From an uncultured bacterium (GTDB lineage: Bacteria > Omnitrophota > Omnitrophia > Omnitrophales > Abzuiibacteriaceae): 64,000 bases of DNA. A program made the position numbers and the translations under genes. The notes below the pieces were generated by a model. The model did not search any database. It was given only the letters and a program-made list of their open reading frames with translations, and was not told the origin of the DNA. The stretch spans positions 290,627 to 354,626 of the forward strand of contig CAYLXA010000001.1 in assembly GCA_964387845.1 (NCBI GenBank). Reading direction: 5' to 3'. Below are positions 1 through 64,000 of this stretch, one piece after another. Positions within the stretch are counted from its first letter, which is position 1, and every line of letters begins with the position of its first letter.

Positions 1-1144
1 GCTCATGGAAAGTGTCACATTCAGCGGCACTGTTTTATAGTGCCCGTCAAAATGCAGGAAACACCGCCAAAAAATTGCCGAATCATCGGAAATCATGTCT
101 ACAGGCCAATAATTCACATCAACCAGCGTTTGAAAATTCATACTGTGACTTGAAAATGTAACCAAATGGTCCGGATCCGCCGATTCAATCAGCTGGCCGA
201 ACGAAGAACCGGTATCCATCATGCGCGCAAACGCCGGGACTTCCCAGACATTGTTGTGATAAACCGGGATCGGCTGAAAACTGCACCGCATCCTGTCTTC
301 GCGGATTAGAAAATGATACGTAAGAGACGAAAAATATTCTTTTGTGACACAAGTATCCGCATCAAAACAGGAAATGAGGACATTTTGCAATGGGATTTTC
401 TGTTTTTCCAAAAACTCCTTTACCCTTTTCGCAGCCCAGCTCGCATTGGCACCTTTGACAGGCGTTTCACCGGGCAAACCATCCGGATGAAAGGTCACGA
501 GAAAATTAAAAAACACGCTGGTATAGGATTTATAAAGTTCTTCGGCCTTTAATTTCGCGCCTTCGCCTTCGCGATCTTCGAATGCCACCACCACAATCAT
601 CCGGTCAAGCGGATAGTTAGCATTCCGTATAGAATTTAAAGTATCTTTAAGGACACGCATATCTTCCCGAAACGCCGGCAGGATAACAGCGTGATAAATT
701 AAGCCGTAATCCGGAATTTCGGTTTTTGCCCGCACGAGCCGCTCGACACGGTGCAGGTATTCCGTCTGAGACCTGAATTTGCGGACTAGTTTGATTTTAT
801 TCTCGGAGCGGTGGAGTTTTTTGATTTCCTGATAAAGCCCGTTCAATCTTTCTTTAATCTTTGTTTCAAACTCACTCAAATTCATGAGTTCTTTGCACCG
901 CATTTGCCAATCCGTATCCCGCTCCTGGTCCAAAATCGAGTAAGACAACACGATTAACGTTGTCATATAAAATAAGCGGAACACCCAAAATAAATTAAAC
1001 AACAAAACCAGAATTGCGCCCGCGATGGGTTTGGCAGCAGCTGTGGCTATAAAAAGAATGAGCAGGCTCCAGCTGATAAGGCCTGGGACAATCTCGAAAA
1101 TGCGCCGAAAAAGGTAACTTTTTTTAGTAAGTGATTCTGTCATT
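1..1144 (-). CDS. Family 2 glycosyltransferase, membrane-anchored, partial (C-terminus lies beyond the window start). Not in the ORF track because no stop falls in the window.
   Basis: Manual minus-strand translation from the ATG at 1144: MTESLTKKSYLFRRIFEIVPGLISWSLLILFIATAAAKP..., an N-terminal TM, then DRMIVVVAFEDREGEGA and SCFDADTCVTKEYF (GT2 DxD-type motif). Open to position 1. The 313..552 plus-strand ORF on the opposite strand is spurious. Confidence 0.6.
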
Positions 1145-1156
1145 TTGTGGCCAACA

Positions 1157-2644
1157 CTAATCCAAAGAAATTTGAACCGGTGAATGATAGGGTTTTGTAA
1201 ATTTAATTGAAAACGGAAAAAGCGACGGCTCCAACAATTCGGCTTCGCAGATTTGCGTACGCTCATCGGAATCACAGCCGGTCCAATATATTCTGCCGCT
1301 TAGCTCGTCCAAATGAATGGACAGCTCATCACCCGCCCAATGTTCGGCGATTGTTTGGCTCGAAACCGAATTGCCGGTTGTAAAATTCATTTCGATCAGT
1401 TCGATCGTCTTAGCGGTTGCCATGACCGCATATTTTCCCTGCCGGATCATCTGCGCAAACAAGATCGGGCGGTCACTCTTCCAAATCAACCTTTTCTGCG
1501 GGCCCTCCTCAAAAAAACTGTCCCGCTTTCCCGCCGTTTGCAGGTCAAGCAGCCAAAGCTCTTTTGATTTCCAAAAGAGCAGCTGCTCGAGCCCGGGCAT
1601 CAACCTGACCGATTTGACATCCTCATCAATAAAATAAGGCAGCCGGTTCATGAGAAGCTTGCCATCCTCCGAAAGCCAAAACATGGTGCCTTTCTCGGTC
1701 ATGAAAACCCGGTACGGTTCAAAATCCTCGTCTCCGAAAAAAAACCTTTTGAATCCTTGATTCGGAAATAAATTGACGATTTTCTTTCCCTCCAAGTCAG
1801 CGGAAAAAAGATCCTGTCCGGAATCAAATCCGTAAATTTTGTCGCCGATCACTTCAAAAGAAAGAACCTTGCTGATGAGCCCCGTTTTGTGGGAGCGGCT
1901 CCCGAGATCGATTAGATCAATCCGATCTCCGTTCAGGCAAAATAACTTTTCGGAATCATTCGGATGAAAGCGCGCGTTGGAAACCGGATCCTGAGTAAAT
2001 TTTGATAGAAAAACCGGCAAGGCGTCCTCCGAAACCGTGCTGGCGACATACTCTGTCCGGGAACCGCTTTGAAACCCGATCAATACCCTTTTTTCATCTG
2101 CTGACGAACTAATTTCGACTGAATTTACTTTTGAATCCTTTTCTTCAAACTCAACAACCGGAAAGGACTTTTTCTTTTTAACGTCATGCGCCAGAATCGT
2201 TACTTTATTGCGAGCTTGGTGAACAAGAAATAAATACTTGTCGTCGTCTGAGGGCAGAAAAGCGTTGACAGGAAAAATGGTGGATTTTGATTGATGTAAC
2301 TCTTTTGGTATCAATAAGATATGCTCAATCCGAGTTACCTCCTCCTGCCGCACTTCGAGATCGCGGCTCCAAGATTGATAATCTTTACGCACAACTTCAA
2401 CATGATACCGTCCGGGCCTTAAACCCGAAATTGCCGCGGGGCTTTTCCCACGATAATGGTGGTCAACTAAAATATCCGAAGATTTAGGCTCCGACACAAC
2501 CGAGATGATTCCTGTTTTCACAAAATTTTTTGAAACAGGATCAAACACAAAACCGAGCGAATAAAGAGCGAGGACGGGCGCAGTAAGAAAATAAAGAATG
2601 ATAAACAGCCAAAAAATGACTTTGCGTAGTGTGCTGAGTCTCAT
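1157..2644 (-). CDS. PEGA-domain membrane/secreted protein with a beta-propeller-like repeat region
   Basis: N-terminal TM (VIFWLFIILYFLTAPVLALY). PEGA-like segment YRGKSPAAISGLRPGRYHVEVVRKDYQSWSRDLEV. Twelve bp downstream of the GT2 gene on the same strand. Confidence 0.5.
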   Translation of the reverse strand: MRLSTLRKVIFWLFIILYFLTAPVLALYSLGFVFDPVSKNFVKTGIISVVSEPKSSDILVDHHYRGKSPAAISGLRPGRYHVEVVRKDYQSWSRDLEVRQEEVTRIEHILLIPKELHQSKSTIFPVNAFLPSDDDKYLFLVHQARNKVTILAHDVKKKKSFPVVEFEEKDSKVNSVEISSSADEKRVLIGFQSGSRTEYVASTVSEDALPVFLSKFTQDPVSNARFHPNDSEKLFCLNGDRIDLIDLGSRSHKTGLISKVLSFEVIGDKIYGFDSGQDLFSADLEGKKIVNLFPNQGFKRFFFGDEDFEPYRVFMTEKGTMFWLSEDGKLLMNRLPYFIDEDVKSVRLMPGLEQLLFWKSKELWLLDLQTAGKRDSFFEEGPQKRLIWKSDRPILFAQMIRQGKYAVMATAKTIELIEMNFTTGNSVSSQTIAEHWAGDELSIHLDELSGRIYWTGCDSDERTQICEAELLEPSLFPFSIKFTKPYHSPVQISLD

Positions 2645-2659
2645 ATCTTAGGAAAATCT

Positions 2660-3373
2660 TTACGATTTTTTCTCAAGCCAACGGAACAATTGGGAAAAAA
2701 ACTGCACGTACCGGTGACCGACTTCCATCGCCGACTGCTTCGTCACTTGCTGCTTAATGCGTTTCTCGCCCCAATCCACCATTCCTCCGCACCAATGCGG
2801 CGCAATGTCGCTTGTCCATGCTCCGGTTTTTCCCTTCCCGAAACTTCCGAACACAAGAAGCGGCGCTTTCTTTCCGGACACTTTCTCAACAAGCTGTAGA
2901 ATGATTTTCACATTTTTTTTCGGAATCACTTGATTATAGCCAATAATCACCGGACTGACTTTGAGCGGAATATTTTTTAAAACTGCGTGGGCGTTGACTT
3001 TTCTAAAATAAGCGCCGCTTGCAAGCTGGCGCCGGTCATCTCCCCTTTTGCAGAAAACGGGCAGCGCTTTTTCAATGGGCGTTTTCCGGTAACCGCCATC
3101 CAAACCCGTAAAAGACCCCCACCCGCCAATCATGAGCAATCCGGTACCGCGCGAAACTTGGCTTACGATTTTCTTCATAACAGCCGGCGACAGGTTCTTT
3201 CGCGAATAATCACTGATGATAATCAGAGAAAAAGTTCTGGCGAGTACGGCGGCTGATACTTTTTTGCCGGGCGGAACATGAATGACGGAACGCTTCATGC
3301 GTTTTGCAATACCCAACAAATAACGTGCGTTGTGCTCAGCAGGGCCGTCGCCCAAATAAAGATACGGTTTCAT
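2660..3373 (-). CDS. Hypothetical protein, possibly class I glutamine-amidotransferase-like/ThuA-fold; function unknown
   Basis: 237-aa ORF tightly packed in the same operon-like arrangement. Motif LLMIGGWGSFTGLDGG. No confident family assignment. Confidence 0.45.
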   Translation of the reverse strand: MKPYLYLGDGPAEHNARYLLGIAKRMKRSVIHVPPGKKVSAAVLARTFSLIIISDYSRKNLSPAVMKKIVSQVSRGTGLLMIGGWGSFTGLDGGYRKTPIEKALPVFCKRGDDRRQLASGAYFRKVNAHAVLKNIPLKVSPVIIGYNQVIPKKNVKIILQLVEKVSGKKAPLLVFGSFGKGKTGAWTSDIAPHWCGGMVDWGEKRIKQQVTKQSAMEVGHRYVQFFSQLFRWLEKKS

Positions 3374-4176
3374 TATTTATCGTATCCCAATTTTTTAAAT
3401 GAAAGTTTCAGGATTTGTATCACGGTAGAGCGAGGAACTAATTTCTCAACATAATAAAGCGCCCGATTCCACAAACCGGTGATGACACTGGCCGTACGGC
3501 GGCGTGCAATCGCGCGAAACGCTTCCTCCACAACCTCCTCGGCAGTCTGTGACGGCCGTTTATCAAGCGGATGATGCTCGTAACCGGCTGCCTCTCCAAA
3601 ATTGGTTTCGGTCCTGCCGGGGCATACATTAATAATTTGAATGCCCTTTTCCGAAAATTCGGACGCAACGGCTTCTGAAAACGACGTCACAAAAGCCTTT
3701 GATGCTGCATAAACTGAAAAGTAAGGCATCGGTTGAAAACCGGCCGTTGAAGAGACGTTGATGATCATTCCGTGCTTTTGACTCACCATGCCGGGTAAAA
3801 ACAAATGCGTGAGCGCCACGAGCGCTTTGACGTTCACATCCACCATCTCTAACTGGCGCTCGAGATCTAGTCTTGTAAAACTACCGATTGCGCCAAAGCC
3901 GGCATTGTTGACGAGGCAGTCAATCACGATTCCGCCGCCTCGGATTTCTTCATAAATCTTGCGGTACAAATTGTCATGAGACAGATCGGCGGGCAAAACA
4001 ACGGTTTTGATCTGATGTTTTTGTTCGAGGACACGCGCAATGGCCGTTAACTTGTCTTCAGAACGAGCCAGCAAAACGATGTTCCAACCTTCTTTGGCAA
4101 ACCGCTCGGCAAACGCCTTTCCGATTCCGGATGATGCACCGGTGATCAGAGCCCATTTATTCTGTTTGGTGATCAT
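3373..4176 (-). CDS. Short-chain dehydrogenase/reductase (SDR) family oxidoreductase
   Basis: ALITGASSGIGKAFA (TGxxxGxG), NNAG, and the YAASKAF catalytic YxxxK. Start trimmed to MITKQNKWALITG (ATG at 4176); the longer ORF-track N-terminus overlaps a terminator hairpin. Confidence 0.8.
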   Translation of the reverse strand: MITKQNKWALITGASSGIGKAFAERFAKEGWNIVLLARSEDKLTAIARVLEQKHQIKTVVLPADLSHDNLYRKIYEEIRGGGIVIDCLVNNAGFGAIGSFTRLDLERQLEMVDVNVKALVALTHLFLPGMVSQKHGMIINVSSTAGFQPMPYFSVYAASKAFVTSFSEAVASEFSEKGIQIINVCPGRTETNFGEAAGYEHHPLDKRPSQTAEEVVEEAFRAIARRRTASVITGLWNRALYYVEKLVPRSTVIQILKLSFKKLGYDK

Positions 4177-4195
4177 AGCCGGTATTATAACACTT

Positions 4196-4236
4196 AAAAA
4201 AGCAAAAACCCTTGGCAATTTCTCGCCAAGGGTTTG
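4196..4236 (-). terminator. Rho-independent terminator downstream of nrdJ
   Basis: On the minus strand: AAACCCTTGGCgagaaattGCCAAGGGTTT (perfect 11-bp stem) followed by TTTTGCTTTTTT. Confidence 0.6.
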
Positions 4237-4342
4237 TGAATCAAATGGAAAAACAGGGTCAGGTGCCAAGGGTCATGGGTCAAGGCACAAATGAACGGTT
4301 ACTCTTGCCTTGACCCTTGCTACTTGCCCCTTGACCCTAAGA

Positions 4343-7300
4343 TCAGGAACAACCGATGCTATTGCCGCAGTTCAAACATTTATAGCAGGAGCCGTTGCGG
4401 ACAGTAATATGGCCGCAACCGTTGCAAACCGGTGCATCTCCCATCATGTGCGCCAAATGGTCGCTTAATACGGACACGCCCCCTTTGGCTTCTGCTTCTT
4501 CCTGCACGCCACCGCCGGTTGACGTATGTGCTACCGACACAGCCGCAACTGCGGTTTGTTTCGCCGAAGAAACCGGCTCTTGCGGAATCTTTTTTGCTTC
4601 AGCGGCTTTTGCCTTTTCGATTTTTTTCTGCTTCGGCGCCTCCGTAATGGCTTCAGCATCCGTCGGGCGGTGGATGAAATCGGTACGGCCGAGATATTCC
4701 ATGCCAAGCACGCGGAACACATAGTCGATCACGGAAGTCGAGAACTTAATATTCGGATGATCCACAGGCCCTTGCGGCTCAAAGCGCGTGAAGGTAAACA
4801 CATCCACGAACTCTTTCAGCGGAACTCCGTATTGAAGCCCGAGTGAAATTGAAATCGCAAAGCAGTTCATGAGACTTCTGAACGCCGCACCTTCTTTGTG
4901 CATATCGATAAAGATTTCGCCCAACGCACCATCCTCATATTCCCCGGTGCGCAGATAAACTTTGTGGCCGGCAACTTTGGCTTCCTGCGTAAATCCGGCG
5001 CGCTTTTTCGGCAAACGGCGCCTTGAGGGAGCTGCCACCACCGCTTCAACTTCTGCTTTCTTATCGGAATCTTTGGAATCACCGGTATTGGAACTTAAAG
5101 GCTGAGACGCTTTGCAGCCGTCGCGGTAAAGCGCGATGGCCTTCAAACCCAGCTTCCAACCTTCCATATAAATGTTGTAAATATCCTGTTCGGTTGATTC
5201 GTTCGGGATATTGACCGTCTTCGAGATCGCGCCCGAAATAAACGGCTGCGCGGCGGCCATCATGCGGATATGAGCCATCGGAGCAATAAAACGTTGGCCG
5301 TACTTGCCGCACTTATTGGCGCAATCAAACACCGCAAGATGTTCATTCTTCAAATGCGGTGCGCCTTCAACCGTCATGGTTCCGCAAACCACACGGCCGG
5401 CTTCTTCGATCTCAGCTTTCGAGAAACCAAACGCTTCAAGGAGACTAAATCCCGGCGTTTGATATTGCTCCGGCTTAAATCCAAGGCGTTTCAAAGTATC
5501 TTCTCCGAGAATCCAGGAAGCAAACCCATCTTTAAGTTCGAAAATAAACGGAAGCGCGTTTTCTACCTTTTCCAAATCTTCTTTGGTCAGGCCCTTATTC
5601 AAAAGCGCGGATTCGTTCACCCACGGCGAGGTTTTGAGTGAATTGGTTCCGAGCACATATTCAATGATTTCCTTAGACTCCACTTCGTTGTAGCCAAGAT
5701 GCTTGAGCGCGGACGGCACGGATTGATTGACGATTTTGAAATAACCGCCGCCTGCGAGCTTTTTGAATTTCACCAGCGCGAAATCAGGCTCAATGCCGGT
5801 TGTGTCGCAATCCATCAAAAGGCCGATGGTGCCGGTCGGCGCAATCACAGTGGCTTGCGCGTTGCGGTAACCATAACGCTTTCCGAAATTCACCGCATCG
5901 TTCCAATCTTCTTCCGCGGCTTTGAGTAGATAGGAAGGACACTTTTCAGCGCTAATGGCTTTCACGGCAGCGCGGTGTTTTTCCATCACACGCAAAGTCG
6001 GTTCCTGATTTTTTGCGTAACCGGGGAAAGCACCTTTGTGTTGTGCGATTTCGGCGGATACACGGTAACCATGGCCGGTCAAAATCGCCGTGAGCGCTCC
6101 GCAGATCGCAAAACCTTCTTCGCTGTCATACGGAATGCCGTTGACCATCAAAAGCGTTCCGAGATTCGCATAACCAAGGCCGAGCGGGCGGTAATCATGG
6201 CTGTTCTGGGCAATCTTTTGTGTCGGATAAGATGAGAAATCCACCAGGATTTCCTGCGCGGTAATCAAAATGCGGATGGCGTGGCGATAACTTTCCACAT
6301 CCACTGAACCATCTTCATTCAAGAATTTCATCAAGTTGATGGACGACAGGTTGCAGGCTGTATCATCCAAAAACATGTATTCCGAACAAGGATTGGAAGC
6401 GTTGATTTTGTCCGTGTTAGACGATGTGTGCCAATCATTGATCGTGGTATCAAATTGAACACCCGGATCCGCGCATTCCCAAGCTGAATGGCAGATTTGG
6501 TTAAAAAGCTTGCGGGCATCTAGACTTTCGCAAACTTCGCCGGTCGTGCGGAAACGTGTTTCCCATTTTCCGCCTTCGACAACGGCTTTCATAAACTCAT
6601 CCGGAACGCGGACGGAATTATTAGAATTTTGGCCGGAAACCGTACGATACGCTTCTCCGTTGAAATCAGCCGGGTAACCTGCGGCAATTAAAGCGCGGAC
6701 TTTTCTTTCTTCCTTTTCCTTCCAATTAATGAAGTCGACAATTTCGGGATGGTCCATATCGAGGCAAACCATCTTGGCCGCACGGCGTGTGGTACCGCCG
6801 GATTTCGTGGCGCCCGCGCCGCGATCAAGGACTTCTAAAAATGACATGAGGCCGGATGAAGTACCGCCGCCTGAAAGTTTTTCCTGACGGCCGCGGAGTT
6901 TTGAAAAGTTGGTTCCCGTTCCGGAGCCGTATTTGAAAAGGCGCGCTTCGGCTTTCACCAAATCAAAAATGGACATCAAATCATCGCCGACAGATTGGAT
7001 AAAGCAAGCGGAGCATTGCGGATGAGAATAAGCGTCTGTGGTCCTTTCAACTGTTCCTGTTTTCGGATTCCAGAACCAATTGCCGCCGCTTCCTTTAATA
7101 CCATATTCATGGTAGAGGCCGCAGTTGAACCATACGGGAGAATTGAAGGCCGCTTTTTGCGTCACGAGGAGATGGGTAAGCTCCATTTCAAATGCTTCGG
7201 CATCTTCCGGAGTGGCAAAATAATTTCCGAGCTCTTCACCTGCGCGGCGGATTGTGTGCGCAATACGCTTCACCACTTGCCGAACGCTGGTTTCGCCGCC

Positions 7301-7612
7301 GACGCTCGTAACACCGGCCTTCCGGAAATATTTTGAAACCACAATGTCCGTCGCAAGCTGCGTCCAAGACTTTGGAATTTCGGCGTCTTCCATTTTAAAC
7401 ACAACAGAACCATCGGGATTGCTGATCACAGATTTGCGGCGGTCCCACTCAATCTGATCGAAAGGATGAACGCCTTCTTGCGTGAATCTGCGCGCAATAT
7501 GAATCCCTTCACGCGAACTAACACCGGCACCGGCAGAAAAATGTGCTTTTCCGTTTGATCCTGCTTCAGCCGATTTATTCGCTTGTTTGGTTTTTTGTGT
7601 TTTTGCTGACAT
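4343..7612 (-). CDS. nrdJ: Class II (adenosylcobalamin-dependent) ribonucleotide reductase NrdJ
   Basis: 1089 aa. [21 protein letters not shown] active-site region, a long RNR fold, and a C-terminal Cys-rich tail [23 protein letters not shown] typical of NrdJ. SD AACGGAGG about 9 nt before the ATG. Confidence 0.9.
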
Positions 7613-7674
7613 TATGAATTCCTCCGTTATCGAATCCTTAAGCTACCTTACTAAGCCGCTTAGGAGCTTTATTG

Positions 7675-7720
7675 TAGCATATATAGTGTTCTTTTAGAAC
7701 TTCTCTACCATATCTAGTGC
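7675..7720 (-). promoter_or_regulatory. Two candidate NrdR-box-like operator half-sites in the nrdJ promoter region
   Basis: tagcATATATAGTGTt (7675-7690) and ctaccATATcTAGTGc (7705-7720), about 30 bp apart. Right halves match the NrdR-box consensus ..TATAGTGT; left halves are poor. They overlap TATAAT-like -10 candidates on the nrdJ strand. Confidence 0.3.
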
Positions 7721-7878
7721 CCGTAATGGACAATTCGGCACTCTTGGATTTTACTTAAGCTTATTTTTCTCCCTTTTTCGCTATCTGAATTAGTTGTTCT
7801 TTAGGCTAGATGTATTTGGACCTGGTTGACCCACAAAATTCACGATGGACTTTGTAAATAAACTGACAGGAAGTCAGG

Positions 7879-7925
7879 AAAAAAAACGACTGAACCGGGC
7901 TCTCTTTAAGAGCCTGGTTCAGTCG
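7879..7925 (-). terminator. Rho-independent terminator downstream of mnmE
   Basis: CGACTGAACCGGGCTC / GAGCCTGGTTCAGTCG 16-bp stem (one mismatch). On the minus strand it is followed by T8 (plus-strand A-run 7879-7886). Confidence 0.6.
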
Positions 7926-8134
7926 CTTCATTTCACTGTTGGATGTTTCGAACAAGCATTAATTATGATTCCGTTACTTTCATCCGCGACTCTGCGATTT
8001 TGATCGCTCATCGCTTCCAATCGTTCATTGAATTTTTCATCAAAGAACTTTAACTGCCGAGTGAAGAGAATTTTATGCGAGAAATAATTCAGTGTCAACA
8101 ACAAAAATATTTTTTTTTAAAATCTCGCACAAAA

Positions 8135-9511
8135 TTATTTTCCGATACAAAATTCCTTGAAAATGACATCCAAAAGGTCTTCACTGTAGATCTCGCCGAT
8201 GATCTCACGCAATGCATCCAGCGCAAGTTTTAAGTCCATCGTAACAATTTCGAGAGATTCCTGCCTTCCGAATGATTCCCTGCTCTTTTCCAGCGCTTCC
8301 AGAGACGTTTCAAGTGAACGTTTATGACGAAGCCGTATCAAAGAAGCCGATTCTTTGGCAACGCCGTTCTGCCACACCGCTGATACGACACTTTTCTCCA
8401 GTTCTTCGAAGCCAAATTTTGTTTTTGCCGAAACCAGGCATGCTTTTTGACCCTTTACAAAGTTCTTTTCTAATGTTTTTTCTAAAAGATCGGCTTTATT
8501 GATGACATGAATGACGGATTTTCCCTCCAACTCGGAGCGAATCTTCTGATCTTCCGAAGTGACGCCGGCCGGTGCATCGGTGACAAACAAAAAGAGGTCG
8601 CCAGCTTCTATATATTGGCGCGATCTTTGAAGCGCAGCTTGCTGCAAGGGATCACTGCTTTCCCAAAAACCAGCCGTATCAACCAGGCGGATAGGAATTC
8701 CGTCTAGTTCGATCATTTCTTCAAGCGTATCACGCGTTGTGCCCGGAATATCAGACACAATGGCCCGGTCACGGTCGAGAAACGCATTCAGGAGCGACGA
8801 CTTACCCACGTTCGGCCTTCCTATAATTACCGCCAGGACGCCTTCCCGCAGGATTTCGCCCTTCGTAAAGGACCCAATGAGTGATTTCATCCGGTTTGCG
8901 GTTGATTCGTAAAGATCGAGAAAGGCTTTGTTCTCATAAATCTCCAAATTTTCATCCGGAAAGTCGAGATAAGCCTCCATATGCGCGTACATTTTCATTA
9001 GGCCGTCTTTGATCCCATGAATTTCTCGGGAAAGCGAGCCTCCGAGCTGATCCATGGCGGCCTTCAACGCACGATCCGTCTTGGCTTGAATCGCATCCAG
9101 CACGGCTTCAGCTTGCGTAAGGTCAAGCCGGCCGTTCAAGAACGCGCGCTTTGTGAATTCGCCGCGCTCAGCCATGCGCGCACCGGCTTTGAGTACCGCA
9201 TCCAGAATCCGGTGCAAAGATACCGCGCCGCCGTGCGCGCTAATCTCGACCACATCTTCCTTGGTGTATGAATTCGGCGCCCGAAAAACACTCGCCAGCA
9301 CCTCATCCAGCGTTTCGTGATTTGAATCCGTGATCACGCCGTGCCGGATGGTGTGCGTTTTGGCGGAAGCAAGCGGCCGGCCGTGTTTGGATCTAAAAAT
9401 TTTATCCGCGATTTGGATTGCGTCTTTTCCGCTGAGGCGGATCATGCCGATTCCGCCTTCACCGGCCGGTGTTGAAATCGCTGCAATCGTATCTTCTGAA
9501 TTGATTATCAT
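8135..9511 (-). CDS. mnmE: tRNA modification GTPase MnmE (TrmE)
   Basis: N-terminal MIINSEDTIAAISTPAGEGGIGMIRLSG, G-domain GRPNVGKSSLLN, C-terminal CIGK motif. Confidence 0.9.
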   Translation of the reverse strand: MIINSEDTIAAISTPAGEGGIGMIRLSGKDAIQIADKIFRSKHGRPLASAKTHTIRHGVITDSNHETLDEVLASVFRAPNSYTKEDVVEISAHGGAVSLHRILDAVLKAGARMAERGEFTKRAFLNGRLDLTQAEAVLDAIQAKTDRALKAAMDQLGGSLSREIHGIKDGLMKMYAHMEAYLDFPDENLEIYENKAFLDLYESTANRMKSLIGSFTKGEILREGVLAVIIGRPNVGKSSLLNAFLDRDRAIVSDIPGTTRDTLEEMIELDGIPIRLVDTAGFWESSDPLQQAALQRSRQYIEAGDLFLFVTDAPAGVTSEDQKIRSELEGKSVIHVINKADLLEKTLEKNFVKGQKACLVSAKTKFGFEELEKSVVSAVWQNGVAKESASLIRLRHKRSLETSLEALEKSRESFGRQESLEIVTMDLKLALDALREIIGEIYSEDLLDVIFKEFCIGK

Positions 9512-9574
9512 AGTTTTAAGTCGTAAGTGGTAAGGGCTAAGTTATTCGATCGCTTAACACTTACCACTTATCAC
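9512..9574. repeat. Heptad-repeat palindrome (NNTAAGT)n ... (ACTTANN)n, copy 1, directly abutting the mnmE start codon
   Basis: TTAAGT CGTAAGT GGTAAGG GCTAAGT ... ACTTACC ACTTATC ACTTATC. Same architecture at 43396-43478 and 47192-47276. Confidence 0.55.
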
Positions 9575-10903
9575 TTATCCCTTCTTCAATTGTTCGCTCG
9601 CTTCTGCGACAAGAAATAACGATCCGGTAATCACCGTGATTGCATTCCGGTCACTGAGCCGCTTTGAATATTCCAAGGCTTCTTTTATATTTTCAGCCGG
9701 GATCATCAAATCAAAATATGCTTTGCCGGCTTCCATCATGACTTTCAAATCCTGCGCTCTCGGCTGATCAGCTTTTGTGAGAATGACTAGCTGCGCAACA
9801 CCGGCCAAAGCACCGAGCATTGATTTTAAATCTTTTTCCCGTGAGGCGCCAAAGATAACCTGGATTTTCTTTCTTGGCAATAAGCGCCTGATGTTTCGGG
9901 CTAATGCGCTCATGGAAGCATCGTTATGAGCGCCATCCAAGATAAACATGCGGCCCTTCTTATTAATCACTTCAAAACGGCCGGGCCATTTAGCCGATAA
10001 AAGACCTGTTTTTATCTGAGATTGGGATATTCCGAGACCCATTTGACGGTTTAAAACATGAATACCGGCTAAAGCCGTTGCAGCGTTTTCTGTTTGAATA
10101 TCGCCGATCAAGTGTATTCGGCAACGTGCCAGCTTGATTTTCTTCATACTGAAATCAAACACAGAGCCATTAATATCCATCCGGCGAATTCGAGCTTGGA
10201 AATCCGTGCCCGAAAAGATACCCTTCACGCCAAGCGTGCGGCATCTTTTTTGAAGTACTGATTTTGCTTCAGATGTTTGTTTCGACGATACAAACGGCGT
10301 GTTGCGCCGGATGATCATGGATTTGTCTTTCGCGATTTTGGCAATGGTGCTGCCCAGATGCTCCTGATGATCCAAACTGATCGGCATCATCACCGACAAA
10401 TTCGGATGAACGATGGTCGTTGCGTCAAGCCGTCCGCCCATTCCGACCTCGAGAACCGCCCAATCAATTTTTTGCTCCGCAAAATATAAAAAAGCAATCA
10501 GTGTTGAAATTTCAAAAAATGTGATGGGTTCAAGCAATTTAATCTCGCGGCGTCTTTTCTCGATGGTCCTTTTTACTTTCGATACCAGCTTCGCGAGTTC
10601 CGATTTTGATATCATTTTCCCGTTAACGCGGATCCGCTCGCGAAAATCAATCAAGTGCGGCGATGTGTACATCCCGGCTTTGAATCCGGCAGATTGGAGA
10701 ATCGATTGAAAAAAGACAGCGGCCGAACCTTTTCCCTTTGTTCCGCCGATTAAAATGGACGGATACTTTTTCTCGGGATTGCCGAACCAGCGCGCAAGCA
10801 CACGCATCCGCTCGATGTTGAGCTCGCGTTTGTATTCGAAATGCGACACTTTCTCGAGGTTAAAGAAGGAATAAAGATACTGAAGCGCCGAAGCGTAGGT
10901 CAT
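9575..10903 (-). CDS. folC: Folylpolyglutamate synthase/dihydrofolate synthase (Mur-ligase family)
   Basis: LIGGTKGKGS P-loop of Mur ligases and overall FolC architecture. Confidence 0.8.
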   Translation of the reverse strand: MTYASALQYLYSFFNLEKVSHFEYKRELNIERMRVLARWFGNPEKKYPSILIGGTKGKGSAAVFFQSILQSAGFKAGMYTSPHLIDFRERIRVNGKMISKSELAKLVSKVKRTIEKRRREIKLLEPITFFEISTLIAFLYFAEQKIDWAVLEVGMGGRLDATTIVHPNLSVMMPISLDHQEHLGSTIAKIAKDKSMIIRRNTPFVSSKQTSEAKSVLQKRCRTLGVKGIFSGTDFQARIRRMDINGSVFDFSMKKIKLARCRIHLIGDIQTENAATALAGIHVLNRQMGLGISQSQIKTGLLSAKWPGRFEVINKKGRMFILDGAHNDASMSALARNIRRLLPRKKIQVIFGASREKDLKSMLGALAGVAQLVILTKADQPRAQDLKVMMEAGKAYFDLMIPAENIKEALEYSKRLSDRNAITVITGSLFLVAEASEQLKKG

Positions 10904-10915
10904 GGAAAGCGGGGT

Positions 10916-12478
10916 TTAATGTTTGAAATGACGTTCGCCGGTAAAAACCATGGCAATGCCGTAATGATCGCAGGCCGCGATAACTTCCGAATCTTTAATC
11001 GAGCCGCCCGGCTGAATGATGGCACGGATACCGTTCTGATGGGCGACTTCGATATTATCCGGCATCGGGAAAAACGCATCACTCGCAAGCATGCTTCCGC
11101 GCGACCATGATTTTGCTTTTTCGCAGGCCAATTTGACGGCATCGACCCGGGACGTCAAGCCGCCGCCGATTCCCACGGTCTGCGTTCCGCGCACAAGCAC
11201 AATCGCGTTTGACTTCGTGACTTTGACGCAGCGCCAAGCAAAAAGCAGAGATGCCAATTCTTCTTTCGACGGCTTTGATTTCGTAACGGTTTTCAAATTT
11301 TTATTCAGCCTGGCTAAATGATGGTCAATCGGGTCGTCTCGGTCCTGCAGCAAAACGCCGCTTTTCACGTACCTCAAATCATACGGCCCGATGTGGCGAA
11401 ACTCTGGCACTTCAATAACGCGGAGATTTTTACGCTCCTGGAATATTTTGAGTGCTTCTTTTGAAATTTTAGGCGCAACAACGACTTCGAAGAAAGTAAG
11501 TTTGGCAAAAAGCATCCGCGCAGCAGCGGCCGTCACTGGCTGATTGACGCCCACAATACCGCCGAACGCCGAAAGCGGATCGCAATCGACAGCCTGCGCA
11601 ATCGCAGTTTCCAGATCCTGATTCACGGAAATGCCGGAAGGATTGTTGTGCTTCACCACACACGCCGCGGTTTCTTTGAATTCGCGCATGATGTCGACCG
11701 TTGCATCGATATCAAGAATATTGTTATATGAAAGTTCTTTGCCCTGAAATTGAGTAAACGAAAATTTGGGCGCCGAATCAAGCCGCGTGTAAAGCGCCGC
11801 GCGCTGGTGCGGATTTTCGCCGTACCTGAGCGTGGCGGATTTCTTAAACGGAACGCTCAAAAATTCAGGCAGGCCTTCTTCTTTCACAAATTGCTTTTCA
11901 AGATAATGCGCAATGGCATGATCATAAGCCGATGTATGCTGAAACGCTTTCAGAGCAAGTTTCTCTAGCGTTTCTGCCGATAATTTTCCGCCGTTCTTCT
12001 GCAATTCTTCAGCCAACACTGTGTAATCCGCTGCATCGGTAACGACCGCAACCGATTCGTGATTCTTCGCCGCCGAACGGATCATCGCCGGGCCGCCGAT
12101 GTCGATATTTTCAATAGCTTCGGCCAGTTTCACCTTCGGATTTTTGACCGTTTCCTGGAACGGATAAAGATTGATGACCACCATATCGATCGGCTGAATG
12201 CCGTGCTGTTTGGCTTGTTTGGCGTGCGATTTAAGGGAACGCCGGAATAAAATGCCGCCGTGAACTTTGGGGTGAAGGGTTTTGACGCGCCCGTCCATCA
12301 TTTCAGGAAAGCCGGTAAGATCCGAGATATTTTTAACCTTGAGACGCGCTTTCTTGAGCGCCGCCTCCGTACCGCCGGTTGAAATCAACTCAACGCCTAA
12401 TTTGGCAAGCGTTTTTGCGAAATCCACGACGCCGGTTTTATCGGATACGCTGATGAGTGCGCGTTTAATTTTTGCCAT
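10916..12478 (-). CDS. purH: Bifunctional AICAR transformylase/IMP cyclohydrolase PurH
   Basis: MAKIKRALISVSDKTGVVDFAKTLAKLGVELISTGGT (MGS-like IMPCH domain) followed by the AICARFT domain. Confidence 0.9.
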   Translation of the reverse strand: MAKIKRALISVSDKTGVVDFAKTLAKLGVELISTGGTEAALKKARLKVKNISDLTGFPEMMDGRVKTLHPKVHGGILFRRSLKSHAKQAKQHGIQPIDMVVINLYPFQETVKNPKVKLAEAIENIDIGGPAMIRSAAKNHESVAVVTDAADYTVLAEELQKNGGKLSAETLEKLALKAFQHTSAYDHAIAHYLEKQFVKEEGLPEFLSVPFKKSATLRYGENPHQRAALYTRLDSAPKFSFTQFQGKELSYNNILDIDATVDIMREFKETAACVVKHNNPSGISVNQDLETAIAQAVDCDPLSAFGGIVGVNQPVTAAAARMLFAKLTFFEVVVAPKISKEALKIFQERKNLRVIEVPEFRHIGPYDLRYVKSGVLLQDRDDPIDHHLARLNKNLKTVTKSKPSKEELASLLFAWRCVKVTKSNAIVLVRGTQTVGIGGGLTSRVDAVKLACEKAKSWSRGSMLASDAFFPMPDNIEVAHQNGIRAIIQPGGSIKDSEVIAACDHYGIAMVFTGERHFKH

Positions 12479-12493
12479 TTTTGTTTCCTAATT

Positions 12494-12584
12494 CCCTCTC
12501 CCTTTGGGAGAGGGCTAGGGTGAGGGATTTCTATAAATCCCACCACCCTCATCCTAACCTTCTCCCTCTAAAGAGGGAGAAGGG
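12494..12584. repeat. REP-like nested-hairpin element (family 1: CCCTCTCCC-N3/4-GGGAGAGGG plus GGGTGAGGG arms), copy 1
   Basis: CCCTCTCCCTTTGGGAGAGGG, GGGTGAGGGATTT..AAATCCCACCACCC, CTCCCTCTAAAGAGGGAG. It overlaps the last 9 codons (IPSPSLEGEG*) of the class IV aminotransferase gene. Confidence 0.6.
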
Positions 12585-13381
12585 ATAAATCGTTTCATTA
12601 ACCTGCTTGTTATAACGCCCGGAATTTCCGTGCCGATTTGACGGCCATCGAGCGACCGCACCGGCACGATGATACCTGTTGAATTGGTTAAAAAGGCTTC
12701 ATCCGCATTAAATACATCGTGACGCGTTAAGAAGGATTCTTCCGCCGAAATACCCAATTCGAGCGCATATTTTAACACAAAACGGCGGACGACTCCATTC
12801 AGGATTCCGGCTGTGGGAGGCGTTTTCAACGCGCCTTCCTTCACCATGAAGAAGTTCCAGACTCCGGCCTCGCGTACATACCCGTCTGGCCCCAGATAAA
12901 TCCGGTCAAACGAATCGGTACAATCTAAAAAAGCAAGCAGCCCATTGACCAGATCGCCTGATTTTGCTTCCGGCGGAACGCTGTTTGAGAGGTTGCGCCT
13001 CACAGCGGAAGTTTTAAGATCAACGCCTTCCCGATAAATCTTTTCGGGATAAGAGCGCACGGATACGATCGTGAAAATATTTTTCTCCGAAACAGCCAGA
13101 CGAATTGAATGGTTTGGATTTTCTTTGGCGATTTCGGCAAGTTCTTTTTCAATCCGTTCACGTTCGGTGGGAACTTCAATCCCTGAAGTTTTTGCGGATT
13201 CAAACAAACGGTCCAAATGTTCATTCAAATGCAGAATTTTACCGCTCCGGGATTGCATGGTTTCGAAAACGTTTAATCCAAGCTCCGCCGGCGATATTAT
13301 AGGAAGCTCTGCCGGTTTTATCTGTTTTCCGTTGATAAAGAGAAGCATATCCGTAAGTGACATGGGAAAAGTATAAAGCAA
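12554..13381 (-). CDS. Class IV aminotransferase family protein (PabC aminodeoxychorismate lyase / IlvE-like)
   Basis: 275 aa, fold-type IV PLP enzyme length. Its C-terminal 9 aa are encoded by the REP element. Lies 24 bp downstream of the giant ORF. Confidence 0.65.
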   Translation of the reverse strand: MLYTFPMSLTDMLLFINGKQIKPAELPIISPAELGLNVFETMQSRSGKILHLNEHLDRLFESAKTSGIEVPTERERIEKELAEIAKENPNHSIRLAVSEKNIFTIVSVRSYPEKIYREGVDLKTSAVRRNLSNSVPPEAKSGDLVNGLLAFLDCTDSFDRIYLGPDGYVREAGVWNFFMVKEGALKTPPTAGILNGVVRRFVLKYALELGISAEESFLTRHDVFNADEAFLTNSTGIIVPVRSLDGRQIGTEIPGVITSRLMKRFIPSPSLEGEG

Positions 13382-13404
13382 AAAAACAGGGCTGACTATT
13401 CGGA

Positions 13405-16400
13405 TTATGCGGAGTAGAAAACCTGCATTTGCGCGCGGAACTTGCCGACCAAATATGCCGCGGCTGATAATACATGGTCCACAAACGCTTGGTTCCAGAT
13501 TATGACCTTGTCTGCGATTTTTTCAAGAAATGGAACGGCAACCGCGTCATCTGAAACACCGATAATGGCCATGGAAAGACCGAGATTTCTAAGTTCGGCG
13601 CGCGCCTTGTGGTAATCCTCAACGGGAACAATCCTATTTTTTGGATTTGCAATGGTTGCATTAATCTCGTCGATGACGCGAAGCTCTGCGCGGTTTGTCA
13701 CGATCACCATGTAAGAACCGTAAACATCCGAAAGATTCCGGCCAACCACAGCCAGACTTCCCTTTTCGCCGAAGAAAGCGTTACGCGTAAACACTTTCCC
13801 TTCCCGCATCTCTGATCGATTTTGAAGTGCTGTAACAATCTGATTGTCAAAACTGCGAGCGTTTGACACAATCCGGCGCATTTCGCTTCTCGCTACCGGT
13901 GCAATCTCAGTTTGCAAATCTCGGAATAACGGATTTTCTTTGACTTCAACTCTTCCTTTAGCAATGGTTTTTTCAGTCTTTGCAATGACGCGGAAATTAA
14001 AAACTGTTTCACCCGAAACTTCGGACTGCACCTTGGCCATAATTAGCGGGAGCCCCAAAACTTCGCTTTGCACCTTGTCTCCGATTTCAGTATTATTGAA
14101 AGCATCTGCTTGATTTAGAATCGACTTTTCAATCGCGCTTTGAAAATCGATTGGTTTGATTTTTTGAAGGCTTTCCGGCAGCAATTCCTTGTTAATTTCG
14201 CCTTCCAAATGAATACTGACATCATAACGGCTTCCAATTGTCTTTTGAGCGATTGTAAAATTCCGGTGTTCGCTTGTTAGCGATTTGACGCCCGCCTGCT
14301 CATAAAATTGAGCATCAATAACGGGAACCTCGCGGTCTGCGATCTCTTCTAAAATCCGGACCGCGCGATGAATATATTTAGCGTGCCGGAAACTTCTTCG
14401 CTCATTTTCGCTCAGAGTCAAACTCCTGTTTTTCATCTGCAATTCCGAATACCAGCGCCGGAATAACTTCATAATTTGAATCAGCGAAAGCGGCTGGTTA
14501 GCGCCGAGCGGATTGGATGAATTTTGTTCGTAAATTCTATTAATATCTGTCTCGCTTTGAGCTGTCCAGCTTGATTTTTCCTGATTTAAAACCGCTTTAA
14601 GTACCGGAATATAAAAACCTGTGTCACGCTCAATCCACCAATTAAGCACATAAAGAGCGGCGAAGCGCGCAGATTGGCGCAGCATATCCGGATTAAAGTT
14701 TTTAGGCGCTACTTCAATGAGCGGTTTCCATTCATCAACCGGAATAACCGGTTCAGCTAAGTATTGAAGCAGTGTTTCGAGGCCAACCTCATTTCCTTTT
14801 CCAAGCTCATCGGCTCTTGTCTTCCGGATTGTAAAATTAGGATGCGACAAATTTCTAAGAAGTTTTTGCACCGAACGCAGTTCTGATTTTTGGCTGCCGG
14901 CATCAGGCCCAGGCATCGGCTCTGTCAATTTTTGGAAACGTTCGGCCAATTCGGTTTCTGAGATTTTAAACATTTCGTCAACAAACGCTTCGGAACCGCC
15001 AAGCTCCCCTCCGTCTTCTCCGAATAAACGGACTTCGACTAACTCATGAAACGCAACGGCAAATCTTTCGGCCGATATCCTTTCTTCATCCGTTTTGAAT
15101 TCAAACTGAAAAGCGAGACGCGTATCCTTAACCGCTTCAAGCGTCATCAAGGCCATCGGATTATCCGCTTCGATCCATTCAGCACTCCCTTTGTTCAGAT
15201 TTTTGATCTTAACAGAAACATTTTTTGCTAGGGCGGCTTGCGCCATTTCGACAATGAACATCGCTGGACTCGCATGGACACCTTGCCGGTTCTTGACCGT
15301 AACATTGATCTCAATGCTGTTACTTTCCCCTTCCCGCAATTCCGACATGTTTCTATCAGTCGGCGTTACGGACTTTTTATATTCATTAATCTGATGATCG
15401 AGAAAAGCTTCGTAACTATCAATGGCCTGGCTTGTTTGCGCCAACCACTCTTCTTCTTCTTTCAATAATAGGCCATGTTCTTCTTTCATTCCCTTCAAAG
15501 CAGACTTTGCTTTTCGAAGCTCTGGTAATATTCTGAGATAATAATCGTTCGCTTCCGCGGCTAGAGAATTGCCTCGATCCGAAACTGACAAAATAAAGCT
15601 GCTGAAACGATTCAACAAAACTTCCGTGCGGCTCAATAAAATCTTAATTCTGAGCTGCTGTTCATCCAAAGCGATTCGCCTCGGTTTGATAAGAGAATAA
15701 TAAAGGAGCGCTCCGACTCCTATGCCTATCGCGCCCGCTGAAATACCGATAACGGTATAATTTCGTAATTCAGAACGATGTTTAGGCGGACGGGGAAAAC
15801 TTTGAAAAGGCCCCCTGCGCGCAGCGCGGACAGCCTGAATTCTCGCCGTCACTTCTTCAATAGTATCTAAGTCACCGGCTAATTCTGCGTTATGAAGCTC
15901 GACTTCCAATCTTGCCAAATCCGTCGAGTGATGCGATTGGTCTACAGCAAACGGAAGCTCGATCGGCTCCTCATTTTCCAAATCATTGCGCAGTTCCGAA
16001 CGGACACCGGATTTTTCGCGAGGCGGCTGTTCAGATTTCGGCGGAACCGGGATCCATCCTTCCCACCGGCGGTAAACATGCGTAGGCCGCGTCCCTACTT
16101 CATTGGAAATATTTTTACCGCGCACGCCATGAACCTGATGGGCTTCATCACGCCGTAAAACTTCGGCTCTTTGTGCACGAAAATAATCATCCGTAAAATG
16201 AGTGATTTCGCCGGTTTTTAAGCCCGCGCGGCGCCAGTCAATGTGCCCTTCGGGATGAACAACACGCATATCTTTCTTCAGTACCTGCAAAGCTCCGGAA
16301 AATGCGGCGTGATTAAACAAAATAACTGTTTTCCCGCGATACTGCTCGTTCATGCGTTTCCAAAAAGCGGCGGCGCGGATGATTAAATGGGCAAAACTTT

Positions 16401-19400
16401 CGCCATGCTCAGGTTTCGCCAAAACACTCCACTTTTGATAACTTCGCGCGGCCTTGAATTGTTCCCGGCCAAACTGCGCCTTAATTTGCTCATTGGTGAG
16501 CCCTTCCCATTCGCCTTGAAAAATTTCTTTTGTATCGGGATCAATCATCACTTTCAGTTCAATTCCTAATTTTTCACGTACCAACCGGATAAATGGTTCT
16601 GCCGTATCCCGCACACGCCCAAGCGGATTAATGATCACCACAAACTGATCCGGATTTGCTGTGATTTGGTCTTTAAACTTTTCAAATAATTTTTCAGCGT
16701 CAGCTTGCGCTTGCACGCGCCCTTTTGGCGTCAACTGCGCGCCTTCGTTATCCATACCGCTTCCCTGAAACCTCTTTCTCCCTGTTCTTAGCCCTTCCGC
16801 AATGATGTGAGTTTCTCCGTGGCGGATAACGTAAAGATCCAGATCAAGCGCCGGTGGGAAATAAGGCTCTTTATAAAAAAGCTGCCCGGTCGATTGATTG
16901 ACCCAAAAACCCATTTGTTGCAATGTTTCGGAAACATTTTTTCGCAATTCCACCCTCGCCTTCATTAATAAATCCGGCTGTATTGCACTGGTCGGAACCA
17001 CAAGTTTGCCGTTTTCCCAATAGACCAGCGCACTCAAAAACTGGAACATGACCGGATCATGTTTTCTCACAAAATCAGGGTCAAGCCAGTAAAGAGACTG
17101 GGCTTCAAAGAAAAACTCTCGCGCAGAAACAATGCTGTATCGGCTCAAAAACTGCGTTTCAATTTCTTCTTGAGAATAATCAAGCACCTGCTTCTTTTTC
17201 CCAAATTGCCTTTCAAGTGCCTGCAGCCTAGTCTCATAAATCCGTTTTGCAATCTGATAAACTGCTGTTTTATCGTGTGGAATGTTCACAATAGAGAGTG
17301 GTAAATTTTTATTCGCAAAATGCTCTAAGCGCTCAAAGTTAATCGGCAGCGCATACTGATTATGCTCAACGAGCGTTTCCGCAAGTTCGTGAGTCAGGAG
17401 CCGTTCTAAATAAGTAAAGTCCTTATCCCTCACCTTCAAAAATTCATCGCTCACTGGCCCGTCATAGGAGATCGGATGATCGCCCGCATAAAGTGAAAGA
17501 AAGATCGATTTAACATTGGACAGCACAGGATGAAGGGAGTGATAGGTAACGCCTCCCAAATGATCTCCGTTGCGTCTTACGATAGAACGCGCAATAAATA
17601 CTTGGGCATTGAGCATTTTAAAAAGCGGTGCAATTGCAATGCCGGCCCTATGGCTTTCAAGGAAATGATTGAGCTGGCCATATAACTTACGCGCTAATCT
17701 CCAGTCGGTTTCACTGTTTAATCCATGCAATACATCAGTCCGAATATGTGCAGAAGAGCCTTGTAGATAACCCAAAACAATTTGACGCAATTCCGCCCTT
17801 GCCCCCTTTGAAGAAACATTTTCATGATCCGCTGGGGCCGAGGGGCTTTCTTGTAGTTCTTGCAAAATTAATATCACTTCGTCCGGAAGTCCTAATGCGC
17901 TTAAAGCATCCTTGGCGCTTTCGAGCTGATGAAAACTGAAATGATCCGCAAATCTTTCTGCGCGAGACTTATTTCCCAGCAACCCTGTCAAAAATGGGAT
18001 AGCCAACTCACGAAAATGAATGCACCATGGCTCCGCTTGAAGAATCCGGTTGGTCAGATAAAGCAGTTTTTTAAGCTGTTTAAACGATAAATCGCTATCT
18101 TGAAGCGCGGCACGGATTGCGTCATGGCCTGCATCCAACAACATAGTCTTAGGGGCAGCACTTTCCGCTTCGGAATTCCTGAGCTCGGAACGTATGGCTC
18201 TAGATTTAATAGCAACGCTGCCGAGATACACATTGCCGCTCTGGTGATAAAGAAGCGGGTTTTCGTGGCCATCCATGCTGATAACGTCTCCATCCGCGAT
18301 ATCACGGCCGGCGATGAGCCAAAGATGCTTTTCCGGCTGGAACACCATGTCCGGAACGCCATAAACGGCCGAAATGCCTTCTTTCTGCGCCAGCGTTTCC
18401 GCATGCACTGAAATGGTCTTCGCTAAAATATGAACCCCTTTTGGAATCCGGTTAATCATTTCGGGATTCACTCTGTCCAAGATCAAAATAACGCCGTCAA
18501 CATCCGCTCGGGGATGAGAAACAAGTTCGCCCAAAAGCTTTTCCGCTGCTTCTATCGAATTAGCCGCCAAACCGCGAATCGCACCGCCGCTCACGCCATG
18601 GCCGCGCGCAATCGGCTGATTGTCAGTCGAGTCGGCAAATTCCGGATATTGATCCGTCACAAAATCATCATTGCTTTGGACAATCCATATCTTTCCGCGC
18701 TCAATCGTGAATTCAAACTGCTGGTTGTAACGGAAAATGTTCTTGAGCTTACGCGCGTACTCGAACACTTGTGCGTAAAGCTCCGGCTGCAATGCTTCAA
18801 ATGTTTGTTCATCCGGCCGGATTCGCTCACCATTTCCGATTAAAATGTAATTTTGGCCGGCACGGCTCATCAATTGATCGCCGATCGAGTGAAACCGAAA
18901 TTTACCTTGGAGCACGTCATGGCCGTCCGGAAGTGTTCTCAAAACTGCGTGCCCCGCGCCTGAAATTTTCCCGTCATCAGTCGGCTTTAAATTTCCGAAA
19001 ACGCCTTTCTGCAGAATAACGACCGTTCCCCACTCTTGCGAAATCTGATGCCGTGTACGATACGCGCGTGCCTCTTCGGAGTCCCACGATGCATAAACCG
19101 CTTCGACTGCCATCATGACCTGATCCATCATGTCGTTTGGAATTATTTTGCCGTGCCGCGCCACGATTGCTTTGCACTGTTCCACCACTGCCTTCATGCC
19201 GTCTGCCGACAAATCTTCCTTTTCTTTAACATTCAAAACCTGCTCAAATTCCGCCTCAGGAATACCGAGCACATTGATCGAAAATGACCGGATAAATTCC
19301 GCGTAGGTGTCATACGCAAACCACGCATCGCCGCTTTTTTGGGCAAGCGCTTCGGCTTCCGCGTCGTTCATGCCCACATTCGACACAGTAGCCAAAAGGC

Positions 19401-22400
19401 CGGGCAGCATGAAAGCAGAACCGCTTCGCGCGTACAAAATAAGCTTGAGGTCGGGATACTCGGAGTAGCGTTTGAGCCGTTCGATTTCGGCTGCGATTTT
19501 TTGACGGAATTCGTCCGACCTGAAAATGTCGGGTTTCGTCACTAACTTGGCGCTCAAGATGACACCCGGCGGTACGGGAATCCTCTCGTGCGTCATGCGG
19601 ATCAAGTTCAGGCCCTTTTTGCTCCAAAGCGAGAGAAGTTCCGGCCGTTCATCCGTTTCATTTTCGCCAAACCGGTACAAATGTTGCTCGAAATCATCCG
19701 GCCTTTCCGCGCCGGCATCCTCACGGATGGCTTCGTCCTGGCCTTGCGAAAGCGCAGAAGCGAGAACAGCATCAAATTTCATGAGCGCGCGGTCAAATGC
19801 CGTCGCGCCGGAATTCCGGATCAGCTCATCAATCACCGCGGCTTCAAGTCTCTCTTTTCCTTCAGGCGGAAAGTCATAAATTTGATAAGTCTGATCATCC
19901 TCTGTTTTGGTTTTGATTTTAAAGAGGCTGGTATGTTCGCGCCATAATTTTGCCAGATCGTGATAACCAACTTCATCCAAGCTGTATTGCATGGCCGCGC
20001 GCATGGTGTTATTTAGTTGCCGGGTAATTTTGTGGACTTCGGCCTCAAGCGTGTGGACCAAATCGTAGAGCTGCGACGCCTTAATGCTGCCCGAATCAAG
20101 CTCAACCATCAATTGATCAAAATCGACACCACCCAGCCCTGAAGCCTGAATAAACCGGCCGAGCGCAATGAGATTGGGCAATTCGCGCCGCAAATCGTCT
20201 ACAGAATTTATTTTTTCAATCTTTTCCTGGACGTGAGCAATCTTTTCCGAAGCTAAAATCGATAATTTCTCGCTCATTTCAACCAACGTGCGTAAATCAT
20301 ATAGATAATCACCTTCTTCATGCATATCGTTCCACTCCTGGTCTATATCATCCGCATCCTCATCGGCCGAATCTTCGCCGTCCCGCCCAATGCTCTTCTC
20401 TGCCTGTCCCAATACTTTTTTCTGATTTTCCTCTCCGGAAAGCAAAAACTCTTTAAGATCATTTTGCACTTTCACGATGGCGGAGAAAATGGCCGCATGA
20501 TCATCAGAATCGATCAACATAAGCAGCCGATCGTAATCCTCCCGCATAAACCGGGTAATGGCCGTCATTTTCTTTTTCAAGTACCCACCGTCACGCAGAT
20601 CTTCAGTTTCTCCTTTTAAGAAAGGAACGATCGTCGCGACGCGAGTTCCGAAATGATCCGCAAAAGCCAAATAAAGTTGAGTCATTAATTGAACGCGTTC
20701 ATAGTCAATCTCGGACACATCTTCATCCCGGTTCGCTTCTTCATAAATCGCGACTACTTCACGCTCCGGAATGTCCAGGATTTCATCCAGAAAAGCCTCC
20801 GGATCGCTTTTGCTGATTTTCCCTTTGGCCGCAAGCGCTTTGACAAAACGGTTCAAGAGTTTTGAATAAGTTTGAAGAGTCGCTGGATTGAAATCTTTTG
20901 TCATATCATCCCGCAGCAGAGTCCAGTTGCTTTCCTTTAAAATAGACTCATCAAGCGTCAACCAATAAGCAAGAACTCTTCTCGTATTCTCAAAGTCACT
21001 TCTATTCAAGTTTCGATGAATACCGTCTCTAAAATGGCTGAACCATCCGCGGCCAAACTCGCCGGGATAAGAGGCATTATTATCAAGCCGTCTTGAATAG
21101 CTGATAATACGGTCCTGCGAATTATCCGTAGAGACGCCGCCCTTGCGTTCGGCTTCGATGACTTTCATTAAATAAAAATAGGCCGCTCGGGCGTTTGGTT
21201 GATGGAGCAAATACAAGGACATCTGCGGATACTCTATGCGCTTTCTGCCTTCGCTTGGAATATCACGCACAAGGCCTTGGGCTGCCACAAAAGCAGCGGC
21301 AAGCGGATCCGCCGGTGAAACGCTCAGCAAGATAGAAATCAGTTCCCTGAAAAATTCGTGGCCTATGGTTCGGAGGTGCAGCAGAAGGTGAATCAGTTTA
21401 CCCAAGTCGTCAGGACTTGCTTGGCGGAAAGTTGCTTCTAAATCATGGTGGATATCAGCTTTGATGTAATGCTCATTAAAGTAAGCGGCTGCCAACTCAA
21501 GAAAAATCCGGTTCTCTTCCGGCGAATTTGTTTTAGAGAGGTAAATCGGAATCAAATGCTCTTTAAAGAAAGCATCCGTCATTCTATAGCGGTCGGGCGA
21601 CATCGCGCTCGACACGTACCACAAGTAGCTCTGTTTCTTATCCAGCGGTAAATCTGCTTTTAAAATAAACTCGCGAATCAAATTCTGCAGATGCTCTTTA
21701 GAATTTTTTTTAAGTAGGTCGATAATCGCCTCTTTCCTCGCCCCGACGGCTTGATTTTGCTCAAACGACAGGTGCTTGCCGCCTCTTCCAAAACTTAGTT
21801 TCATGAGTGTTTGGTAATCGCGCAGCGCTTTTTCGAATTCTTTATAAGACATTGGGTTTGTACGACCGTCCGACCTGAGCTCGGAACGTTTTTGGGCAGT
21901 AAGTGTTTTTAAATTCGGAAAAAGTGTGCGGAACGGTTCGCCGAAAAAGAGGCGGCGTCGGACAGCCTCTTTGCGGCGATGAATAAATGCGGCTTGAGTC
22001 GGAAAAATAAGATGCCTCGGCAGAGGAGCGTATTTTAAATAAACAGGAGCTGATGTATTGATACCAACATTTAATTCCGGGTCTTGCAAATTCGGCAGCG
22101 GAAGCGTGAGCACCGCATCCCGCAGAGGATTTTTACTGCGGTCACCGATTGTGCGAATCAGCATGCTGGCTTGAACCTCGCTTACATCCCACGGTGAACG
22201 GAATCCCAGCCGAACCCAGTCAGATTCATTACGCGATAAAACTTCCGCGACCAGTTTTTCTATTTTTTCATTCGAAATTTTTCGGCCCGTTTCAACACCG
22301 TTCTGATCCAGTTCGGGAACATCGGTCAGCATCCGGCTTAGATATTCCGTCATGGATTGTTTTCCGGTGCGGCGTTTTGTATCGTCCGGCCAAAATCTGG

Positions 22401-25400
22401 CGCCATACTTCAGTGAGAATATTTTTACGCCCAGATCTGTGGATCTGTAACCAAACTTCCAATCATGAACGTCTTGATCCAGCATGACCGATAAGGCCCA
22501 TAGCATCAAATTTCGATACGTGAAACCCGGATAAGACTGCGAGAATTTTCGTGTAGACGGCGGTATATCGGCCAAACGTTCTTCGGGCCATGCCGATACA
22601 ACACTAATGAACCGCTTGACATAATCGGCCAGCAGCTCGTTGTCCGAGGGTTTCTTGATTTCTTTCCCGTCAAATTCCTCAATATGAAGACCGGTCGGAC
22701 GCAGATGTATGACTTGCGTCAAGCCCAATGTCCAGTAAGCGTAAAATAAATCCTCTAAACCACCCGCAAGCAGATGATCCAGACGGCCTGCAAATTTTTC
22801 AAATTCGTCCAGGTCTTTGAAATAGGGATCGATTAACGTTGCCAAAAATTGGTTGAGGTTGCCGAATTTCTTGTCAAGGCCCCGGTTTTCCCATTCCCGG
22901 CGCAATTCGACGCCGAGCTCGCGTAATTCCCTATTCGAAAATCCTTCGGGCAATACCTTGCTCCAATAAATGCGCCTGTCCTCTGAGCCGCTTCTGGGCC
23001 AAAACCGATTGGAGTCGTGCGGGCTCAATAGAAACGTCAGAGCTTCAAGGATATCGCCTTCCGTCAGACTGTCATAAATCTTATTCGGAGAGCCCGCTTG
23101 ATCCATCAAATCGCGAATCACATCCATAACTTGATCGACTTTTGAACGTTGGGTGACCGCGGCAGTTTGCCTAAGTTCCGAACGGTTTTTCAGAATTTGC
23201 CGCCGTTCTTCGAGCGTAAAAAATTGTTTTTCGTAAGCTCTTTTTGCGGCTTCCCGGATTTTTCTATTAAACCGGTCTAAATCAGTTATTTCCTTCTTTA
23301 AAAAATCAAGCCACTGTTTTGGTTCAATGGTCATTTCCCCGAAAAATTCGTCGCTCAAAAGCATCAACAGCTGCACAAATGCGACTTTGTACAAAGGATC
23401 TTCCTGATCCAAGGCAGCCCGCATCGCATCTGATACCGGAAGTACCGGATTCAGATAAGGGAACAGGATTTGAGCCGGATAGGACGACCGGATTAATTCA
23501 TTCAATTTAGCTTCTACTTCAAAGTAAGCATGGGCCAACAACCCCTGCTGATCGCCTTCATACCCGCCCAGCGCATGAGCCAGCAAACTTCCGGGACGCA
23601 GGATAGCTTTCATCACATTAATCCAATAGAGCGATGTTGAGTAATCGTTTTCTCCCTTATAAAATTCGTTTGCAAACACATAGGCATCGGAATGGCTAAG
23701 TTCCTCCTCTAAAACTCCGCTCCGGTATAATTGTGCGACATACCCATAATCGCCCAAACTATAAAAATGCATTTGAATCCAATCTCGTAAGTAAGCGACG
23801 GGTGATTGATCAAAATTGGGAAATTGATACTGGCCCGTTTCATATAACTTTTTCAAATTTTGGTAATAATCAAAATTTTCTATCGAAGGAACGTCGGTGC
23901 CTTCAATAATGACAATATGCCTGTCTTTCGCAAATGCACTTAGGTAACTGTCGCTCTTTCCGTCTCTCGATTTGAGGCGAACGGTGTAAACCGGAACAAA
24001 CCGGCCTGCCGCAGAGCGCTGAGATTCCCTTTTGATAATTTTACCGACCAAGAGTCCGCTGCCGTTCACTATGTCCACGATCAGGCCACGTGGAATTAAA
24101 ATATCGTCCGCGATTTTTGTTCCTATTTTTCCGATATCATAAATAGAAATCAAATCTTTGTGGCCAAATGAAAAAGCGGCATCAAAATCCGGTGAAAGAG
24201 GCCTGAGAACCTGGTTGAATGTTTCAACGGCCTCAAGACGGTTTAAGTCATTTAGACTGGCTTTTTCGACTAGGTACTTTAGCTTCGGCCAATAGCTCAC
24301 CCAAAACCATTCCACAACATCAAAGCTGGGGCTATCCGGATTTAGGAGCCTAAACTCTCTGATTAAGTTGAGAATTTGATTCGCCTGGCTGGTGTTGAGC
24401 GTGATCTTTCCGCGCAAAGCTTTGATAATGCCTTGCGCATTTAAATTTTGAGTTTCCAAAAATTCTTTCAGAACATCTACGGTAAAAAAGCGTTTAATAT
24501 TTTTTACGCTTAATTTCGAAATGATGAGAGCATGCAGCGTTTGAACCGGATCCGTATTTACTGCTTGTGCCGTCTGATTGCGCAATTCAGAGCGGAGTAG
24601 CTCAGACTGCGGGGCAGCGGTTTGACCTTGCAACGGGATTTCCCAGAAATTGCGGGCGTTGCGGGCAGAATCGAAGAATGCTCTGGCTTTCGCACGGTTG
24701 CCTTTGGTTAACTCGAATAATCCAAAAATAATTGCGTAAGCTCTTTCCGTAAAGCTACGCGACTTTTTTAGCACAAAGTCACGGGCCAGCCACCGGTAAC
24801 GGAATGCGTCAAAATGATACTGAAAACCGGCTTCCGGATCGTGAATCTTTTTAATTGTATTGCGCGAGGCTCCCTGAGAGTAGTGCTGATCTAAATAATC
24901 GCGGCCGTAGTTGGTAATCCCTGCATAGATCTTCTTAAAGCCCGAACGCCGCGCGACATCTTGAAGAATCTGAATCGCTTCCGGCATCAGTTCATCGAAA
25001 TATTTTGCACCGTCATTGTTAAACTCGAAACTGTTGACCGTTAGTACCGGATCTCCATTGTCTTCCGATGCAATCATCCACATCTGTGCCCGATGCTGAT
25101 AGGCATCGCCTGAACCCTTGTGATCGATGTCCGCCAGGATAATTCCGTCGTCACTCAGGAGAGAGGGCAAAATCCAGGAGACAAAATGCTGCAGAGAAAT
25201 ACAATTTCCGATGGCTTCACTTGAAGTGAGAAAATCTATCGCGCCTTTCAGGGTCTTTTTGTCGTGAATTCTTATTCGAATTCCCTTTTCTTTATTTTCG
25301 TAAACCCTGCCCTTCTCAAATTCAGAAACATTGATGCCGATTGCCTGCATTTTTTTCTCAATGGCTGAAACATGGCCTGTTTTGCGAAGTCTTTCTGACA

Positions 25401-28400
25401 AATAATCACGCAATCTTTTGTAATACAAAATTCCGGGCGCAATATTGAGCCGCGTGCTGATCAAAAAAGTTCCTGGCGCGATAATTCCCATCAAAATAAA
25501 AAACAAGGCAGCATTTGAAATGAGAGGATAAATGGTAAAAACGCCGAACCCGACCAGAAACGCGAAAGCGGTCGGCGCCACCCAAGCATAAATGGGCCTT
25601 GGCGGCTTTCTAAGGCCTTTCAAAATGCGTGGATTCATCGTGACAATGTCGAGAGCATCTGCAATGCTGATCCCGAGTGCGCGCCGCACTTTGGCAATTT
25701 CGGAAATTTTCATGCGGCTCAGGCGCGTGGCTTTCATAAATTTCTGAACCGCCATGAGTTTGTCAAAAGCGTCTTTTTTAAGACTGTCCCGCACCGCTTT
25801 GTCTTCGGAAAGCCTGCGCATAGCTTCTTGATTTGAGGCTGACCAGACTACGGCAATAACTTCTTCCGTTTTTTTCCGCTGGTCAGGCGAAAGTTTATCC
25901 AAAAACTTAAGCACATTGACGAGATCGCCGTCTTTAACGGACACGTTGTACAGAATTTCTTCAAAAAAGTACCGCAAATTCCGGTTTGGACTTGGAAAAT
26001 ATTCGAGCAACTTTTCAAGTTTCGCGATTGCGCGCGGAGGATAGCTCATTTTCTGCGCAACGGGATTTTCATTAATTTCAGCGAGAATGGTTTCGATAAA
26101 TTTTGGATATGCGCGGAGCTCGGATCGCTGCTCATCGGTTTTTTTTGCGATTGCCCTCCTTTCAGACTTATGCTGAAACCACCACATTCCTCCAAAAAGA
26201 AGCAGAAGCGGCGGGATCAAGGAAGCATTGTCCGTAAGCCAGGCAACGGGCCCGGTCACAACAAGAACAAGCGAGGCTGTAATTGCCTTAAGAAAATATT
26301 GTTTCCGGAACTTAAACCACCACGTTTTATACTGAGTCGGAAAAATCTTAACGCGGTTCGATGGTTGAATTAAATCCGTTACATAACCAATCACTTCACC
26401 TTTTGGGAAAGCATACTCCAAAGGCTCGACCGGATACCCATAAACGTCTAAATATTGTTTTTGGGAAGGATCGGCATATTCGATCGATACAAGCTCGGGC
26501 TGTTTGCCGGATTTCTTAACATAATCGACAAGCCTCTTAGGCCCTTGATTGAGCGGATAAGCAAAATAAAGAACTGATTTAAATCCGCATGCCCGGGCAT
26601 AGTTCTCGATGATTTTTTGAATTCCCTTCGCCTTTGCATCAAAAATTCGCCCCTCCACACCGTCCACAAATAAAATCGGCTGTTCTTTTCCGTCTTGATC
26701 CTTATAAATCGCGGCGGCGATTCTGGCCCGTACCCGGCGGCCTTCGCGCGTACGGAAATCAATCGCTGAAATACTTTTGTTGTGCAAATAATTAAACGGG
26801 CCCAGCGCACCTTTTGTTCTCCGGTTTAATTTGTCAAGCCACGTGTTGCCGCGAAGCGACGCCGAAGAAAAGAAATCCTTTTGATTGGTTAAATCAAACC
26901 ACGGATCGCGCCGCCAAATCCGGGCTTCTACAATTGAGTCCGGTAAATTTCCCCAATCGTCAATCTTGGAGATACTTTTCTGAAGGTATTGATTGGCCTT
27001 CGCGGCATTGGGGTTTACATATTGGCCCAGCTCTTGCAGCAACTTTTTTCCTTCCTCGACAGGCAATTCACCTCTTTTATTCCTGGCCAATTCTTCTTTG
27101 TGCGCATTGAAAAATTGAGTGACCGACTTCTTACCCTCCTTTAAATTGGGCGTGTACTGTCCGGGCTTAAACTGGCGGTCTTCGGTTGAACCCAAAAAAT
27201 CCCTGAGTATTTTCTGGATAAACTCGGGGATGGTTTGATTTTCCGCGTCTTCGAATTCCCCTGCCGGTACTTTTTCAATATTATCCCCGCGAATTTGATA
27301 ATAGACTTTGTAATCCGGATTATCCCAATTTTCGTTGATGCCGACCGATTTGAGACGCTCCATGGTTTGAATCGCTGCCTCGGTCTGGTCAAACCATTGC
27401 CGGTAACTTCGCCGCTTAAGCATGGAGGCCAGATCCAACGCGGAAATTGTTTTCCACGAAAAAATGAACATTCGTTTCGCAAATACCGCCAAAATGTAAA
27501 CCAAGGCTGTGAAACCTGACGCCACAAACAAGCTTTCAATCCATCCTGCGGGATCAGAATTGTTGATCATTTCCCTAATATTTAAGCTTGCTAAATTTCC
27601 ATCCATCCAAAAAGAAATAGCGGAATAGAAAATTGTGAGCGCTGCGCGTTGAACCGAAGCATAGAAATATCCAATAACGCCAGTGAAGGAAACCGCGAGA
27701 AGATGCAGCCACGGGTTCTGAATGAGCGCCGTACGGGCGTGCGCAATCCGTGCGCGTTCTAATTTTTCTTCGTTAATTTTGTTCAAGTCAATCTTTAAAC
27801 TTTTAAACTTTTTCCACAAAAATTTCAGCTCCGGGAAACCGTCTTTCTCCATCCGCTCGTCGATTTCGGCAATGGTGAGATCTGAATTCTCACGCAGTTC
27901 ACTGGCTGCCTTTGGATTTTTGCTTTTTCCGTTTCCGGAAAAAGCGTTGCGCGTCAGAACACCGATCGTTTTAAACACCAGCGCGGTGTTATAAAGTGCC
28001 GACCGGTCCCGGATATCGTTTAACTCCAGCTCTATGTCATGCGTGTCCATGCCAAACTTTCCGGTTCCGATACCCCGCTTTAGAGCGCTTGAGCTGAGAA
28101 AACCCGGCTTGGTGTGATGTAAAACACTTTCGATATAATTTTGATCAACTTCCAAAGGTAAGCGCGGCCTTGGCCCAAACCATTGCATGTCACCGCGGAC
28201 AATCGACAAGAGCTGCGGAAGCTCATCAAGCCCCGTTCTGCGCAAAAACCATTCGTAAGGCGTAATGCTTTCATCTGAAATGTTGAAATCAAGTTTCATG
28301 GTTTTAATTTTTCGTATCACAATCGTCTTGCCCTGAAAACCGATTCGCTCTTGAATAAAAAACATGGGGCCGCTTGTGATAATTTTCCGGATAAAGGCAA

Positions 28401-31332
28401 GCAAATAAACCAGCGGAAGAGTTAAAACCCACAAAACGAGCGCTGTGATTCTCCCTGCCGCCTCGGACAGATCAGGTTTCTTTGCCGCGGGAAGCGATAA
28501 AGCATTGGTTTCCTTCAAGCGCAATTCCGAGCGCGCTTTATCGATGTCGTTCGATTGAGAAGCCGAAGTCGGTATTTCTCCGGTTGGGTGATTGCTGCTT
28601 ACCGCATTTGCTTTTCCTTTTGAATGCAAATAAAAGGTGCCGACGGCGGATGTTAAATGTCCCAATCCGGCCAGAAGCACAACCTCGTTTGAATCTTTTC
28701 TGGATCCAAGATACGCGGTTTCTGCCATAAAAGATCCTCTGTCTTTTGCTTTGTCGTTGGGATGTGTCAAATAATCAGGGGCGAATAACTGGTGCGACTC
28801 GATAGATTTCAACCATTTGGTAAAAAGCAGAATGAGAGAAACCACAAGAAACCACGGTGCAAAAAATGCAGCTATTAAACTATCCCGAAGCGAATCCCCA
28901 TGATCAAATATTTCACTGCCAACCTGCAATTTGTAAAGCAGGCGAAAATTTCGCTCGTGAAAAAATGGGATGCCTTCTCTCGCTAAGAAATAAGATAACT
29001 CCCGTACTTTTTTCTTGTTTAGCAGCATAAATTCAGAACCATGCACAATGCCAATCACATGAAAAGTACGCCCGCCGATTTTGACCATCTTACCGGAAAA
29101 ACCAAAGCGTTCCGCAATCGGCGAATCTTGAAATTGCGCCATGGTTTCAGAAGCCGCCTTTCGCCAAATTGGAGTAGCGAAGTCTGAAAATACTCGGCGG
29201 TGATAACCGATATTTTTGCCTAAAAGACCGGCTTTTTTAAATTTCTGAAACAATTCGATGGGTTTTGATGATTCAATCATCCAAGTTCCGATAGTCCTTT
29301 CTGAAATTTTTAATTCACCCGCTCGATCCCAAAATTGTTTCTCAGACGGGTAACGTAAAACATTGATCAATAGCGGGAGGATAAACTTTTGAACAAAATC
29401 AGCGTAGGTAAAATTGAAACTTAAGAGAACCACATTCGCCAAAAGCCACGTGATAAAAATACTAATGGGAAAGCCAAACCGTGAAAGACTTAGCTGCATA
29501 AGTGCCTGTTTAATGCTTGATAAAAAATGAGCTGCGAGTGGATAGGTTTTGGGGAATAGAAGCATTAAAATCAAGGATCCCGACATTGCGGCTATCCCGT
29601 AAAATAAAAATGGAATAGCTTTCATCCCGATTTTTAATAGATGCTTCCGCTTTGCATCCGGGCTCCCGTTCTTGAGTCTAGATTCAGCATGAATGACATC
29701 CCCGGTTACCCGCAATTCCGACCGAGGCGCGGTTGGCGACAAGTGCAATTCCGAGCGCGGCTCTGCGCTTGCGGCAAACTCGTCAGGAATGACCGGCGAT
29801 TCCAATAAGATATCCGATACATAATCGGCAGCAGTGCGGCGAACAACCGGGTCGGAATCACCAGCAGCAATAGCCATAACGGAAACAGCGCGCCAGTCGT
29901 GGTGGCGCGTTTGGTACAAGTAATCAAGTAAATTCAGAAGTTTGATTTTAAATTTTTGGAGATGCGGGTTTGGGGTGCTTGATCCCGATTGAAGTTCCAG
30001 AGCTTCTGAAAATGTGGCAAACAAAATATCGGGCGATACTTCATACAAAGAAAATTTTGAGTCGTAAGCCAGCAAATGTTCAATTCGGTCGATGATTGCA
30101 AAATTTCCACTTTGATATGCATTATAGAAATTGATCATGATTTGGCCCGCAACAATTCGCTGAACTAATTTTGAAACTTCCCCGCCCGTTACTTTAAAAT
30201 AATATTTTTTTCTGGCTTTGAGCCCATCCAATTCGAATAACTCCCGCAGATTTTCTTCCACTTCCCTCTTGATTCTTTCAAATTCTATCCTTTTTTCAGA
30301 AAGAACATCTTCGAGCGGTTTTTGAGCGGCTTCCAAATTTTCCGTGGCTGGTATTTTCAGCTTTGGTTCTTTTTGGCCGGGCTGAGTAGAAAACTGAGAA
30401 CACCCGACCGAAGCTAGTCCGATTAAAGAGAACAACTGAATCAATTTCAATATTTTGAATGCGCGCAGCTCTGAGGATTGAGATATTTTTGTGTAAACTT
30501 GAAAACTGGAGGAGCTATCCGGATGGATCTTGACTGTAACGCGTGAAAAATCGGGAGATGAAAAATAAGGCATCAATTCATGCTCAACGCCATAGTTGAC
30601 CAATTTTCCGCCGGCTTTGAGATTTCTTTTGATCGTACTGGCTAGCCGCGCACGATTAGCTGTGCCATAACTATAATAATAGACAATATCAGCTTGCTGC
30701 AAAAGCGCGGTCCAGCGCGTGTCATTAAAATCTCCGCGCAAAAATTCTACTTGGCCTTTTTTGATAATCCCGCGCTCCTCGGCCACAGAAAGTAACCGGA
30801 GACTGTCTGCGTAGAGATCCGGATCATATTCGATGCCGGTGATTTTTAAATTCGGATAACGGTGAGCAAGCATCAATGCATAAGCGCCCTGGCCATGGCC
30901 CAAGTCCACCATGGTAACCGGCTGGTCATGCGGGATCGGAAATTTTTCGACCGTTGCATTTATCGAATCAAGCCGGGTCTGTAGGTGAACGCCTTTTTCC
31001 GTGCGCCGGAGCTGAGCTGAGCTAAAATCAACTCCGGAATTTCGGAACAAAAGGCCGAGCACTTCCCTTGGATCCCTGGCCAATTCGACTGCTCGCAATT
31101 CCGAGCGCGGCTGAGTGTTTAATTTAACTGTGCCGCGGGCGATGGTGGGTAAATCCAGATCCAGAATACCGCCATGCTGATTGGCTAAGCGATGGACTCC
31201 GACGGTGGTGAAATTATTTTTGAAGGATTCCGCGATCACAGACGAATCGCCGTAAGCGATCGTGCTGGTAACTGAAAAGGTAAGGACAAGTGTCAGAGCA
31301 ACACTTTTTAAAAGATATGAGTTTAACTTCAC
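13405..31332 (-). CDS. Giant 5975-aa multi-module protein. In order: signal peptide, SAM-dependent methyltransferase, lipoprotein-like signal, TM-rich regions, PglC/WbaP-type bacterial sugar transferase, PPDK/PEP-synthase-like ATP-grasp plus phosphohistidine module, histidine phosphatase (RHG), HPr-like domain. Modules are separated by recurring RSELR motifs.
   Basis: One uninterrupted 17,928-nt ORF, GTG start at 31332, N-terminus MKLNSYLLKSVALTLVLTFSVTSTIAYG. MTase motif I MVDLGHGQGAYAL ... LRGDF. Sugar transferase SGPMFFIQERIGFQGKTIVIRKIKTM ... DELPQLLSIVRGDMQWFGPRP. PPDK_N-like RSGSAFMLPGLLATVSNVGMND and mobile-His region GHGVSGGAIRG ... TISVHAETLAQKEG. Histidine phosphatase LYVIRHGETH ... 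EIFQGEWEG. HPr-like NRQGVHASPAMFIVEMA. Confidence 0.7.
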   Translation of the reverse strand: MKLNSYLLKSVALTLVLTFSVTSTIAYGDSSVIAESFKNNFTTVGVHRLANQHGGILDLDLPTIARGTVKLNTQPRSELRAVELARDPREVLGLLFRNSGVDFSSAQLRRTEKGVHLQTRLDSINATVEKFPIPHDQPVTMVDLGHGQGAYALMLAHRYPNLKITGIEYDPDLYADSLRLLSVAEERGIIKKGQVEFLRGDFNDTRWTALLQQADIVYYYSYGTANRARLASTIKRNLKAGGKLVNYGVEHELMPYFSSPDFSRVTVKIHPDSSSSFQVYTKISQSSELRAFKILKLIQLFSLIGLASVGCSQFSTQPGQKEPKLKIPATENLEAAQKPLEDVLSEKRIEFERIKREVEENLRELFELDGLKARKKYYFKVTGGEVSKLVQRIVAGQIMINFYNAYQSGNFAIIDRIEHLLAYDSKFSLYEVSPDILFATFSEALELQSGSSTPNPHLQKFKIKLLNLLDYLYQTRHHDWRAVSVMAIAAGDSDPVVRRTAADYVSDILLESPVIPDEFAASAEPRSELHLSPTAPRSELRVTGDVIHAESRLKNGSPDAKRKHLLKIGMKAIPFLFYGIAAMSGSLILMLLFPKTYPLAAHFLSSIKQALMQLSLSRFGFPISIFITWLLANVVLLSFNFTYADFVQKFILPLLINVLRYPSEKQFWDRAGELKISERTIGTWMIESSKPIELFQKFKKAGLLGKNIGYHRRVFSDFATPIWRKAASETMAQFQDSPIAERFGFSGKMVKIGGRTFHVIGIVHGSEFMLLNKKKVRELSYFLAREGIPFFHERNFRLLYKLQVGSEIFDHGDSLRDSLIAAFFAPWFLVVSLILLFTKWLKSIESHQLFAPDYLTHPNDKAKDRGSFMAETAYLGSRKDSNEVVLLAGLGHLTSAVGTFYLHSKGKANAVSSNHPTGEIPTSASQSNDIDKARSELRLKETNALSLPAAKKPDLSEAAGRITALVLWVLTLPLVYLLAFIRKIITSGPMFFIQERIGFQGKTIVIRKIKTMKLDFNISDESITPYEWFLRRTGLDELPQLLSIVRGDMQWFGPRPRLPLEVDQNYIESVLHHTKPGFLSSSALKRGIGTGKFGMDTHDIELELNDIRDRSALYNTALVFKTIGVLTRNAFSGNGKSKNPKAASELRENSDLTIAEIDERMEKDGFPELKFLWKKFKSLKIDLNKINEEKLERARIAHARTALIQNPWLHLLAVSFTGVIGYFYASVQRAALTIFYSAISFWMDGNLASLNIREMINNSDPAGWIESLFVASGFTALVYILAVFAKRMFIFSWKTISALDLASMLKRRSYRQWFDQTEAAIQTMERLKSVGINENWDNPDYKVYYQIRGDNIEKVPAGEFEDAENQTIPEFIQKILRDFLGSTEDRQFKPGQYTPNLKEGKKSVTQFFNAHKEELARNKRGELPVEEGKKLLQELGQYVNPNAAKANQYLQKSISKIDDWGNLPDSIVEARIWRRDPWFDLTNQKDFFSSASLRGNTWLDKLNRRTKGALGPFNYLHNKSISAIDFRTREGRRVRARIAAAIYKDQDGKEQPILFVDGVEGRIFDAKAKGIQKIIENYARACGFKSVLYFAYPLNQGPKRLVDYVKKSGKQPELVSIEYADPSQKQYLDVYGYPVEPLEYAFPKGEVIGYVTDLIQPSNRVKIFPTQYKTWWFKFRKQYFLKAITASLVLVVTGPVAWLTDNASLIPPLLLLFGGMWWFQHKSERRAIAKKTDEQRSELRAYPKFIETILAEINENPVAQKMSYPPRAIAKLEKLLEYFPSPNRNLRYFFEEILYNVSVKDGDLVNVLKFLDKLSPDQRKKTEEVIAVVWSASNQEAMRRLSEDKAVRDSLKKDAFDKLMAVQKFMKATRLSRMKISEIAKVRRALGISIADALDIVTMNPRILKGLRKPPRPIYAWVAPTAFAFLVGFGVFTIYPLISNAALFFILMGIIAPGTFLISTRLNIAPGILYYKRLRDYLSERLRKTGHVSAIEKKMQAIGINVSEFEKGRVYENKEKGIRIRIHDKKTLKGAIDFLTSSEAIGNCISLQHFVSWILPSLLSDDGIILADIDHKGSGDAYQHRAQMWMIASEDNGDPVLTVNSFEFNNDGAKYFDELMPEAIQILQDVARRSGFKKIYAGITNYGRDYLDQHYSQGASRNTIKKIHDPEAGFQYHFDAFRYRWLARDFVLKKSRSFTERAYAIIFGLFELTKGNRAKARAFFDSARNARNFWEIPLQGQTAAPQSELLRSELRNQTAQAVNTDPVQTLHALIISKLSVKNIKRFFTVDVLKEFLETQNLNAQGIIKALRGKITLNTSQANQILNLIREFRLLNPDSPSFDVVEWFWVSYWPKLKYLVEKASLNDLNRLEAVETFNQVLRPLSPDFDAAFSFGHKDLISIYDIGKIGTKIADDILIPRGLIVDIVNGSGLLVGKIIKRESQRSAAGRFVPVYTVRLKSRDGKSDSYLSAFAKDRHIVIIEGTDVPSIENFDYYQNLKKLYETGQYQFPNFDQSPVAYLRDWIQMHFYSLGDYGYVAQLYRSGVLEEELSHSDAYVFANEFYKGENDYSTSLYWINVMKAILRPGSLLAHALGGYEGDQQGLLAHAYFEVEAKLNELIRSSYPAQILFPYLNPVLPVSDAMRAALDQEDPLYKVAFVQLLMLLSDEFFGEMTIEPKQWLDFLKKEITDLDRFNRKIREAAKRAYEKQFFTLEERRQILKNRSELRQTAAVTQRSKVDQVMDVIRDLMDQAGSPNKIYDSLTEGDILEALTFLLSPHDSNRFWPRSGSEDRRIYWSKVLPEGFSNRELRELGVELRREWENRGLDKKFGNLNQFLATLIDPYFKDLDEFEKFAGRLDHLLAGGLEDLFYAYWTLGLTQVIHLRPTGLHIEEFDGKEIKKPSDNELLADYVKRFISVVSAWPEERLADIPPSTRKFSQSYPGFTYRNLMLWALSVMLDQDVHDWKFGYRSTDLGVKIFSLKYGARFWPDDTKRRTGKQSMTEYLSRMLTDVPELDQNGVETGRKISNEKIEKLVAEVLSRNESDWVRLGFRSPWDVSEVQASMLIRTIGDRSKNPLRDAVLTLPLPNLQDPELNVGINTSAPVYLKYAPLPRHLIFPTQAAFIHRRKEAVRRRLFFGEPFRTLFPNLKTLTAQKRSELRSDGRTNPMSYKEFEKALRDYQTLMKLSFGRGGKHLSFEQNQAVGARKEAIIDLLKKNSKEHLQNLIREFILKADLPLDKKQSYLWYVSSAMSPDRYRMTDAFFKEHLIPIYLSKTNSPEENRIFLELAAAYFNEHYIKADIHHDLEATFRQASPDDLGKLIHLLLHLRTIGHEFFRELISILLSVSPADPLAAAFVAAQGLVRDIPSEGRKRIEYPQMSLYLLHQPNARAAYFYLMKVIEAERKGGVSTDNSQDRIISYSRRLDNNASYPGEFGRGWFSHFRDGIHRNLNRSDFENTRRVLAYWLTLDESILKESNWTLLRDDMTKDFNPATLQTYSKLLNRFVKALAAKGKISKSDPEAFLDEILDIPEREVVAIYEEANRDEDVSEIDYERVQLMTQLYLAFADHFGTRVATIVPFLKGETEDLRDGGYLKKKMTAITRFMREDYDRLLMLIDSDDHAAIFSAIVKVQNDLKEFLLSGEENQKKVLGQAEKSIGRDGEDSADEDADDIDQEWNDMHEEGDYLYDLRTLVEMSEKLSILASEKIAHVQEKIEKINSVDDLRRELPNLIALGRFIQASGLGGVDFDQLMVELDSGSIKASQLYDLVHTLEAEVHKITRQLNNTMRAAMQYSLDEVGYHDLAKLWREHTSLFKIKTKTEDDQTYQIYDFPPEGKERLEAAVIDELIRNSGATAFDRALMKFDAVLASALSQGQDEAIREDAGAERPDDFEQHLYRFGENETDERPELLSLWSKKGLNLIRMTHERIPVPPGVILSAKLVTKPDIFRSDEFRQKIAAEIERLKRYSEYPDLKLILYARSGSAFMLPGLLATVSNVGMNDAEAEALAQKSGDAWFAYDTYAEFIRSFSINVLGIPEAEFEQVLNVKEKEDLSADGMKAVVEQCKAIVARHGKIIPNDMMDQVMMAVEAVYASWDSEEARAYRTRHQISQEWGTVVILQKGVFGNLKPTDDGKISGAGHAVLRTLPDGHDVLQGKFRFHSIGDQLMSRAGQNYILIGNGERIRPDEQTFEALQPELYAQVFEYARKLKNIFRYNQQFEFTIERGKIWIVQSNDDFVTDQYPEFADSTDNQPIARGHGVSGGAIRGLAANSIEAAEKLLGELVSHPRADVDGVILILDRVNPEMINRIPKGVHILAKTISVHAETLAQKEGISAVYGVPDMVFQPEKHLWLIAGRDIADGDVISMDGHENPLLYHQSGNVYLGSVAIKSRAIRSELRNSEAESAAPKTMLLDAGHDAIRAALQDSDLSFKQLKKLLYLTNRILQAEPWCIHFRELAIPFLTGLLGNKSRAERFADHFSFHQLESAKDALSALGLPDEVILILQELQESPSAPADHENVSSKGARAELRQIVLGYLQGSSAHIRTDVLHGLNSETDWRLARKLYGQLNHFLESHRAGIAIAPLFKMLNAQVFIARSIVRRNGDHLGGVTYHSLHPVLSNVKSIFLSLYAGDHPISYDGPVSDEFLKVRDKDFTYLERLLTHELAETLVEHNQYALPINFERLEHFANKNLPLSIVNIPHDKTAVYQIAKRIYETRLQALERQFGKKKQVLDYSQEEIETQFLSRYSIVSAREFFFEAQSLYWLDPDFVRKHDPVMFQFLSALVYWENGKLVVPTSAIQPDLLMKARVELRKNVSETLQQMGFWVNQSTGQLFYKEPYFPPALDLDLYVIRHGETHIIAEGLRTGRKRFQGSGMDNEGAQLTPKGRVQAQADAEKLFEKFKDQITANPDQFVVIINPLGRVRDTAEPFIRLVREKLGIELKVMIDPDTKEIFQGEWEGLTNEQIKAQFGREQFKAARSYQKWSVLAKPEHGESFAHLIIRAAAFWKRMNEQYRGKTVILFNHAAFSGALQVLKKDMRVVHPEGHIDWRRAGLKTGEITHFTDDYFRAQRAEVLRRDEAHQVHGVRGKNISNEVGTRPTHVYRRWEGWIPVPPKSEQPPREKSGVRSELRNDLENEEPIELPFAVDQSHHSTDLARLEVELHNAELAGDLDTIEEVTARIQAVRAARRGPFQSFPRPPKHRSELRNYTVIGISAGAIGIGVGALLYYSLIKPRRIALDEQQLRIKILLSRTEVLLNRFSSFILSVSDRGNSLAAEANDYYLRILPELRKAKSALKGMKEEHGLLLKEEEEWLAQTSQAIDSYEAFLDHQINEYKKSVTPTDRNMSELREGESNSIEINVTVKNRQGVHASPAMFIVEMAQAALAKNVSVKIKNLNKGSAEWIEADNPMALMTLEAVKDTRLAFQFEFKTDEERISAERFAVAFHELVEVRLFGEDGGELGGSEAFVDEMFKISETELAERFQKLTEPMPGPDAGSQKSELRSVQKLLRNLSHPNFTIRKTRADELGKGNEVGLETLLQYLAEPVIPVDEWKPLIEVAPKNFNPDMLRQSARFAALYVLNWWIERDTGFYIPVLKAVLNQEKSSWTAQSETDINRIYEQNSSNPLGANQPLSLIQIMKLFRRWYSELQMKNRSLTLSENERRSFRHAKYIHRAVRILEEIADREVPVIDAQFYEQAGVKSLTSEHRNFTIAQKTIGSRYDVSIHLEGEINKELLPESLQKIKPIDFQSAIEKSILNQADAFNNTEIGDKVQSEVLGLPLIMAKVQSEVSGETVFNFRVIAKTEKTIAKGRVEVKENPLFRDLQTEIAPVARSEMRRIVSNARSFDNQIVTALQNRSEMREGKVFTRNAFFGEKGSLAVVGRNLSDVYGSYMVIVTNRAELRVIDEINATIANPKNRIVPVEDYHKARAELRNLGLSMAIIGVSDDAVAVPFLEKIADKVIIWNQAFVDHVLSAAAYLVGKFRAQMQVFYSA

Positions 31333-31458
31333 AGTTTGAGCGAGCTGCCTTTCAAAATCGGGAATGGATAGATAATATCACAGATAAACTGATTTTCAAG
31401 TATAAGAGGGTTTTAATATAAAATAAGAAGATATATATAGAACTAATAAGTTCTATTA

Positions 31459-32952
31459 TTATCTGTTGGAAAGGGCTTCGACAAGCGCTTTTCCCTTGTG
31501 AAGCGTCTCTTGATACTCTGCGGCGGGTTTTGAATCATGCACAATACCGGCGCCGACTTGGAAGTAACCCTTTTGCTGATTAATCACGATTGTGCGGATC
31601 ACAATGTTGAGATCCAGATCACCATCAAAACCAAAATAGCCAATGGAGCCGGTATAAATCCCGCGTTTGAAAGGTTCCAGCTCTTCGATAATTTCCATAC
31701 AGCGAATCTTTGGGCATCCCGTGATAGTTCCGCCCGGGAACATCGCGCGTACCAAATCAAATTGATCCGCATCATCACGAAGCTCGCCCTTTACGTTTGA
31801 GACAATGTGCACAACGTGTGAATATTCCTCAAGCGCCATCATCTCGCTCACGCGCACCGTGTGCGGCTTGCACACGCGCCCCAAATCATTGCGTTCCAGA
31901 TCTACTAGCATAATGTGCTCGGCGCGCTCTTTATCATTTGAGATAAGTTCACTGCGCAGTTTCTGATTTTGCACTGCCGTTTTCCCGCGCGGCCGGGTCC
32001 CTGCAATCGGGCGCGTTTCGCACGCACTTCCCCGCTTTTTGATGAGGCGCTCCGGCGAAGAGCTAATCACCTGCAAATCGCCGAGACGAAAGAAACTGGA
32101 AAAAGGTGACGGATTGATATCCCGCAAACGTTCATAGAGTTTCTCAGAACTTCCTGAGAAATCAAACGAGAACCGCTGTGAAAGATTGGCTTGATAAATA
32201 TCGCCTGCCTCTATGTAATCTTTGCCTTTTTTGACAATCGCTTCGAATTTTGATTTTTGAATATCAGATTTAAAATTCTGAATTTGTATTTGTCCATTTT
32301 GATAAAGCGTTTGATTGAGTTTCGAGAGAGTCTCTTGAATCCAATTTTGACTTTCACTTAGCTGATCCTCAAAACTCTTTCTCTCGGAAGGCATTAAATT
32401 GCTGATGAGATAAATCGCTTTCTTTGATTCATCGTAAGCGATCAAATTTCGGATGAATAGGAAAACAGCTTCATCCAGTTTTTGGTCATTCTTCGCCCGG
32501 TTGGGCAGGCGTTCAAAATCCCACGCCAAATCATAGGAAAAATAACCAACCGCGCCGCCTAAAAATTCAGGGCCGGCGTTCCATTTTCTTCCGCGATAAG
32601 TTTTAAAGAGCTTGCGCATTTCCAGAAGAAAATCACCGCGTTTTTTTACGACCCTCACCCTGCCCTCTCCCTCAGGGAGAGGGAAACGCGAAGCGTGGGT
32701 GAGGGATTTTTCGATCGAAATATTTTTACCCTGCTTTCGCAAGATTAAAAACGGGTCGCTGGCCATATAGGAAAATGTACCGGTTTTCTGGTGAAAGCGC
32801 GCGCTATCCAGGATAAACGAATTTTCGGAAGACTGGATCCTGCGGAAAGTTTCCCAGGAACTCAACGAAGCGGGGATTTTTTGGATCAGCGGAACAATGA
32901 AGCCTTTTTGGAAATATTTTCGAAGTGTCGTGATGGGCAGAACGTTATTCAT
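31459..32952 (-). CDS. Chorismate-utilising enzyme, anthranilate/para-aminobenzoate synthase component I family (PabB/TrpE-like), carrying an in-frame REP insertion
   Basis: GDIYQANLSQRFSF, PERLIKKRGSACETRPIAGTRPRG, PGGTITGCPKIRCMEIIEELEP, GAGIVHDSKPAAEYQETLHKGKAL. No trpG/trpD adjacent. The PabC-like gene and folC are nearby. Confidence 0.8.
   Translation of the reverse strand: MNNVLPITTLRKYFQKGFIVPLIQKIPASLSSWETFRRIQSSENSFILDSARFHQKTGTFSYMASDPFLILRKQGKNISIEKSLTHASRFPLPEGEGRVRVVKKRGDFLLEMRKLFKTYRGRKWNAGPEFLGGAVGYFSYDLAWDFERLPNRAKNDQKLDEAVFLFIRNLIAYDESKKAIYLISNLMPSERKSFEDQLSESQNWIQETLSKLNQTLYQNGQIQIQNFKSDIQKSKFEAIVKKGKDYIEAGDIYQANLSQRFSFDFSGSSEKLYERLRDINPSPFSSFFRLGDLQVISSSPERLIKKRGSACETRPIAGTRPRGKTAVQNQKLRSELISNDKERAEHIMLVDLERNDLGRVCKPHTVRVSEMMALEEYSHVVHIVSNVKGELRDDADQFDLVRAMFPGGTITGCPKIRCMEIIEELEPFKRGIYTGSIGYFGFDGDLDLNIVIRTIVINQQKGYFQVGAGIVHDSKPAAEYQETLHKGKALVEALSNR
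32650..32705. repeat. REP-like family 1, copy 2, translated in-frame inside the PabB-like gene
   Basis: CCCTCACCCTGCCCTCTCCCTCAGGGAGAGGGAAACGCGAAGCGTGGGTGAGGG encodes ...SRFPLPEGEGRVRVVKKRG... within the ORF. Confidence 0.6.
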
Positions 32953-34261
32953 GCCGGTACATCAAAAACCCTGAGCCCAACTTCGGGTAAAAATAAGTAG
33001 ACTTTTGCGGCATCAATTCTCCCGAAGCGCAAATAGCCTGCATCACTTTGGCTTCAATCGGCGGCACAATCACAGCCGCGTCAAACTTCTTGGAGCGTAC
33101 GCCTTCGAGTGCCTCATCCGAAAAGCGCGTGTATTCGAGAAAATGCTCGAGATTTTTATCATCAACACCAAGATGTTTCAAAACCAAATGTGAAACCTGC
33201 GCGACTTCAAGCCGGTACCAAATGTCGGGTTTTCCGGCCGGCATCTCCGCGCGTGCTTTTTGAATGTCTTTGATTTTAAATAAAATCGATTCACCGGGAA
33301 AACAAACCGCGAAAGCGTCCCTGATTTTTCCCTGCGCGAGTTCTTTTACTTCCGTCTCGGAAATTTTTCTCGAGTCAAATAAGGGCGAAAGGATTTGCGA
33401 CAATTCTGACGCGCTTACTTTTTTGATGTTCTTGAGCTGCCGATGGATGGGAAAAATTAAAAGCCCTTCATCTTCCAATTCCACAAGCCCCATTAAGCAA
33501 TAATCGGAAGGCTGCAAGCTGCCAGCTTCAGGCTTCAAGCTTGAAGTTTGCAATTTGGAGCCTGCAGCTTGAAGCTTGCGGCTTGCGGCTTGTTCTTGGC
33601 TATAGCGCAAAGCGGTTTCATAACGGTGATGGCCATCCGCGATTAAAACCTGCTTATCGGAAAACATTTTTGAAATCTGCGTTTTGTCGGATGAATCCGA
33701 AACCGCCCAAAGTTTGTGCGCTTCACCGTCAGAAAATTTAAATTCGTATAACGGTTTTTGTTTCTCAAATTTCTTTCTCAGTTCCTGGGCGGTTCTTTCA
33801 GAATCTTGATAAAGCCCATAAACCGGCGAAATGTTGGTTTTGATTGCTGAGAGCAGCTTGAACCGATCTTCCTTCGGGCCGGAATGCGTTTTTTCGTGCG
33901 GCAAAATCACTTTTGATTCAAAAGGCTCCACTTGAAACAGACCAAAAATCACGACGCGCGTCTTGATGCGGCCCGATTCTGGGTCTTTGAAGATGGTTTC
34001 GTAAAGATAAAAACTCTCTTTTGTGTCTTTTTCGAGAATTTGCTTCCTCAGCCATTCGTTCAGAAATTCAGAAGCTTTTTGATATTTCACACTCGCATCT
34101 TCTTTACCGTATTCGATACGAATGATGTTGTAGGGACTTTTACCGTAAAGCGCTTCCTGCTCGGCAGGTGAAATAATATCGTAAGGCGGAGCAACCACTT
34201 GATCCATTTTGACGGACCCGGAATTGTAACGCAGTGCGCGGAAAGGTTTGATAATAGCCAT
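32945..34261 (-). CDS. Conserved uncharacterised protein, DUF1015-like (family name from memory, unverified), with an in-frame low-complexity insert
   Basis: 438 aa, ADGHHRYETALRYS motif. Insert LQAAGSKLQTSSLKPEAGSLQPSDY is encoded by palindromic AAGCTT/CAGCTG-type repeats at 33511-33600. Confidence 0.5.
   Translation of the reverse strand: MAIIKPFRALRYNSGSVKMDQVVAPPYDIISPAEQEALYGKSPYNIIRIEYGKEDASVKYQKASEFLNEWLRKQILEKDTKESFYLYETIFKDPESGRIKTRVVIFGLFQVEPFESKVILPHEKTHSGPKEDRFKLLSAIKTNISPVYGLYQDSERTAQELRKKFEKQKPLYEFKFSDGEAHKLWAVSDSSDKTQISKMFSDKQVLIADGHHRYETALRYSQEQAASRKLQAAGSKLQTSSLKPEAGSLQPSDYCLMGLVELEDEGLLIFPIHRQLKNIKKVSASELSQILSPLFDSRKISETEVKELAQGKIRDAFAVCFPGESILFKIKDIQKARAEMPAGKPDIWYRLEVAQVSHLVLKHLGVDDKNLEHFLEYTRFSDEALEGVRSKKFDAAVIVPPIEAKVMQAICASGELMPQKSTYFYPKLGSGFLMYRHE
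33511..33600. repeat. Low-complexity palindromic DNA (CAAGCTG / AAGCTTGAAG / GCGGCTTGCGGCTTG units) inserted in-frame in the DUF1015-like gene
   Basis: gctgcaagctgccagcttcaggcttcaagcttgaagtttgcaatttggagcctgcagcttgaagcttgcggcttgcggcttg. Contains a perfect 14-bp palindrome CTTCAAGCTTGAAG. Confidence 0.5.
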
Positions 34262-34350
34262 ATTAACGTAAATTCAAATCTCAAATTTCAAAATAATTTT
34301 GATATTTGAAATTTGAATTTGTTTTGAGATTTGATATTTGAATTTTGAAA

Positions 34351-34695
34351 TTACTTAACAATTGCTCCAGACGGTAAATCTTTTTCGGGAGTTAGAAATG
34401 CGAGACTTGAATCCGTGCTTGCGGCCAGCAGCATGCCTTGTGATTCAACGCCGCGGATCACGGCCGGAGCCAGATTTTTCACCACCACGATTTTTTTACC
34501 GACCAGCTCTTCAGGTTTATAGAATTGTTTAATACCGGCCACGATGGTCCGTTGCTCATCGGCAATCTTAATCCTCAAAACCCACAAACGGTCGGCGTTG
34601 GGATGCGGCTCCACTGCCAGGATTTCGGCCACCCGCAGCTCCAGCTTCTTAAAATCATCGTATGTAATGGTTTCAGTCGTCATTTGAGCCGCCAT
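34351..34695 (-). CDS. tRNA-binding protein (CsaA / EMAP-like OB-fold, MetRS C-terminal-domain-like)
   Basis: MAAQMTTETITYDDFKKLELRVAEILAVEPHPNADRLWVLRIKIADEQRTIVAGIKQFYKPEELVGKKIVVVKNLAPAVIRGVESQGMLLAA. Start trimmed to the Met at 34695. The longer ORF-track N-terminus runs through a palindromic repeat. Confidence 0.65.
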   Translation of the reverse strand: MAAQMTTETITYDDFKKLELRVAEILAVEPHPNADRLWVLRIKIADEQRTIVAGIKQFYKPEELVGKKIVVVKNLAPAVIRGVESQGMLLAASTDSSLAFLTPEKDLPSGAIVK

Positions 34696-34735
34696 TCTAT
34701 CACTAACCAAATAACGGTGGCAAGAAGGCTTCTCT

Positions 34736-34889
34736 AGCAGTATGGGATATCTCTTCCGGCACCAGCAGTTCGCAAGCTCCTGCGGCTTGCGCCTGCCTGC
34801 GCGCTCGCCCGTTGAACCCGCCGAAAAGCATGGCGGGGCCAAGCTTCAACGGGCTCCGCGAGCTGCCTTTAGAGATATCCCATACTGCT
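34736..34889. repeat. MITE-like palindromic element with perfect 19-bp terminal inverted repeats
   Basis: AGCAGTATGGGATATCTCT (34736-34754) and its exact reverse complement AGAGATATCCCATACTGCT (34871-34889) flank 116 bp containing further imperfect inverted repeats (GCTCGCCCGTTGAACCCGCC / GGCGGGGCCAAGCTTCAACGGGCTCCGCGAGC). Confidence 0.5.
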
Positions 34890-34949
34890 TTACTTTAATA
34901 GCGGAAAACAGAAAATCGTTAAAGCTTACCTTCGGAGGGAATAATTTGC

Positions 34950-35050
34950 CGAATGCGGCTCACGGAACCACGAGGAGCTAGGCCCCCCGACTCTATTTCG
35001 CAAAGCGAGACAGCGGGGGTCCGAGTGGTGAGTGCGCAGGCGGCTTGACG
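34950..35050. repeat. GC-rich roughly 90-bp element, copy A (second copy at 38320-38405, same orientation)
   Basis: gagctaggccccccgactctatttcgcaaagcgagacagcgggggtccgagtggtgagtgcgcaggcgg versus gagcttggtcccccaccgttttgtttcgcaaagcgaggcagcgggggtctgaaggatgagagcgcaggcgg; about 80-85 % identity by eye. Potential stems GGCCCCCCG/CGGGGGTCC and CGCAAAGCG. Confidence 0.5.
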
Positions 35051-35361
35051 CCGCAGCCCGTCACCTACATTGAATTTCCTATTGAAGGTGAGGGCTGTCC
35101 CAATTCACCTATGAATAAACGTCTTAAGGCTTTAATGATAATTGGGACTGGAACGGCCGAAGTGCCGGTGCCGGCAGACAATCCTTGCCGGTGCTTAATA
35201 AAGATGGAAAACTAGTTTATTGTTGTAAGTTATTATAAATAAATGACTTATGGAATATAGTTTTTCTTGTCAGGTAGCGAAAAAATGATAGAATATCGGT
35301 CTCATTTTTGACTTTGTATCCGCGAATGTGGCCCTCAGTAAGCGTCTAAAGGGAGAGAAAA

Positions 35362-36471
35362 TTGGGAAAGATTAAAATAGCAGTCGTCGGTGTCGGGAAT
35401 TGCTGCGCTTCCCTGGTCCAGGGAATCGAGTTCTACCGCCATCAAAACGGCACCATTGCCAAGAGCCGTGAGCATCTGGGTTTGATGCATTATAACCTAG
35501 GCGGCTACTTACCGGAAGACATCGAAATCGTCGCTGCGTTTGATATCGATAAACGTAAGGTCGGTGAACGCCTTGATGTCGCGCTAAAAGCCAAGCCCAA
35601 TAATGTGCTCGAGCTTTTCGGCGATATTCCCCGCAGCCGTGTCGTGGTTCAAATGGGAACCGTGTTGGATGGGTATTCGGAACACATGTCAGAATATCCT
35701 GTTGATCGCACATTTGTCCTCGCGAAACAAAAACCTGCCAATGTAGAACGCGTTCTGAAAGAGAGCGGCGCTGAAATTCTTTTGAATTATTTACCGGTTG
35801 GATCCGAGGAAGCCACACAATTCTACGCGGAAGCTTGCCTCAAAACGGGCGTGAGCTTCATTAATTGCATGCCTTCCTTTATTGTTTCAGATCCCAAATG
35901 GTCAAAGCGTTTTGAAGATAAGCGAATTCCCGTGATTGGCGATGATATTAAGGCTCAGCTGGGTGCTACAATTGTTCACCGCACGCTTGCGAAATTGTTT
36001 GCAGACCGCGGCGTCAAGATTGACCGCACCTATCAATTAAATACCGGCGGCAACACTGACTTTTTGAATATGCTCAACCGCAAACGCCTGGCATCCAAGC
36101 GCATTTCAAAGACGGAAGCCGTCCAAAGCCAGCTCGAAATTCCGCTGGATGAGGAAAATATTCACATCGGGCCTTCGGATTATGTCGCGTGGCAGAACGA
36201 CAACAAAGTTTGTTATTTGCGCATGGAAGGCCGCGGATTTGCCGGTTTCCCGGTGAATGTCGAACTCAGGCTTTCTGTGGAAGATTCCCCCAATAGCGCC
36301 GGTGTCGCGATCGATGCGATCCGCTGCTGCAAGCTCGCGCGTGAACGCAATATCGGCGGGCCGCTCGTTTCAATTTCAGCTTACGCGATGAAACATCCGC
36401 CGAAACAACTTCCCGATACCCAAGCCCGTGAACTCGTCGAAAAGTTCATCCAAGGCACTTGCCAGCGCTAA
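35362..36471 (+). CDS. myo-Inositol-1-phosphate synthase (inositol-3-phosphate synthase), bacterial/archaeal short type
   Basis: N-terminus (M)GKIKIAVVGVGNCCASLVQGIEFY matches the characteristic MIPS Rossmann start. 369 aa. TTG start with GGGAGAG SD-like 5 nt upstream. Only sizeable plus-strand gene in the window. Confidence 0.75.
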   Translation: MGKIKIAVVGVGNCCASLVQGIEFYRHQNGTIAKSREHLGLMHYNLGGYLPEDIEIVAAFDIDKRKVGERLDVALKAKPNNVLELFGDIPRSRVVVQMGTVLDGYSEHMSEYPVDRTFVLAKQKPANVERVLKESGAEILLNYLPVGSEEATQFYAEACLKTGVSFINCMPSFIVSDPKWSKRFEDKRIPVIGDDIKAQLGATIVHRTLAKLFADRGVKIDRTYQLNTGGNTDFLNMLNRKRLASKRISKTEAVQSQLEIPLDEENIHIGPSDYVAWQNDNKVCYLRMEGRGFAGFPVNVELRLSVEDSPNSAGVAIDAIRCCKLARERNIGGPLVSISAYAMKHPPKQLPDTQARELVEKFIQGTCQR

Positions 36472-36476
36472 CCCGT

Positions 36477-36518
36477 CATTGCGAGGCGCTTAAATTGTCG
36501 CCGAAGCAATCTACGTTT
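36477..36518. repeat. Repeat family 2 (TCATTGCGAG..GAAGCAATCTACGTT), copy 1; second copy at 43991-44074
   Basis: tcattgcgaggcgcttaaattgtcgccgaagcaatctacgtt versus tcattgcgagacatagtgattggtgtcgaagcaatctacgtt. Confidence 0.5.
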
Positions 36519-36519
36519 T

Positions 36520-36699
36520 AAGCTTTGAAGAAGCCCTTCGCTCAGTGAATTCAACGTGAGAAATCTATTTGCTTAGGCATTGGAACACCTTCCACCGTTC
36601 CTACAATACTTAACGCTGTAGGCCGTCGGCTTTCCAACGCCTTCACACATGATTTCTCTCTCACGAATTCAATTCGCTTCGGCGCTTCTTCAAAGCTTT
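36520..36699. repeat. MITE-like element with about 45-bp imperfect terminal inverted repeats (outer 15 bp perfect)
   Basis: AAGCTTTGAAGAAGC (36520-36534) versus GCTTCTTCAAAGCTT (36684-36698). Inner arms ...TCAGTGAATTCAACGTGAGAAATC / GATTTCTCTCTCACGAATTCAATTCG. Confidence 0.45.
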
Positions 36700-36751
36700 C
36701 CGCGCCACCCGCATCTAAATCCTAAGGCCGCAAATTGCGACCTTAGAATTT

Positions 36752-37291
36752 CTACCCAATCTTCCCGGGCCGATGCGGATCCATCTCAAAACCAATCGCA
36801 TCCGTAGTCGGCGGCGCCAAAAGCGGCCTAATCATTTTGAACAATCTCTGCAAAGCTCTGTCGTGATCGAGCAGAACCTTCTCAATTTCATCCAATCGTC
36901 CGTGCAGAATTTGATTCAGGTTGAAAACTTCTCTCAATCTCACAAAAGCACGGATCACGTAAACGCTCATACGGACAGCTCGGTCACTGTTTAAAATGTT
37001 GGCTGCCATTAACGCCCCGTGTTCTGTGAAAGCAAAAGGAAGATACCGATCGCCACCCCGACCCTCTTTCTTTGAGGTCACAATCTGTGACCTCAAAAAT
37101 TCTGCTTCCTCCAGAGTAAGCTGAAACATGAAATCTGCCGGAAAACGGCTTCGGTTACGTTTGACAGCTTGATTGAATGCTTTTGTGCTCACCCCATAAA
37201 GCTCCGCTAAGTCACGGTCAAGAATAACGCTCTGACTCCGGATGATGAGAACACGATTTTCTACAGCTAATTTAGGACCTCTTTTAGACAT
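36752..37291 (-). CDS. ORF6N / KilA-N-family DNA-binding-domain protein (family seen on phages and mobile elements)
   Basis: MSKRGPKLAVENRVLIIRSQSVILDRDLAELYGVSTKAFNQAVKRNRSRFPADFMFQLTLEEAEFLRSQIVTSKKEGRGGDRYLPFAFTEHGALMAANILNSDRAV is the typical ORF6N-domain signature (from memory). Confidence 0.55.
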   Translation of the reverse strand: MSKRGPKLAVENRVLIIRSQSVILDRDLAELYGVSTKAFNQAVKRNRSRFPADFMFQLTLEEAEFLRSQIVTSKKEGRGGDRYLPFAFTEHGALMAANILNSDRAVRMSVYVIRAFVRLREVFNLNQILHGRLDEIEKVLLDHDRALQRLFKMIRPLLAPPTTDAIGFEMDPHRPGKIG

Positions 37292-37444
37292 GAAACACCC
37301 CTCTTATTGGTTTTAAATGGAGGGGGGATTTTAATTTTGTTTTTTACTGCGGGAGATATGGAATTATATATAACTTTTACGATTAATCAACACTCAACTT
37401 CTAGCCTGTCCCCTTAGAAGGTGCCTGGCACTTTTTTTATGAGA

Positions 37445-38113
37445 TCAAATGACCCCTTTCATTAATGTTTCTTTAACTTTCTTGGCATTTTTTAGTCCTT
37501 CGTCAATCAAAGAAATAAAATACTCAATTTCTCCATTTAAAGTACTAGGATAAAAATCTCCAACCCGACAGCATCCTTCACAAATTCCATCCATAGCTTG
37601 AACGTAAGCGGTTTCAGCAAATGTAAGCCATTCACGCGTTTCATTCCATGTTTCCTTCCCATCATGAGTACGCCAGGGGAAATTATGAACACGTTGAATA
37701 TTCCGATGAGGATTTATCTTGTCACTAATATCTTTTATTTTTTCCTCGTACTCATCAAAATGAGATAAAAACTCTTTTCGTTGTTGTTTTAACCTATCTT
37801 TTGAGAAAGTCTGTCTTTCTAATTTTAGTTCAATATTTTCTTCTGAAACTTCTTTGCTTTTTTGCATTAAATTCCATAAACTAGCTTCACTAGAACGACC
37901 AAAAATCTTTCCTAAAGCGAGAATGTACTTTGTTTCCAAAGCATCTCGAATAAAGCTGAATAAGCCACCAAATTCTCGTTCAAATCCTTCTGATTGAACA
38001 AGCCCGTTATTCCATTTGAATAATAAAGCATGGAAAATGTTAGCCTCGCAAAGATCTCTGCTTACACAGGTTTCTATTACCTTCAGTGAATCTTGAACTT
38101 CATCCATCATCAA
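37445..38113 (-). CDS. Hypothetical protein encoded by a markedly AT-rich gene; contains a possible HEPN-like Rx4-6H motif (RNIQRVH)
   Basis: 222-aa ORF. Local GC visibly lower than flanks (long A/T runs). No recognisable family. Lies between the ORF6N gene and a GC-rich repeat cluster. Confidence 0.45.
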   Translation of the reverse strand: MMMDEVQDSLKVIETCVSRDLCEANIFHALLFKWNNGLVQSEGFEREFGGLFSFIRDALETKYILALGKIFGRSSEASLWNLMQKSKEVSEENIELKLERQTFSKDRLKQQRKEFLSHFDEYEEKIKDISDKINPHRNIQRVHNFPWRTHDGKETWNETREWLTFAETAYVQAMDGICEGCCRVGDFYPSTLNGEIEYFISLIDEGLKNAKKVKETLMKGVI

Positions 38114-38195
38114 CCTCCAATAAATTCATGATTCTGTACCAATTATAAAAGCATTCATATTTTATGCCCCCAATTCGCAGAAGACAACCTGGTTC

Positions 38196-38290
38196 TCGAA
38201 ATAGAACGCCCTCACCCCCTCCGGGCCTAAGGCCCGATAGGGCCGGAGGCTCACCCTACCCCTCTCCCAAAGGGAGAGGGAAAAACAAAG
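38196..38290. repeat. REP-like family 1, copy 3, plus extra GC hairpins
   Basis: CCCTCTCCCAAAGGGAGAGGG and CCTCCGGGCCTAAGGCCCGATAGGGCCGGAGG. The 38164..38448 plus-strand ORF in the track is a spurious translation of this repeat DNA. Confidence 0.55.
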
Positions 38291-38319
38291 GAAGAATCTG
38301 GCTTTGTGGAGGCGGCTCT

Positions 38320-38405
38320 CGGAATCCTTCAGAGCTTGGTCCCCCACCGTTTTGTTTCGCAAAGCGAGGCAGCGGGGGTCTGAAGGATGAGAGCGCAGGC
38401 GGTCG
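38320..38405. repeat. GC-rich roughly 90-bp element, copy B (see 34950-35050)
   Basis: Direct-orientation duplicate. Together the two copies bracket the ino1, ORF6N and AT-rich gene segment. Confidence 0.5.
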
Positions 38406-38455
38406 AGCCCGCGGGAGGCGAGAACCGCCGGCGCCGGAACAAAGCTAGATTCTGA

Positions 38456-39337
38456 CTAAATTAGTGCTAATCCGATTAATTTGTAAATAAGGCGCGCGAC
38501 GAGGAAATTGGGGGCGTGAAGCTTTTCTATCGGTGATAATTCCATGACATCAAAACCAACAATTTTTCGTGACTTGGCGATTTCCCTAAAAAGCGCCATG
38601 GCTTCATGCCACAAAAGACCGTTGGGTTCCGGTGTTCCGGTTGCGGGCATAATCGAAGGGTCAAAACCATCTACATCGATCGTAATATAAACTTCATCCG
38701 TTAAATTGGTCAGCGCGGTGTGAATCCAATCTTGAATTGCCATCTTTTTGATTTCGTGCGCGTATAAAATGTTTACGTTTTGCTTCTTGGCGACCCTGAT
38801 TTGATCCGGTGAAATGCTGCGGATACCGACTTGCGAAAGCGGGCACTTTCCTGCAATGCGCGCCGCAATTGAGGCGTGCGAATAAGGCGTTCCCTCATAA
38901 GAATCGCGCAAATCCGCGTGAGCGTCGATCTGCAGAACGGACATTTTGGGATATTTCTTCAAGTGTGATTTGATTAACGCGCTTGAAATAGAATGTTCAC
39001 CGCCGATTCCGACCAGGAATTTATTTTCCGAGAGAATTTCATCCGATCGCTTTTCCAATCTTTCGATAAATTGCTTCGGGTCTTTTTCCTTTGCGGCAGG
39101 TTTGAAGCTTGGAAGTGTCGCAATCGATACCTTTTTACATGTTTCAACACCCAATTCCTCATCGTAATACTCCACATAACGAGAAGCATCAATAACAGCT
39201 TTGGGGCCGCGGGATGTGCCTTTTCCGTAAGAGACCGTTCCTTCATAAGGAACCGGCAAAACAGCAACTTTGGATTTGGTGTAAGCGGGTTCGGGATCCT
39301 GGCCTAAAAAGTTAAATGGGGCTTTTTCGTGCTGCAT
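38456..39337 (-). CDS. speB: Agmatinase (ureohydrolase / arginase family)
   Basis: GGEHSIS, DAHADLRDSYEG, ITIDVDGFDPS Mn-binding motifs of the arginase fold. Adjacent to the pyruvoyl arginine decarboxylase. Confidence 0.7.
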   Translation of the reverse strand: MQHEKAPFNFLGQDPEPAYTKSKVAVLPVPYEGTVSYGKGTSRGPKAVIDASRYVEYYDEELGVETCKKVSIATLPSFKPAAKEKDPKQFIERLEKRSDEILSENKFLVGIGGEHSISSALIKSHLKKYPKMSVLQIDAHADLRDSYEGTPYSHASIAARIAGKCPLSQVGIRSISPDQIRVAKKQNVNILYAHEIKKMAIQDWIHTALTNLTDEVYITIDVDGFDPSIMPATGTPEPNGLLWHEAMALFREIAKSRKIVGFDVMELSPIEKLHAPNFLVARLIYKLIGLALI

Positions 39338-39387
39338 AGGTAATCCTTCGAGAAACTCAGGATGAGTGGGTCAGCAAGCTGACCTCC

Positions 39388-39933
39388 TCACACGATAAAA
39401 ACGCAGGAAGCGAGAACGGTGGTCCAGCGGCCGTCTTTATCGCCTTCGGCGCTTTGCGTCACTTCCGTGGTACGGACGATTTGATTTGAAATTTTCCAGA
39501 TTTCGCGCTTAGCGTCGTAACTAGAATCCGGATCAAACTTCACACCGGAGACCGTTGCCAACATTTCAGCCGCCAAGTCTTCGGCATAATCGCCCGTTTT
39601 TTTATCCGTCCAGCCGTAAGCGTGATGTTCTGACAAATAGCCGTGCTGGTTCGAGTCTTTTGGAATCGCAATGCCGACACTGGCTGAAATCAACCTGTTG
39701 GGCTCGTTCGTTGCATTGTCGCTCATCACGCAAAACACGATTTGGCCGGCTGAAAGATACTTCAAACCTTCTTTGCTCGGAATGATTTTGCAGTTGGGTG
39801 GGAAAATGCTCGATACTTTTACCAAATTATAGTTCGCAATACCGGCATCGCGCAGCGCAAGCTCAAAGCTGGCCAATTTTTCAAGATGAATGCCGACGCC
39901 TTTCGTCATAAAACATTTTTTGGGTAGAATCAC
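39388..39933 (-). CDS. pdaD: Pyruvoyl-dependent arginine decarboxylase (PdaD)
   Basis: MILPKKCFMTKGVGIHLEKLASFELALRDAGIANYNLVKVSSIFPP with the self-processing VSSI serinolysis site. About 180 aa. Confidence 0.75.
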   Translation of the reverse strand: MILPKKCFMTKGVGIHLEKLASFELALRDAGIANYNLVKVSSIFPPNCKIIPSKEGLKYLSAGQIVFCVMSDNATNEPNRLISASVGIAIPKDSNQHGYLSEHHAYGWTDKKTGDYAEDLAAEMLATVSGVKFDPDSSYDAKREIWKISNQIVRTTEVTQSAEGDKDGRWTTVLASCVFIV

Positions 39934-39949
39934 GTTCGAGTCTCCTTAA

Positions 39950-41329
39950 TTAACGGTCCACAATATCGTCTGAAGCAACAATCGGAATCAAGCCGCCGTT
40001 CTGCATAATGTTAATCACAGTTTCATCGCCAAGTTTTGAAATACCGCCTGCGTATTTCCAATCAAACACAAAAGCGCCGACGCTCACGCGGCGATAAACC
40101 ATCTCGAGTTTGTTATTCACGATGGCCGGAACGGTCATTTTGGGAACGCTCACATATTCCTGAATGATCCAATTGTTCTTGAGCGCCTTGTCGATCGCGG
40201 CGTTCCAATCTTCATCGCGTGTTTCGGCGCCGATCACGACATCGCCCCGGTTTCCGTAGCCGATGGTGGGTTTTAAAACCAAAGAATCCTTTTCATCTTT
40301 CAAAAAATCAATCAAATAGCTTTTCCGCCTGCCGTAAAAACGTTCGGCATCCGACACCTGGCGCGTCCACGGCAGATGATTTTGCTTAAACTCATTTTCT
40401 TTGTCCGTGAAATAACGGTCGTAATCGGGATTCGTTAAAATAGATATCAAGGCACGGCTCGAGGCGAGGCGCGACCTTAAAGGATTAACCATGCACACCG
40501 CACGTTCACGGTAAGCCTTCAGAAAATCTTGGATTTCATCGGCTTTTTCGGCGAGCTCATGACAAACGACGCGGCGGTATACCAAATCAACCCTGAAATT
40601 ACCATGATAAAGCTTTCCGGTCTTGAATTTAAGCTCTCTGGGGTCTGCAATGGTTGCCTTGTAGCCTTTGGACTCAAAAAATGCCTTTAGGATCTCAAAT
40701 TCGGGGCGCGTGCGGACCGATTTCCAATCCACAATCGCAATATTGGGCGTCTCAAATCCGCCGAATTCCTCATAAGCGCTTAAAAGTGCCGAGAGAAGTC
40801 TCTCGAAGCGCTCTTCTTTCTTAAAATGAAACTCGGCAAAAAAATCTTTCAAATCCGGTGTTTCAAAAATGATTTTCTCAAGCTCATTGGCATAAGCCGT
40901 ACCGGCCGGCGCATCGCAGTTGAGCTGAATAAACTTGAGTGCTTCGCCTTCTAAGAATCCATCCAGACGCATCATCACGACATTGCGTGAATAACCGGGA
41001 TCGATTTTGATTAATTCCTGGATTTCCGGCGTGTAGCGAAAGTGCTCCGCCACCACGGGATCCGTAAAATAAAGGTTGGTTGCTTTGTTGACAATGGAAA
41101 GAAAACTATCGGAAACCGTCCGAAGAATTTTTTCCTGCTTGGCCGTAATAAAATGCGGCTTCAGGAAAGCCGGAACGATGAAGCGGCCGTACTTGATATT
41201 CTGCTTTTTGAGCTCTTCCTGGAAATGATTGATGGCTTTCGGGAAACTCTTTTCATGCGCCATCACGAATTGATCGAAGGCGTAATCGATGCTTTTATTG
41301 GAATCAATGGATGAAGGTGTCCACGCCAT
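39950..41329 (-). CDS. Circularly permuted ATP-grasp type 2 family protein (glutathionylspermidine-synthase-like / YgiC-like)
   Basis: 459 aa. Architecture and linkage to the polyamine genes. Assignment from general resemblance only. Confidence 0.4.
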   Translation of the reverse strand: MAWTPSSIDSNKSIDYAFDQFVMAHEKSFPKAINHFQEELKKQNIKYGRFIVPAFLKPHFITAKQEKILRTVSDSFLSIVNKATNLYFTDPVVAEHFRYTPEIQELIKIDPGYSRNVVMMRLDGFLEGEALKFIQLNCDAPAGTAYANELEKIIFETPDLKDFFAEFHFKKEERFERLLSALLSAYEEFGGFETPNIAIVDWKSVRTRPEFEILKAFFESKGYKATIADPRELKFKTGKLYHGNFRVDLVYRRVVCHELAEKADEIQDFLKAYRERAVCMVNPLRSRLASSRALISILTNPDYDRYFTDKENEFKQNHLPWTRQVSDAERFYGRRKSYLIDFLKDEKDSLVLKPTIGYGNRGDVVIGAETRDEDWNAAIDKALKNNWIIQEYVSVPKMTVPAIVNNKLEMVYRRVSVGAFVFDWKYAGGISKLGDETVINIMQNGGLIPIVASDDIVDR

Positions 41330-41332
41330 AGG

Positions 41333-42226
41333 TTATTTCTTTACCAGAATACCCGCTTCCTCAAGACGTTTCTGCATTGTATTGCCGATTTCGGCCGGGC
41401 TGTCTGCAACCGGAATTCCGAGTCCGCGCAACGTCTTGATTTTGTCAGCCGCAGTGCCGCTTCCTCCTGAAATAATAGCACCTGCGTGGCCCATCCGCTT
41501 TCCGGGCGGTGCCGTTTGACCGGCTATAAAGGCAACGACCGGTTTTTTCATCTTTTTATTAATAAATTCTGCGGCCTTCTCCTCCGCCTCACCGCCGATT
41601 TCACCGATCATGAGCACGGCCTGCGTGCCGGGATCTTTCTCGAAAAGTTCGAGGCAATCAATAAAATTGGTTCCCAAAACAGGGTCTCCGCCGATTCCGA
41701 TACAAGTCGATTGCCCAATACCGAGATTCGTGAGCTGCCAAACTGCTTCATAAGTGAGCGTTCCGCTGCGCGAAACAACGCCGACAGCCCCGGCTTTATG
41801 AATATAGCCCGGCATAATGCCGATTTTGCAAGCACCCGGCGTGATGACACCCGGACAATTCGGTCCGATTAAACGTACAGGCTTGCCCGCGAGTTTCTTT
41901 TTGACTTCGATCATATCTAATGTCGGAATGCCTTCTGTGATACACACCACAAGGCGAATTCCGCCGTCGGCAGCTTCTAAAATCGCGTCTTTGGCAAATT
42001 TTGCGGGAACATAAATAACACTCGCATCGGCTTTGGTGGCTTGAACGGCGTCTTTGACGGAATTAAAAACAGGAATTTCATCAACCTTCTGGCCGCCTTT
42101 TCCGGGCGTGACGCCGCCGACAACTTTGGTGCCGTATTCCACCATCTGCTTAGCATGAAACGCGCCGTGCGTACCGGTAATGCCCTGCACAATCACGCGC
42201 GTTTCGGAATTGACTAAAATAGACAT
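41333..42226 (-). CDS. sucD: Succinyl-CoA synthetase alpha subunit
   Basis: [45 protein letters not shown], and the catalytic His region SRSGTLTYE. Confidence 0.9.
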
Positions 42227-43395
42227 TACTTCTTCCCTTGTGACGCCGCGACCACTTTTTTGGCAGCGTCCGTTAAATTTTCTGCGAGTGAAATATTGAG
42301 GCCCGAGCTCTTTAAAATCGCGAGGCCTTCTTTAACATTGGTGCCTTCGAGGCGAACGACAAGCGGCACTTTGATCTGCACTTGCTTCGCCGCAGCCACG
42401 ATTCCTTGCGCCACCACATCGCATTTCATGATCCCGCCAAAAATATTGACCAAAATGGCTTTTACATTCGGGTCCTGCAGGATGATTTTAAAAGCGGCCG
42501 ATACTTTATCAACGCTCGCGCCGCCGCCCACGTCTAAAAAATTTGCCGGCTCTCCGCCGTGCAGCTTGATAAGATCCATCGTCGCCATCGCAAGCCCGGC
42601 GCCGTTCACCATGCAGCCGATATTGCCGTCGAGGCCGACATAACTAAGATCAAATTTTTTAGCTTCCACTTCCCGTGCATCTTCTTGAGATGTGTCGCGC
42701 ATTTCGGCAATTTCCGGATGCCGGAAAAGCGCATTATCATCGAAAACTGCTTTCGAATCGACGATAAACACATCGCCGCTTTCTAAAACGCCGAGCGGAT
42801 TAATTTCCAGAAGAGAAATGTCCTTTTTAACAAACACCTGCGACAAAACCGAAATGATTTTGGCGATCTGCTTTTTCTGTGCTTCCGTTAGAGATGCTTT
42901 TTGAATCAGCTTCAAAGCATCGGCTTCCTTAACACCCGCCGCCGGATCAAAATGAAGCTTCATGATTTTATCCGGATGCGTTTTGGCGACTTCTTCTATG
43001 TCCATACCGCCCATTTCCGAAAAAACCACACACGGAAGTTCTTTTTCGCGATCCATCACGGCCGCCAAATAAAGTTCTTTTTTAAGAATACTCGCAGATT
43101 CTAATAATACAGAATTGATTGGCTGGCCCTTTCCGGCAGTCTGATATGTCACCAGCGATTTTCCGATAAGAGACTGGGAAAACTCGAAAGCTTCTTTCAC
43201 AGTCTTCACGATTTTAACGCCGCCGGCTTTTCCGCGGCCGCCGGCATGGACTTGGGCCTTCACAACCAGCGGCAATTTGCCGATCGCGGCAATGTCGTTT
43301 TCCGACAAAGTGTCTTTGGTAAACACTTTCCCGGTCGGGACCGGAAGCCCTTCGGCTCTAAAAATTTCTTTGGCTTGATATTCGTGTACTTTCAT
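42226..43395 (-). CDS. sucC: Succinyl-CoA synthetase beta subunit
   Basis: [25 protein letters not shown]-grasp N-terminus. Overlaps the sucD start. Confidence 0.9.
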
Positions 43396-43478
43396 TTTTT
43401 ATCCAGTGTTAAGTTGTAAGTGATAAGTTTTAAGTTATTCAATTACTTACCACTTATAACTTATCACTTACCACTATG
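43396..43478. repeat. Heptad-repeat palindrome, copy 2, beginning right after the sucC ATG (in its 5' leader)
   Basis: GTTAAGT TGTAAGT GATAAGT TTTAAGT ... ACTTACC ACTTATA ACTTATC ACTTACC. Confidence 0.55.
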
Positions 43479-43994
43479 TTACAAACTTACAAAACGTCCC
43501 CGCGCGTGTTCCGCTGCAAGCTGAGCGTACCGCTTGGCCCATTCGATCTGGCCTTTGACTTCTTTCTTGGTCAATTTCCGCTTAAATTTAGCCGGCATTC
43601 CAAGATATAAACTCTCAGGTTTTACCTTCATCCCTTCCGTCACAAGCGCTCCGGCGCCCACGAGTGCGCCTTCGCCAATCACCGCGTCATTTAAAATAAT
43701 CGCGCCCATTCCGATCAAGGCGCCCGATTTTACCGTACACGCATGCAAAATCACATTGTGCCCAACCACGCAATAATCACCCACGTAACAGCCGCGCTCG
43801 CGCTCTAAATGTACGAGCGAGAGATCCTGAATGTTTGTGTATTTACCGATCACAATTTCATTAATGTCGCCGCGCAGCACCACGCCGGGCCAGATATTGG
43901 CATAATCCTTGAGCGTCACGCGCCCGATCACTTGCGCAGACGGATGAACCCAGACATTCTTCCCGAGTTTCGGCTTATAAGTAAAAGTCGTCAT
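43479..43994 (-). CDS. Gamma-carbonic-anhydrase-like / hexapeptide-repeat (LbH) family protein
   Basis: MTTFTYKPKLGKNVWVHPSAQVIGRVTLKDYANIWPGVVLRGDINEIVIGKYTNIQDLSLVH. Start trimmed to the Met at 43994. Confidence 0.65.
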   Translation of the reverse strand: MTTFTYKPKLGKNVWVHPSAQVIGRVTLKDYANIWPGVVLRGDINEIVIGKYTNIQDLSLVHLERERGCYVGDYCVVGHNVILHACTVKSGALIGMGAIILNDAVIGEGALVGAGALVTEGMKVKPESLYLGMPAKFKRKLTKKEVKGQIEWAKRYAQLAAEHARGRFVSL

Positions 43995-44074
43995 TGCGAG
44001 ACATAGTGATTGGTGTCGAAGCAATCTACGTTCTGAGATTGCTTCGGCGAAGTTTTCAAAGCGCCTCGCAATGA
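43991..44074. repeat. Repeat family 2, copy 2, with internal hairpin GTCGAAGCAATC..GATTGCTTCGGC and outer TCATTGCGAG/CTCGCAATGA arms
   Basis: Intergenic between sdhB and the LbH gene. See copy 1 at 36477. Confidence 0.5.
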
Positions 44075-44085
44075 CGGTATTTGCA

Positions 44086-44835
44086 TTATTTCTTCAAAAA
44101 ATCCAATAGATTGACCGTGATCTGGCGGTTGACTTCGGCAATCGAAGTGACGAGCGGAATCTGCTTTGGGCAGGCCTTCACACAATTCTGCGCATTCCCA
44201 CAATCTTCAATGCCGCCTTTTTCCATCAAAGCTTCTAAACGTTCTTTTTTCAGCACGGCGCCGGTCGGATGCGCATTGAACAGCCTGACTTGGCTGATCA
44301 CGGCAGCACCGACAAAATCCGAGCGGTCGTTAATCTGCGGACAAACTTCCATGCAGCAGCCGCAGGCAATACAGCGCGACAGTTCATAATTTTCGAGCGC
44401 TTGCTCGGGCTGAATCCGGGGCCCCGGCCCAAGCGCATAAGTTCCGTCAATCGGAACCCAGGTTTTTGTGCGTTTCAAACTTTTAAAAATGCGGCTTCGG
44501 TCGACCGCCAAATCACGCACGACCGGGAATTTGGTCATCGGTTCAATTGTGATTTCATCGCCCAAATGATCGACGAGCGTTGAGCACGCCTGCCTGACTT
44601 TTCCGTTAATCACCATCGTGCACGTGCCGCACACTTCTTCAAGGCAGCTGGCTTCCCAGGTAATGACCGATGTTGCGCGGCCGTCAAAAGTTTTTGGATT
44701 TTTACGCAGATCCTGGAGGCACGTGATGATATTCATGTACGGGCGGTACTTGATTTTATACTCTTCCCAATACGGTTTCGTATTCGGCCCGTCCTGGCGC
44801 TTGATTTTGATTTTAATCGAATCAAATTTTGCCAT
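44086..44835 (-). CDS. sdhB: Succinate dehydrogenase / fumarate reductase iron-sulfur subunit
   Basis: 2Fe-2S CxxxxCxxC..C (CLEEVCGTCTMVINGKVRQAC) and 4Fe-4S CIACGCCMEVCPQ plus CGNAQNCVKACP clusters. Confidence 0.85.
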   Translation of the reverse strand: MAKFDSIKIKIKRQDGPNTKPYWEEYKIKYRPYMNIITCLQDLRKNPKTFDGRATSVITWEASCLEEVCGTCTMVINGKVRQACSTLVDHLGDEITIEPMTKFPVVRDLAVDRSRIFKSLKRTKTWVPIDGTYALGPGPRIQPEQALENYELSRCIACGCCMEVCPQINDRSDFVGAAVISQVRLFNAHPTGAVLKKERLEALMEKGGIEDCGNAQNCVKACPKQIPLVTSIAEVNRQITVNLLDFLKK

Positions 44836-46574
44836 TAATATTTCCGCTCTCGCGGCTCATAAAGTGATGTGTCTACTTTTTCGTAACTTAATTCCGGAGC
44901 GTCCAGTTTATATTTTGCGATCGTGGTCTTGAGAAAATCTTTGTCGTTCCGGTCCGGAAATTCCGGCTTGTAATGCGCGCCGCGGCTTTCATTGCGCTTT
45001 AAAGCGCCGATCGTGATCACGCGCGCAAGCTGAAGCATGTTGATCAGTTCCCGTGTAAACACAAGCGGCTGATTGGCCCAGTTTGACATGTCATGAATAT
45101 TAACGTCATTTGTACGCTCAATCAGTTCAACTAATTTTTTATCCGTTTCCTCAAGCGTTTTGTTGACCCGGACAACCGTCACATTATCCGTCATCACCTT
45201 TGCCATTTCTTCCCACAGCTGGTAAGGATTTTCTTTGCCGCGCGAGCGCATGACTTTTTCATTTAAATCTTTTTGCCTACTGACTTCCTCATCAAAAATT
45301 TTCTGGCTCGACGATTCAGAACTTTGCTCGAGCCCGCCCACATATTTCACAGCTGTTGTGGCCGCCACCGCGCCGCCATAAATGCACGACAACAAGGAAT
45401 TTGCTCCGAGCCGGTTAGCGCCGTGATATTGATAATCGCACTCACCCGCCGCCAAAATACCTTTTACGTTTGTCATGTGCTCGTCGTCGATATACATGCC
45501 GCCCATCGTGTAATGAACTGAGGGAAACACGCGCATCGGAACTTTGCGCGGATCGTCACCGACAAATTTTTCATAAATTTCAATCACGCCGCCCAGTTTC
45601 GCTTCCAATGATTTGCGATCGAGATGCGAAATATCGAGATAGACGACATCTTTTCCGTCTAATCCGAGTTTCTGCTCACGGCAAACTTTGAAAATGGCGC
45701 GGCTTGCAATGTCGCGCGGCACGAGATTGCCGTATTTGGGATACATTTCTTCGAGAAAATACCAGGGTTTTCCATTTTTATAAGTCCACACGCGCCCGCC
45801 TTCGCCGCGGATCGCCTCCGACATCAACCGGTTTTTATCTTCACCCGGAATCGCGGTCGGATGAACTTGAATGAATTCGCCGTTTGCGTACCAAACACCT
45901 TGCTCAAAGAGCGCGCCCGCCGCGGAACCTGTGCAGATTGTAGAGTTGGTGCTGCGCCCATAAATCATCCCCACGCCGCCCGTGGCCATCACAACCGCAT
46001 CCGCGCGGAAAGCTTTGAGTTCGAGTGAAGCGAGATTGATCGCCGTAATTCCGCGCGCTACTTTTTGATCATCCAGAACAGCCGATAGAAATTCCCAGCC
46101 TTCATAGCGCGTGATAAGTCCGTCGGATTCAAAACGGCGGGTTTGTTCGTCGAGCGCGTAAAGCAGCTGTTGTCCTGTGGTGGCGCCTGCAAAAGCCGTC
46201 CGGTGAAACCGTGTGCCGCCGAAACGGCGGAAATCCAGCATGCCTTCGGCCGTCCGGTTAAACGGAACACCCATCCGGTCAAACATGTGAACAATGCCGG
46301 GCGCTGCTTCGCACATGCCGAGCACAAGTTTTTGGTTTGCCAAAAAGTCGCCGCCGAAAATGGTTTCCTCAAAATGAATGCGCGGCGAGTCGCCTTCACC
46401 TTTTGTATTGATAGAAGCATTGATGCCGCCTTGCGCGCATACAGAATGCGATCTTCGGCACGGAATAATGGAAAAAATATCAACCGCGAGGCCTTGCTCG
46501 GCCAGCTTTACGGCCGTCATCAGTCCCGCAAGACCGCCGCCAACTACGATGTATTTACCTTTCGCAACGCCCAT
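44835..46574 (-). CDS. sdhA: Succinate dehydrogenase / fumarate reductase flavoprotein subunit
   Basis: FAD-binding MGVAKGKYIVVGGGLAGLMTAVKLAEQG; HYTMGG; 579 aa. Confidence 0.9.
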   Translation of the reverse strand: MGVAKGKYIVVGGGLAGLMTAVKLAEQGLAVDIFSIIPCRRSHSVCAQGGINASINTKGEGDSPRIHFEETIFGGDFLANQKLVLGMCEAAPGIVHMFDRMGVPFNRTAEGMLDFRRFGGTRFHRTAFAGATTGQQLLYALDEQTRRFESDGLITRYEGWEFLSAVLDDQKVARGITAINLASLELKAFRADAVVMATGGVGMIYGRSTNSTICTGSAAGALFEQGVWYANGEFIQVHPTAIPGEDKNRLMSEAIRGEGGRVWTYKNGKPWYFLEEMYPKYGNLVPRDIASRAIFKVCREQKLGLDGKDVVYLDISHLDRKSLEAKLGGVIEIYEKFVGDDPRKVPMRVFPSVHYTMGGMYIDDEHMTNVKGILAAGECDYQYHGANRLGANSLLSCIYGGAVAATTAVKYVGGLEQSSESSSQKIFDEEVSRQKDLNEKVMRSRGKENPYQLWEEMAKVMTDNVTVVRVNKTLEETDKKLVELIERTNDVNIHDMSNWANQPLVFTRELINMLQLARVITIGALKRNESRGAHYKPEFPDRNDKDFLKTTIAKYKLDAPELSYEKVDTSLYEPRERKY

Positions 46575-47189
46575 TTAGACTCTCACTAAGTGAATCAGCG
46601 AACTGAGGCCCATCGTGAAAACAATTACGCCAAGAAGCGCGGAAAACACGGCTGAGACTCTTTGTGATTTTGGCCCGACCGTAATGCCCCAGCTGATTGC
46701 AAATCCCCAAAGGCCGTTTGCAAAATGGAAACACACGGCAGCAAGACCAACGATGTAAAACCAAAATGTAAACGGATTCGCCATAAGTTCCTGCATCCGC
46801 GCAAAACTCACTTCCGTTCCGTAAAGCGCGTGCATAATGCGTGTTTCATAAACGTGGTACAAAATATAGGCAAACGTAATCAAGCCCGTCCAGCGCTGAA
46901 GTACATAGAGAAAATTTTTTGTGTTCGGATAAGACGACAGGTTGGATTTTCCGCTAAACCAGACGTAGAAACCGTAACCGGCATGATACAAAATCGGAAG
47001 CGCGATAAAGATGATTTCAAGTGCAACCACAAACGGCAAACTTTGCAGGAATTCGATTTTTTCGTTGTAAGCTTCCGGGCCTTGTGTAATGAAGGAATTC
47101 GTGAACATGTGCTCCAGCAAAAAAGCGCCGATCGGAAATACGCCGGAAAGCGAGTGGAGCCTTCTAAGCCAGAATGAGGATTTAGACAT
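46575..47189 (-). CDS. Succinate dehydrogenase / fumarate reductase cytochrome b membrane subunit
   Basis: 204 aa, 5 predicted TM helices with conserved His. Immediately upstream of sdhA-sdhB. Confidence 0.6.
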   Translation of the reverse strand: MSKSSFWLRRLHSLSGVFPIGAFLLEHMFTNSFITQGPEAYNEKIEFLQSLPFVVALEIIFIALPILYHAGYGFYVWFSGKSNLSSYPNTKNFLYVLQRWTGLITFAYILYHVYETRIMHALYGTEVSFARMQELMANPFTFWFYIVGLAAVCFHFANGLWGFAISWGITVGPKSQRVSAVFSALLGVIVFTMGLSSLIHLVRV

Positions 47190-47191
47190 TT

Positions 47192-47276
47192 TTCAGTCGT
47201 AAGTTGTAAGTGGTAAGTCGTAAGTTAATAAAATGGTAAGTTTTTGCTTCTTACTTACCACTTATCACTTACGACT
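47192..47276. repeat. Heptad-repeat palindrome, copy 3, between the mdh stop and the sdh cytochrome b start
   Basis: CGTAAGT TGTAAGT GGTAAGT CGTAAGT ... ACTTACC ACTTATC ACTTACG ACTTACA. Confidence 0.55.
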
Positions 47277-48205
47277 TACAACTGGAGTTTACCGATACTT
47301 TCTTTCACATGCGCAACCGACTTTTGAAGCGCTGCTTGATCAGCGGCAGAAATTTTAAGCTCGATCACTTTTCGGACGCCGCTTTTATCCAAACTCACCG
47401 GAACACCGCAATAAGTACCGGAAATTCCGTATTCACCGTTCAAAAGTACGCAGCACGGCAAAATTCGGCCTGAGTCATTCAAAATTGCTTCGACCATTGC
47501 AACTGCCGAACTTGACGGCGCATAATACGCGCTGCCTGTTTTAAGCAAATTCACAATTTCGATTCCGCCGTCGCGCGTGCGCTGATTAATTGCATCGATT
47601 CTTTCTTTCTTGATGAGCTGTGTAATCGGAACGCCGTTCACGGTCGAGAAATCAGGGACCGGAACCATCGAATCGCCGTGGCCGCCCAACACCATCGCGC
47701 GAACGTCTTTCGGTGATACTTTGAGTTCTTCGGCAATAAAATACGCATAACGCGAGGAATCCAGAACGCCCGCCATACCGATCACGCGCTTTGAATCAAA
47801 CCCTGATTTCTTCCACGCCAGATAAGCCATGACATCCAGCGGGTTTGTGACAATAACGAGAATTGCTTTTGGAGAATATTTGACAATTTCGGTGACGATA
47901 CCGCCCACGATTTCGGCGTTTTTGGCCTGCAAATCATCACGGCTCATGCCGGGCTTTCGGGCGAGGCCTGCTGTGATCACAACGACGTCAGAATCTTTTG
48001 TATCAGCGTAGGAATTGGTGCCGACGATTTTGGTATCGAATTGCTCGAATGAGGAAGATTCCATCATATCAAGCGCTTTTCCCTGCGGCATTCCTTCAAC
48101 CACATCGACTAAAACGACATCCGCCAATTCTTTTTCAAGGATTCTTTGAGCGCAAGTGGCTCCGACGAAACCTGCTCCGACTACGGTCACTTTTGAACGA
48201 TTCAT
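47276..48205 (-). CDS. mdh: Malate dehydrogenase (LDH-like, NAD-dependent)
   Basis: KVTVVGAGFVGATCA Rossmann motif; VVITAGLARKPGMSRDDL; catalytic GGHGDSMVP. Confidence 0.85.
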   Translation of the reverse strand: MNRSKVTVVGAGFVGATCAQRILEKELADVVLVDVVEGMPQGKALDMMESSSFEQFDTKIVGTNSYADTKDSDVVVITAGLARKPGMSRDDLQAKNAEIVGGIVTEIVKYSPKAILVIVTNPLDVMAYLAWKKSGFDSKRVIGMAGVLDSSRYAYFIAEELKVSPKDVRAMVLGGHGDSMVPVPDFSTVNGVPITQLIKKERIDAINQRTRDGGIEIVNLLKTGSAYYAPSSSAVAMVEAILNDSGRILPCCVLLNGEYGISGTYCGVPVSLDKSGVRKVIELKISAADQAALQKSVAHVKESIGKLQL

Positions 48206-48324
48206 ATAGACTCCAAGCTTAAAAGATGAGAAGAAACGCGTAAGCCAATATTATCTGTTATTTTGAAAAACATGCAAGAAGTTTTAGGTGTAGTAATTAC
48301 GAGAAACAAAAGCAGAAATACAAA

Positions 48325-49524
48325 TTAACGGCCGGCGGCGAGAAGTAAATATCTTTGAAGATCGATCGGGTGCTGGCTGATGAGATTGTCCCACTGGCGG
48401 TGCGCGATTTCAAACTGTGCGCGGGCATCTTTCATTTTCTGGTGCGCCATTTCGTGAAAATCGTGCGAACGTTTATCCCACTCATTGCGAATTACTTTTT
48501 GATATTCCATCGCGGCGCGCTCCCAAGTCACCAAACTGTGACGCAAATCTTCATAACGCTGCCGGAACACTTCGAAAACCGGCACCAACCCGTGATGATG
48601 CTCCGCGGTTTTTAAAAGATCGTGGGTTCTCTGATGTTCCGCCGCCAAACGCGCATGCAAAATCTGAAACCGAGAAACCGTTCTTAAATCATGCGTCAGC
48701 CCGACACGGCTTAAAAACGCGATCACCCATTTGCTCGGATCCCATTGATACCAACGAACGCCGTTGCGGTAATCCGACGGAAAACGGTGATGAAAATTGT
48801 GATAGCCTTCTCCGTAAGTCATCATCGCCACAAACCAATGGTCCTTCGCGGTTGCGTAAATATCGTACGTCGCCTTTCCGAACATGTGGCAGACAGAATT
48901 AATGCAGAACGTTGAATGATAAACAATTGTGATTCTGGCGCAAACCGCGAAAATAAACGCGCCGAGCGCGTGTCCTGTCATGGCGCCGATTGCAATGGGT
49001 AGTAAAATTCCGGATGTAAACGCCCAAAGTAAGAAATATTTGTGCTGATGCATCACGAGCTTGGATTTCTGAAGGTCTTTGACGTTATCAAAATTGTATT
49101 GGTGATGCCAGAAAATCAGCCAGCCGATGTGCGCGTAGAAAAAACCTTTTTTAATGCTGTAAGGGTCGTCATCCGTGTCCACATATTGATGATGATCGCG
49201 GTGCTGAGAAGCCCATTTGAGTGCCGATTGCTCGAAAGCGGCGGAACCAAAGAAGAGAAGTAAAAACTGAATAATCGGATTTGCTTTGTAAGTCACATGG
49301 GCGAAAAGCCGGTGATAGCCAACCGTAATGCCTAAACCGCTGACCACCATATAAAAGGCAAACAGCCAAATTTCGGGCGCTGAAATACCATACTTATAGA
49401 TGTAAATCGGTGCACCAATTAAGGTTACAAGCATCGTAATGGCGAAGAATATAATATTCTCCCAGACGTAACCCTTGGTGAGTTTGGCTTTCGGTGTCTC
49501 TTGCTTCATAGGATAAGTAGCCAT
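48325..49524 (-). CDS. Membrane fatty-acid desaturase (Delta-9 acyl-CoA/acyl-lipid desaturase-like)
   Basis: Three His boxes: HRLFAH, HRDHH, HNFHHRF. N-terminal TM helices. Confidence 0.8.
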   Translation of the reverse strand: MATYPMKQETPKAKLTKGYVWENIIFFAITMLVTLIGAPIYIYKYGISAPEIWLFAFYMVVSGLGITVGYHRLFAHVTYKANPIIQFLLLFFGSAAFEQSALKWASQHRDHHQYVDTDDDPYSIKKGFFYAHIGWLIFWHHQYNFDNVKDLQKSKLVMHQHKYFLLWAFTSGILLPIAIGAMTGHALGAFIFAVCARITIVYHSTFCINSVCHMFGKATYDIYATAKDHWFVAMMTYGEGYHNFHHRFPSDYRNGVRWYQWDPSKWVIAFLSRVGLTHDLRTVSRFQILHARLAAEHQRTHDLLKTAEHHHGLVPVFEVFRQRYEDLRHSLVTWERAAMEYQKVIRNEWDKRSHDFHEMAHQKMKDARAQFEIAHRQWDNLISQHPIDLQRYLLLAAGR

Positions 49525-49576
49525 ATTATCCAGTTTATCGGTCAGGATTGCAAGTTTTTTAGAAAAAAGACGGTTT

Positions 49577-52312
49577 TTAACCTGTGCTTTTCATGCCAAA
49601 AGCAATGCCATTTAGGGCTAATAAAAGCACGTCTTTTATCTGATTCTGGCGGACAGCACTTTGGTTTGTGCTCTTTTTTGATTCTTCTAAAAACCGGACT
49701 TGAAGAAAATTCAAGGGATCAACGTACGGATTCCGCAAACGAATTGACTCTTTGAGAACCGGATGAAACCCCAATAAGTCGTCTTGCCCGGTAATTTCAA
49801 GAATTTGATCACAGCTCCGCGCATACTCTTCTTTGATCCGGCCGAAAATCTCAGACCGCACGGCCTCGGAATCCACCAAAGCAGAATACCGTTCGGCAAT
49901 ATACATATCCGCTTTTGCGAGAGATACGCGCGCATTGTCAATCAACATATGAAAAAAGGGCCATTTTTGGTACATTTCGCGAAGTTCGGCCAAACCTTTT
50001 TTGCCTGACTGCTTGATCTCCGCTTCAAGTGCATAGCCGATCCCATACCAGGCCGGTAAAATAAACCTCGACTGAACCCAGCTGAATACCCACGGAATCG
50101 CGCGCAGATCTTGAAATTCCCGCGAACGCTTGCGCGATGCCGGCCGTGAGCCGATCTGCGCAATCCCAAAAAGCTGAATAGGTGTTGCGGAATAAAAGAA
50201 TTCTTTAAAACCGGGCGAATCAAAAACCAAATCGCGATAAAATCTGAGCGATGTTTGGCATAGTTCTTCCATCTTTTTCTCCCATTCGGCAATTTTACGG
50301 CTTCTTGCCCATTCATGCTTGCCGACTAAATTGGTCCAAATGACGGCAGTCGCCAGCTGCTCCAAATTTCTTTGCGCAATCATCAGGTTGGCATACTTCT
50401 GCGAAACGACTTCGCCCTGCTCCGTAATCCTGATCTTTCCGCCCACCGCCGCATACGGCTGCGCCAAAATGGCTTTATGCGACTGTCCGCCTCCGCGGTC
50501 GATGGTGCCGCCTTTGCCGTGGAAAAACCGGACGGCGACATTAAATTTCTCGGCCATTTCGACCATCCGCTTCTGTGCAAGGTACAACTTCCAATTCGCC
50601 GCAAAATATCCGCCGTCTTTGTTGCTATCCGAATAGCCGAACATGATTTCCTGCAAATTGCCTTGGCTTTGCACATAGGAACGGTAAAGCGGAAGTGAAA
50701 AAAGTTTTTGCATAATCAAATGAGCTTCTGCTAGCGATTCGATTTTTTCAAAAAGCGGCACAATCGCCAGACAGCTTTCAACGACTTTTTTGCCTTTAAC
50801 TTTGATTAAGCCCGCACGAACCGCCAAATACATAAACCCAAGAATATCTTCGGGCTTTTCAGCCATGCTTAATAAATAATTCTTCACATAAGAGCGGCCC
50901 ATTTTTTCCTGAATTTCTTTGATGAGCTCAAGCTGCCGGATGATATCTTTGGATTCGGCGGATAGCCGGCGCGCTTTTTTAAACTGCGCGTTTTTCTTCG
51001 TGATTGCGCCAATCAATTGCCCGGCGGTTGGTTCAAATCCGAAAAGCTCCTTGACCGCATGCATGATTTTCCGGCTGTCGTCCCGGAAATCCAAAGCGGC
51101 CAAATGAAAACCGAATACGCGCACCTGGCAAATTAAATTTTCTAAATCACCCGCCACCGCAAACCGGCCTTTGTTCTTCTGCAGACTTTCTTGAATAATC
51201 AAAAGATCCGCCAAGAATTCATCCGGCGATTGATACTGAACGGATTTTTGCTGATACGTGTTTGAAAGTTTTCGGTGAATAAAAGAAAGTTTTTTTCGAT
51301 AGAGTTCGCTCGACTCATATTTGTCGAGTTCGGAAGCCAACTTGGGCATCAAGCGGCGGTCGTTGGCAAGCGAAGCCAAAAAGGAACGCCCGGCGCCGAT
51401 CATTTGGTCTGATTGGCTGAATTTCAGCATCAGCGCTTCGCAAGCGTTCAGGTAGAGCGTAAAAATAAGCTCTCGGTGGCGCCTTGCGGTTTCTTCGGTC
51501 ACCTGGCAAGTCACATTGGGATTACCGTCGCGGTCGGCACCGACCCAGGAGCCAAAACGCACCAGCGGCAAATCGCTGATTTTTCCCGTTGATTCATAAA
51601 ATTCATCATGACTTTTTTGAACGATTCGATGAAAAGCCGGAATCAGGGGGAAAATGGTTTTCTCAAAGAAAAAGAGAGTTTGGTCCACTTCATCCAAAAC
51701 CGAAACTTTTTTCGTGCGGGTTGGTTTTGTCTGCCATAAAATTTCGAGCAATTCCTTGATCTTTAATGTATGAGTTTCCTTTTCGAAATTGGTAGCGTCC
51801 GGGTGATTGATTTGAGACAAGCTCGACGCGATTTCTAGAATATGGCTCAGAATGGTCCGCCGTTTGACTTCGGTCGGGTGCGCCGTTAAAACCAATTCGA
51901 TATCCAAGCGATTGACAAGCCGGCTGACTTTTCGCTCGGAAATTTTTCGCTTAGACAAATCATGAAATAGTTTCCGGACCGACATATGCTGCAGCTGATT
52001 GTGCTTATCATATGCGCGTAGGCGGCGGATTCTTTCTGCTTCTTCGGCGATATTCGCGAGCTGAAAATAAATGGTGAATGCGCGCGCGATTTTGTACGCT
52101 TCCGGCACACTGAGTGATTGAATCAGCCGCCTTTTTTTGGCAATGAACGCCGGCGCATGGCTCTTCCGGATTTGCTTCGCAAAATGCCGGATTTTCTCGA
52201 TCTTATTTAATAACGCAACCCCCTCCTGATCCCGGATCACATCGCCCAGAATTTTTCCGAGAAACCGGACATCCTGCCGCAATAGACTGTTTGACATGTT
52301 TTTATTTCTCAT
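49577..52312 (-). CDS. ppc: Phosphoenolpyruvate carboxylase
   Basis: VLTAHPTE, FHGKGGTIDRGGG, and the C-terminal ...MKSTG ending typical of PEPC. 911 aa. Confidence 0.9.
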   Translation of the reverse strand: MRNKNMSNSLLRQDVRFLGKILGDVIRDQEGVALLNKIEKIRHFAKQIRKSHAPAFIAKKRRLIQSLSVPEAYKIARAFTIYFQLANIAEEAERIRRLRAYDKHNQLQHMSVRKLFHDLSKRKISERKVSRLVNRLDIELVLTAHPTEVKRRTILSHILEIASSLSQINHPDATNFEKETHTLKIKELLEILWQTKPTRTKKVSVLDEVDQTLFFFEKTIFPLIPAFHRIVQKSHDEFYESTGKISDLPLVRFGSWVGADRDGNPNVTCQVTEETARRHRELIFTLYLNACEALMLKFSQSDQMIGAGRSFLASLANDRRLMPKLASELDKYESSELYRKKLSFIHRKLSNTYQQKSVQYQSPDEFLADLLIIQESLQKNKGRFAVAGDLENLICQVRVFGFHLAALDFRDDSRKIMHAVKELFGFEPTAGQLIGAITKKNAQFKKARRLSAESKDIIRQLELIKEIQEKMGRSYVKNYLLSMAEKPEDILGFMYLAVRAGLIKVKGKKVVESCLAIVPLFEKIESLAEAHLIMQKLFSLPLYRSYVQSQGNLQEIMFGYSDSNKDGGYFAANWKLYLAQKRMVEMAEKFNVAVRFFHGKGGTIDRGGGQSHKAILAQPYAAVGGKIRITEQGEVVSQKYANLMIAQRNLEQLATAVIWTNLVGKHEWARSRKIAEWEKKMEELCQTSLRFYRDLVFDSPGFKEFFYSATPIQLFGIAQIGSRPASRKRSREFQDLRAIPWVFSWVQSRFILPAWYGIGYALEAEIKQSGKKGLAELREMYQKWPFFHMLIDNARVSLAKADMYIAERYSALVDSEAVRSEIFGRIKEEYARSCDQILEITGQDDLLGFHPVLKESIRLRNPYVDPLNFLQVRFLEESKKSTNQSAVRQNQIKDVLLLALNGIAFGMKSTG

Positions 52313-53409
52313 AGATTAATCTTTGAACTTGGCTTGATTGAACGAATAAACAAAATGAAGATCGTCACGACTGTAATGGGTATTATAAATGCAAACATGA
52401 TAGAACTAAAGATCGGCAGAGCGTCGTGTTGTGTCGATTGAAAAAGCAAATAACAAACATACGACACATAATAGCCGAAGAAAAGAGTCCCTTCCCATCT
52501 GGCAATCAAATGACCCGTAAAAAAAATGGGAAAGCAAGCAACAGATACTGCCACCATGACAGGTATGTCAAAATTAAGCGCTGCTTTCGAAACTTGAATC
52601 CCCTCCGGAGCGAGCACAGCGGTTAAACCCACGACGGCAAGGATGTTATAAATATTCGAACCAACGATATTTCCTACCGCGATGTCACGCTCACCCCGCA
52701 ATGTAGCAACAATAGATGTAGCGATTTCAGGCAAGCCGGTGCCAATCGCGACAACCGTGAGGCCTATCACGAGCTCGCTGATTCCAAAAAGTCTGGCAAT
52801 CTGAACCGAACCATCCACAAACCATTTCGCCCCTAAAATTACGGCCAACAAACTTACAGCAATCCAGAGCAGCTTGGAAAAAATTATGGCTTTCTTGCTG
52901 TGGCTTGATGCTCTTTTTCCAAATTCCTTTTCATATTCCTCTTTGACTTGCCCAGCTTCTTTCTTGCTCATTTTTACGACAAACCAGGTATACAAAAAGA
53001 TACCAGAAATCAGCAAAATACCGTCGAAACGGCCGATCGTTCCGTCCCATGCGGCAGCAAACAAAACACAAGACACCAGAATCATAACGGGAACATCCCA
53101 GCGCACAATCTGCTGAGCTACAAATAACGGAGCAATCATGGCGCAAGTCCCTAGAATTAGCAGCACATTCGATATATTGCTTCCCACTACATTGCCGAGC
53201 GAAATATCAGATTGGCCGGAAAACCCGGTTTGAAGGCTCACAATGAGTTCGGGTGTGCTAGTTCCGTAAGCAACCACCGTTAAACCAACCAACAAAGGCG
53301 AGATTCCCAATCGAACGGCAAGTTGCGATGAATGACGAACCAAAAGCTCAGCCCCTACAATGAGCAATCCAAGTCCGCCGCTTAAATAAAACCATGTTAC
53401 GGCATTCAT
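52309..53409 (-). CDS. Ca2+/Na+ antiporter (CaCA family, YrbG-like)
   Basis: Two alpha-repeat motifs, GNVVGSNISNVLLILG and GNIVGSNIYNILAVVG. 366 aa polytopic. Confidence 0.75.
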   Translation of the reverse strand: MNAVTWFYLSGGLGLLIVGAELLVRHSSQLAVRLGISPLLVGLTVVAYGTSTPELIVSLQTGFSGQSDISLGNVVGSNISNVLLILGTCAMIAPLFVAQQIVRWDVPVMILVSCVLFAAAWDGTIGRFDGILLISGIFLYTWFVVKMSKKEAGQVKEEYEKEFGKRASSHSKKAIIFSKLLWIAVSLLAVILGAKWFVDGSVQIARLFGISELVIGLTVVAIGTGLPEIATSIVATLRGERDIAVGNIVGSNIYNILAVVGLTAVLAPEGIQVSKAALNFDIPVMVAVSVACFPIFFTGHLIARWEGTLFFGYYVSYVCYLLFQSTQHDALPIFSSIMFAFIIPITVVTIFILFIRSIKPSSKINL

Positions 53410-53412
53410 TAT

Positions 53413-54531
53413 TTATTTGCTCAATTTCGCGGCGGGAGGAGAAGAAGAAAGCCAGATAACAGCCGCAATGAAGAACCCGGTCAAGAGCAAATTCAAGGCA
53501 AGGCTCATGCCGGCCAGTGCAATGGCAGAGCCGCTAATCCCGTAGCTTAAAGCAACCAATAAAACACCTGCACCGACTTCGCCGCGAGGGAACATCGCAA
53601 CGCTTACCGCGATTCGCTCGCGGAGAGTTGCTTCTTTGCCGTAACAAAATATCGGAAAACATTTGCCCACATTTGAGAGCACCGTTAAAAGCAGGACATG
53701 GATCACGGCCATTCCGATTGTGATTTCTCCAAGCTGAACTTTGGGAAGCGAACACCCGACCAAAAACATGAAACCCGCTTTAATCGTCGGATCCACCATC
53801 GATTCTATTTGCTGAGGCAAAGTTTGGCGCGAAGCAGCTTGCGGCGCATGATGATGGCCTGCATGAGGATGATACAAAACACAACCCAGCACGAATGCCG
53901 GCAAAAGCACCTCAAGATGAACTCCGGCTACAATTTCTACAAGAGAGCAAATGGCTACTATAATGATCGAATACAACAAAATCCAAAGATTGCCCACCGG
54001 GAATTTCAAACTATGCAAATACCGGTAAGCCAGAACCAAAAGAATGACAATAACGACTATGATCGCACCGAGTTCGGGTTTTGCGCCGACAATCATGATT
54101 TTCAGCGGAATCATTAACAAAATAGTATCTAAGTCATCAAAAATTGCCAATATTCGGACTTTTCGGAAGATCCAAGTCGCACCAAGACCTGCAGCTAATA
54201 ACATCGTAAACAAAACGCCGGCTGAAGTTGGTGCCGCAAAACGCCCCGCCAGTAGAGATTCTTGCCAATCCATTCCAAAAATATATACAAAATATGCCGC
54301 GCAAAAAATCCATGGAAAAGCAGCGGCCGTGGCGGCAACCAAATAATCTGTGGCGTAGGATTTGAGATTATTTTTATCAATTGTAAATTCAAGCCCTACT
54401 TGAATCATGATGTAGGCCAGACAGGTCATCGTTACCGCGTATAACAGCCCCTGAACTTTGGCCAAATCAAGGAATTGAGATATGCCCATCCCTAATACAA
54501 GTAATAGGCTGAAAATAAAAACTTTCTTCAT
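53413..54531 (-). CDS. Cation:proton antiporter family membrane protein (Na+/H+ exchanger-like)
   Basis: 372-aa polytopic protein with FAAPTSAGV and MFPRGEVG segments. Family assignment tentative. Confidence 0.5.
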   Translation of the reverse strand: MKKVFIFSLLLVLGMGISQFLDLAKVQGLLYAVTMTCLAYIMIQVGLEFTIDKNNLKSYATDYLVAATAAAFPWIFCAAYFVYIFGMDWQESLLAGRFAAPTSAGVLFTMLLAAGLGATWIFRKVRILAIFDDLDTILLMIPLKIMIVGAKPELGAIIVVIVILLVLAYRYLHSLKFPVGNLWILLYSIIIVAICSLVEIVAGVHLEVLLPAFVLGCVLYHPHAGHHHAPQAASRQTLPQQIESMVDPTIKAGFMFLVGCSLPKVQLGEITIGMAVIHVLLLTVLSNVGKCFPIFCYGKEATLRERIAVSVAMFPRGEVGAGVLLVALSYGISGSAIALAGMSLALNLLLTGFFIAAVIWLSSSPPAAKLSK

Positions 54532-54627
54532 TGTTACCCTGTCATGATTTTTAGATTACCACGGCACAAGCCGCACAATTTATCAAATGCGCGGCGCGTC
54601 GTTACTAAAGCAAGCTTCTCAAAAAAT

Positions 54628-56412
54628 CTACGAACGAACTTTATGATAGCGGCTTCTTAATAGCAAGAGAAAAGCAACATCTGCCGCTACCACGGCGGAA
54701 ACATACCCCACACCACCGCCGCCAAAACCATAACTATGAAGCCCGGCCGCTAAGACAAAATTCACGCCGTACCAGGCCATGATCACCGTCAAAAAGCAGA
54801 CCGCGCACCAAAACGCGGTCGCGAATGAATCCAGCCAGCCGGCAGTTCGCCCATGCATAACCGCCAAATACGCAAGTAACGCAATCAAAGCCCAGGTTTC
54901 CTTCGGATCCCAGCCCCAAAACCGGCCCCATGAATAATTCGCCCAAACGCCGCCCAGGATTGTTCCGGCAGCGAGCAAAATAAGCCCAATTTGAAGCGAA
55001 CGATAAAGAAAAGTAATAAGCTCATCTAACGTTTTATTATTTTTTTTCTTAAAAGCATAGTGAAACACAACCACATGCGCGACACCCCAATTGAGCAAAA
55101 ACGCACCATAGCCGAGCGTAATCGTCAGCACATGAACTGTGAGCCAAAAATTGCTGCGCAAAACGGGAACCAAAGGCGAAATCGACTGGTCCAAAACCGC
55201 CGGTAAATTTTCGCTGATCAAGAGCGCCAGAATGGATACGGACGCTGCGATCATCGGAATCAAATAGGACCTGTAAAAAGCAAAAAGAATGAGCGAGAAA
55301 AGCACAACACTCCACGACACCCAAATGACTGACTCATACATGTTCGTCACGGGCGGACGCCCGGCGATTAAACAACGCAGCACAAAACCCAACGTATGAA
55401 CCGCAAAAGCCGCGGTAAAAAATGAGAAAGCGATTTTATTGGCGCGTTTTTTATTTCTCAGTGTCAGCCAGATCAGAAGGCTGCCTAAATAAATTGCCCA
55501 TGCCGTATGAAACGGGCGAAATTTGAGATAGAAAAGCTCGTAATGAATCAACGTCCGGTCGATGATGATGTCGCGCGATTCCAGTAATTTTGTAAGCGCA
55601 TTGGCGAAAAATGAAGCAGATACGCCGGCCATTTCGATTTTTTCATCCCGCAAGCGGCCGAGGAGAAATGAAAGTGAGTTACTCGCTTCCTTCACATTCG
55701 CCGCGGGATACATGGTTTCCAAAATGGAAATACCGTGATCGCTCGCAAGCCCCTCAAGCGGAACCCACCCCGCCTGTGGATCATCGGGATGCGGAATAAA
55801 GCCCGGCATTTCTCCGCGCCCGATAGCCTGAAACAGACGCGCTCTGCTTCCGAGTTCAATCATTGCCTTTTCGTATTCGTTTAGTTTTTCTTTTCTGTCC
55901 TGCTTAGCCCTTACTTCACCTGTTCTTGCCGTAAAATTCAAATCGGCGAGAACAAGAGAAGGTGCGATTCTATTGTTTTCCAGATCCGCGGAGAAATCCT
56001 TTCGTAACTCGGGATTTGAAACAGGTAAAATAGCCTTCGCGCTCCAAATATCGGGGGCCGCAATCCATCGCCACACCAGTTCGGTTGGCTCCATTTTTTG
56101 AAAATGTGTTTTGCCGGTCATATAGAGGACGATTTCTTTCGCGAAACTCTCAAACGGCTTGACGCGGCCGCCCTGCTGAACCGGAATTCCACCCAAAACT
56201 TCGTGCGCATTACCTTCGGATTGATTGGCAAAGGATTGGGGCGAGAAAAACATCGCCAAGAGAATGACTAAAGAAAGACTGACAATAAATTTACAATACA
56301 CCCCCTCACCCTTTCCCTCTCCCTGAGGGAGAGGGGAATTGTTTAACTCACTCCCTCTCCCGCTTGCGGGAGAGGGCTGGGGTGAGGGTTGATTATTTAG
56401 AAATTGTCTCAT
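54628..56412 (-). CDS. ccsA: Cytochrome c biogenesis protein CcsA/ResC (System II haem-handling, W-rich domain); the N-terminal 40 codons are REP-encoded and the start is ambiguous
   Basis: WGRFWGWDPKETWALIALLAYLAVMHG (WWD domain). The ATG at 56412 overlaps the ccsB stop as TAATG, suggesting translational coupling. Alternative start near GTG at 56292 or M54. Confidence 0.75.
   Translation of the reverse strand: MRQFLNNQPSPQPSPASGRGSELNNSPLPQGEGKGEGVYCKFIVSLSLVILLAMFFSPQSFANQSEGNAHEVLGGIPVQQGGRVKPFESFAKEIVLYMTGKTHFQKMEPTELVWRWIAAPDIWSAKAILPVSNPELRKDFSADLENNRIAPSLVLADLNFTARTGEVRAKQDRKEKLNEYEKAMIELGSRARLFQAIGRGEMPGFIPHPDDPQAGWVPLEGLASDHGISILETMYPAANVKEASNSLSFLLGRLRDEKIEMAGVSASFFANALTKLLESRDIIIDRTLIHYELFYLKFRPFHTAWAIYLGSLLIWLTLRNKKRANKIAFSFFTAAFAVHTLGFVLRCLIAGRPPVTNMYESVIWVSWSVVLFSLILFAFYRSYLIPMIAASVSILALLISENLPAVLDQSISPLVPVLRSNFWLTVHVLTITLGYGAFLLNWGVAHVVVFHYAFKKKNNKTLDELITFLYRSLQIGLILLAAGTILGGVWANYSWGRFWGWDPKETWALIALLAYLAVMHGRTAGWLDSFATAFWCAVCFLTVIMAWYGVNFVLAAGLHSYGFGGGGVGYVSAVVAADVAFLLLLRSRYHKVRS
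56300..56390. repeat. REP-like family 1, copy 4 (two inner hairpins inside a CCCTCACCC/GGGTGAGGG outer stem), lying in the 5' end of the ccsA ORF
   Basis: CCCTCTCCCTGAGGGAGAGGG and CCCTCTCCCGCTTGCGGGAGAGGG. Translated as ...PSPQPSPASGRGSELNNSPLPQGEGKGEG... Confidence 0.6.
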
Positions 56413-58172
56413 TAGATTTTCCTCATTTTGGGGTCACTGGTCTTAAGCGTCGAATATTGTTTTAAATAGAATAACAAAATAATTCCGACTATCATCACAA
56501 TCGAACCCGCATATTTAACCGGGATACCGGGGTCGCGCGCAACTGTAAAGACGGAAATATCCGGCTCGCCGGGCGTCACTTGATACGCAGATTGATACAC
56601 TTTGAAACTACGATGAACGAGCGGTTCATTCATCTGAATCAATTGATCGCGGCTGATTCCCTTCGCTACGTCTTTCAAAGTGACCTGGCTTTTGAAACTG
56701 GCGGGCCGGTTGGTGCCGGGATCCGTATCCATTAAAAAATCATTCAATTGAATCGTGAAGCCCAGCGGTTGCGTCTCAAGCCCATAAACAAAGTGCCAAT
56801 CATGGCCGCCTAACTGAGTCCGTTCAACCTGGCCCTGCCGAAGCCATAAATTTTGAGATTCATTTCCGTCCGATAGTTCGATTTGAATGACGCGAGTTGC
56901 GCCTGTGCGCTCTGAAGCGAGAGGAATCGGAGAAAATGAACGTTCTACTTCGGCATGATGATAAAAAGCATCAACACTGAATTTAAAATCCATCCATCCG
57001 GTTTCAATTTGTTTGCCGATTTCGACAATGCCGTCCGTAAGCAAATCGCCCTTTTTAACTTGATAGCGCGGTAAACCGTCCGGATTATAAATGAACCGAA
57101 GTTCGTTCTTTGAAGCCGCTTGATCCGCTTGGCCGGCCATTTTCATCGCAATCCGCATTCCGGAAGCGCTTGGCGCCATGCCATGCACAGTCGGAAAATC
57201 GGGAAAATTCGCGAAAATGGTATGCTGTTCGTTCAATCCATCGCCTTCCAAGATCAATTCCACCGCGGGGTTCCGCCACTCCTTGGAACGGTCAATCAAT
57301 TTGTTTTGATCTACAATCGCATCACGCAAAATACGGTTGAGCTTAGCGCGGATTTTAGTGCCTTGAAGCGTAAATGATTTTGGTTTGTCGGATTCCTTGA
57401 TCGGAACCTGAATGATTTTACCCGATTTGAGCATAAATTCTAAATGCGCAAATTCATCTCCCGATTTTTTCTTCGGTTTCTCGATGTCAATCGGTTGGCG
57501 CGCAAAATGAATGACGGCGGCACCCATGGCTAGCTGATTTTTTTCGGGATTATCCAAGAAAAGCCAATCGTTGGTTTGCGCCATCGATCCGGATAGTGAA
57601 AATTGAATGGCGGGAGACCCTTTGGCGGATTCTTTGACAGATTCTCCCAAAACCGCTTTCGGGAAATCCTGCAAAACATGGATCTGAACGGAGCTTTTCG
57701 GCTTCAATTCCAATTTCCGGCGCCCGGACCACGGAAACACGCTTGGTTTATAATGCATGACAAAATGTTCTTTCAAATCGGGAGAGAAAATTTCAAGTAT
57801 CGGATTCGCCAAAGTCATACGGCTTTCGGAATCGCCTTCCTGAATCGACACCTGCCCTTCAATCCCGAAACGCTGCGTGATCAAAGAACCAATGAGAATC
57901 AAGATGATTCCGAGATGGGTCAAAAGAAAACCGATGTGCTGCTTGCGCCACGGCCAACGGCTGATTGCGGATGCGGCTAAATTAATCGCCAGTAAAACCA
58001 AAACAATCGAAAACCAAGGAGTATAATAAATCAAGCGCTGGGCGGCTTCCGCACCGTGATACGACTCGATGAAGGTGCCGGCAGCCACAATAATCGCGAC
58101 AGTTACAATAAGCAGAACCGCGCACCAAAGCGAAGCAAAAAATTTGAATAGGTCGGACAATAGATGATTCAT
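56412..58172 (-). CDS. ccsB: Cytochrome c biogenesis protein CcsB/ResB
   Basis: N-terminal TM MNHLLSDLFKFFASLWCAVLLIVTVAIIVAAG, a large periplasmic domain, then a C-terminal TM. Immediately upstream of ccsA. Confidence 0.7.
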   Translation of the reverse strand: MNHLLSDLFKFFASLWCAVLLIVTVAIIVAAGTFIESYHGAEAAQRLIYYTPWFSIVLVLLAINLAASAISRWPWRKQHIGFLLTHLGIILILIGSLITQRFGIEGQVSIQEGDSESRMTLANPILEIFSPDLKEHFVMHYKPSVFPWSGRRKLELKPKSSVQIHVLQDFPKAVLGESVKESAKGSPAIQFSLSGSMAQTNDWLFLDNPEKNQLAMGAAVIHFARQPIDIEKPKKKSGDEFAHLEFMLKSGKIIQVPIKESDKPKSFTLQGTKIRAKLNRILRDAIVDQNKLIDRSKEWRNPAVELILEGDGLNEQHTIFANFPDFPTVHGMAPSASGMRIAMKMAGQADQAASKNELRFIYNPDGLPRYQVKKGDLLTDGIVEIGKQIETGWMDFKFSVDAFYHHAEVERSFSPIPLASERTGATRVIQIELSDGNESQNLWLRQGQVERTQLGGHDWHFVYGLETQPLGFTIQLNDFLMDTDPGTNRPASFKSQVTLKDVAKGISRDQLIQMNEPLVHRSFKVYQSAYQVTPGEPDISVFTVARDPGIPVKYAGSIVMIVGIILLFYLKQYSTLKTSDPKMRKI

Positions 58173-58272
58173 AACAGTTTAAGATAAGGGGTAATTATAC
58201 ATGATTGGCATAGCACACGTCATTAGAAACCGAAATTAGTTTAAGCGGGAATTAATTAGACTGATTGAAGAA

Positions 58273-60360
58273 TCAGCCCCAAGCCAAGCTGATTTCGCAG
58301 GAAATTAAATGCGCAATGTAATCGCCAAATTCGGCGTTGGAATTGGCAAGATAGTAATAAAGTCCGTATTTTGGCTCAACAGTTACTTTTTCATTCACAT
58401 TCCATTTCAAGCCCGCTTCCAAATCCAGTTTCCGATAATCAGATCCGATCGGCAAGCCTCTGGCAGTAAAATCATTAAAATTATCAGCACGGGCATATTG
58501 CACCGATTGAATAAACGAAACATTTTCTTTCGGCATGTAGCTCGTACTCAATGTCCACGTATCCACATTCGCGTTAAAACCCGGCAGGTTACCGCTTAAT
58601 GCGCCGGCGGCCGGAGTATTGGTGTTTGACATAAGCTTTGAATAGGAGCCCAGAATCATTACATTTTCAACGGGTTGCGATGTAAAATCAAAAATAAAAT
58701 TATTTGAGGTTGTTTCCGTATCAACGCCTGCTAAATTTTCAATGTTCGTCCTGTAATTTGTATCGCGCCCGATAAACCGAAAAGACGGCTGAAGATATTT
58801 GGTTAATGTCAATGCCAACCTCATCATGAATTCATTAATATAGGTGTGCTGGCTGTCAAAAAATGCAGATTTTGAAACTCCTGATGAAACAGTTTCGTAA
58901 ATATCATCGTAATCCGTCATTTTAAGAGTCCTTCGAAAATGCGAAGTAATCCGCACAAATGAAAACGGCGCTGCGTGCCCGCCTAAAGTCATCACGCCAC
59001 GCTGGATGTTTGTAATCGTTTCGCGAATAAAAACTTCACTTGCACTCGCCCCCGACTGTCCGCCAACGCTATCCCGATTTTCAGACATCGGTAACCGGTC
59101 TTGTTCTAATTCCAATTCTGTATAAATAGCCGTCCGCGGAATCGCCGTAAATCTGGCCGTAATCCCTTGTCCCCACCTGAAACCGCTCATACGCGTATCG
59201 CTGACGTCAAATCGGTTAATGCGATTATCGGGCGGATCTGTGGTCTCAACGTTATAAGTAGACTCTCCGCGGCGATTTAAAAATTCTGACTTAACCTTTG
59301 CGCCGATATTGAACCATTTTGTGACCAGGGCCATCATATTAGCAACCCAGGTGTTGGAATGAAAATGGTTGGTTGCGATATTGCCAAAACGGTTTTCAGC
59401 ATTTGCAAATGAACGCGGATTACCATTTTCGTCAAACTCTCGGATATCTTCCCATTCTTTGTTATGGATTTGTGCATATCGATACCCAGCCGAAGTGTAC
59501 ACTTTGTCCTTTAAAAACCACTTCGCGATTCCAAATATTGAGCTGAAAGTGTGTGCTTCCGGCTTTTGCTGCTGCTTTCTAATTAATTTATTACCAGCCG
59601 TAGCATCAGAGTCAGCGCCAAAATATTTCTCGACGCGTGTGTTATCGGATTTCACAATTTCAAATTTTTGCTCGCTTTTAAGTTCATAACCTTTAACGGT
59701 ATGGTCGACTTTCAAGCCAAACGTATCCGCCACTTCGCTCACATCCTGATAGGAAGGCGCTATTTTCCGCGTCACACCGCTCTGAACCACGTCTCCCCAT
59801 GTTAATCTGGATTTTGCACCATTTTTAAATTCGCGCTCATACCCAATCATTACTTTTGGAAAATCCGGTATATCCAGCTCCGCTTCAACGCCGAAATGGC
59901 CGATGTCCAGTTCTAAATCTTTAACCGCGTCGCCAACCCGGAGTGTGTAGTCGCCCCGCGTTAGATTAAACGGATGATAAACACCGCCCGTCCGGTCATA
60001 ATATTTCCGGAACTCTTGGTAATCAAATTTGATTTGTCCCACTTCTTTTTTCTTGATGATGACAACGCCTTCGTAATCATTGTCCGCGGGGATTGCCTTG
60101 CCTTCCATTTTTACCGTAATATCATTCGGAAGCCTGTAAAAAGAATAAAATTCCTCAACGCCTGCGGCGTAATTGTTGCTCTTCCAATGATGCGCTCTGA
60201 ATTTATCGGCTTCCCCGTCCACAAAAATATAACGGACCGGAAGAGGTGTGATATCAAGATGATTTTCTGAATTATTTTCCGAAGCTGCGTATAGAGATTG
60301 AGTGACGGCCAAAGAGACATACGCTAAAACGAATATTAACTTCCAATATGAGCGTCTCAT
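58273..60360 (-). CDS. Outer-membrane beta-barrel (porin-like) protein, candidate porin partner of the adjacent multihaem cytochromes
   Basis: Start trimmed to MRRSYWKLIFVLAYVSLAVTQSLYAASE (signal peptide; TAAGGAGG SD 7 nt upstream). Alternating amphipathic beta-strand-like composition. C-terminus ...ISLAWG with an aromatic-rich end. Confidence 0.5.
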   Translation of the reverse strand: MRRSYWKLIFVLAYVSLAVTQSLYAASENNSENHLDITPLPVRYIFVDGEADKFRAHHWKSNNYAAGVEEFYSFYRLPNDITVKMEGKAIPADNDYEGVVIIKKKEVGQIKFDYQEFRKYYDRTGGVYHPFNLTRGDYTLRVGDAVKDLELDIGHFGVEAELDIPDFPKVMIGYEREFKNGAKSRLTWGDVVQSGVTRKIAPSYQDVSEVADTFGLKVDHTVKGYELKSEQKFEIVKSDNTRVEKYFGADSDATAGNKLIRKQQQKPEAHTFSSIFGIAKWFLKDKVYTSAGYRYAQIHNKEWEDIREFDENGNPRSFANAENRFGNIATNHFHSNTWVANMMALVTKWFNIGAKVKSEFLNRRGESTYNVETTDPPDNRINRFDVSDTRMSGFRWGQGITARFTAIPRTAIYTELELEQDRLPMSENRDSVGGQSGASASEVFIRETITNIQRGVMTLGGHAAPFSFVRITSHFRRTLKMTDYDDIYETVSSGVSKSAFFDSQHTYINEFMMRLALTLTKYLQPSFRFIGRDTNYRTNIENLAGVDTETTSNNFIFDFTSQPVENVMILGSYSKLMSNTNTPAAGALSGNLPGFNANVDTWTLSTSYMPKENVSFIQSVQYARADNFNDFTARGLPIGSDYRKLDLEAGLKWNVNEKVTVEPKYGLYYYLANSNAEFGDYIAHLISCEISLAWG

Positions 60361-60370
60361 GACGGCCTCC

Positions 60371-61153
60371 TTAATATCGAAGATGATCGTCAAAATTGGA
60401 ACCATGAACCGCCGTGTGGCACTTCGCGCTGAAGCAAGTGCCTTGCGCAAGGCGCGTAGCATGATTAGAACTTCCGATGAACGGAAAATTATCTTGTGTA
60501 TGACAACGTAAACATAAATTACTGTCGCGGGCAATCAGCATTTTGTCAGTAATCGAGCCATGAACTTGATGACATGTCGTGCAGCCTTCGCGCAGCGCTT
60601 CATGCTCCCACACAAACGGGCCGCGTTGTTCTTTATGACATTTAAAGCATGCTTCGTTGACATCTTCCATGGTTGTGGATGACCATGGCCTGACTTCCGG
60701 TCCGTGCGGACTATGGCAGTCCGAACAACTCATCTTTCCTTCGAGCACGGGATGGTGGTGCGGAAGATTAAATTCTACTTTTTTATCGGTATGACACGCA
60801 AAACAGACGGACGGATCTTTTCTGGGATTAATGATTTTCTTATCTTGGCTGGATTCTTTTAACTTATCATCCATATCGACATGTAGACTTCCGGGGCCAT
60901 GACAAAGCTCGCAGCCTTGTACCGCCATATCTTTTCCGGGAATGCTGATACGGGAATGGGTCGAAAGTTCAAACTCTTTGACTTCTTTTTCATGGCAAGC
61001 GGCGCAAGTATCCATACCGACATACTCCGCGCCTTCTATGTTATGAACTTCGAGAACTTTTTGGAGGGCTTCTTCGTCGTATTTGCAAGAAGTGACACTG
61101 AGAACGAGGGATAATACCGCAAAACTAACAAAAATGCTGGCTTTTTGATTCAT
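60371..61153 (-). CDS. Multihaem cytochrome c lipoprotein (7 CxxCH plus one CX4CH-like site)
   Basis: Lipoprotein signal MNQKASIFVSFAVLSLVLSVTSC. Haem motifs CAACH, CELCH, CFACH, CSDCH, CFKCH, CTTCH, CLRCH and CFSAKCH. Confidence 0.8.
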   Translation of the reverse strand: MNQKASIFVSFAVLSLVLSVTSCKYDEEALQKVLEVHNIEGAEYVGMDTCAACHEKEVKEFELSTHSRISIPGKDMAVQGCELCHGPGSLHVDMDDKLKESSQDKKIINPRKDPSVCFACHTDKKVEFNLPHHHPVLEGKMSCSDCHSPHGPEVRPWSSTTMEDVNEACFKCHKEQRGPFVWEHEALREGCTTCHQVHGSITDKMLIARDSNLCLRCHTQDNFPFIGSSNHATRLAQGTCFSAKCHTAVHGSNFDDHLRY

Positions 61154-61286
61154 GCTAGCGGTTTATGATTTGTGTTTGCGTACGAATTATATTGTTTTAT
61201 TAAGAAATGACAATCGCTTTTATGGCAGTGAAATTATCGACATTTCCTGAAAAACTTTATGTGACATCTGTCACTTAAATTGACGT

Positions 61287-62777
61287 TTATGCAGGGCCGC
61301 CGGTATGGCAATCCATGCACGATATTTCTTTCCATGATTCTTGATCGCCGTCGGGATGCTTAAATTCCAGCCCATCTACCGAACTTTCCATAGCGCCAAA
61401 TGGACCTTGAGCAATAATCCCGTGGCAAATTTTGCAATCATTTGAAATGATTTTACCCTGCGGGCTTTCATGCTTGCCGTCATGGCAACGGAAACAACCT
61501 GGCGCCATCATGTGCCCGATATTGTCCGGATACGCTTTCCAAGACACATTCATACCCGGGAAAAAGTTGGATTGATAAATTTCAACAATGGCTTGAATAG
61601 AACGGTCTAACTTGTTTTTCTGATTCTGGAAAACTTCCGGATAATTATCCTCGTAAAATTTTTCCAACCGCGACCGAATCTGAGCAGCCGCATCATCATG
61701 AGACTCGTATTTGCCGACCAAAACCTTGACGGCTTCGCGTTTCATATAAGGGAGCTCGGCGGCAATATCGCCTTTTCCCATTGCTTTATTGACAGACCTG
61801 GAAGGCGCTTCATATTGATGGCTGGGCCGATTGTGGCAATCGATGCAGTCCATTTTTCGGATTTCGCCTTGCGGCGGTTTGCTAGCAGAAAATTTTGACT
61901 CACTGTCTACAAAATATTCTTCGCGGCCATCCTCATAAACCACTTTGACCCATGGAATTATTTGACGTTTTTCGTCAGTTGAAACATAGTAAACTTTGTT
62001 CGCAGGGTTCACATGCCAATGGCTTCCATGCGCCTTTTCCCCGCCGCCCACATACATCAGCATGCGGGTGTTCCAAAGTGTGTTACTTTCGTCTGACATG
62101 AAATATTGATGATCCTTCTCAATGGCTCCAAAAAACTTCTCGGGCCAATGACAATGTTCGCATGTTTCTTGAGCGGGCCGTAAATTCTTGACCGGCGCCG
62201 GAATGGGTTTGGAATATTTCTTGAAAATAGATGAATAAATTTGATGGGCGCCGTTAATTTTAGACTTCAAATAATAATCAGGCCCTGGGCCGACATGGCA
62301 TTCAACGCAGGAAACGCGGGCATGCGGCGATTTGTGATACGCGGTAAATTCCGGATGCATGACTTGATGGCAGGTTTTTCCGCAAAATGTCACGGATTCC
62401 GAAAATTGATAAGCCTTGTAAGTTCCAAACATAGAAAAAATCAAGAAAACCGTGAAAAACCCAATGCCGATTAACGCCCAGCGTTGATGGGCCGGATTAT
62501 TAAAATCAATCTGCGGAAACTTGCGGACATAACCTCTTTTCCGGCGCGCCGAACGTTCCCGCCAAGCGCCAAAAAAAATTAAAAAAAGAGTGAGTATAAG
62601 GAAGGCCGGAAGCCCGACATAAGTGATGGATTGCGTGTAGGGATTAATTTCTTTTGAAAGGAATTCGAGGACAATTAAAACTAAGATAGCAGAGAAAATG
62701 ACAATGGAAAGAATTGCGCCGATAATGCTGAGCCAATTTTGAAAAAGGCTTTTGTTTGAATTTGGCAATTCAGACAT
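61287..62777 (-). CDS. Membrane-anchored multihaem cytochrome c with NapC/NirT/NrfH-like N-terminal quinol-dehydrogenase region (6 CxxCH)
   Basis: N-terminal TM, then CGKTCHQVMHPEFTAYHKSPHARVSCVECH, CEHCH, CIDCH, CFRCH, CKICH, CMDCH. Confidence 0.75.
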   Translation of the reverse strand: MSELPNSNKSLFQNWLSIIGAILSIVIFSAILVLIVLEFLSKEINPYTQSITYVGLPAFLILTLFLIFFGAWRERSARRKRGYVRKFPQIDFNNPAHQRWALIGIGFFTVFLIFSMFGTYKAYQFSESVTFCGKTCHQVMHPEFTAYHKSPHARVSCVECHVGPGPDYYLKSKINGAHQIYSSIFKKYSKPIPAPVKNLRPAQETCEHCHWPEKFFGAIEKDHQYFMSDESNTLWNTRMLMYVGGGEKAHGSHWHVNPANKVYYVSTDEKRQIIPWVKVVYEDGREEYFVDSESKFSASKPPQGEIRKMDCIDCHNRPSHQYEAPSRSVNKAMGKGDIAAELPYMKREAVKVLVGKYESHDDAAAQIRSRLEKFYEDNYPEVFQNQKNKLDRSIQAIVEIYQSNFFPGMNVSWKAYPDNIGHMMAPGCFRCHDGKHESPQGKIISNDCKICHGIIAQGPFGAMESSVDGLEFKHPDGDQESWKEISCMDCHTGGPA

Positions 62778-62814
62778 TTTTTACTTTTTTCCCGTATCGA
62801 TACAGTGCCGACTG

Positions 62815-63378
62815 TTACGATTTCGGTTTTGGATGTGCAATCTTTGCTTGGCGCTCTTTGTAATCAAACGGCTTGTAGGTCGGGCTTTCCTGATTATGGC
62901 ACTTCACGCACGTACTTTCATCCGGTAACAACAAACCATTTTCAATCGATGCCTGGCGGTCTTCCATAACACTTTTCTTCATATAATCCTTACCGGGCCC
63001 GTGACAGCTTTCGCAGGAAACACCTTCCTCTACCGGAATCGCATCAGAAACTTTTGTTTCGCCAAACCAATAAGCCGTTGAGTGGCATTTTAAACACTTG
63101 CCGCTGGTTTGAGGATCGCTAATACCTAATTTGGCAGCCGCTTCTTTCGCGGCGGGTGTGCCGAGTGTTTCAAATGCTTTAGCATGCATGGATTCCTGCC
63201 AAATCCGGAATTGCTCACCTTCTTCCGGTTTTTTGTGGCACAGGGAACATTTTTTGGCTCCGATAAATTCATGTGCAGGCGCTGCTGCAAAAACAGGTTG
63301 ATGGCTGAGAAAAAATACGGAAATAACAGCTAGGAAATATTTGAGAAAAATACCGGAATGAAACGAGTGCTTTGACAT
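62815..63378 (-). CDS. Tetrahaem cytochrome c, periplasmic
   Basis: Start trimmed to MSKHSFHSGIFLKYFLAVISVFFLSHQPVFAAAPA (signal peptide). CSLCH, CLKCH, CESCH, CVKCH. Confidence 0.7.
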   Translation of the reverse strand: MSKHSFHSGIFLKYFLAVISVFFLSHQPVFAAAPAHEFIGAKKCSLCHKKPEEGEQFRIWQESMHAKAFETLGTPAAKEAAAKLGISDPQTSGKCLKCHSTAYWFGETKVSDAIPVEEGVSCESCHGPGKDYMKKSVMEDRQASIENGLLLPDESTCVKCHNQESPTYKPFDYKERQAKIAHPKPKS

Positions 63379-63652
63379 ATTTTGGTGGCTCCTGTTTAGC
63401 TTCCTACTTTGCACTCTTATATACGAAATGCCCGCTCGTGCATGTGACATTCATCACTGCCCCAGCGTAACTTTAAAACAAAAATCACACTCTAATTAGA
63501 ACGCTGGGACTGGACTCATTTCCTCTAGACTCACGCTTTTCTCAATGAAAATGAGTCCTGCACGAATTTTATCAATAAATGAAGATAGAAAGCAATTGCC
63601 AATAATTCTCACAAATTATCGTAATTTGCCGTCAATTTATGAAGAAAATAAT

Positions 63653-63686
63653 TGACCCATATCAGCGAAGTGCTAGAGTAAACAAA
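63653..63686 (+). promoter_or_regulatory. Putative sigma70-like promoter (TTGACC-N16-TAGAGT) for the right-edge small gene
   Basis: ttgacccatatcagcgaagtgctagagt, about 20 nt upstream of a GAGGAGG SD and the ATG at 63707. Sequence resemblance only. Confidence 0.25.
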
Positions 63687-63706
63687 AAGTTGAGGAGGTG
63701 CTCACA

Positions 63707-64000
63707 TGCAAAGCGTGTTACTATTAATTGCTCTCGGTTTTGGCTTTAAAATATTCGCGGAAGCCAGTGAAAAGCAGAAAAAACCCATTAAACAGCTCGG
63801 CCGGTTGGTCGGTATTATCATCATGATTGTCAGCCTTTGCGGCGTTTTGTGCAGCATTTTCGCCTGCATGAAAGGCAGCCCCTGTGGTCCGGCGACGGCC
63901 GGCTATTGCCCTACTCATGGATCCGAAAAAGGAATGATGGGTTTCGGCCATTACGGGATGAAAAAGGATAAGGCGATGTGCCCCTTGTTTGGTTCAGCCG
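63707..64000 (+). CDS. Small Cys-rich membrane protein, partial (runs off the window end). Not in the ORF track because there is no stop in the window.
   Basis: Strong SD GAGGAGGTG 7 nt before ATG. MQSVLLLIALGFGFKIFAEASEKQKKPIKQLGRLVGIIIMIVSLCGVLCSIFACMKGSPCGPATAGYCPTHGSEKGMMGFGHYGMKKDKAMCPLFGSA. The overlapping minus-strand ORF 63724..63951 is judged spurious. Confidence 0.45.

Follow-up and report, generated by a model that had tools for sequence, protein, structure and literature searches.

In the porin-cytochrome (Pcc) clusters of Geobacter, the octaheme OmaB is combined with OmbB, a porin of about 20 strands, and with the dodecaheme lipoprotein OmcB. MtrB, the barrel of Shewanella MtrAB, bears an N-terminal CXXC. 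In NrfHA, the pentaheme NrfA, with a CXXCK active-site heme, stands beside a tetraheme NrfH of about 150 aa, and in Nitrosomonas, cytochrome c554 feeds a quinone reductase of the NapC/NirT type. The Pcc proteins are reported to have no homology to MtrAB at the sequence level (He 2017). An MtrAB complex that lacks MtrC is expected to remain able to reduce soluble substrates via the exposed heme A10 (Edwards 2020; PMC7198977). The Geobacter inner membrane cytochrome ImcH is needed to reduce high-potential extracellular acceptors (Levar 2014; PMC4251993). Its family is characterized by three N-terminal transmembrane (TM) helices, a CX3CH site adjoining TM3 that is the published hallmark of ImcH, six CX2CH sites, and a length of about 495 to 519 aa (PMC4251993; PMC6295460). 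A 2018 survey found mtrAB/mtoAB adjacent to no imcH and lists ImcH homologues from Omnitrophica WOR_2 genomes (Zhong and Shi; PMC6295460).

Here we analyze a cytochrome cluster in a 64-kb stretch of DNA (the window) from an uncultured member of the Omnitrophota. The cluster probably encodes an extracellular-electron-transfer chain of the Mtr/Mto type, complete and minimal, that would run from quinol through ImcH, a c554-like shuttle, and an MtrA'/MtrB' conduit to an extracellular acceptor.

Layout of the locus

The genes are arranged in the order cyt4, cyt6, cyt8, barrel, ccsB, ccsA, and every ORF claimed in a preliminary description of this DNA was recovered at its coordinates, the whole set on the minus strand. 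That description placed the cytochromes and the barrel directly downstream of ccsBA, which holds in plus-strand coordinates only; minus-strand transcription puts them 5' of ccsBA and thus upstream of it. Among all ORFs in the 64-kb window, only cyt4, cyt6, and cyt8 carry at least two CxxCH motifs. Their Cys residues (8, 14, and 17, respectively) all fall within heme motifs except for the lipobox Cys, so the CxxCH pattern is not due to chance. The motif counts first given, 7+1 for cyt8 and four for cyt4, were right, but the six hemes assigned to cyt6 left out a seventh site, CGKTCH.

The cyt8-barrel gap is 10 nt, so that the barrel ATG follows 10 nt past the cyt8 stop, with GGAGG 5 nt ahead of it. 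AGGAG precedes the cyt4 ATG at 63378, and the ccsB stop overlaps the ccsA start (gap of -1). A weak sigma-70-like promoter match (TTGTCA, 16 nt, TATAAT; 11/12) lies at 61186..61213 (minus strand), within the 133 nt that precede cyt8, and is the top-scoring match in 54-64 kb; another weak match (10/12) lies at 58194..58223 on the same strand, in the 100-nt gap before ccsB. Because the total number of sigma-70-like matches in the region was no higher than expected from shuffling, the match ahead of cyt8 is only suggestive. The two sites suggest up to three transcription units.

The MtrA-like cytochrome and the adjacent barrel

cyt8 (60371..61153, minus strand) encodes an octaheme MtrA-like lipoprotein of 260 aa with seven CxxCH motifs, one CX4CH, and the lipobox VTSC. 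It matched MtrA (PDB 6R2Q chain A) with an E value of 2.9e-41. The match falls into two segments, which together take in all eight sites and span MtrA hemes 1-2, one of the two central diheme units, and hemes 7-10. The alignment indicates that cyt8 is an MtrA homologue without one two-heme unit, giving eight hemes versus ten. With eight sites rather than ten, it scored under the curated cutoff of TIGR03508, the DmsE family (175.7 versus 192.2 bits). Seventeen His residues, 8 proximal and 9 others, are invariant across 50 cyt8 homologues, a number that would allow every one of the eight hemes to be bis-His ligated. The structure model of cyt8, a single chain without hemes, was poor (pLDDT, 49.5).

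The motif of the last heme, CFSAKCH (60416..60436, minus strand; confirmed in the translation), pairs with the final CLNCH of MtrA in the alignment, its first Cys being two residues nearer the N terminus. This alignment points to the CX4CH heme as the equivalent of the surface-exposed exit heme 10 of MtrA. The preliminary description called the site unusual, and it is indeed real and rare, but it is not a one-off oddity: it lies 14 residues from the C terminus in 119 of the 120 closest cyt8 homologues and serves as a constant signature of the final heme in this MtrA subfamily.

The barrel gene (58273..60360, minus strand) encodes a 695-aa protein with a signal peptide. Its structure model was of high confidence (pLDDT, 89.9) and has 26 strands as read from the model. 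The best structural match was MtrB, with TM-scores of 0.65 to 0.70, and the next-best matches, TonB-dependent transporters, reached at most 0.47. Thus, the outer membrane beta-barrel first proposed was borne out as a predicted fold. A small helix (H51-58) occupies the loop that joins strand 1 to strand 2, and the N-terminal strands are short; in both respects the model reproduces MtrB-specific details, as compared with Edwards 2020. No Pfam or NCBIfam model, including PF11854 and TIGR03509, matched the barrel at an E value of ≤0.1; PF11854 was reached by only 1 of 51 barrel family members (P0055, 30.3 bits), and out of register; and a profile of the family did not retrieve MtrB from the PDB sequences. 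The protein holds a single Cys and so is without the N-terminal CXXC of MtrB.

Barrel and multiheme cytochromes are thus both there, as expected of the porin-cytochrome module first described, but the module is probably of the Mtr/Mto/Pio type instead of the Geobacter Pcc type. That cyt8 is a clear MtrA homologue argues against the sequence-unrelated OmaB-OmbB-OmcB arrangement, as do the 26 strands read from the barrel model and the lack of a 12-heme gene in the window.

The ImcH-type and c554-like cytochromes

cyt6 (61287..62777, minus strand) encodes a 496-aa protein that the preliminary description considered to have a nonstandard architecture. Its hydrophobic segments (residues 10-45, 49-74, and 99-120, the loop at 73-99 being strongly basic) and its heme motifs (at 132, 157, 206, 311, 428, 448, and 487) correspond almost position by position to those of GSU3259 ImcH (TM segments at 13-35, 45-67, and 100-122; motifs at 132, 156, 205, 311, 428, 448, and 486). 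The motif at residue 132 is CGKTCH (62367..62384, minus strand; confirmed in the translation), a CX3CH site adjoining TM3, which, added to the six CX2CH sites, makes the protein heptaheme. cyt6 thus has the layout of the ImcH family in its TM helices, CX3CH site, and six CX2CH sites, and this published architecture is not nonstandard. cyt6 is predicted to be an ImcH-type inner membrane cytochrome from these positions and, indirectly, from the ImcH homologues listed for Omnitrophica WOR_2 genomes. It also has the expected NapC/NirT homology near TM3 and the first hemes, matching Pfam Cytochrom_NNT (PF03264) over residues 102-189 (E = 6.7e-12; 45.9 bits; cutoff, 24.1) and, weakly, NrfH (2J7A_C; E = 5e-4).

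cyt4 (62815..63378, minus strand) encodes a secreted tetraheme cytochrome c of 187 aa with four CxxCH motifs and a signal peptide. It matched Pfam Cytochrome_C554 (E = 9e-18) and the first ~100 residues of Nitrosomonas europaea c554 (1BVB; E = 3e-12), a part with three of the four c554 heme motifs, but it scored far under the NCBIfam c554 equivalog cutoff (58 versus 400 bits). Its score against Cytochrom_C552 was 23.6 bits, under the cutoff of 24.1.

Could these genes form a periplasmic nitrite or hydroxylamine reductase operon (nrfHA- or hao-like), with the barrel an unrelated porin or TonB-dependent transporter? The partial resemblance of cyt6 to NrfH (TIGR03153, 51.4 bits; cutoff, 134; and the 2J7A_C match), the weak matches of cyt4 to c554 and Cytochrom_C552, and the place of TonB-dependent transporters as the barrel's next-best structural matches would fit such an operon. 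We consider it very improbable. NrfA, HAO, a catalytic cytochrome, and a CXXCK site are all absent; the barrel has no plug domain in its structure model and no match to the Pfam TonB-dependent receptor or plug models; and its TM-scores favor MtrB over the transporters. The strict synteny of cyt8 and the barrel, described below, would also be left without explanation. An nrfHA operon, which the preliminary description had named as the finding that would count against it, is largely refuted: there is no NrfA, no CXXCK in any ORF, and no above-threshold Cytochrom_C552, and TIGR03153 is under its cutoff.

Related loci and genomic context

Of the 33 related loci with upstream sequence, 32 have cyt8 as the gene directly before the barrel. 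Nearly all loci with the pair are in Omnitrophota MAGs, but the pair was also found in MAGs labeled Syntrophales and Eisenbacteria, and a MAG labeled Eisenbacteria repeats the set of ccsBA, cyt8, barrel, and ImcH. Loci in which the barrel has 6 kb or more of sequence on either side were called well-flanked (n = 13); 8 of these have an ImcH homologue no more than 8 kb away, and in the other 5 none is nearby. The ImcH homologue comes directly after the barrel in three loci (L012, L024, and L028), and in another Omnitrophica WOR_2 MAG (L016) the cyt6 homologue adjoins the cyt8/barrel pair. CX3CH is kept in all cyt6 homologues found in the related loci. CbcL-like proteins, in which multiheme and cytochrome b domains are joined, also occur in related loci, and one relative (L001) adjoins a multicopper-oxidase-like gene and NnrS.

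The window itself also encodes SdhCAB, Mdh, SucCD, and Ppc. A giant ORF of 5,975 aa is present as well. The 64-kb window lacks genes for a terminal oxidase, for carbon fixation, and for an extracellular cytochrome like MtrC, and it has no 12-heme gene.

The System II maturation genes

The System II cytochrome c maturation pair first reported was confirmed. ccsB (56412..58172, minus strand) encodes a ResB-family protein (Pfam ResB, PF05140; E = 6.6e-26), and ccsA (54628..56412, minus strand) encodes the heme lyase subunit, bearing the WWD motif (WGRFWGWDPKETW). CcsA matched Cytochrom_C_asm (PF01578; E = 2.6e-32) and, over residues 333-562, TIGR03144 (E = 3e-47), the latter at 161.5 bits, under the equivalog cutoff of 187.6. 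It has an N-terminal extension of ~330 aa and is 59% identical to its orthologue in locus L003, extension included.

The pair may be simply the housekeeping System II of the genome. It is rather unlikely that ccsBA is instead a dedicated heme lyase for the CX3CH of ImcH and the CX4CH of cyt8, although several observations agree with specialization. In 6 of the 13 well-flanked loci, ccsBA is no more than 8 kb from the cyt8/barrel pair, always with ImcH present, and it recurs in L040; the CcsA extension, predicted to be periplasmic, is conserved; and CX3CH and CX4CH are both invariant within their families. Wolinella has dedicated CcsA isoenzymes for CX2CK and CX15CH sites. However, 7 of the 13 loci have no ccsBA nearby, small genomes may carry just this copy, and System I needs no special lyase to mature the CX4CH sites of cytochromes c3.

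A proposed electron chain and its direction

In the Mtr/Mto-type chain that we favor, cyt6 would oxidize quinol in the inner membrane, with the quinol coming, for instance, from succinate dehydrogenase and the tricarboxylic acid (TCA)-cycle enzymes encoded nearby. cyt4 would ferry electrons across the periplasm, and cyt8, as a bis-His octaheme wire within the 26-strand barrel, would carry them across the outer membrane. Because an MtrC-like partner is absent here, the CX4CH heme would be the acceptor-reducing site, and the acceptors reduced there would have a fairly high potential and be either chelated or soluble (Fe(III) chelates, humics, or shuttles). The adjacent ccsBA would mature all 19 c-type hemes.

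Sequence does not set the direction of flow, and MtoAB and PioAB use a like architecture for electron uptake. The same hardware might therefore work inward: cyt8 and the barrel would draw electrons from Fe(II), reduced humics, or minerals outside the cell, and cyt4 would hand them on either to ImcH, then reducing quinone, or to another oxidase. The module has the MtoAB/PioAB layout, in that it consists of two components and the window holds no extracellular cytochrome resembling MtrC; cyt4 resembles c554, the donor to the NapC/NirT-type quinone reductase of Nitrosomonas; and the multicopper-oxidase-like gene and NnrS beside the L001 relative would also suit an inward flow. We nevertheless regard electron uptake as unlikely. 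Zhong and Shi (2018; PMC6295460) found ImcH homologues in Fe(III) reducers only and regard them as quinol oxidases. The relatives also bear CbcL-like proteins, CbcL being one inner membrane cytochrome used by Geobacter to respire extracellular acceptors, and the window encodes TCA-cycle enzymes while lacking terminal oxidase and carbon-fixation genes.

The Omnitrophota are reported to be mostly ultrasmall, with host-dependent traits, and giant ORFs like that of 5,975 aa in the window have been tied to cell attachment (Seymour 2023). These features, with the invariant, family-specific attachment motif on the exit heme, might suggest that the conduit links ultrasmall, possibly host-dependent cells electrically to the surface of a partner or host and not to minerals or solutes. 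We think such a link improbable: the case for it is purely circumstantial, the locus indicates no partner, the pair is also found in the MAGs labeled Syntrophales and Eisenbacteria, and a respiratory role is simpler with TCA-cycle and Sdh genes alongside. We likewise give little credence to a joint reading in which the CX4CH tip heme is a specialized surface reaction center, matured by the co-located extended CcsBA, and the minimal, MtrC-less conduit wires ultrasmall Omnitrophota to partner or host cells instead of to minerals, in what would be an electrical symbiosis or parasitism.

Comparison with known systems

The cluster is a shortened, conserved variant of the Mtr/Mto systems, a known kind of machine, but one that escapes the curated family models and was not found in the literature searched. 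As in Shewanella MtrAB (6R2Q), an NrfB-like multiheme cytochrome gene is directly 5' of a large barrel gene; MtrB is the barrel's best structural match, MtrA is a homologue of cyt8, and the 26 strands, strand 1-2 helix, and short N-terminal strands of the model are shared (Edwards 2020; PMC7198977). In contrast to the ten hemes of MtrA, cyt8 has eight, with one diheme unit missing and the last heme attached via CX4CH, and cyt8 and its clade have a lipobox. Unlike the MtrCAB system, the window has no gene for an MtrC/OmcA partner, and unlike MtrB, the barrel goes undetected by PF11854 and TIGR03509. MtoAB and PioAB belong to the same MtrA/MtrB superfamily and also consist of a cytochrome and a barrel with no extracellular cytochrome, but their cytochromes are decaheme, they are caught by MtrB_PioB models, and their partners are CymA or of the MtoC/CbcL type, whereas the partner here would be ImcH and the flow probably outward.

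The Geobacter Pcc systems (OmaB/OmbB/OmcB and the Ext clusters) are alike in logic, with an octaheme cytochrome on the periplasmic side, a porin-like barrel, and, in some, a lipoprotein cytochrome. Going by their descriptions, they differ in having a dodecaheme outer lipoprotein, absent here, and in the barrel, which has 26 strands as read from our model. N. europaea c554 (1BVB) is also encoded beside a NapC/NirT-related membrane cytochrome, but it is 211 aa long versus ~160 aa for mature cyt4, and no HAO is present here. ImcH (GSU3259) is 507 aa long versus 496 aa for cyt6. Geobacter imcH is monocistronic (PMC4251993), whereas the cyt6 gene adjoins an MtrAB-like pair and a c554-like gene, and imcH stands beside such genes both here and in many Omnitrophota loci.

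Organization of the gene cluster

The cluster (54628-63378, minus strand) consists of six tandem ORFs. In order of transcription they encode a 187-aa tetrahaem c554-like cytochrome (cyt4, 62815-63378), a 496-aa ImcH-type membrane cytochrome (cyt6, 61287-62777), a 260-aa octahaem MtrA-like protein (cyt8, 60371-61153), a 695-aa MtrB-like protein (the barrel, 58273-60360), and the maturation proteins CcsB (ResB; 56412-58172, 586 aa) and CcsA (54628-56412, 594 aa). The preliminary description placed the cytochromes downstream of ccsBA, but with every gene on the minus strand, the cytochromes precede ccsBA in the direction of transcription. The successive intergenic gaps from cyt4 to ccsA are 37, 133, 10, 100, and -1 nt, and the 10 nt separating the cyt8 stop codon from the barrel ATG contain GGAGG. 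Upstream of cyt4 are ~250-300 nt with no minus-strand ORF, followed by a small divergent plus-strand ORF. This ORF (~63700-64000) encodes a Cys-rich membrane protein (MQSVLLLIALGFGF...CGPATAGYCPTHG...) and is cut off by the window edge.

Between 54 and 64 kb, the two strongest sigma-70-like matches were in the intergenic gaps that precede cyt8 and ccsB. This placement hints at a division of the cluster into up to three transcription units; we put it no more strongly because the total number of such matches in this region did not exceed the expectation from shuffling. Neither Rfam models nor a tRNA search gave any match across the window, and no riboswitch or leader was detectable in the intergenic gaps.

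Within the 64-kb window, two or more CxxCH motifs in one ORF occur only in cyt4, cyt6, and cyt8, and every Cys in these proteins belongs to a haem motif except the lipobox Cys of cyt8. The haem-motif content of the three cytochromes is thus not chance. Reading the translations gave the CxxCH counts previously reported for cyt8 (7 + 1) and cyt4 (4).

The window holds four copies of a perfect palindrome, CCCTCTCCC-NNN-GGGAGAGGG (12494-12514, 32663-32683, 38260-38280, and 56315-56335), where chance predicts none; the set resembles a REP-like repeat family. One copy, at 56315, is within the 5' end of the ccsA ORF and encodes 'SPLPQGEGKGEG'. The N-terminal part of CcsA that carries 'SPLPQGEGKGEG' does not align with the orthologue from the related locus L003; either the ccsA reading frame accommodates the palindrome or translation actually starts at a more downstream position.

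The octahaem cytochrome is a shortened MtrA

By sequence, the homology of cyt8 to MtrA is clear. It matched MtrA of the Shewanella Mtr complex (6R2Q chain A, whose printed chain name looks mislabelled) with an E value of 2.9e-41. Two alignment blocks pair cyt8 residues 23-151 with MtrA 39-168 and residues 107-254 with MtrA 173-325. The region of haems 3 and 4 therefore pairs with both central di-haem units of MtrA, and cyt8 corresponds to MtrA minus one di-haem unit. Its NCBIfam score fell just below the DmsE/MtrA (TIGR03508) cut-off (175.7 vs 192.2 bits). cyt8 has 2796 relatives at E ≤ 0.001.

Seven of the eight haem sites are CxxCH, and the eighth is CFSAKCH (CX4CH). The latter, previously flagged as unusual, is real: of the 120 closest homologues, 119 have the form C[FWY][ST]xxCH exactly 14 residues from the C terminus, which marks it as a hallmark of the family. 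CFSAKCH aligns to the last MtrA site, CLNCH, with its first Cys two residues nearer the N terminus; the last MtrA haem (A10) is surface exposed (Edwards et al. 2020, PMC7198977). Among orthologues in related loci, 31 of 34 have CX4CH at this position, and those of L010 and L038 lack the site. The sole natural variant with a canonical CFSCH there is in L009 (7232-7990). This variant may reflect genuine reversion or an error in assembly, and it offers a useful comparison for the role of CX4CH.

Seventeen His residues are invariant across 50 cyt8 homologues, enough for bis-His ligation of eight haems, and this set favours an electron wire over an enzyme. A lipobox occurs in 29 of 120 homologues and is thus not a conserved feature; L003 and L029, the window's nearest relatives, have one. 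An AlphaFold model of cyt8 built with 50 homologues as the alignment had a pLDDT of 49.5, a low value that is expected because a haem-packed protein was modelled without its haems. In a subgroup of homologues of ~380-425 aa (L005, L008, L016, L017, L023, and L037), the N terminus is extended and adds a ninth haem site, CK[VAT]CH, preceded by a conserved stretch resembling 'ATIxNxKSYKxAYP'.

The barrel resembles MtrB in predicted fold

The barrel had no match among Pfam and NCBIfam models. AlphaFold, given 50 homologues as the alignment, predicted an all-beta barrel (pLDDT 89.9, pTM 0.79), in agreement with the earlier proposal for this protein, with alternating long and short connections. If residues 189-222 are taken as one kinked strand, which is our reading of the DSSP assignment, the model has 26 strands and both termini would be periplasmic. 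The top Foldseek match was MtrB (6R2Q_B; E 1.5e-11, TM 0.65/0.70), whereas 22-strand TonB-dependent transporters reached a TM of 0.47 at most. Two details specific to MtrB are also seen in the model: a small helix between strands 1 and 2 (H51-58 in the barrel) and short N-terminal strands (Edwards et al. 2020, PMC7198977). A TonB-dependent transporter was rejected on its poorer fit, the absence of a Pfam receptor or plug match, and the absence of a plug domain from the model.

Sequence evidence for homology between the barrel and MtrB is thin. The MtrB family PF11854 was matched by 1 of 51 barrel relatives, and out of register. The barrel-family profile retrieved no MtrB from the PDB sequences, the sole match being a spurious sigma factor (E 0.3); the link is therefore structural and syntenic, not sequence based.

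N-terminal PSCyt1 monohaem cytochrome c domains (PF07635), one or two per protein, were found in six of the seven ~800-900-aa barrel relatives scanned. These fusions (P0269, P0275, P0278, P0290, P0311, and P0325) are distant relatives from outside the window. Judged from their domain content, they tie the barrel family independently to electron transfer. Their layout recalls the cytochrome-porin Cyc2, here on a large MtrB-like barrel family.

Putative inner-membrane and periplasmic components

cyt6 had been described as a 6-haem protein of non-standard architecture. Its six CxxCH motifs were correctly counted, but a further site, CGKTCH (CX3CH), was missed, and the architecture is already known, because both the definition of the ImcH family (Levar et al. 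2014, PMC4251993; 495-519 aa in Zhong and Shi 2018, PMC6295460) and the motif positions of Geobacter sulfurreducens ImcH, GSU3259, fit. Haem motifs in cyt6 are at 132, 157, 206, 311, 428, 448, and 487; those in GSU3259 are at 132, 156, 205, 311, 428, 448, and 486 (Zhong and Shi 2018 Table S3, PMC6295460), a likeness of motif positions and architecture compared by published description. cyt6 also has a NapC/NirT N-terminal region (Pfam E 6.7e-12), preceded by three hydrophobic segments, and a strongly basic loop between TM2 and TM3, and every architectural feature tested agreed with ImcH. With at least 7954 matches from many phyla, the ImcH family is very large, and three homologues have been listed in Omnitrophica WOR_2 genomes (Zhong and Shi 2018, PMC6295460).

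cyt4 is a secreted protein of the c554 family with four CxxCH motifs (Pfam E 9e-18; 1BVB E 3e-12). nrfHA or hao was rejected, as the catalytic cytochrome is absent, and we consider it extremely improbable that the cluster is nrfHA or a transporter. Pfam and NCBIfam matches bore out the identification of ccsB and ccsA as a System II pair. A ~330-aa N-terminal extension of CcsA is conserved, and identity to the L003 orthologue, extension included, is 59%.

Related loci

In a set of 5.8 billion proteins the barrel had 69 relatives, none with a functional name; all those with a named organism are from Candidatus Omnitrophica/Omnitrophota, bar one labelled 'bacterium'. A scan of species-representative genomes gave 37 barrel loci, mostly in Omnitrophota MAGs; the others came from one Syntrophales MAG and several assemblies with automatic labels. 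Judged by this distribution, the window probably belongs to an Omnitrophota genome. The full profile search returned 914 clusters at 50% identity (E ≤ 0.001), 401 of them at E ≤ 1e-30.

Of 33 loci with upstream sequence, 32 have cyt8 immediately 5' of the barrel, and the sole exception is an ORF-calling artefact. Among the 13 loci in which the barrel is flanked by 6 kb or more on both sides, an ImcH homologue, always with CX3CH, occurs in 8, ccsBA in 6, and cyt4 in 2. These counts bear on a side hypothesis, that ccsBA serves specifically as the lyase of the CX3CH and CX4CH sites, which we consider rather doubtful. ImcH is directly 3' of the barrel in L012, L024, and L028. In a MAG labelled Eisenbacteria, ccsAB and cyt8 occur together with a 703-aa barrel, a 93-aa ORF, and a 494-aa ImcH.

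Eight loci (L005, L008, L011, L016, L017, L025, L027, and L035) encode a 9-haem protein of ~410-650 aa, a possible extracellular partner, just 3' of the barrel. In L003, L011, and L029, ImcH is adjoined by CbcL-like proteins in which an FdnI/HydC-type cytochrome b is fused to a multihaem part with 6-11 haems. Neither type is in the window, which holds a minimal version of the cluster. Two cyt8-barrel pairs lie on different contigs in each of two assemblies (L006/L026 in JACPXL01, L018/L038 in JACQQY01), which suggests that some genomes carry paralogous copies. In CAZIQJ01, L021 has the C-terminal part of a barrel only and L036 the N-terminal part only; these may be pieces of one split gene.

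Proposed electron route

In the route that we propose, cyt6 (ImcH) would oxidize quinol, cyt4 would shuttle electrons across the periplasm, cyt8 threaded in the barrel would carry them across the outer membrane, and the CX4CH haem at the outer mouth would reduce the acceptor. Because the ten haems of MtrA span 80 Å (Edwards et al. 2020, PMC7198977), an 8-haem chain of this type should still span a membrane of ~40 Å. For MtrAB lacking MtrC, the expectation is that soluble substrates are reduced and oxides are not (Edwards et al. 2020, PMC7198977), and ImcH in Geobacter serves high-potential acceptors (Levar et al. 2014, PMC4251993); hence soluble or chelated high-potential acceptors would fit best.

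SdhCAB, Mdh, SucCD, and Ppc, all encoded in the window, provide a quinone-linked metabolic context. The central-metabolism block adjoining the cluster (39950-52312, minus strand) includes genes for PEP carboxylase (49577-52312), SdhC/A/B (44086-47189), succinyl-CoA synthetase (41333-43395), a fatty-acid desaturase, and malate dehydrogenase, and is consistent with a respiring, quinone-using organism. A Na/H exchanger and a Na/Ca exchanger directly follow ccsA. Elsewhere on the minus strand, a 5975-aa giant ORF that starts with GTG (13405-31332) has sparse Pfam domains (Bac_transf, Methyltransf_25, His_Phos_1, PPDK_N, and PTS-HPr); giant, poorly annotated ORFs have been reported to be typical of Omnitrophota (Seymour et al. 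2023).

The same conduit could instead pass electrons inward, as in MtoAB/PioAB, a direction that we think unlikely; that it wires cell to cell is less probable still.

Comparison with known systems

The proposal of a porin-cytochrome module was supported in the form of a conduit like MtrAB/MtoAB, and the Geobacter Pcc type was rejected as improbable since cyt8 is MtrA-like. Formally, cyt8 is outside the curated MtrA family (TIGR03508) and the barrel is outside the curated MtrB families (PF11854, TIGR03509). Surveys of extracellular electron transfer detect outer-membrane conduits with models of MtrB/PioB and decahaem MtrA. The barrel/cyt8 family, though large, escapes both types of model, which leaves a blind spot.

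The 2018 census found no mtrAB or mtoAB adjoining any imcH (Zhong and Shi 2018, PMC6295460), a negative that the divergence of the barrel probably explains. The picture of ImcH is thereby revised: in these loci imcH and an MtrAB-like pair are repeatedly neighbours. For metal reduction, a survey of Omnitrophota genomes noted solely 'homologues of periplasmic cytochromes' in some Omnitrophia (Seymour et al. 2023). In open-access papers and preprints we found no description of the module in Omnitrophota/Omnitrophica and no report of CX4CH in MtrA-type proteins; a 2026 preprint on peat cytochromes likewise contained no relevant terms.

The cluster offers a concrete, testable respiratory module for an uncultured, ecologically widespread phylum. 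It is also useful for protein design, as a naturally occurring minimal wire that has eight haems, would work without MtrC, and attaches its exit haem in an unusual way; as such it bears on the length and end-haem chemistry that a trans-membrane wire needs. Its relevance to specialists in electron transfer and in Omnitrophota is moderate. The module is not categorically new; it is a variant of a known conduit type, with a barrel that matches MtrB in modelled fold and in gene context, and would work like MtrAB/MtoAB coupled to ImcH.
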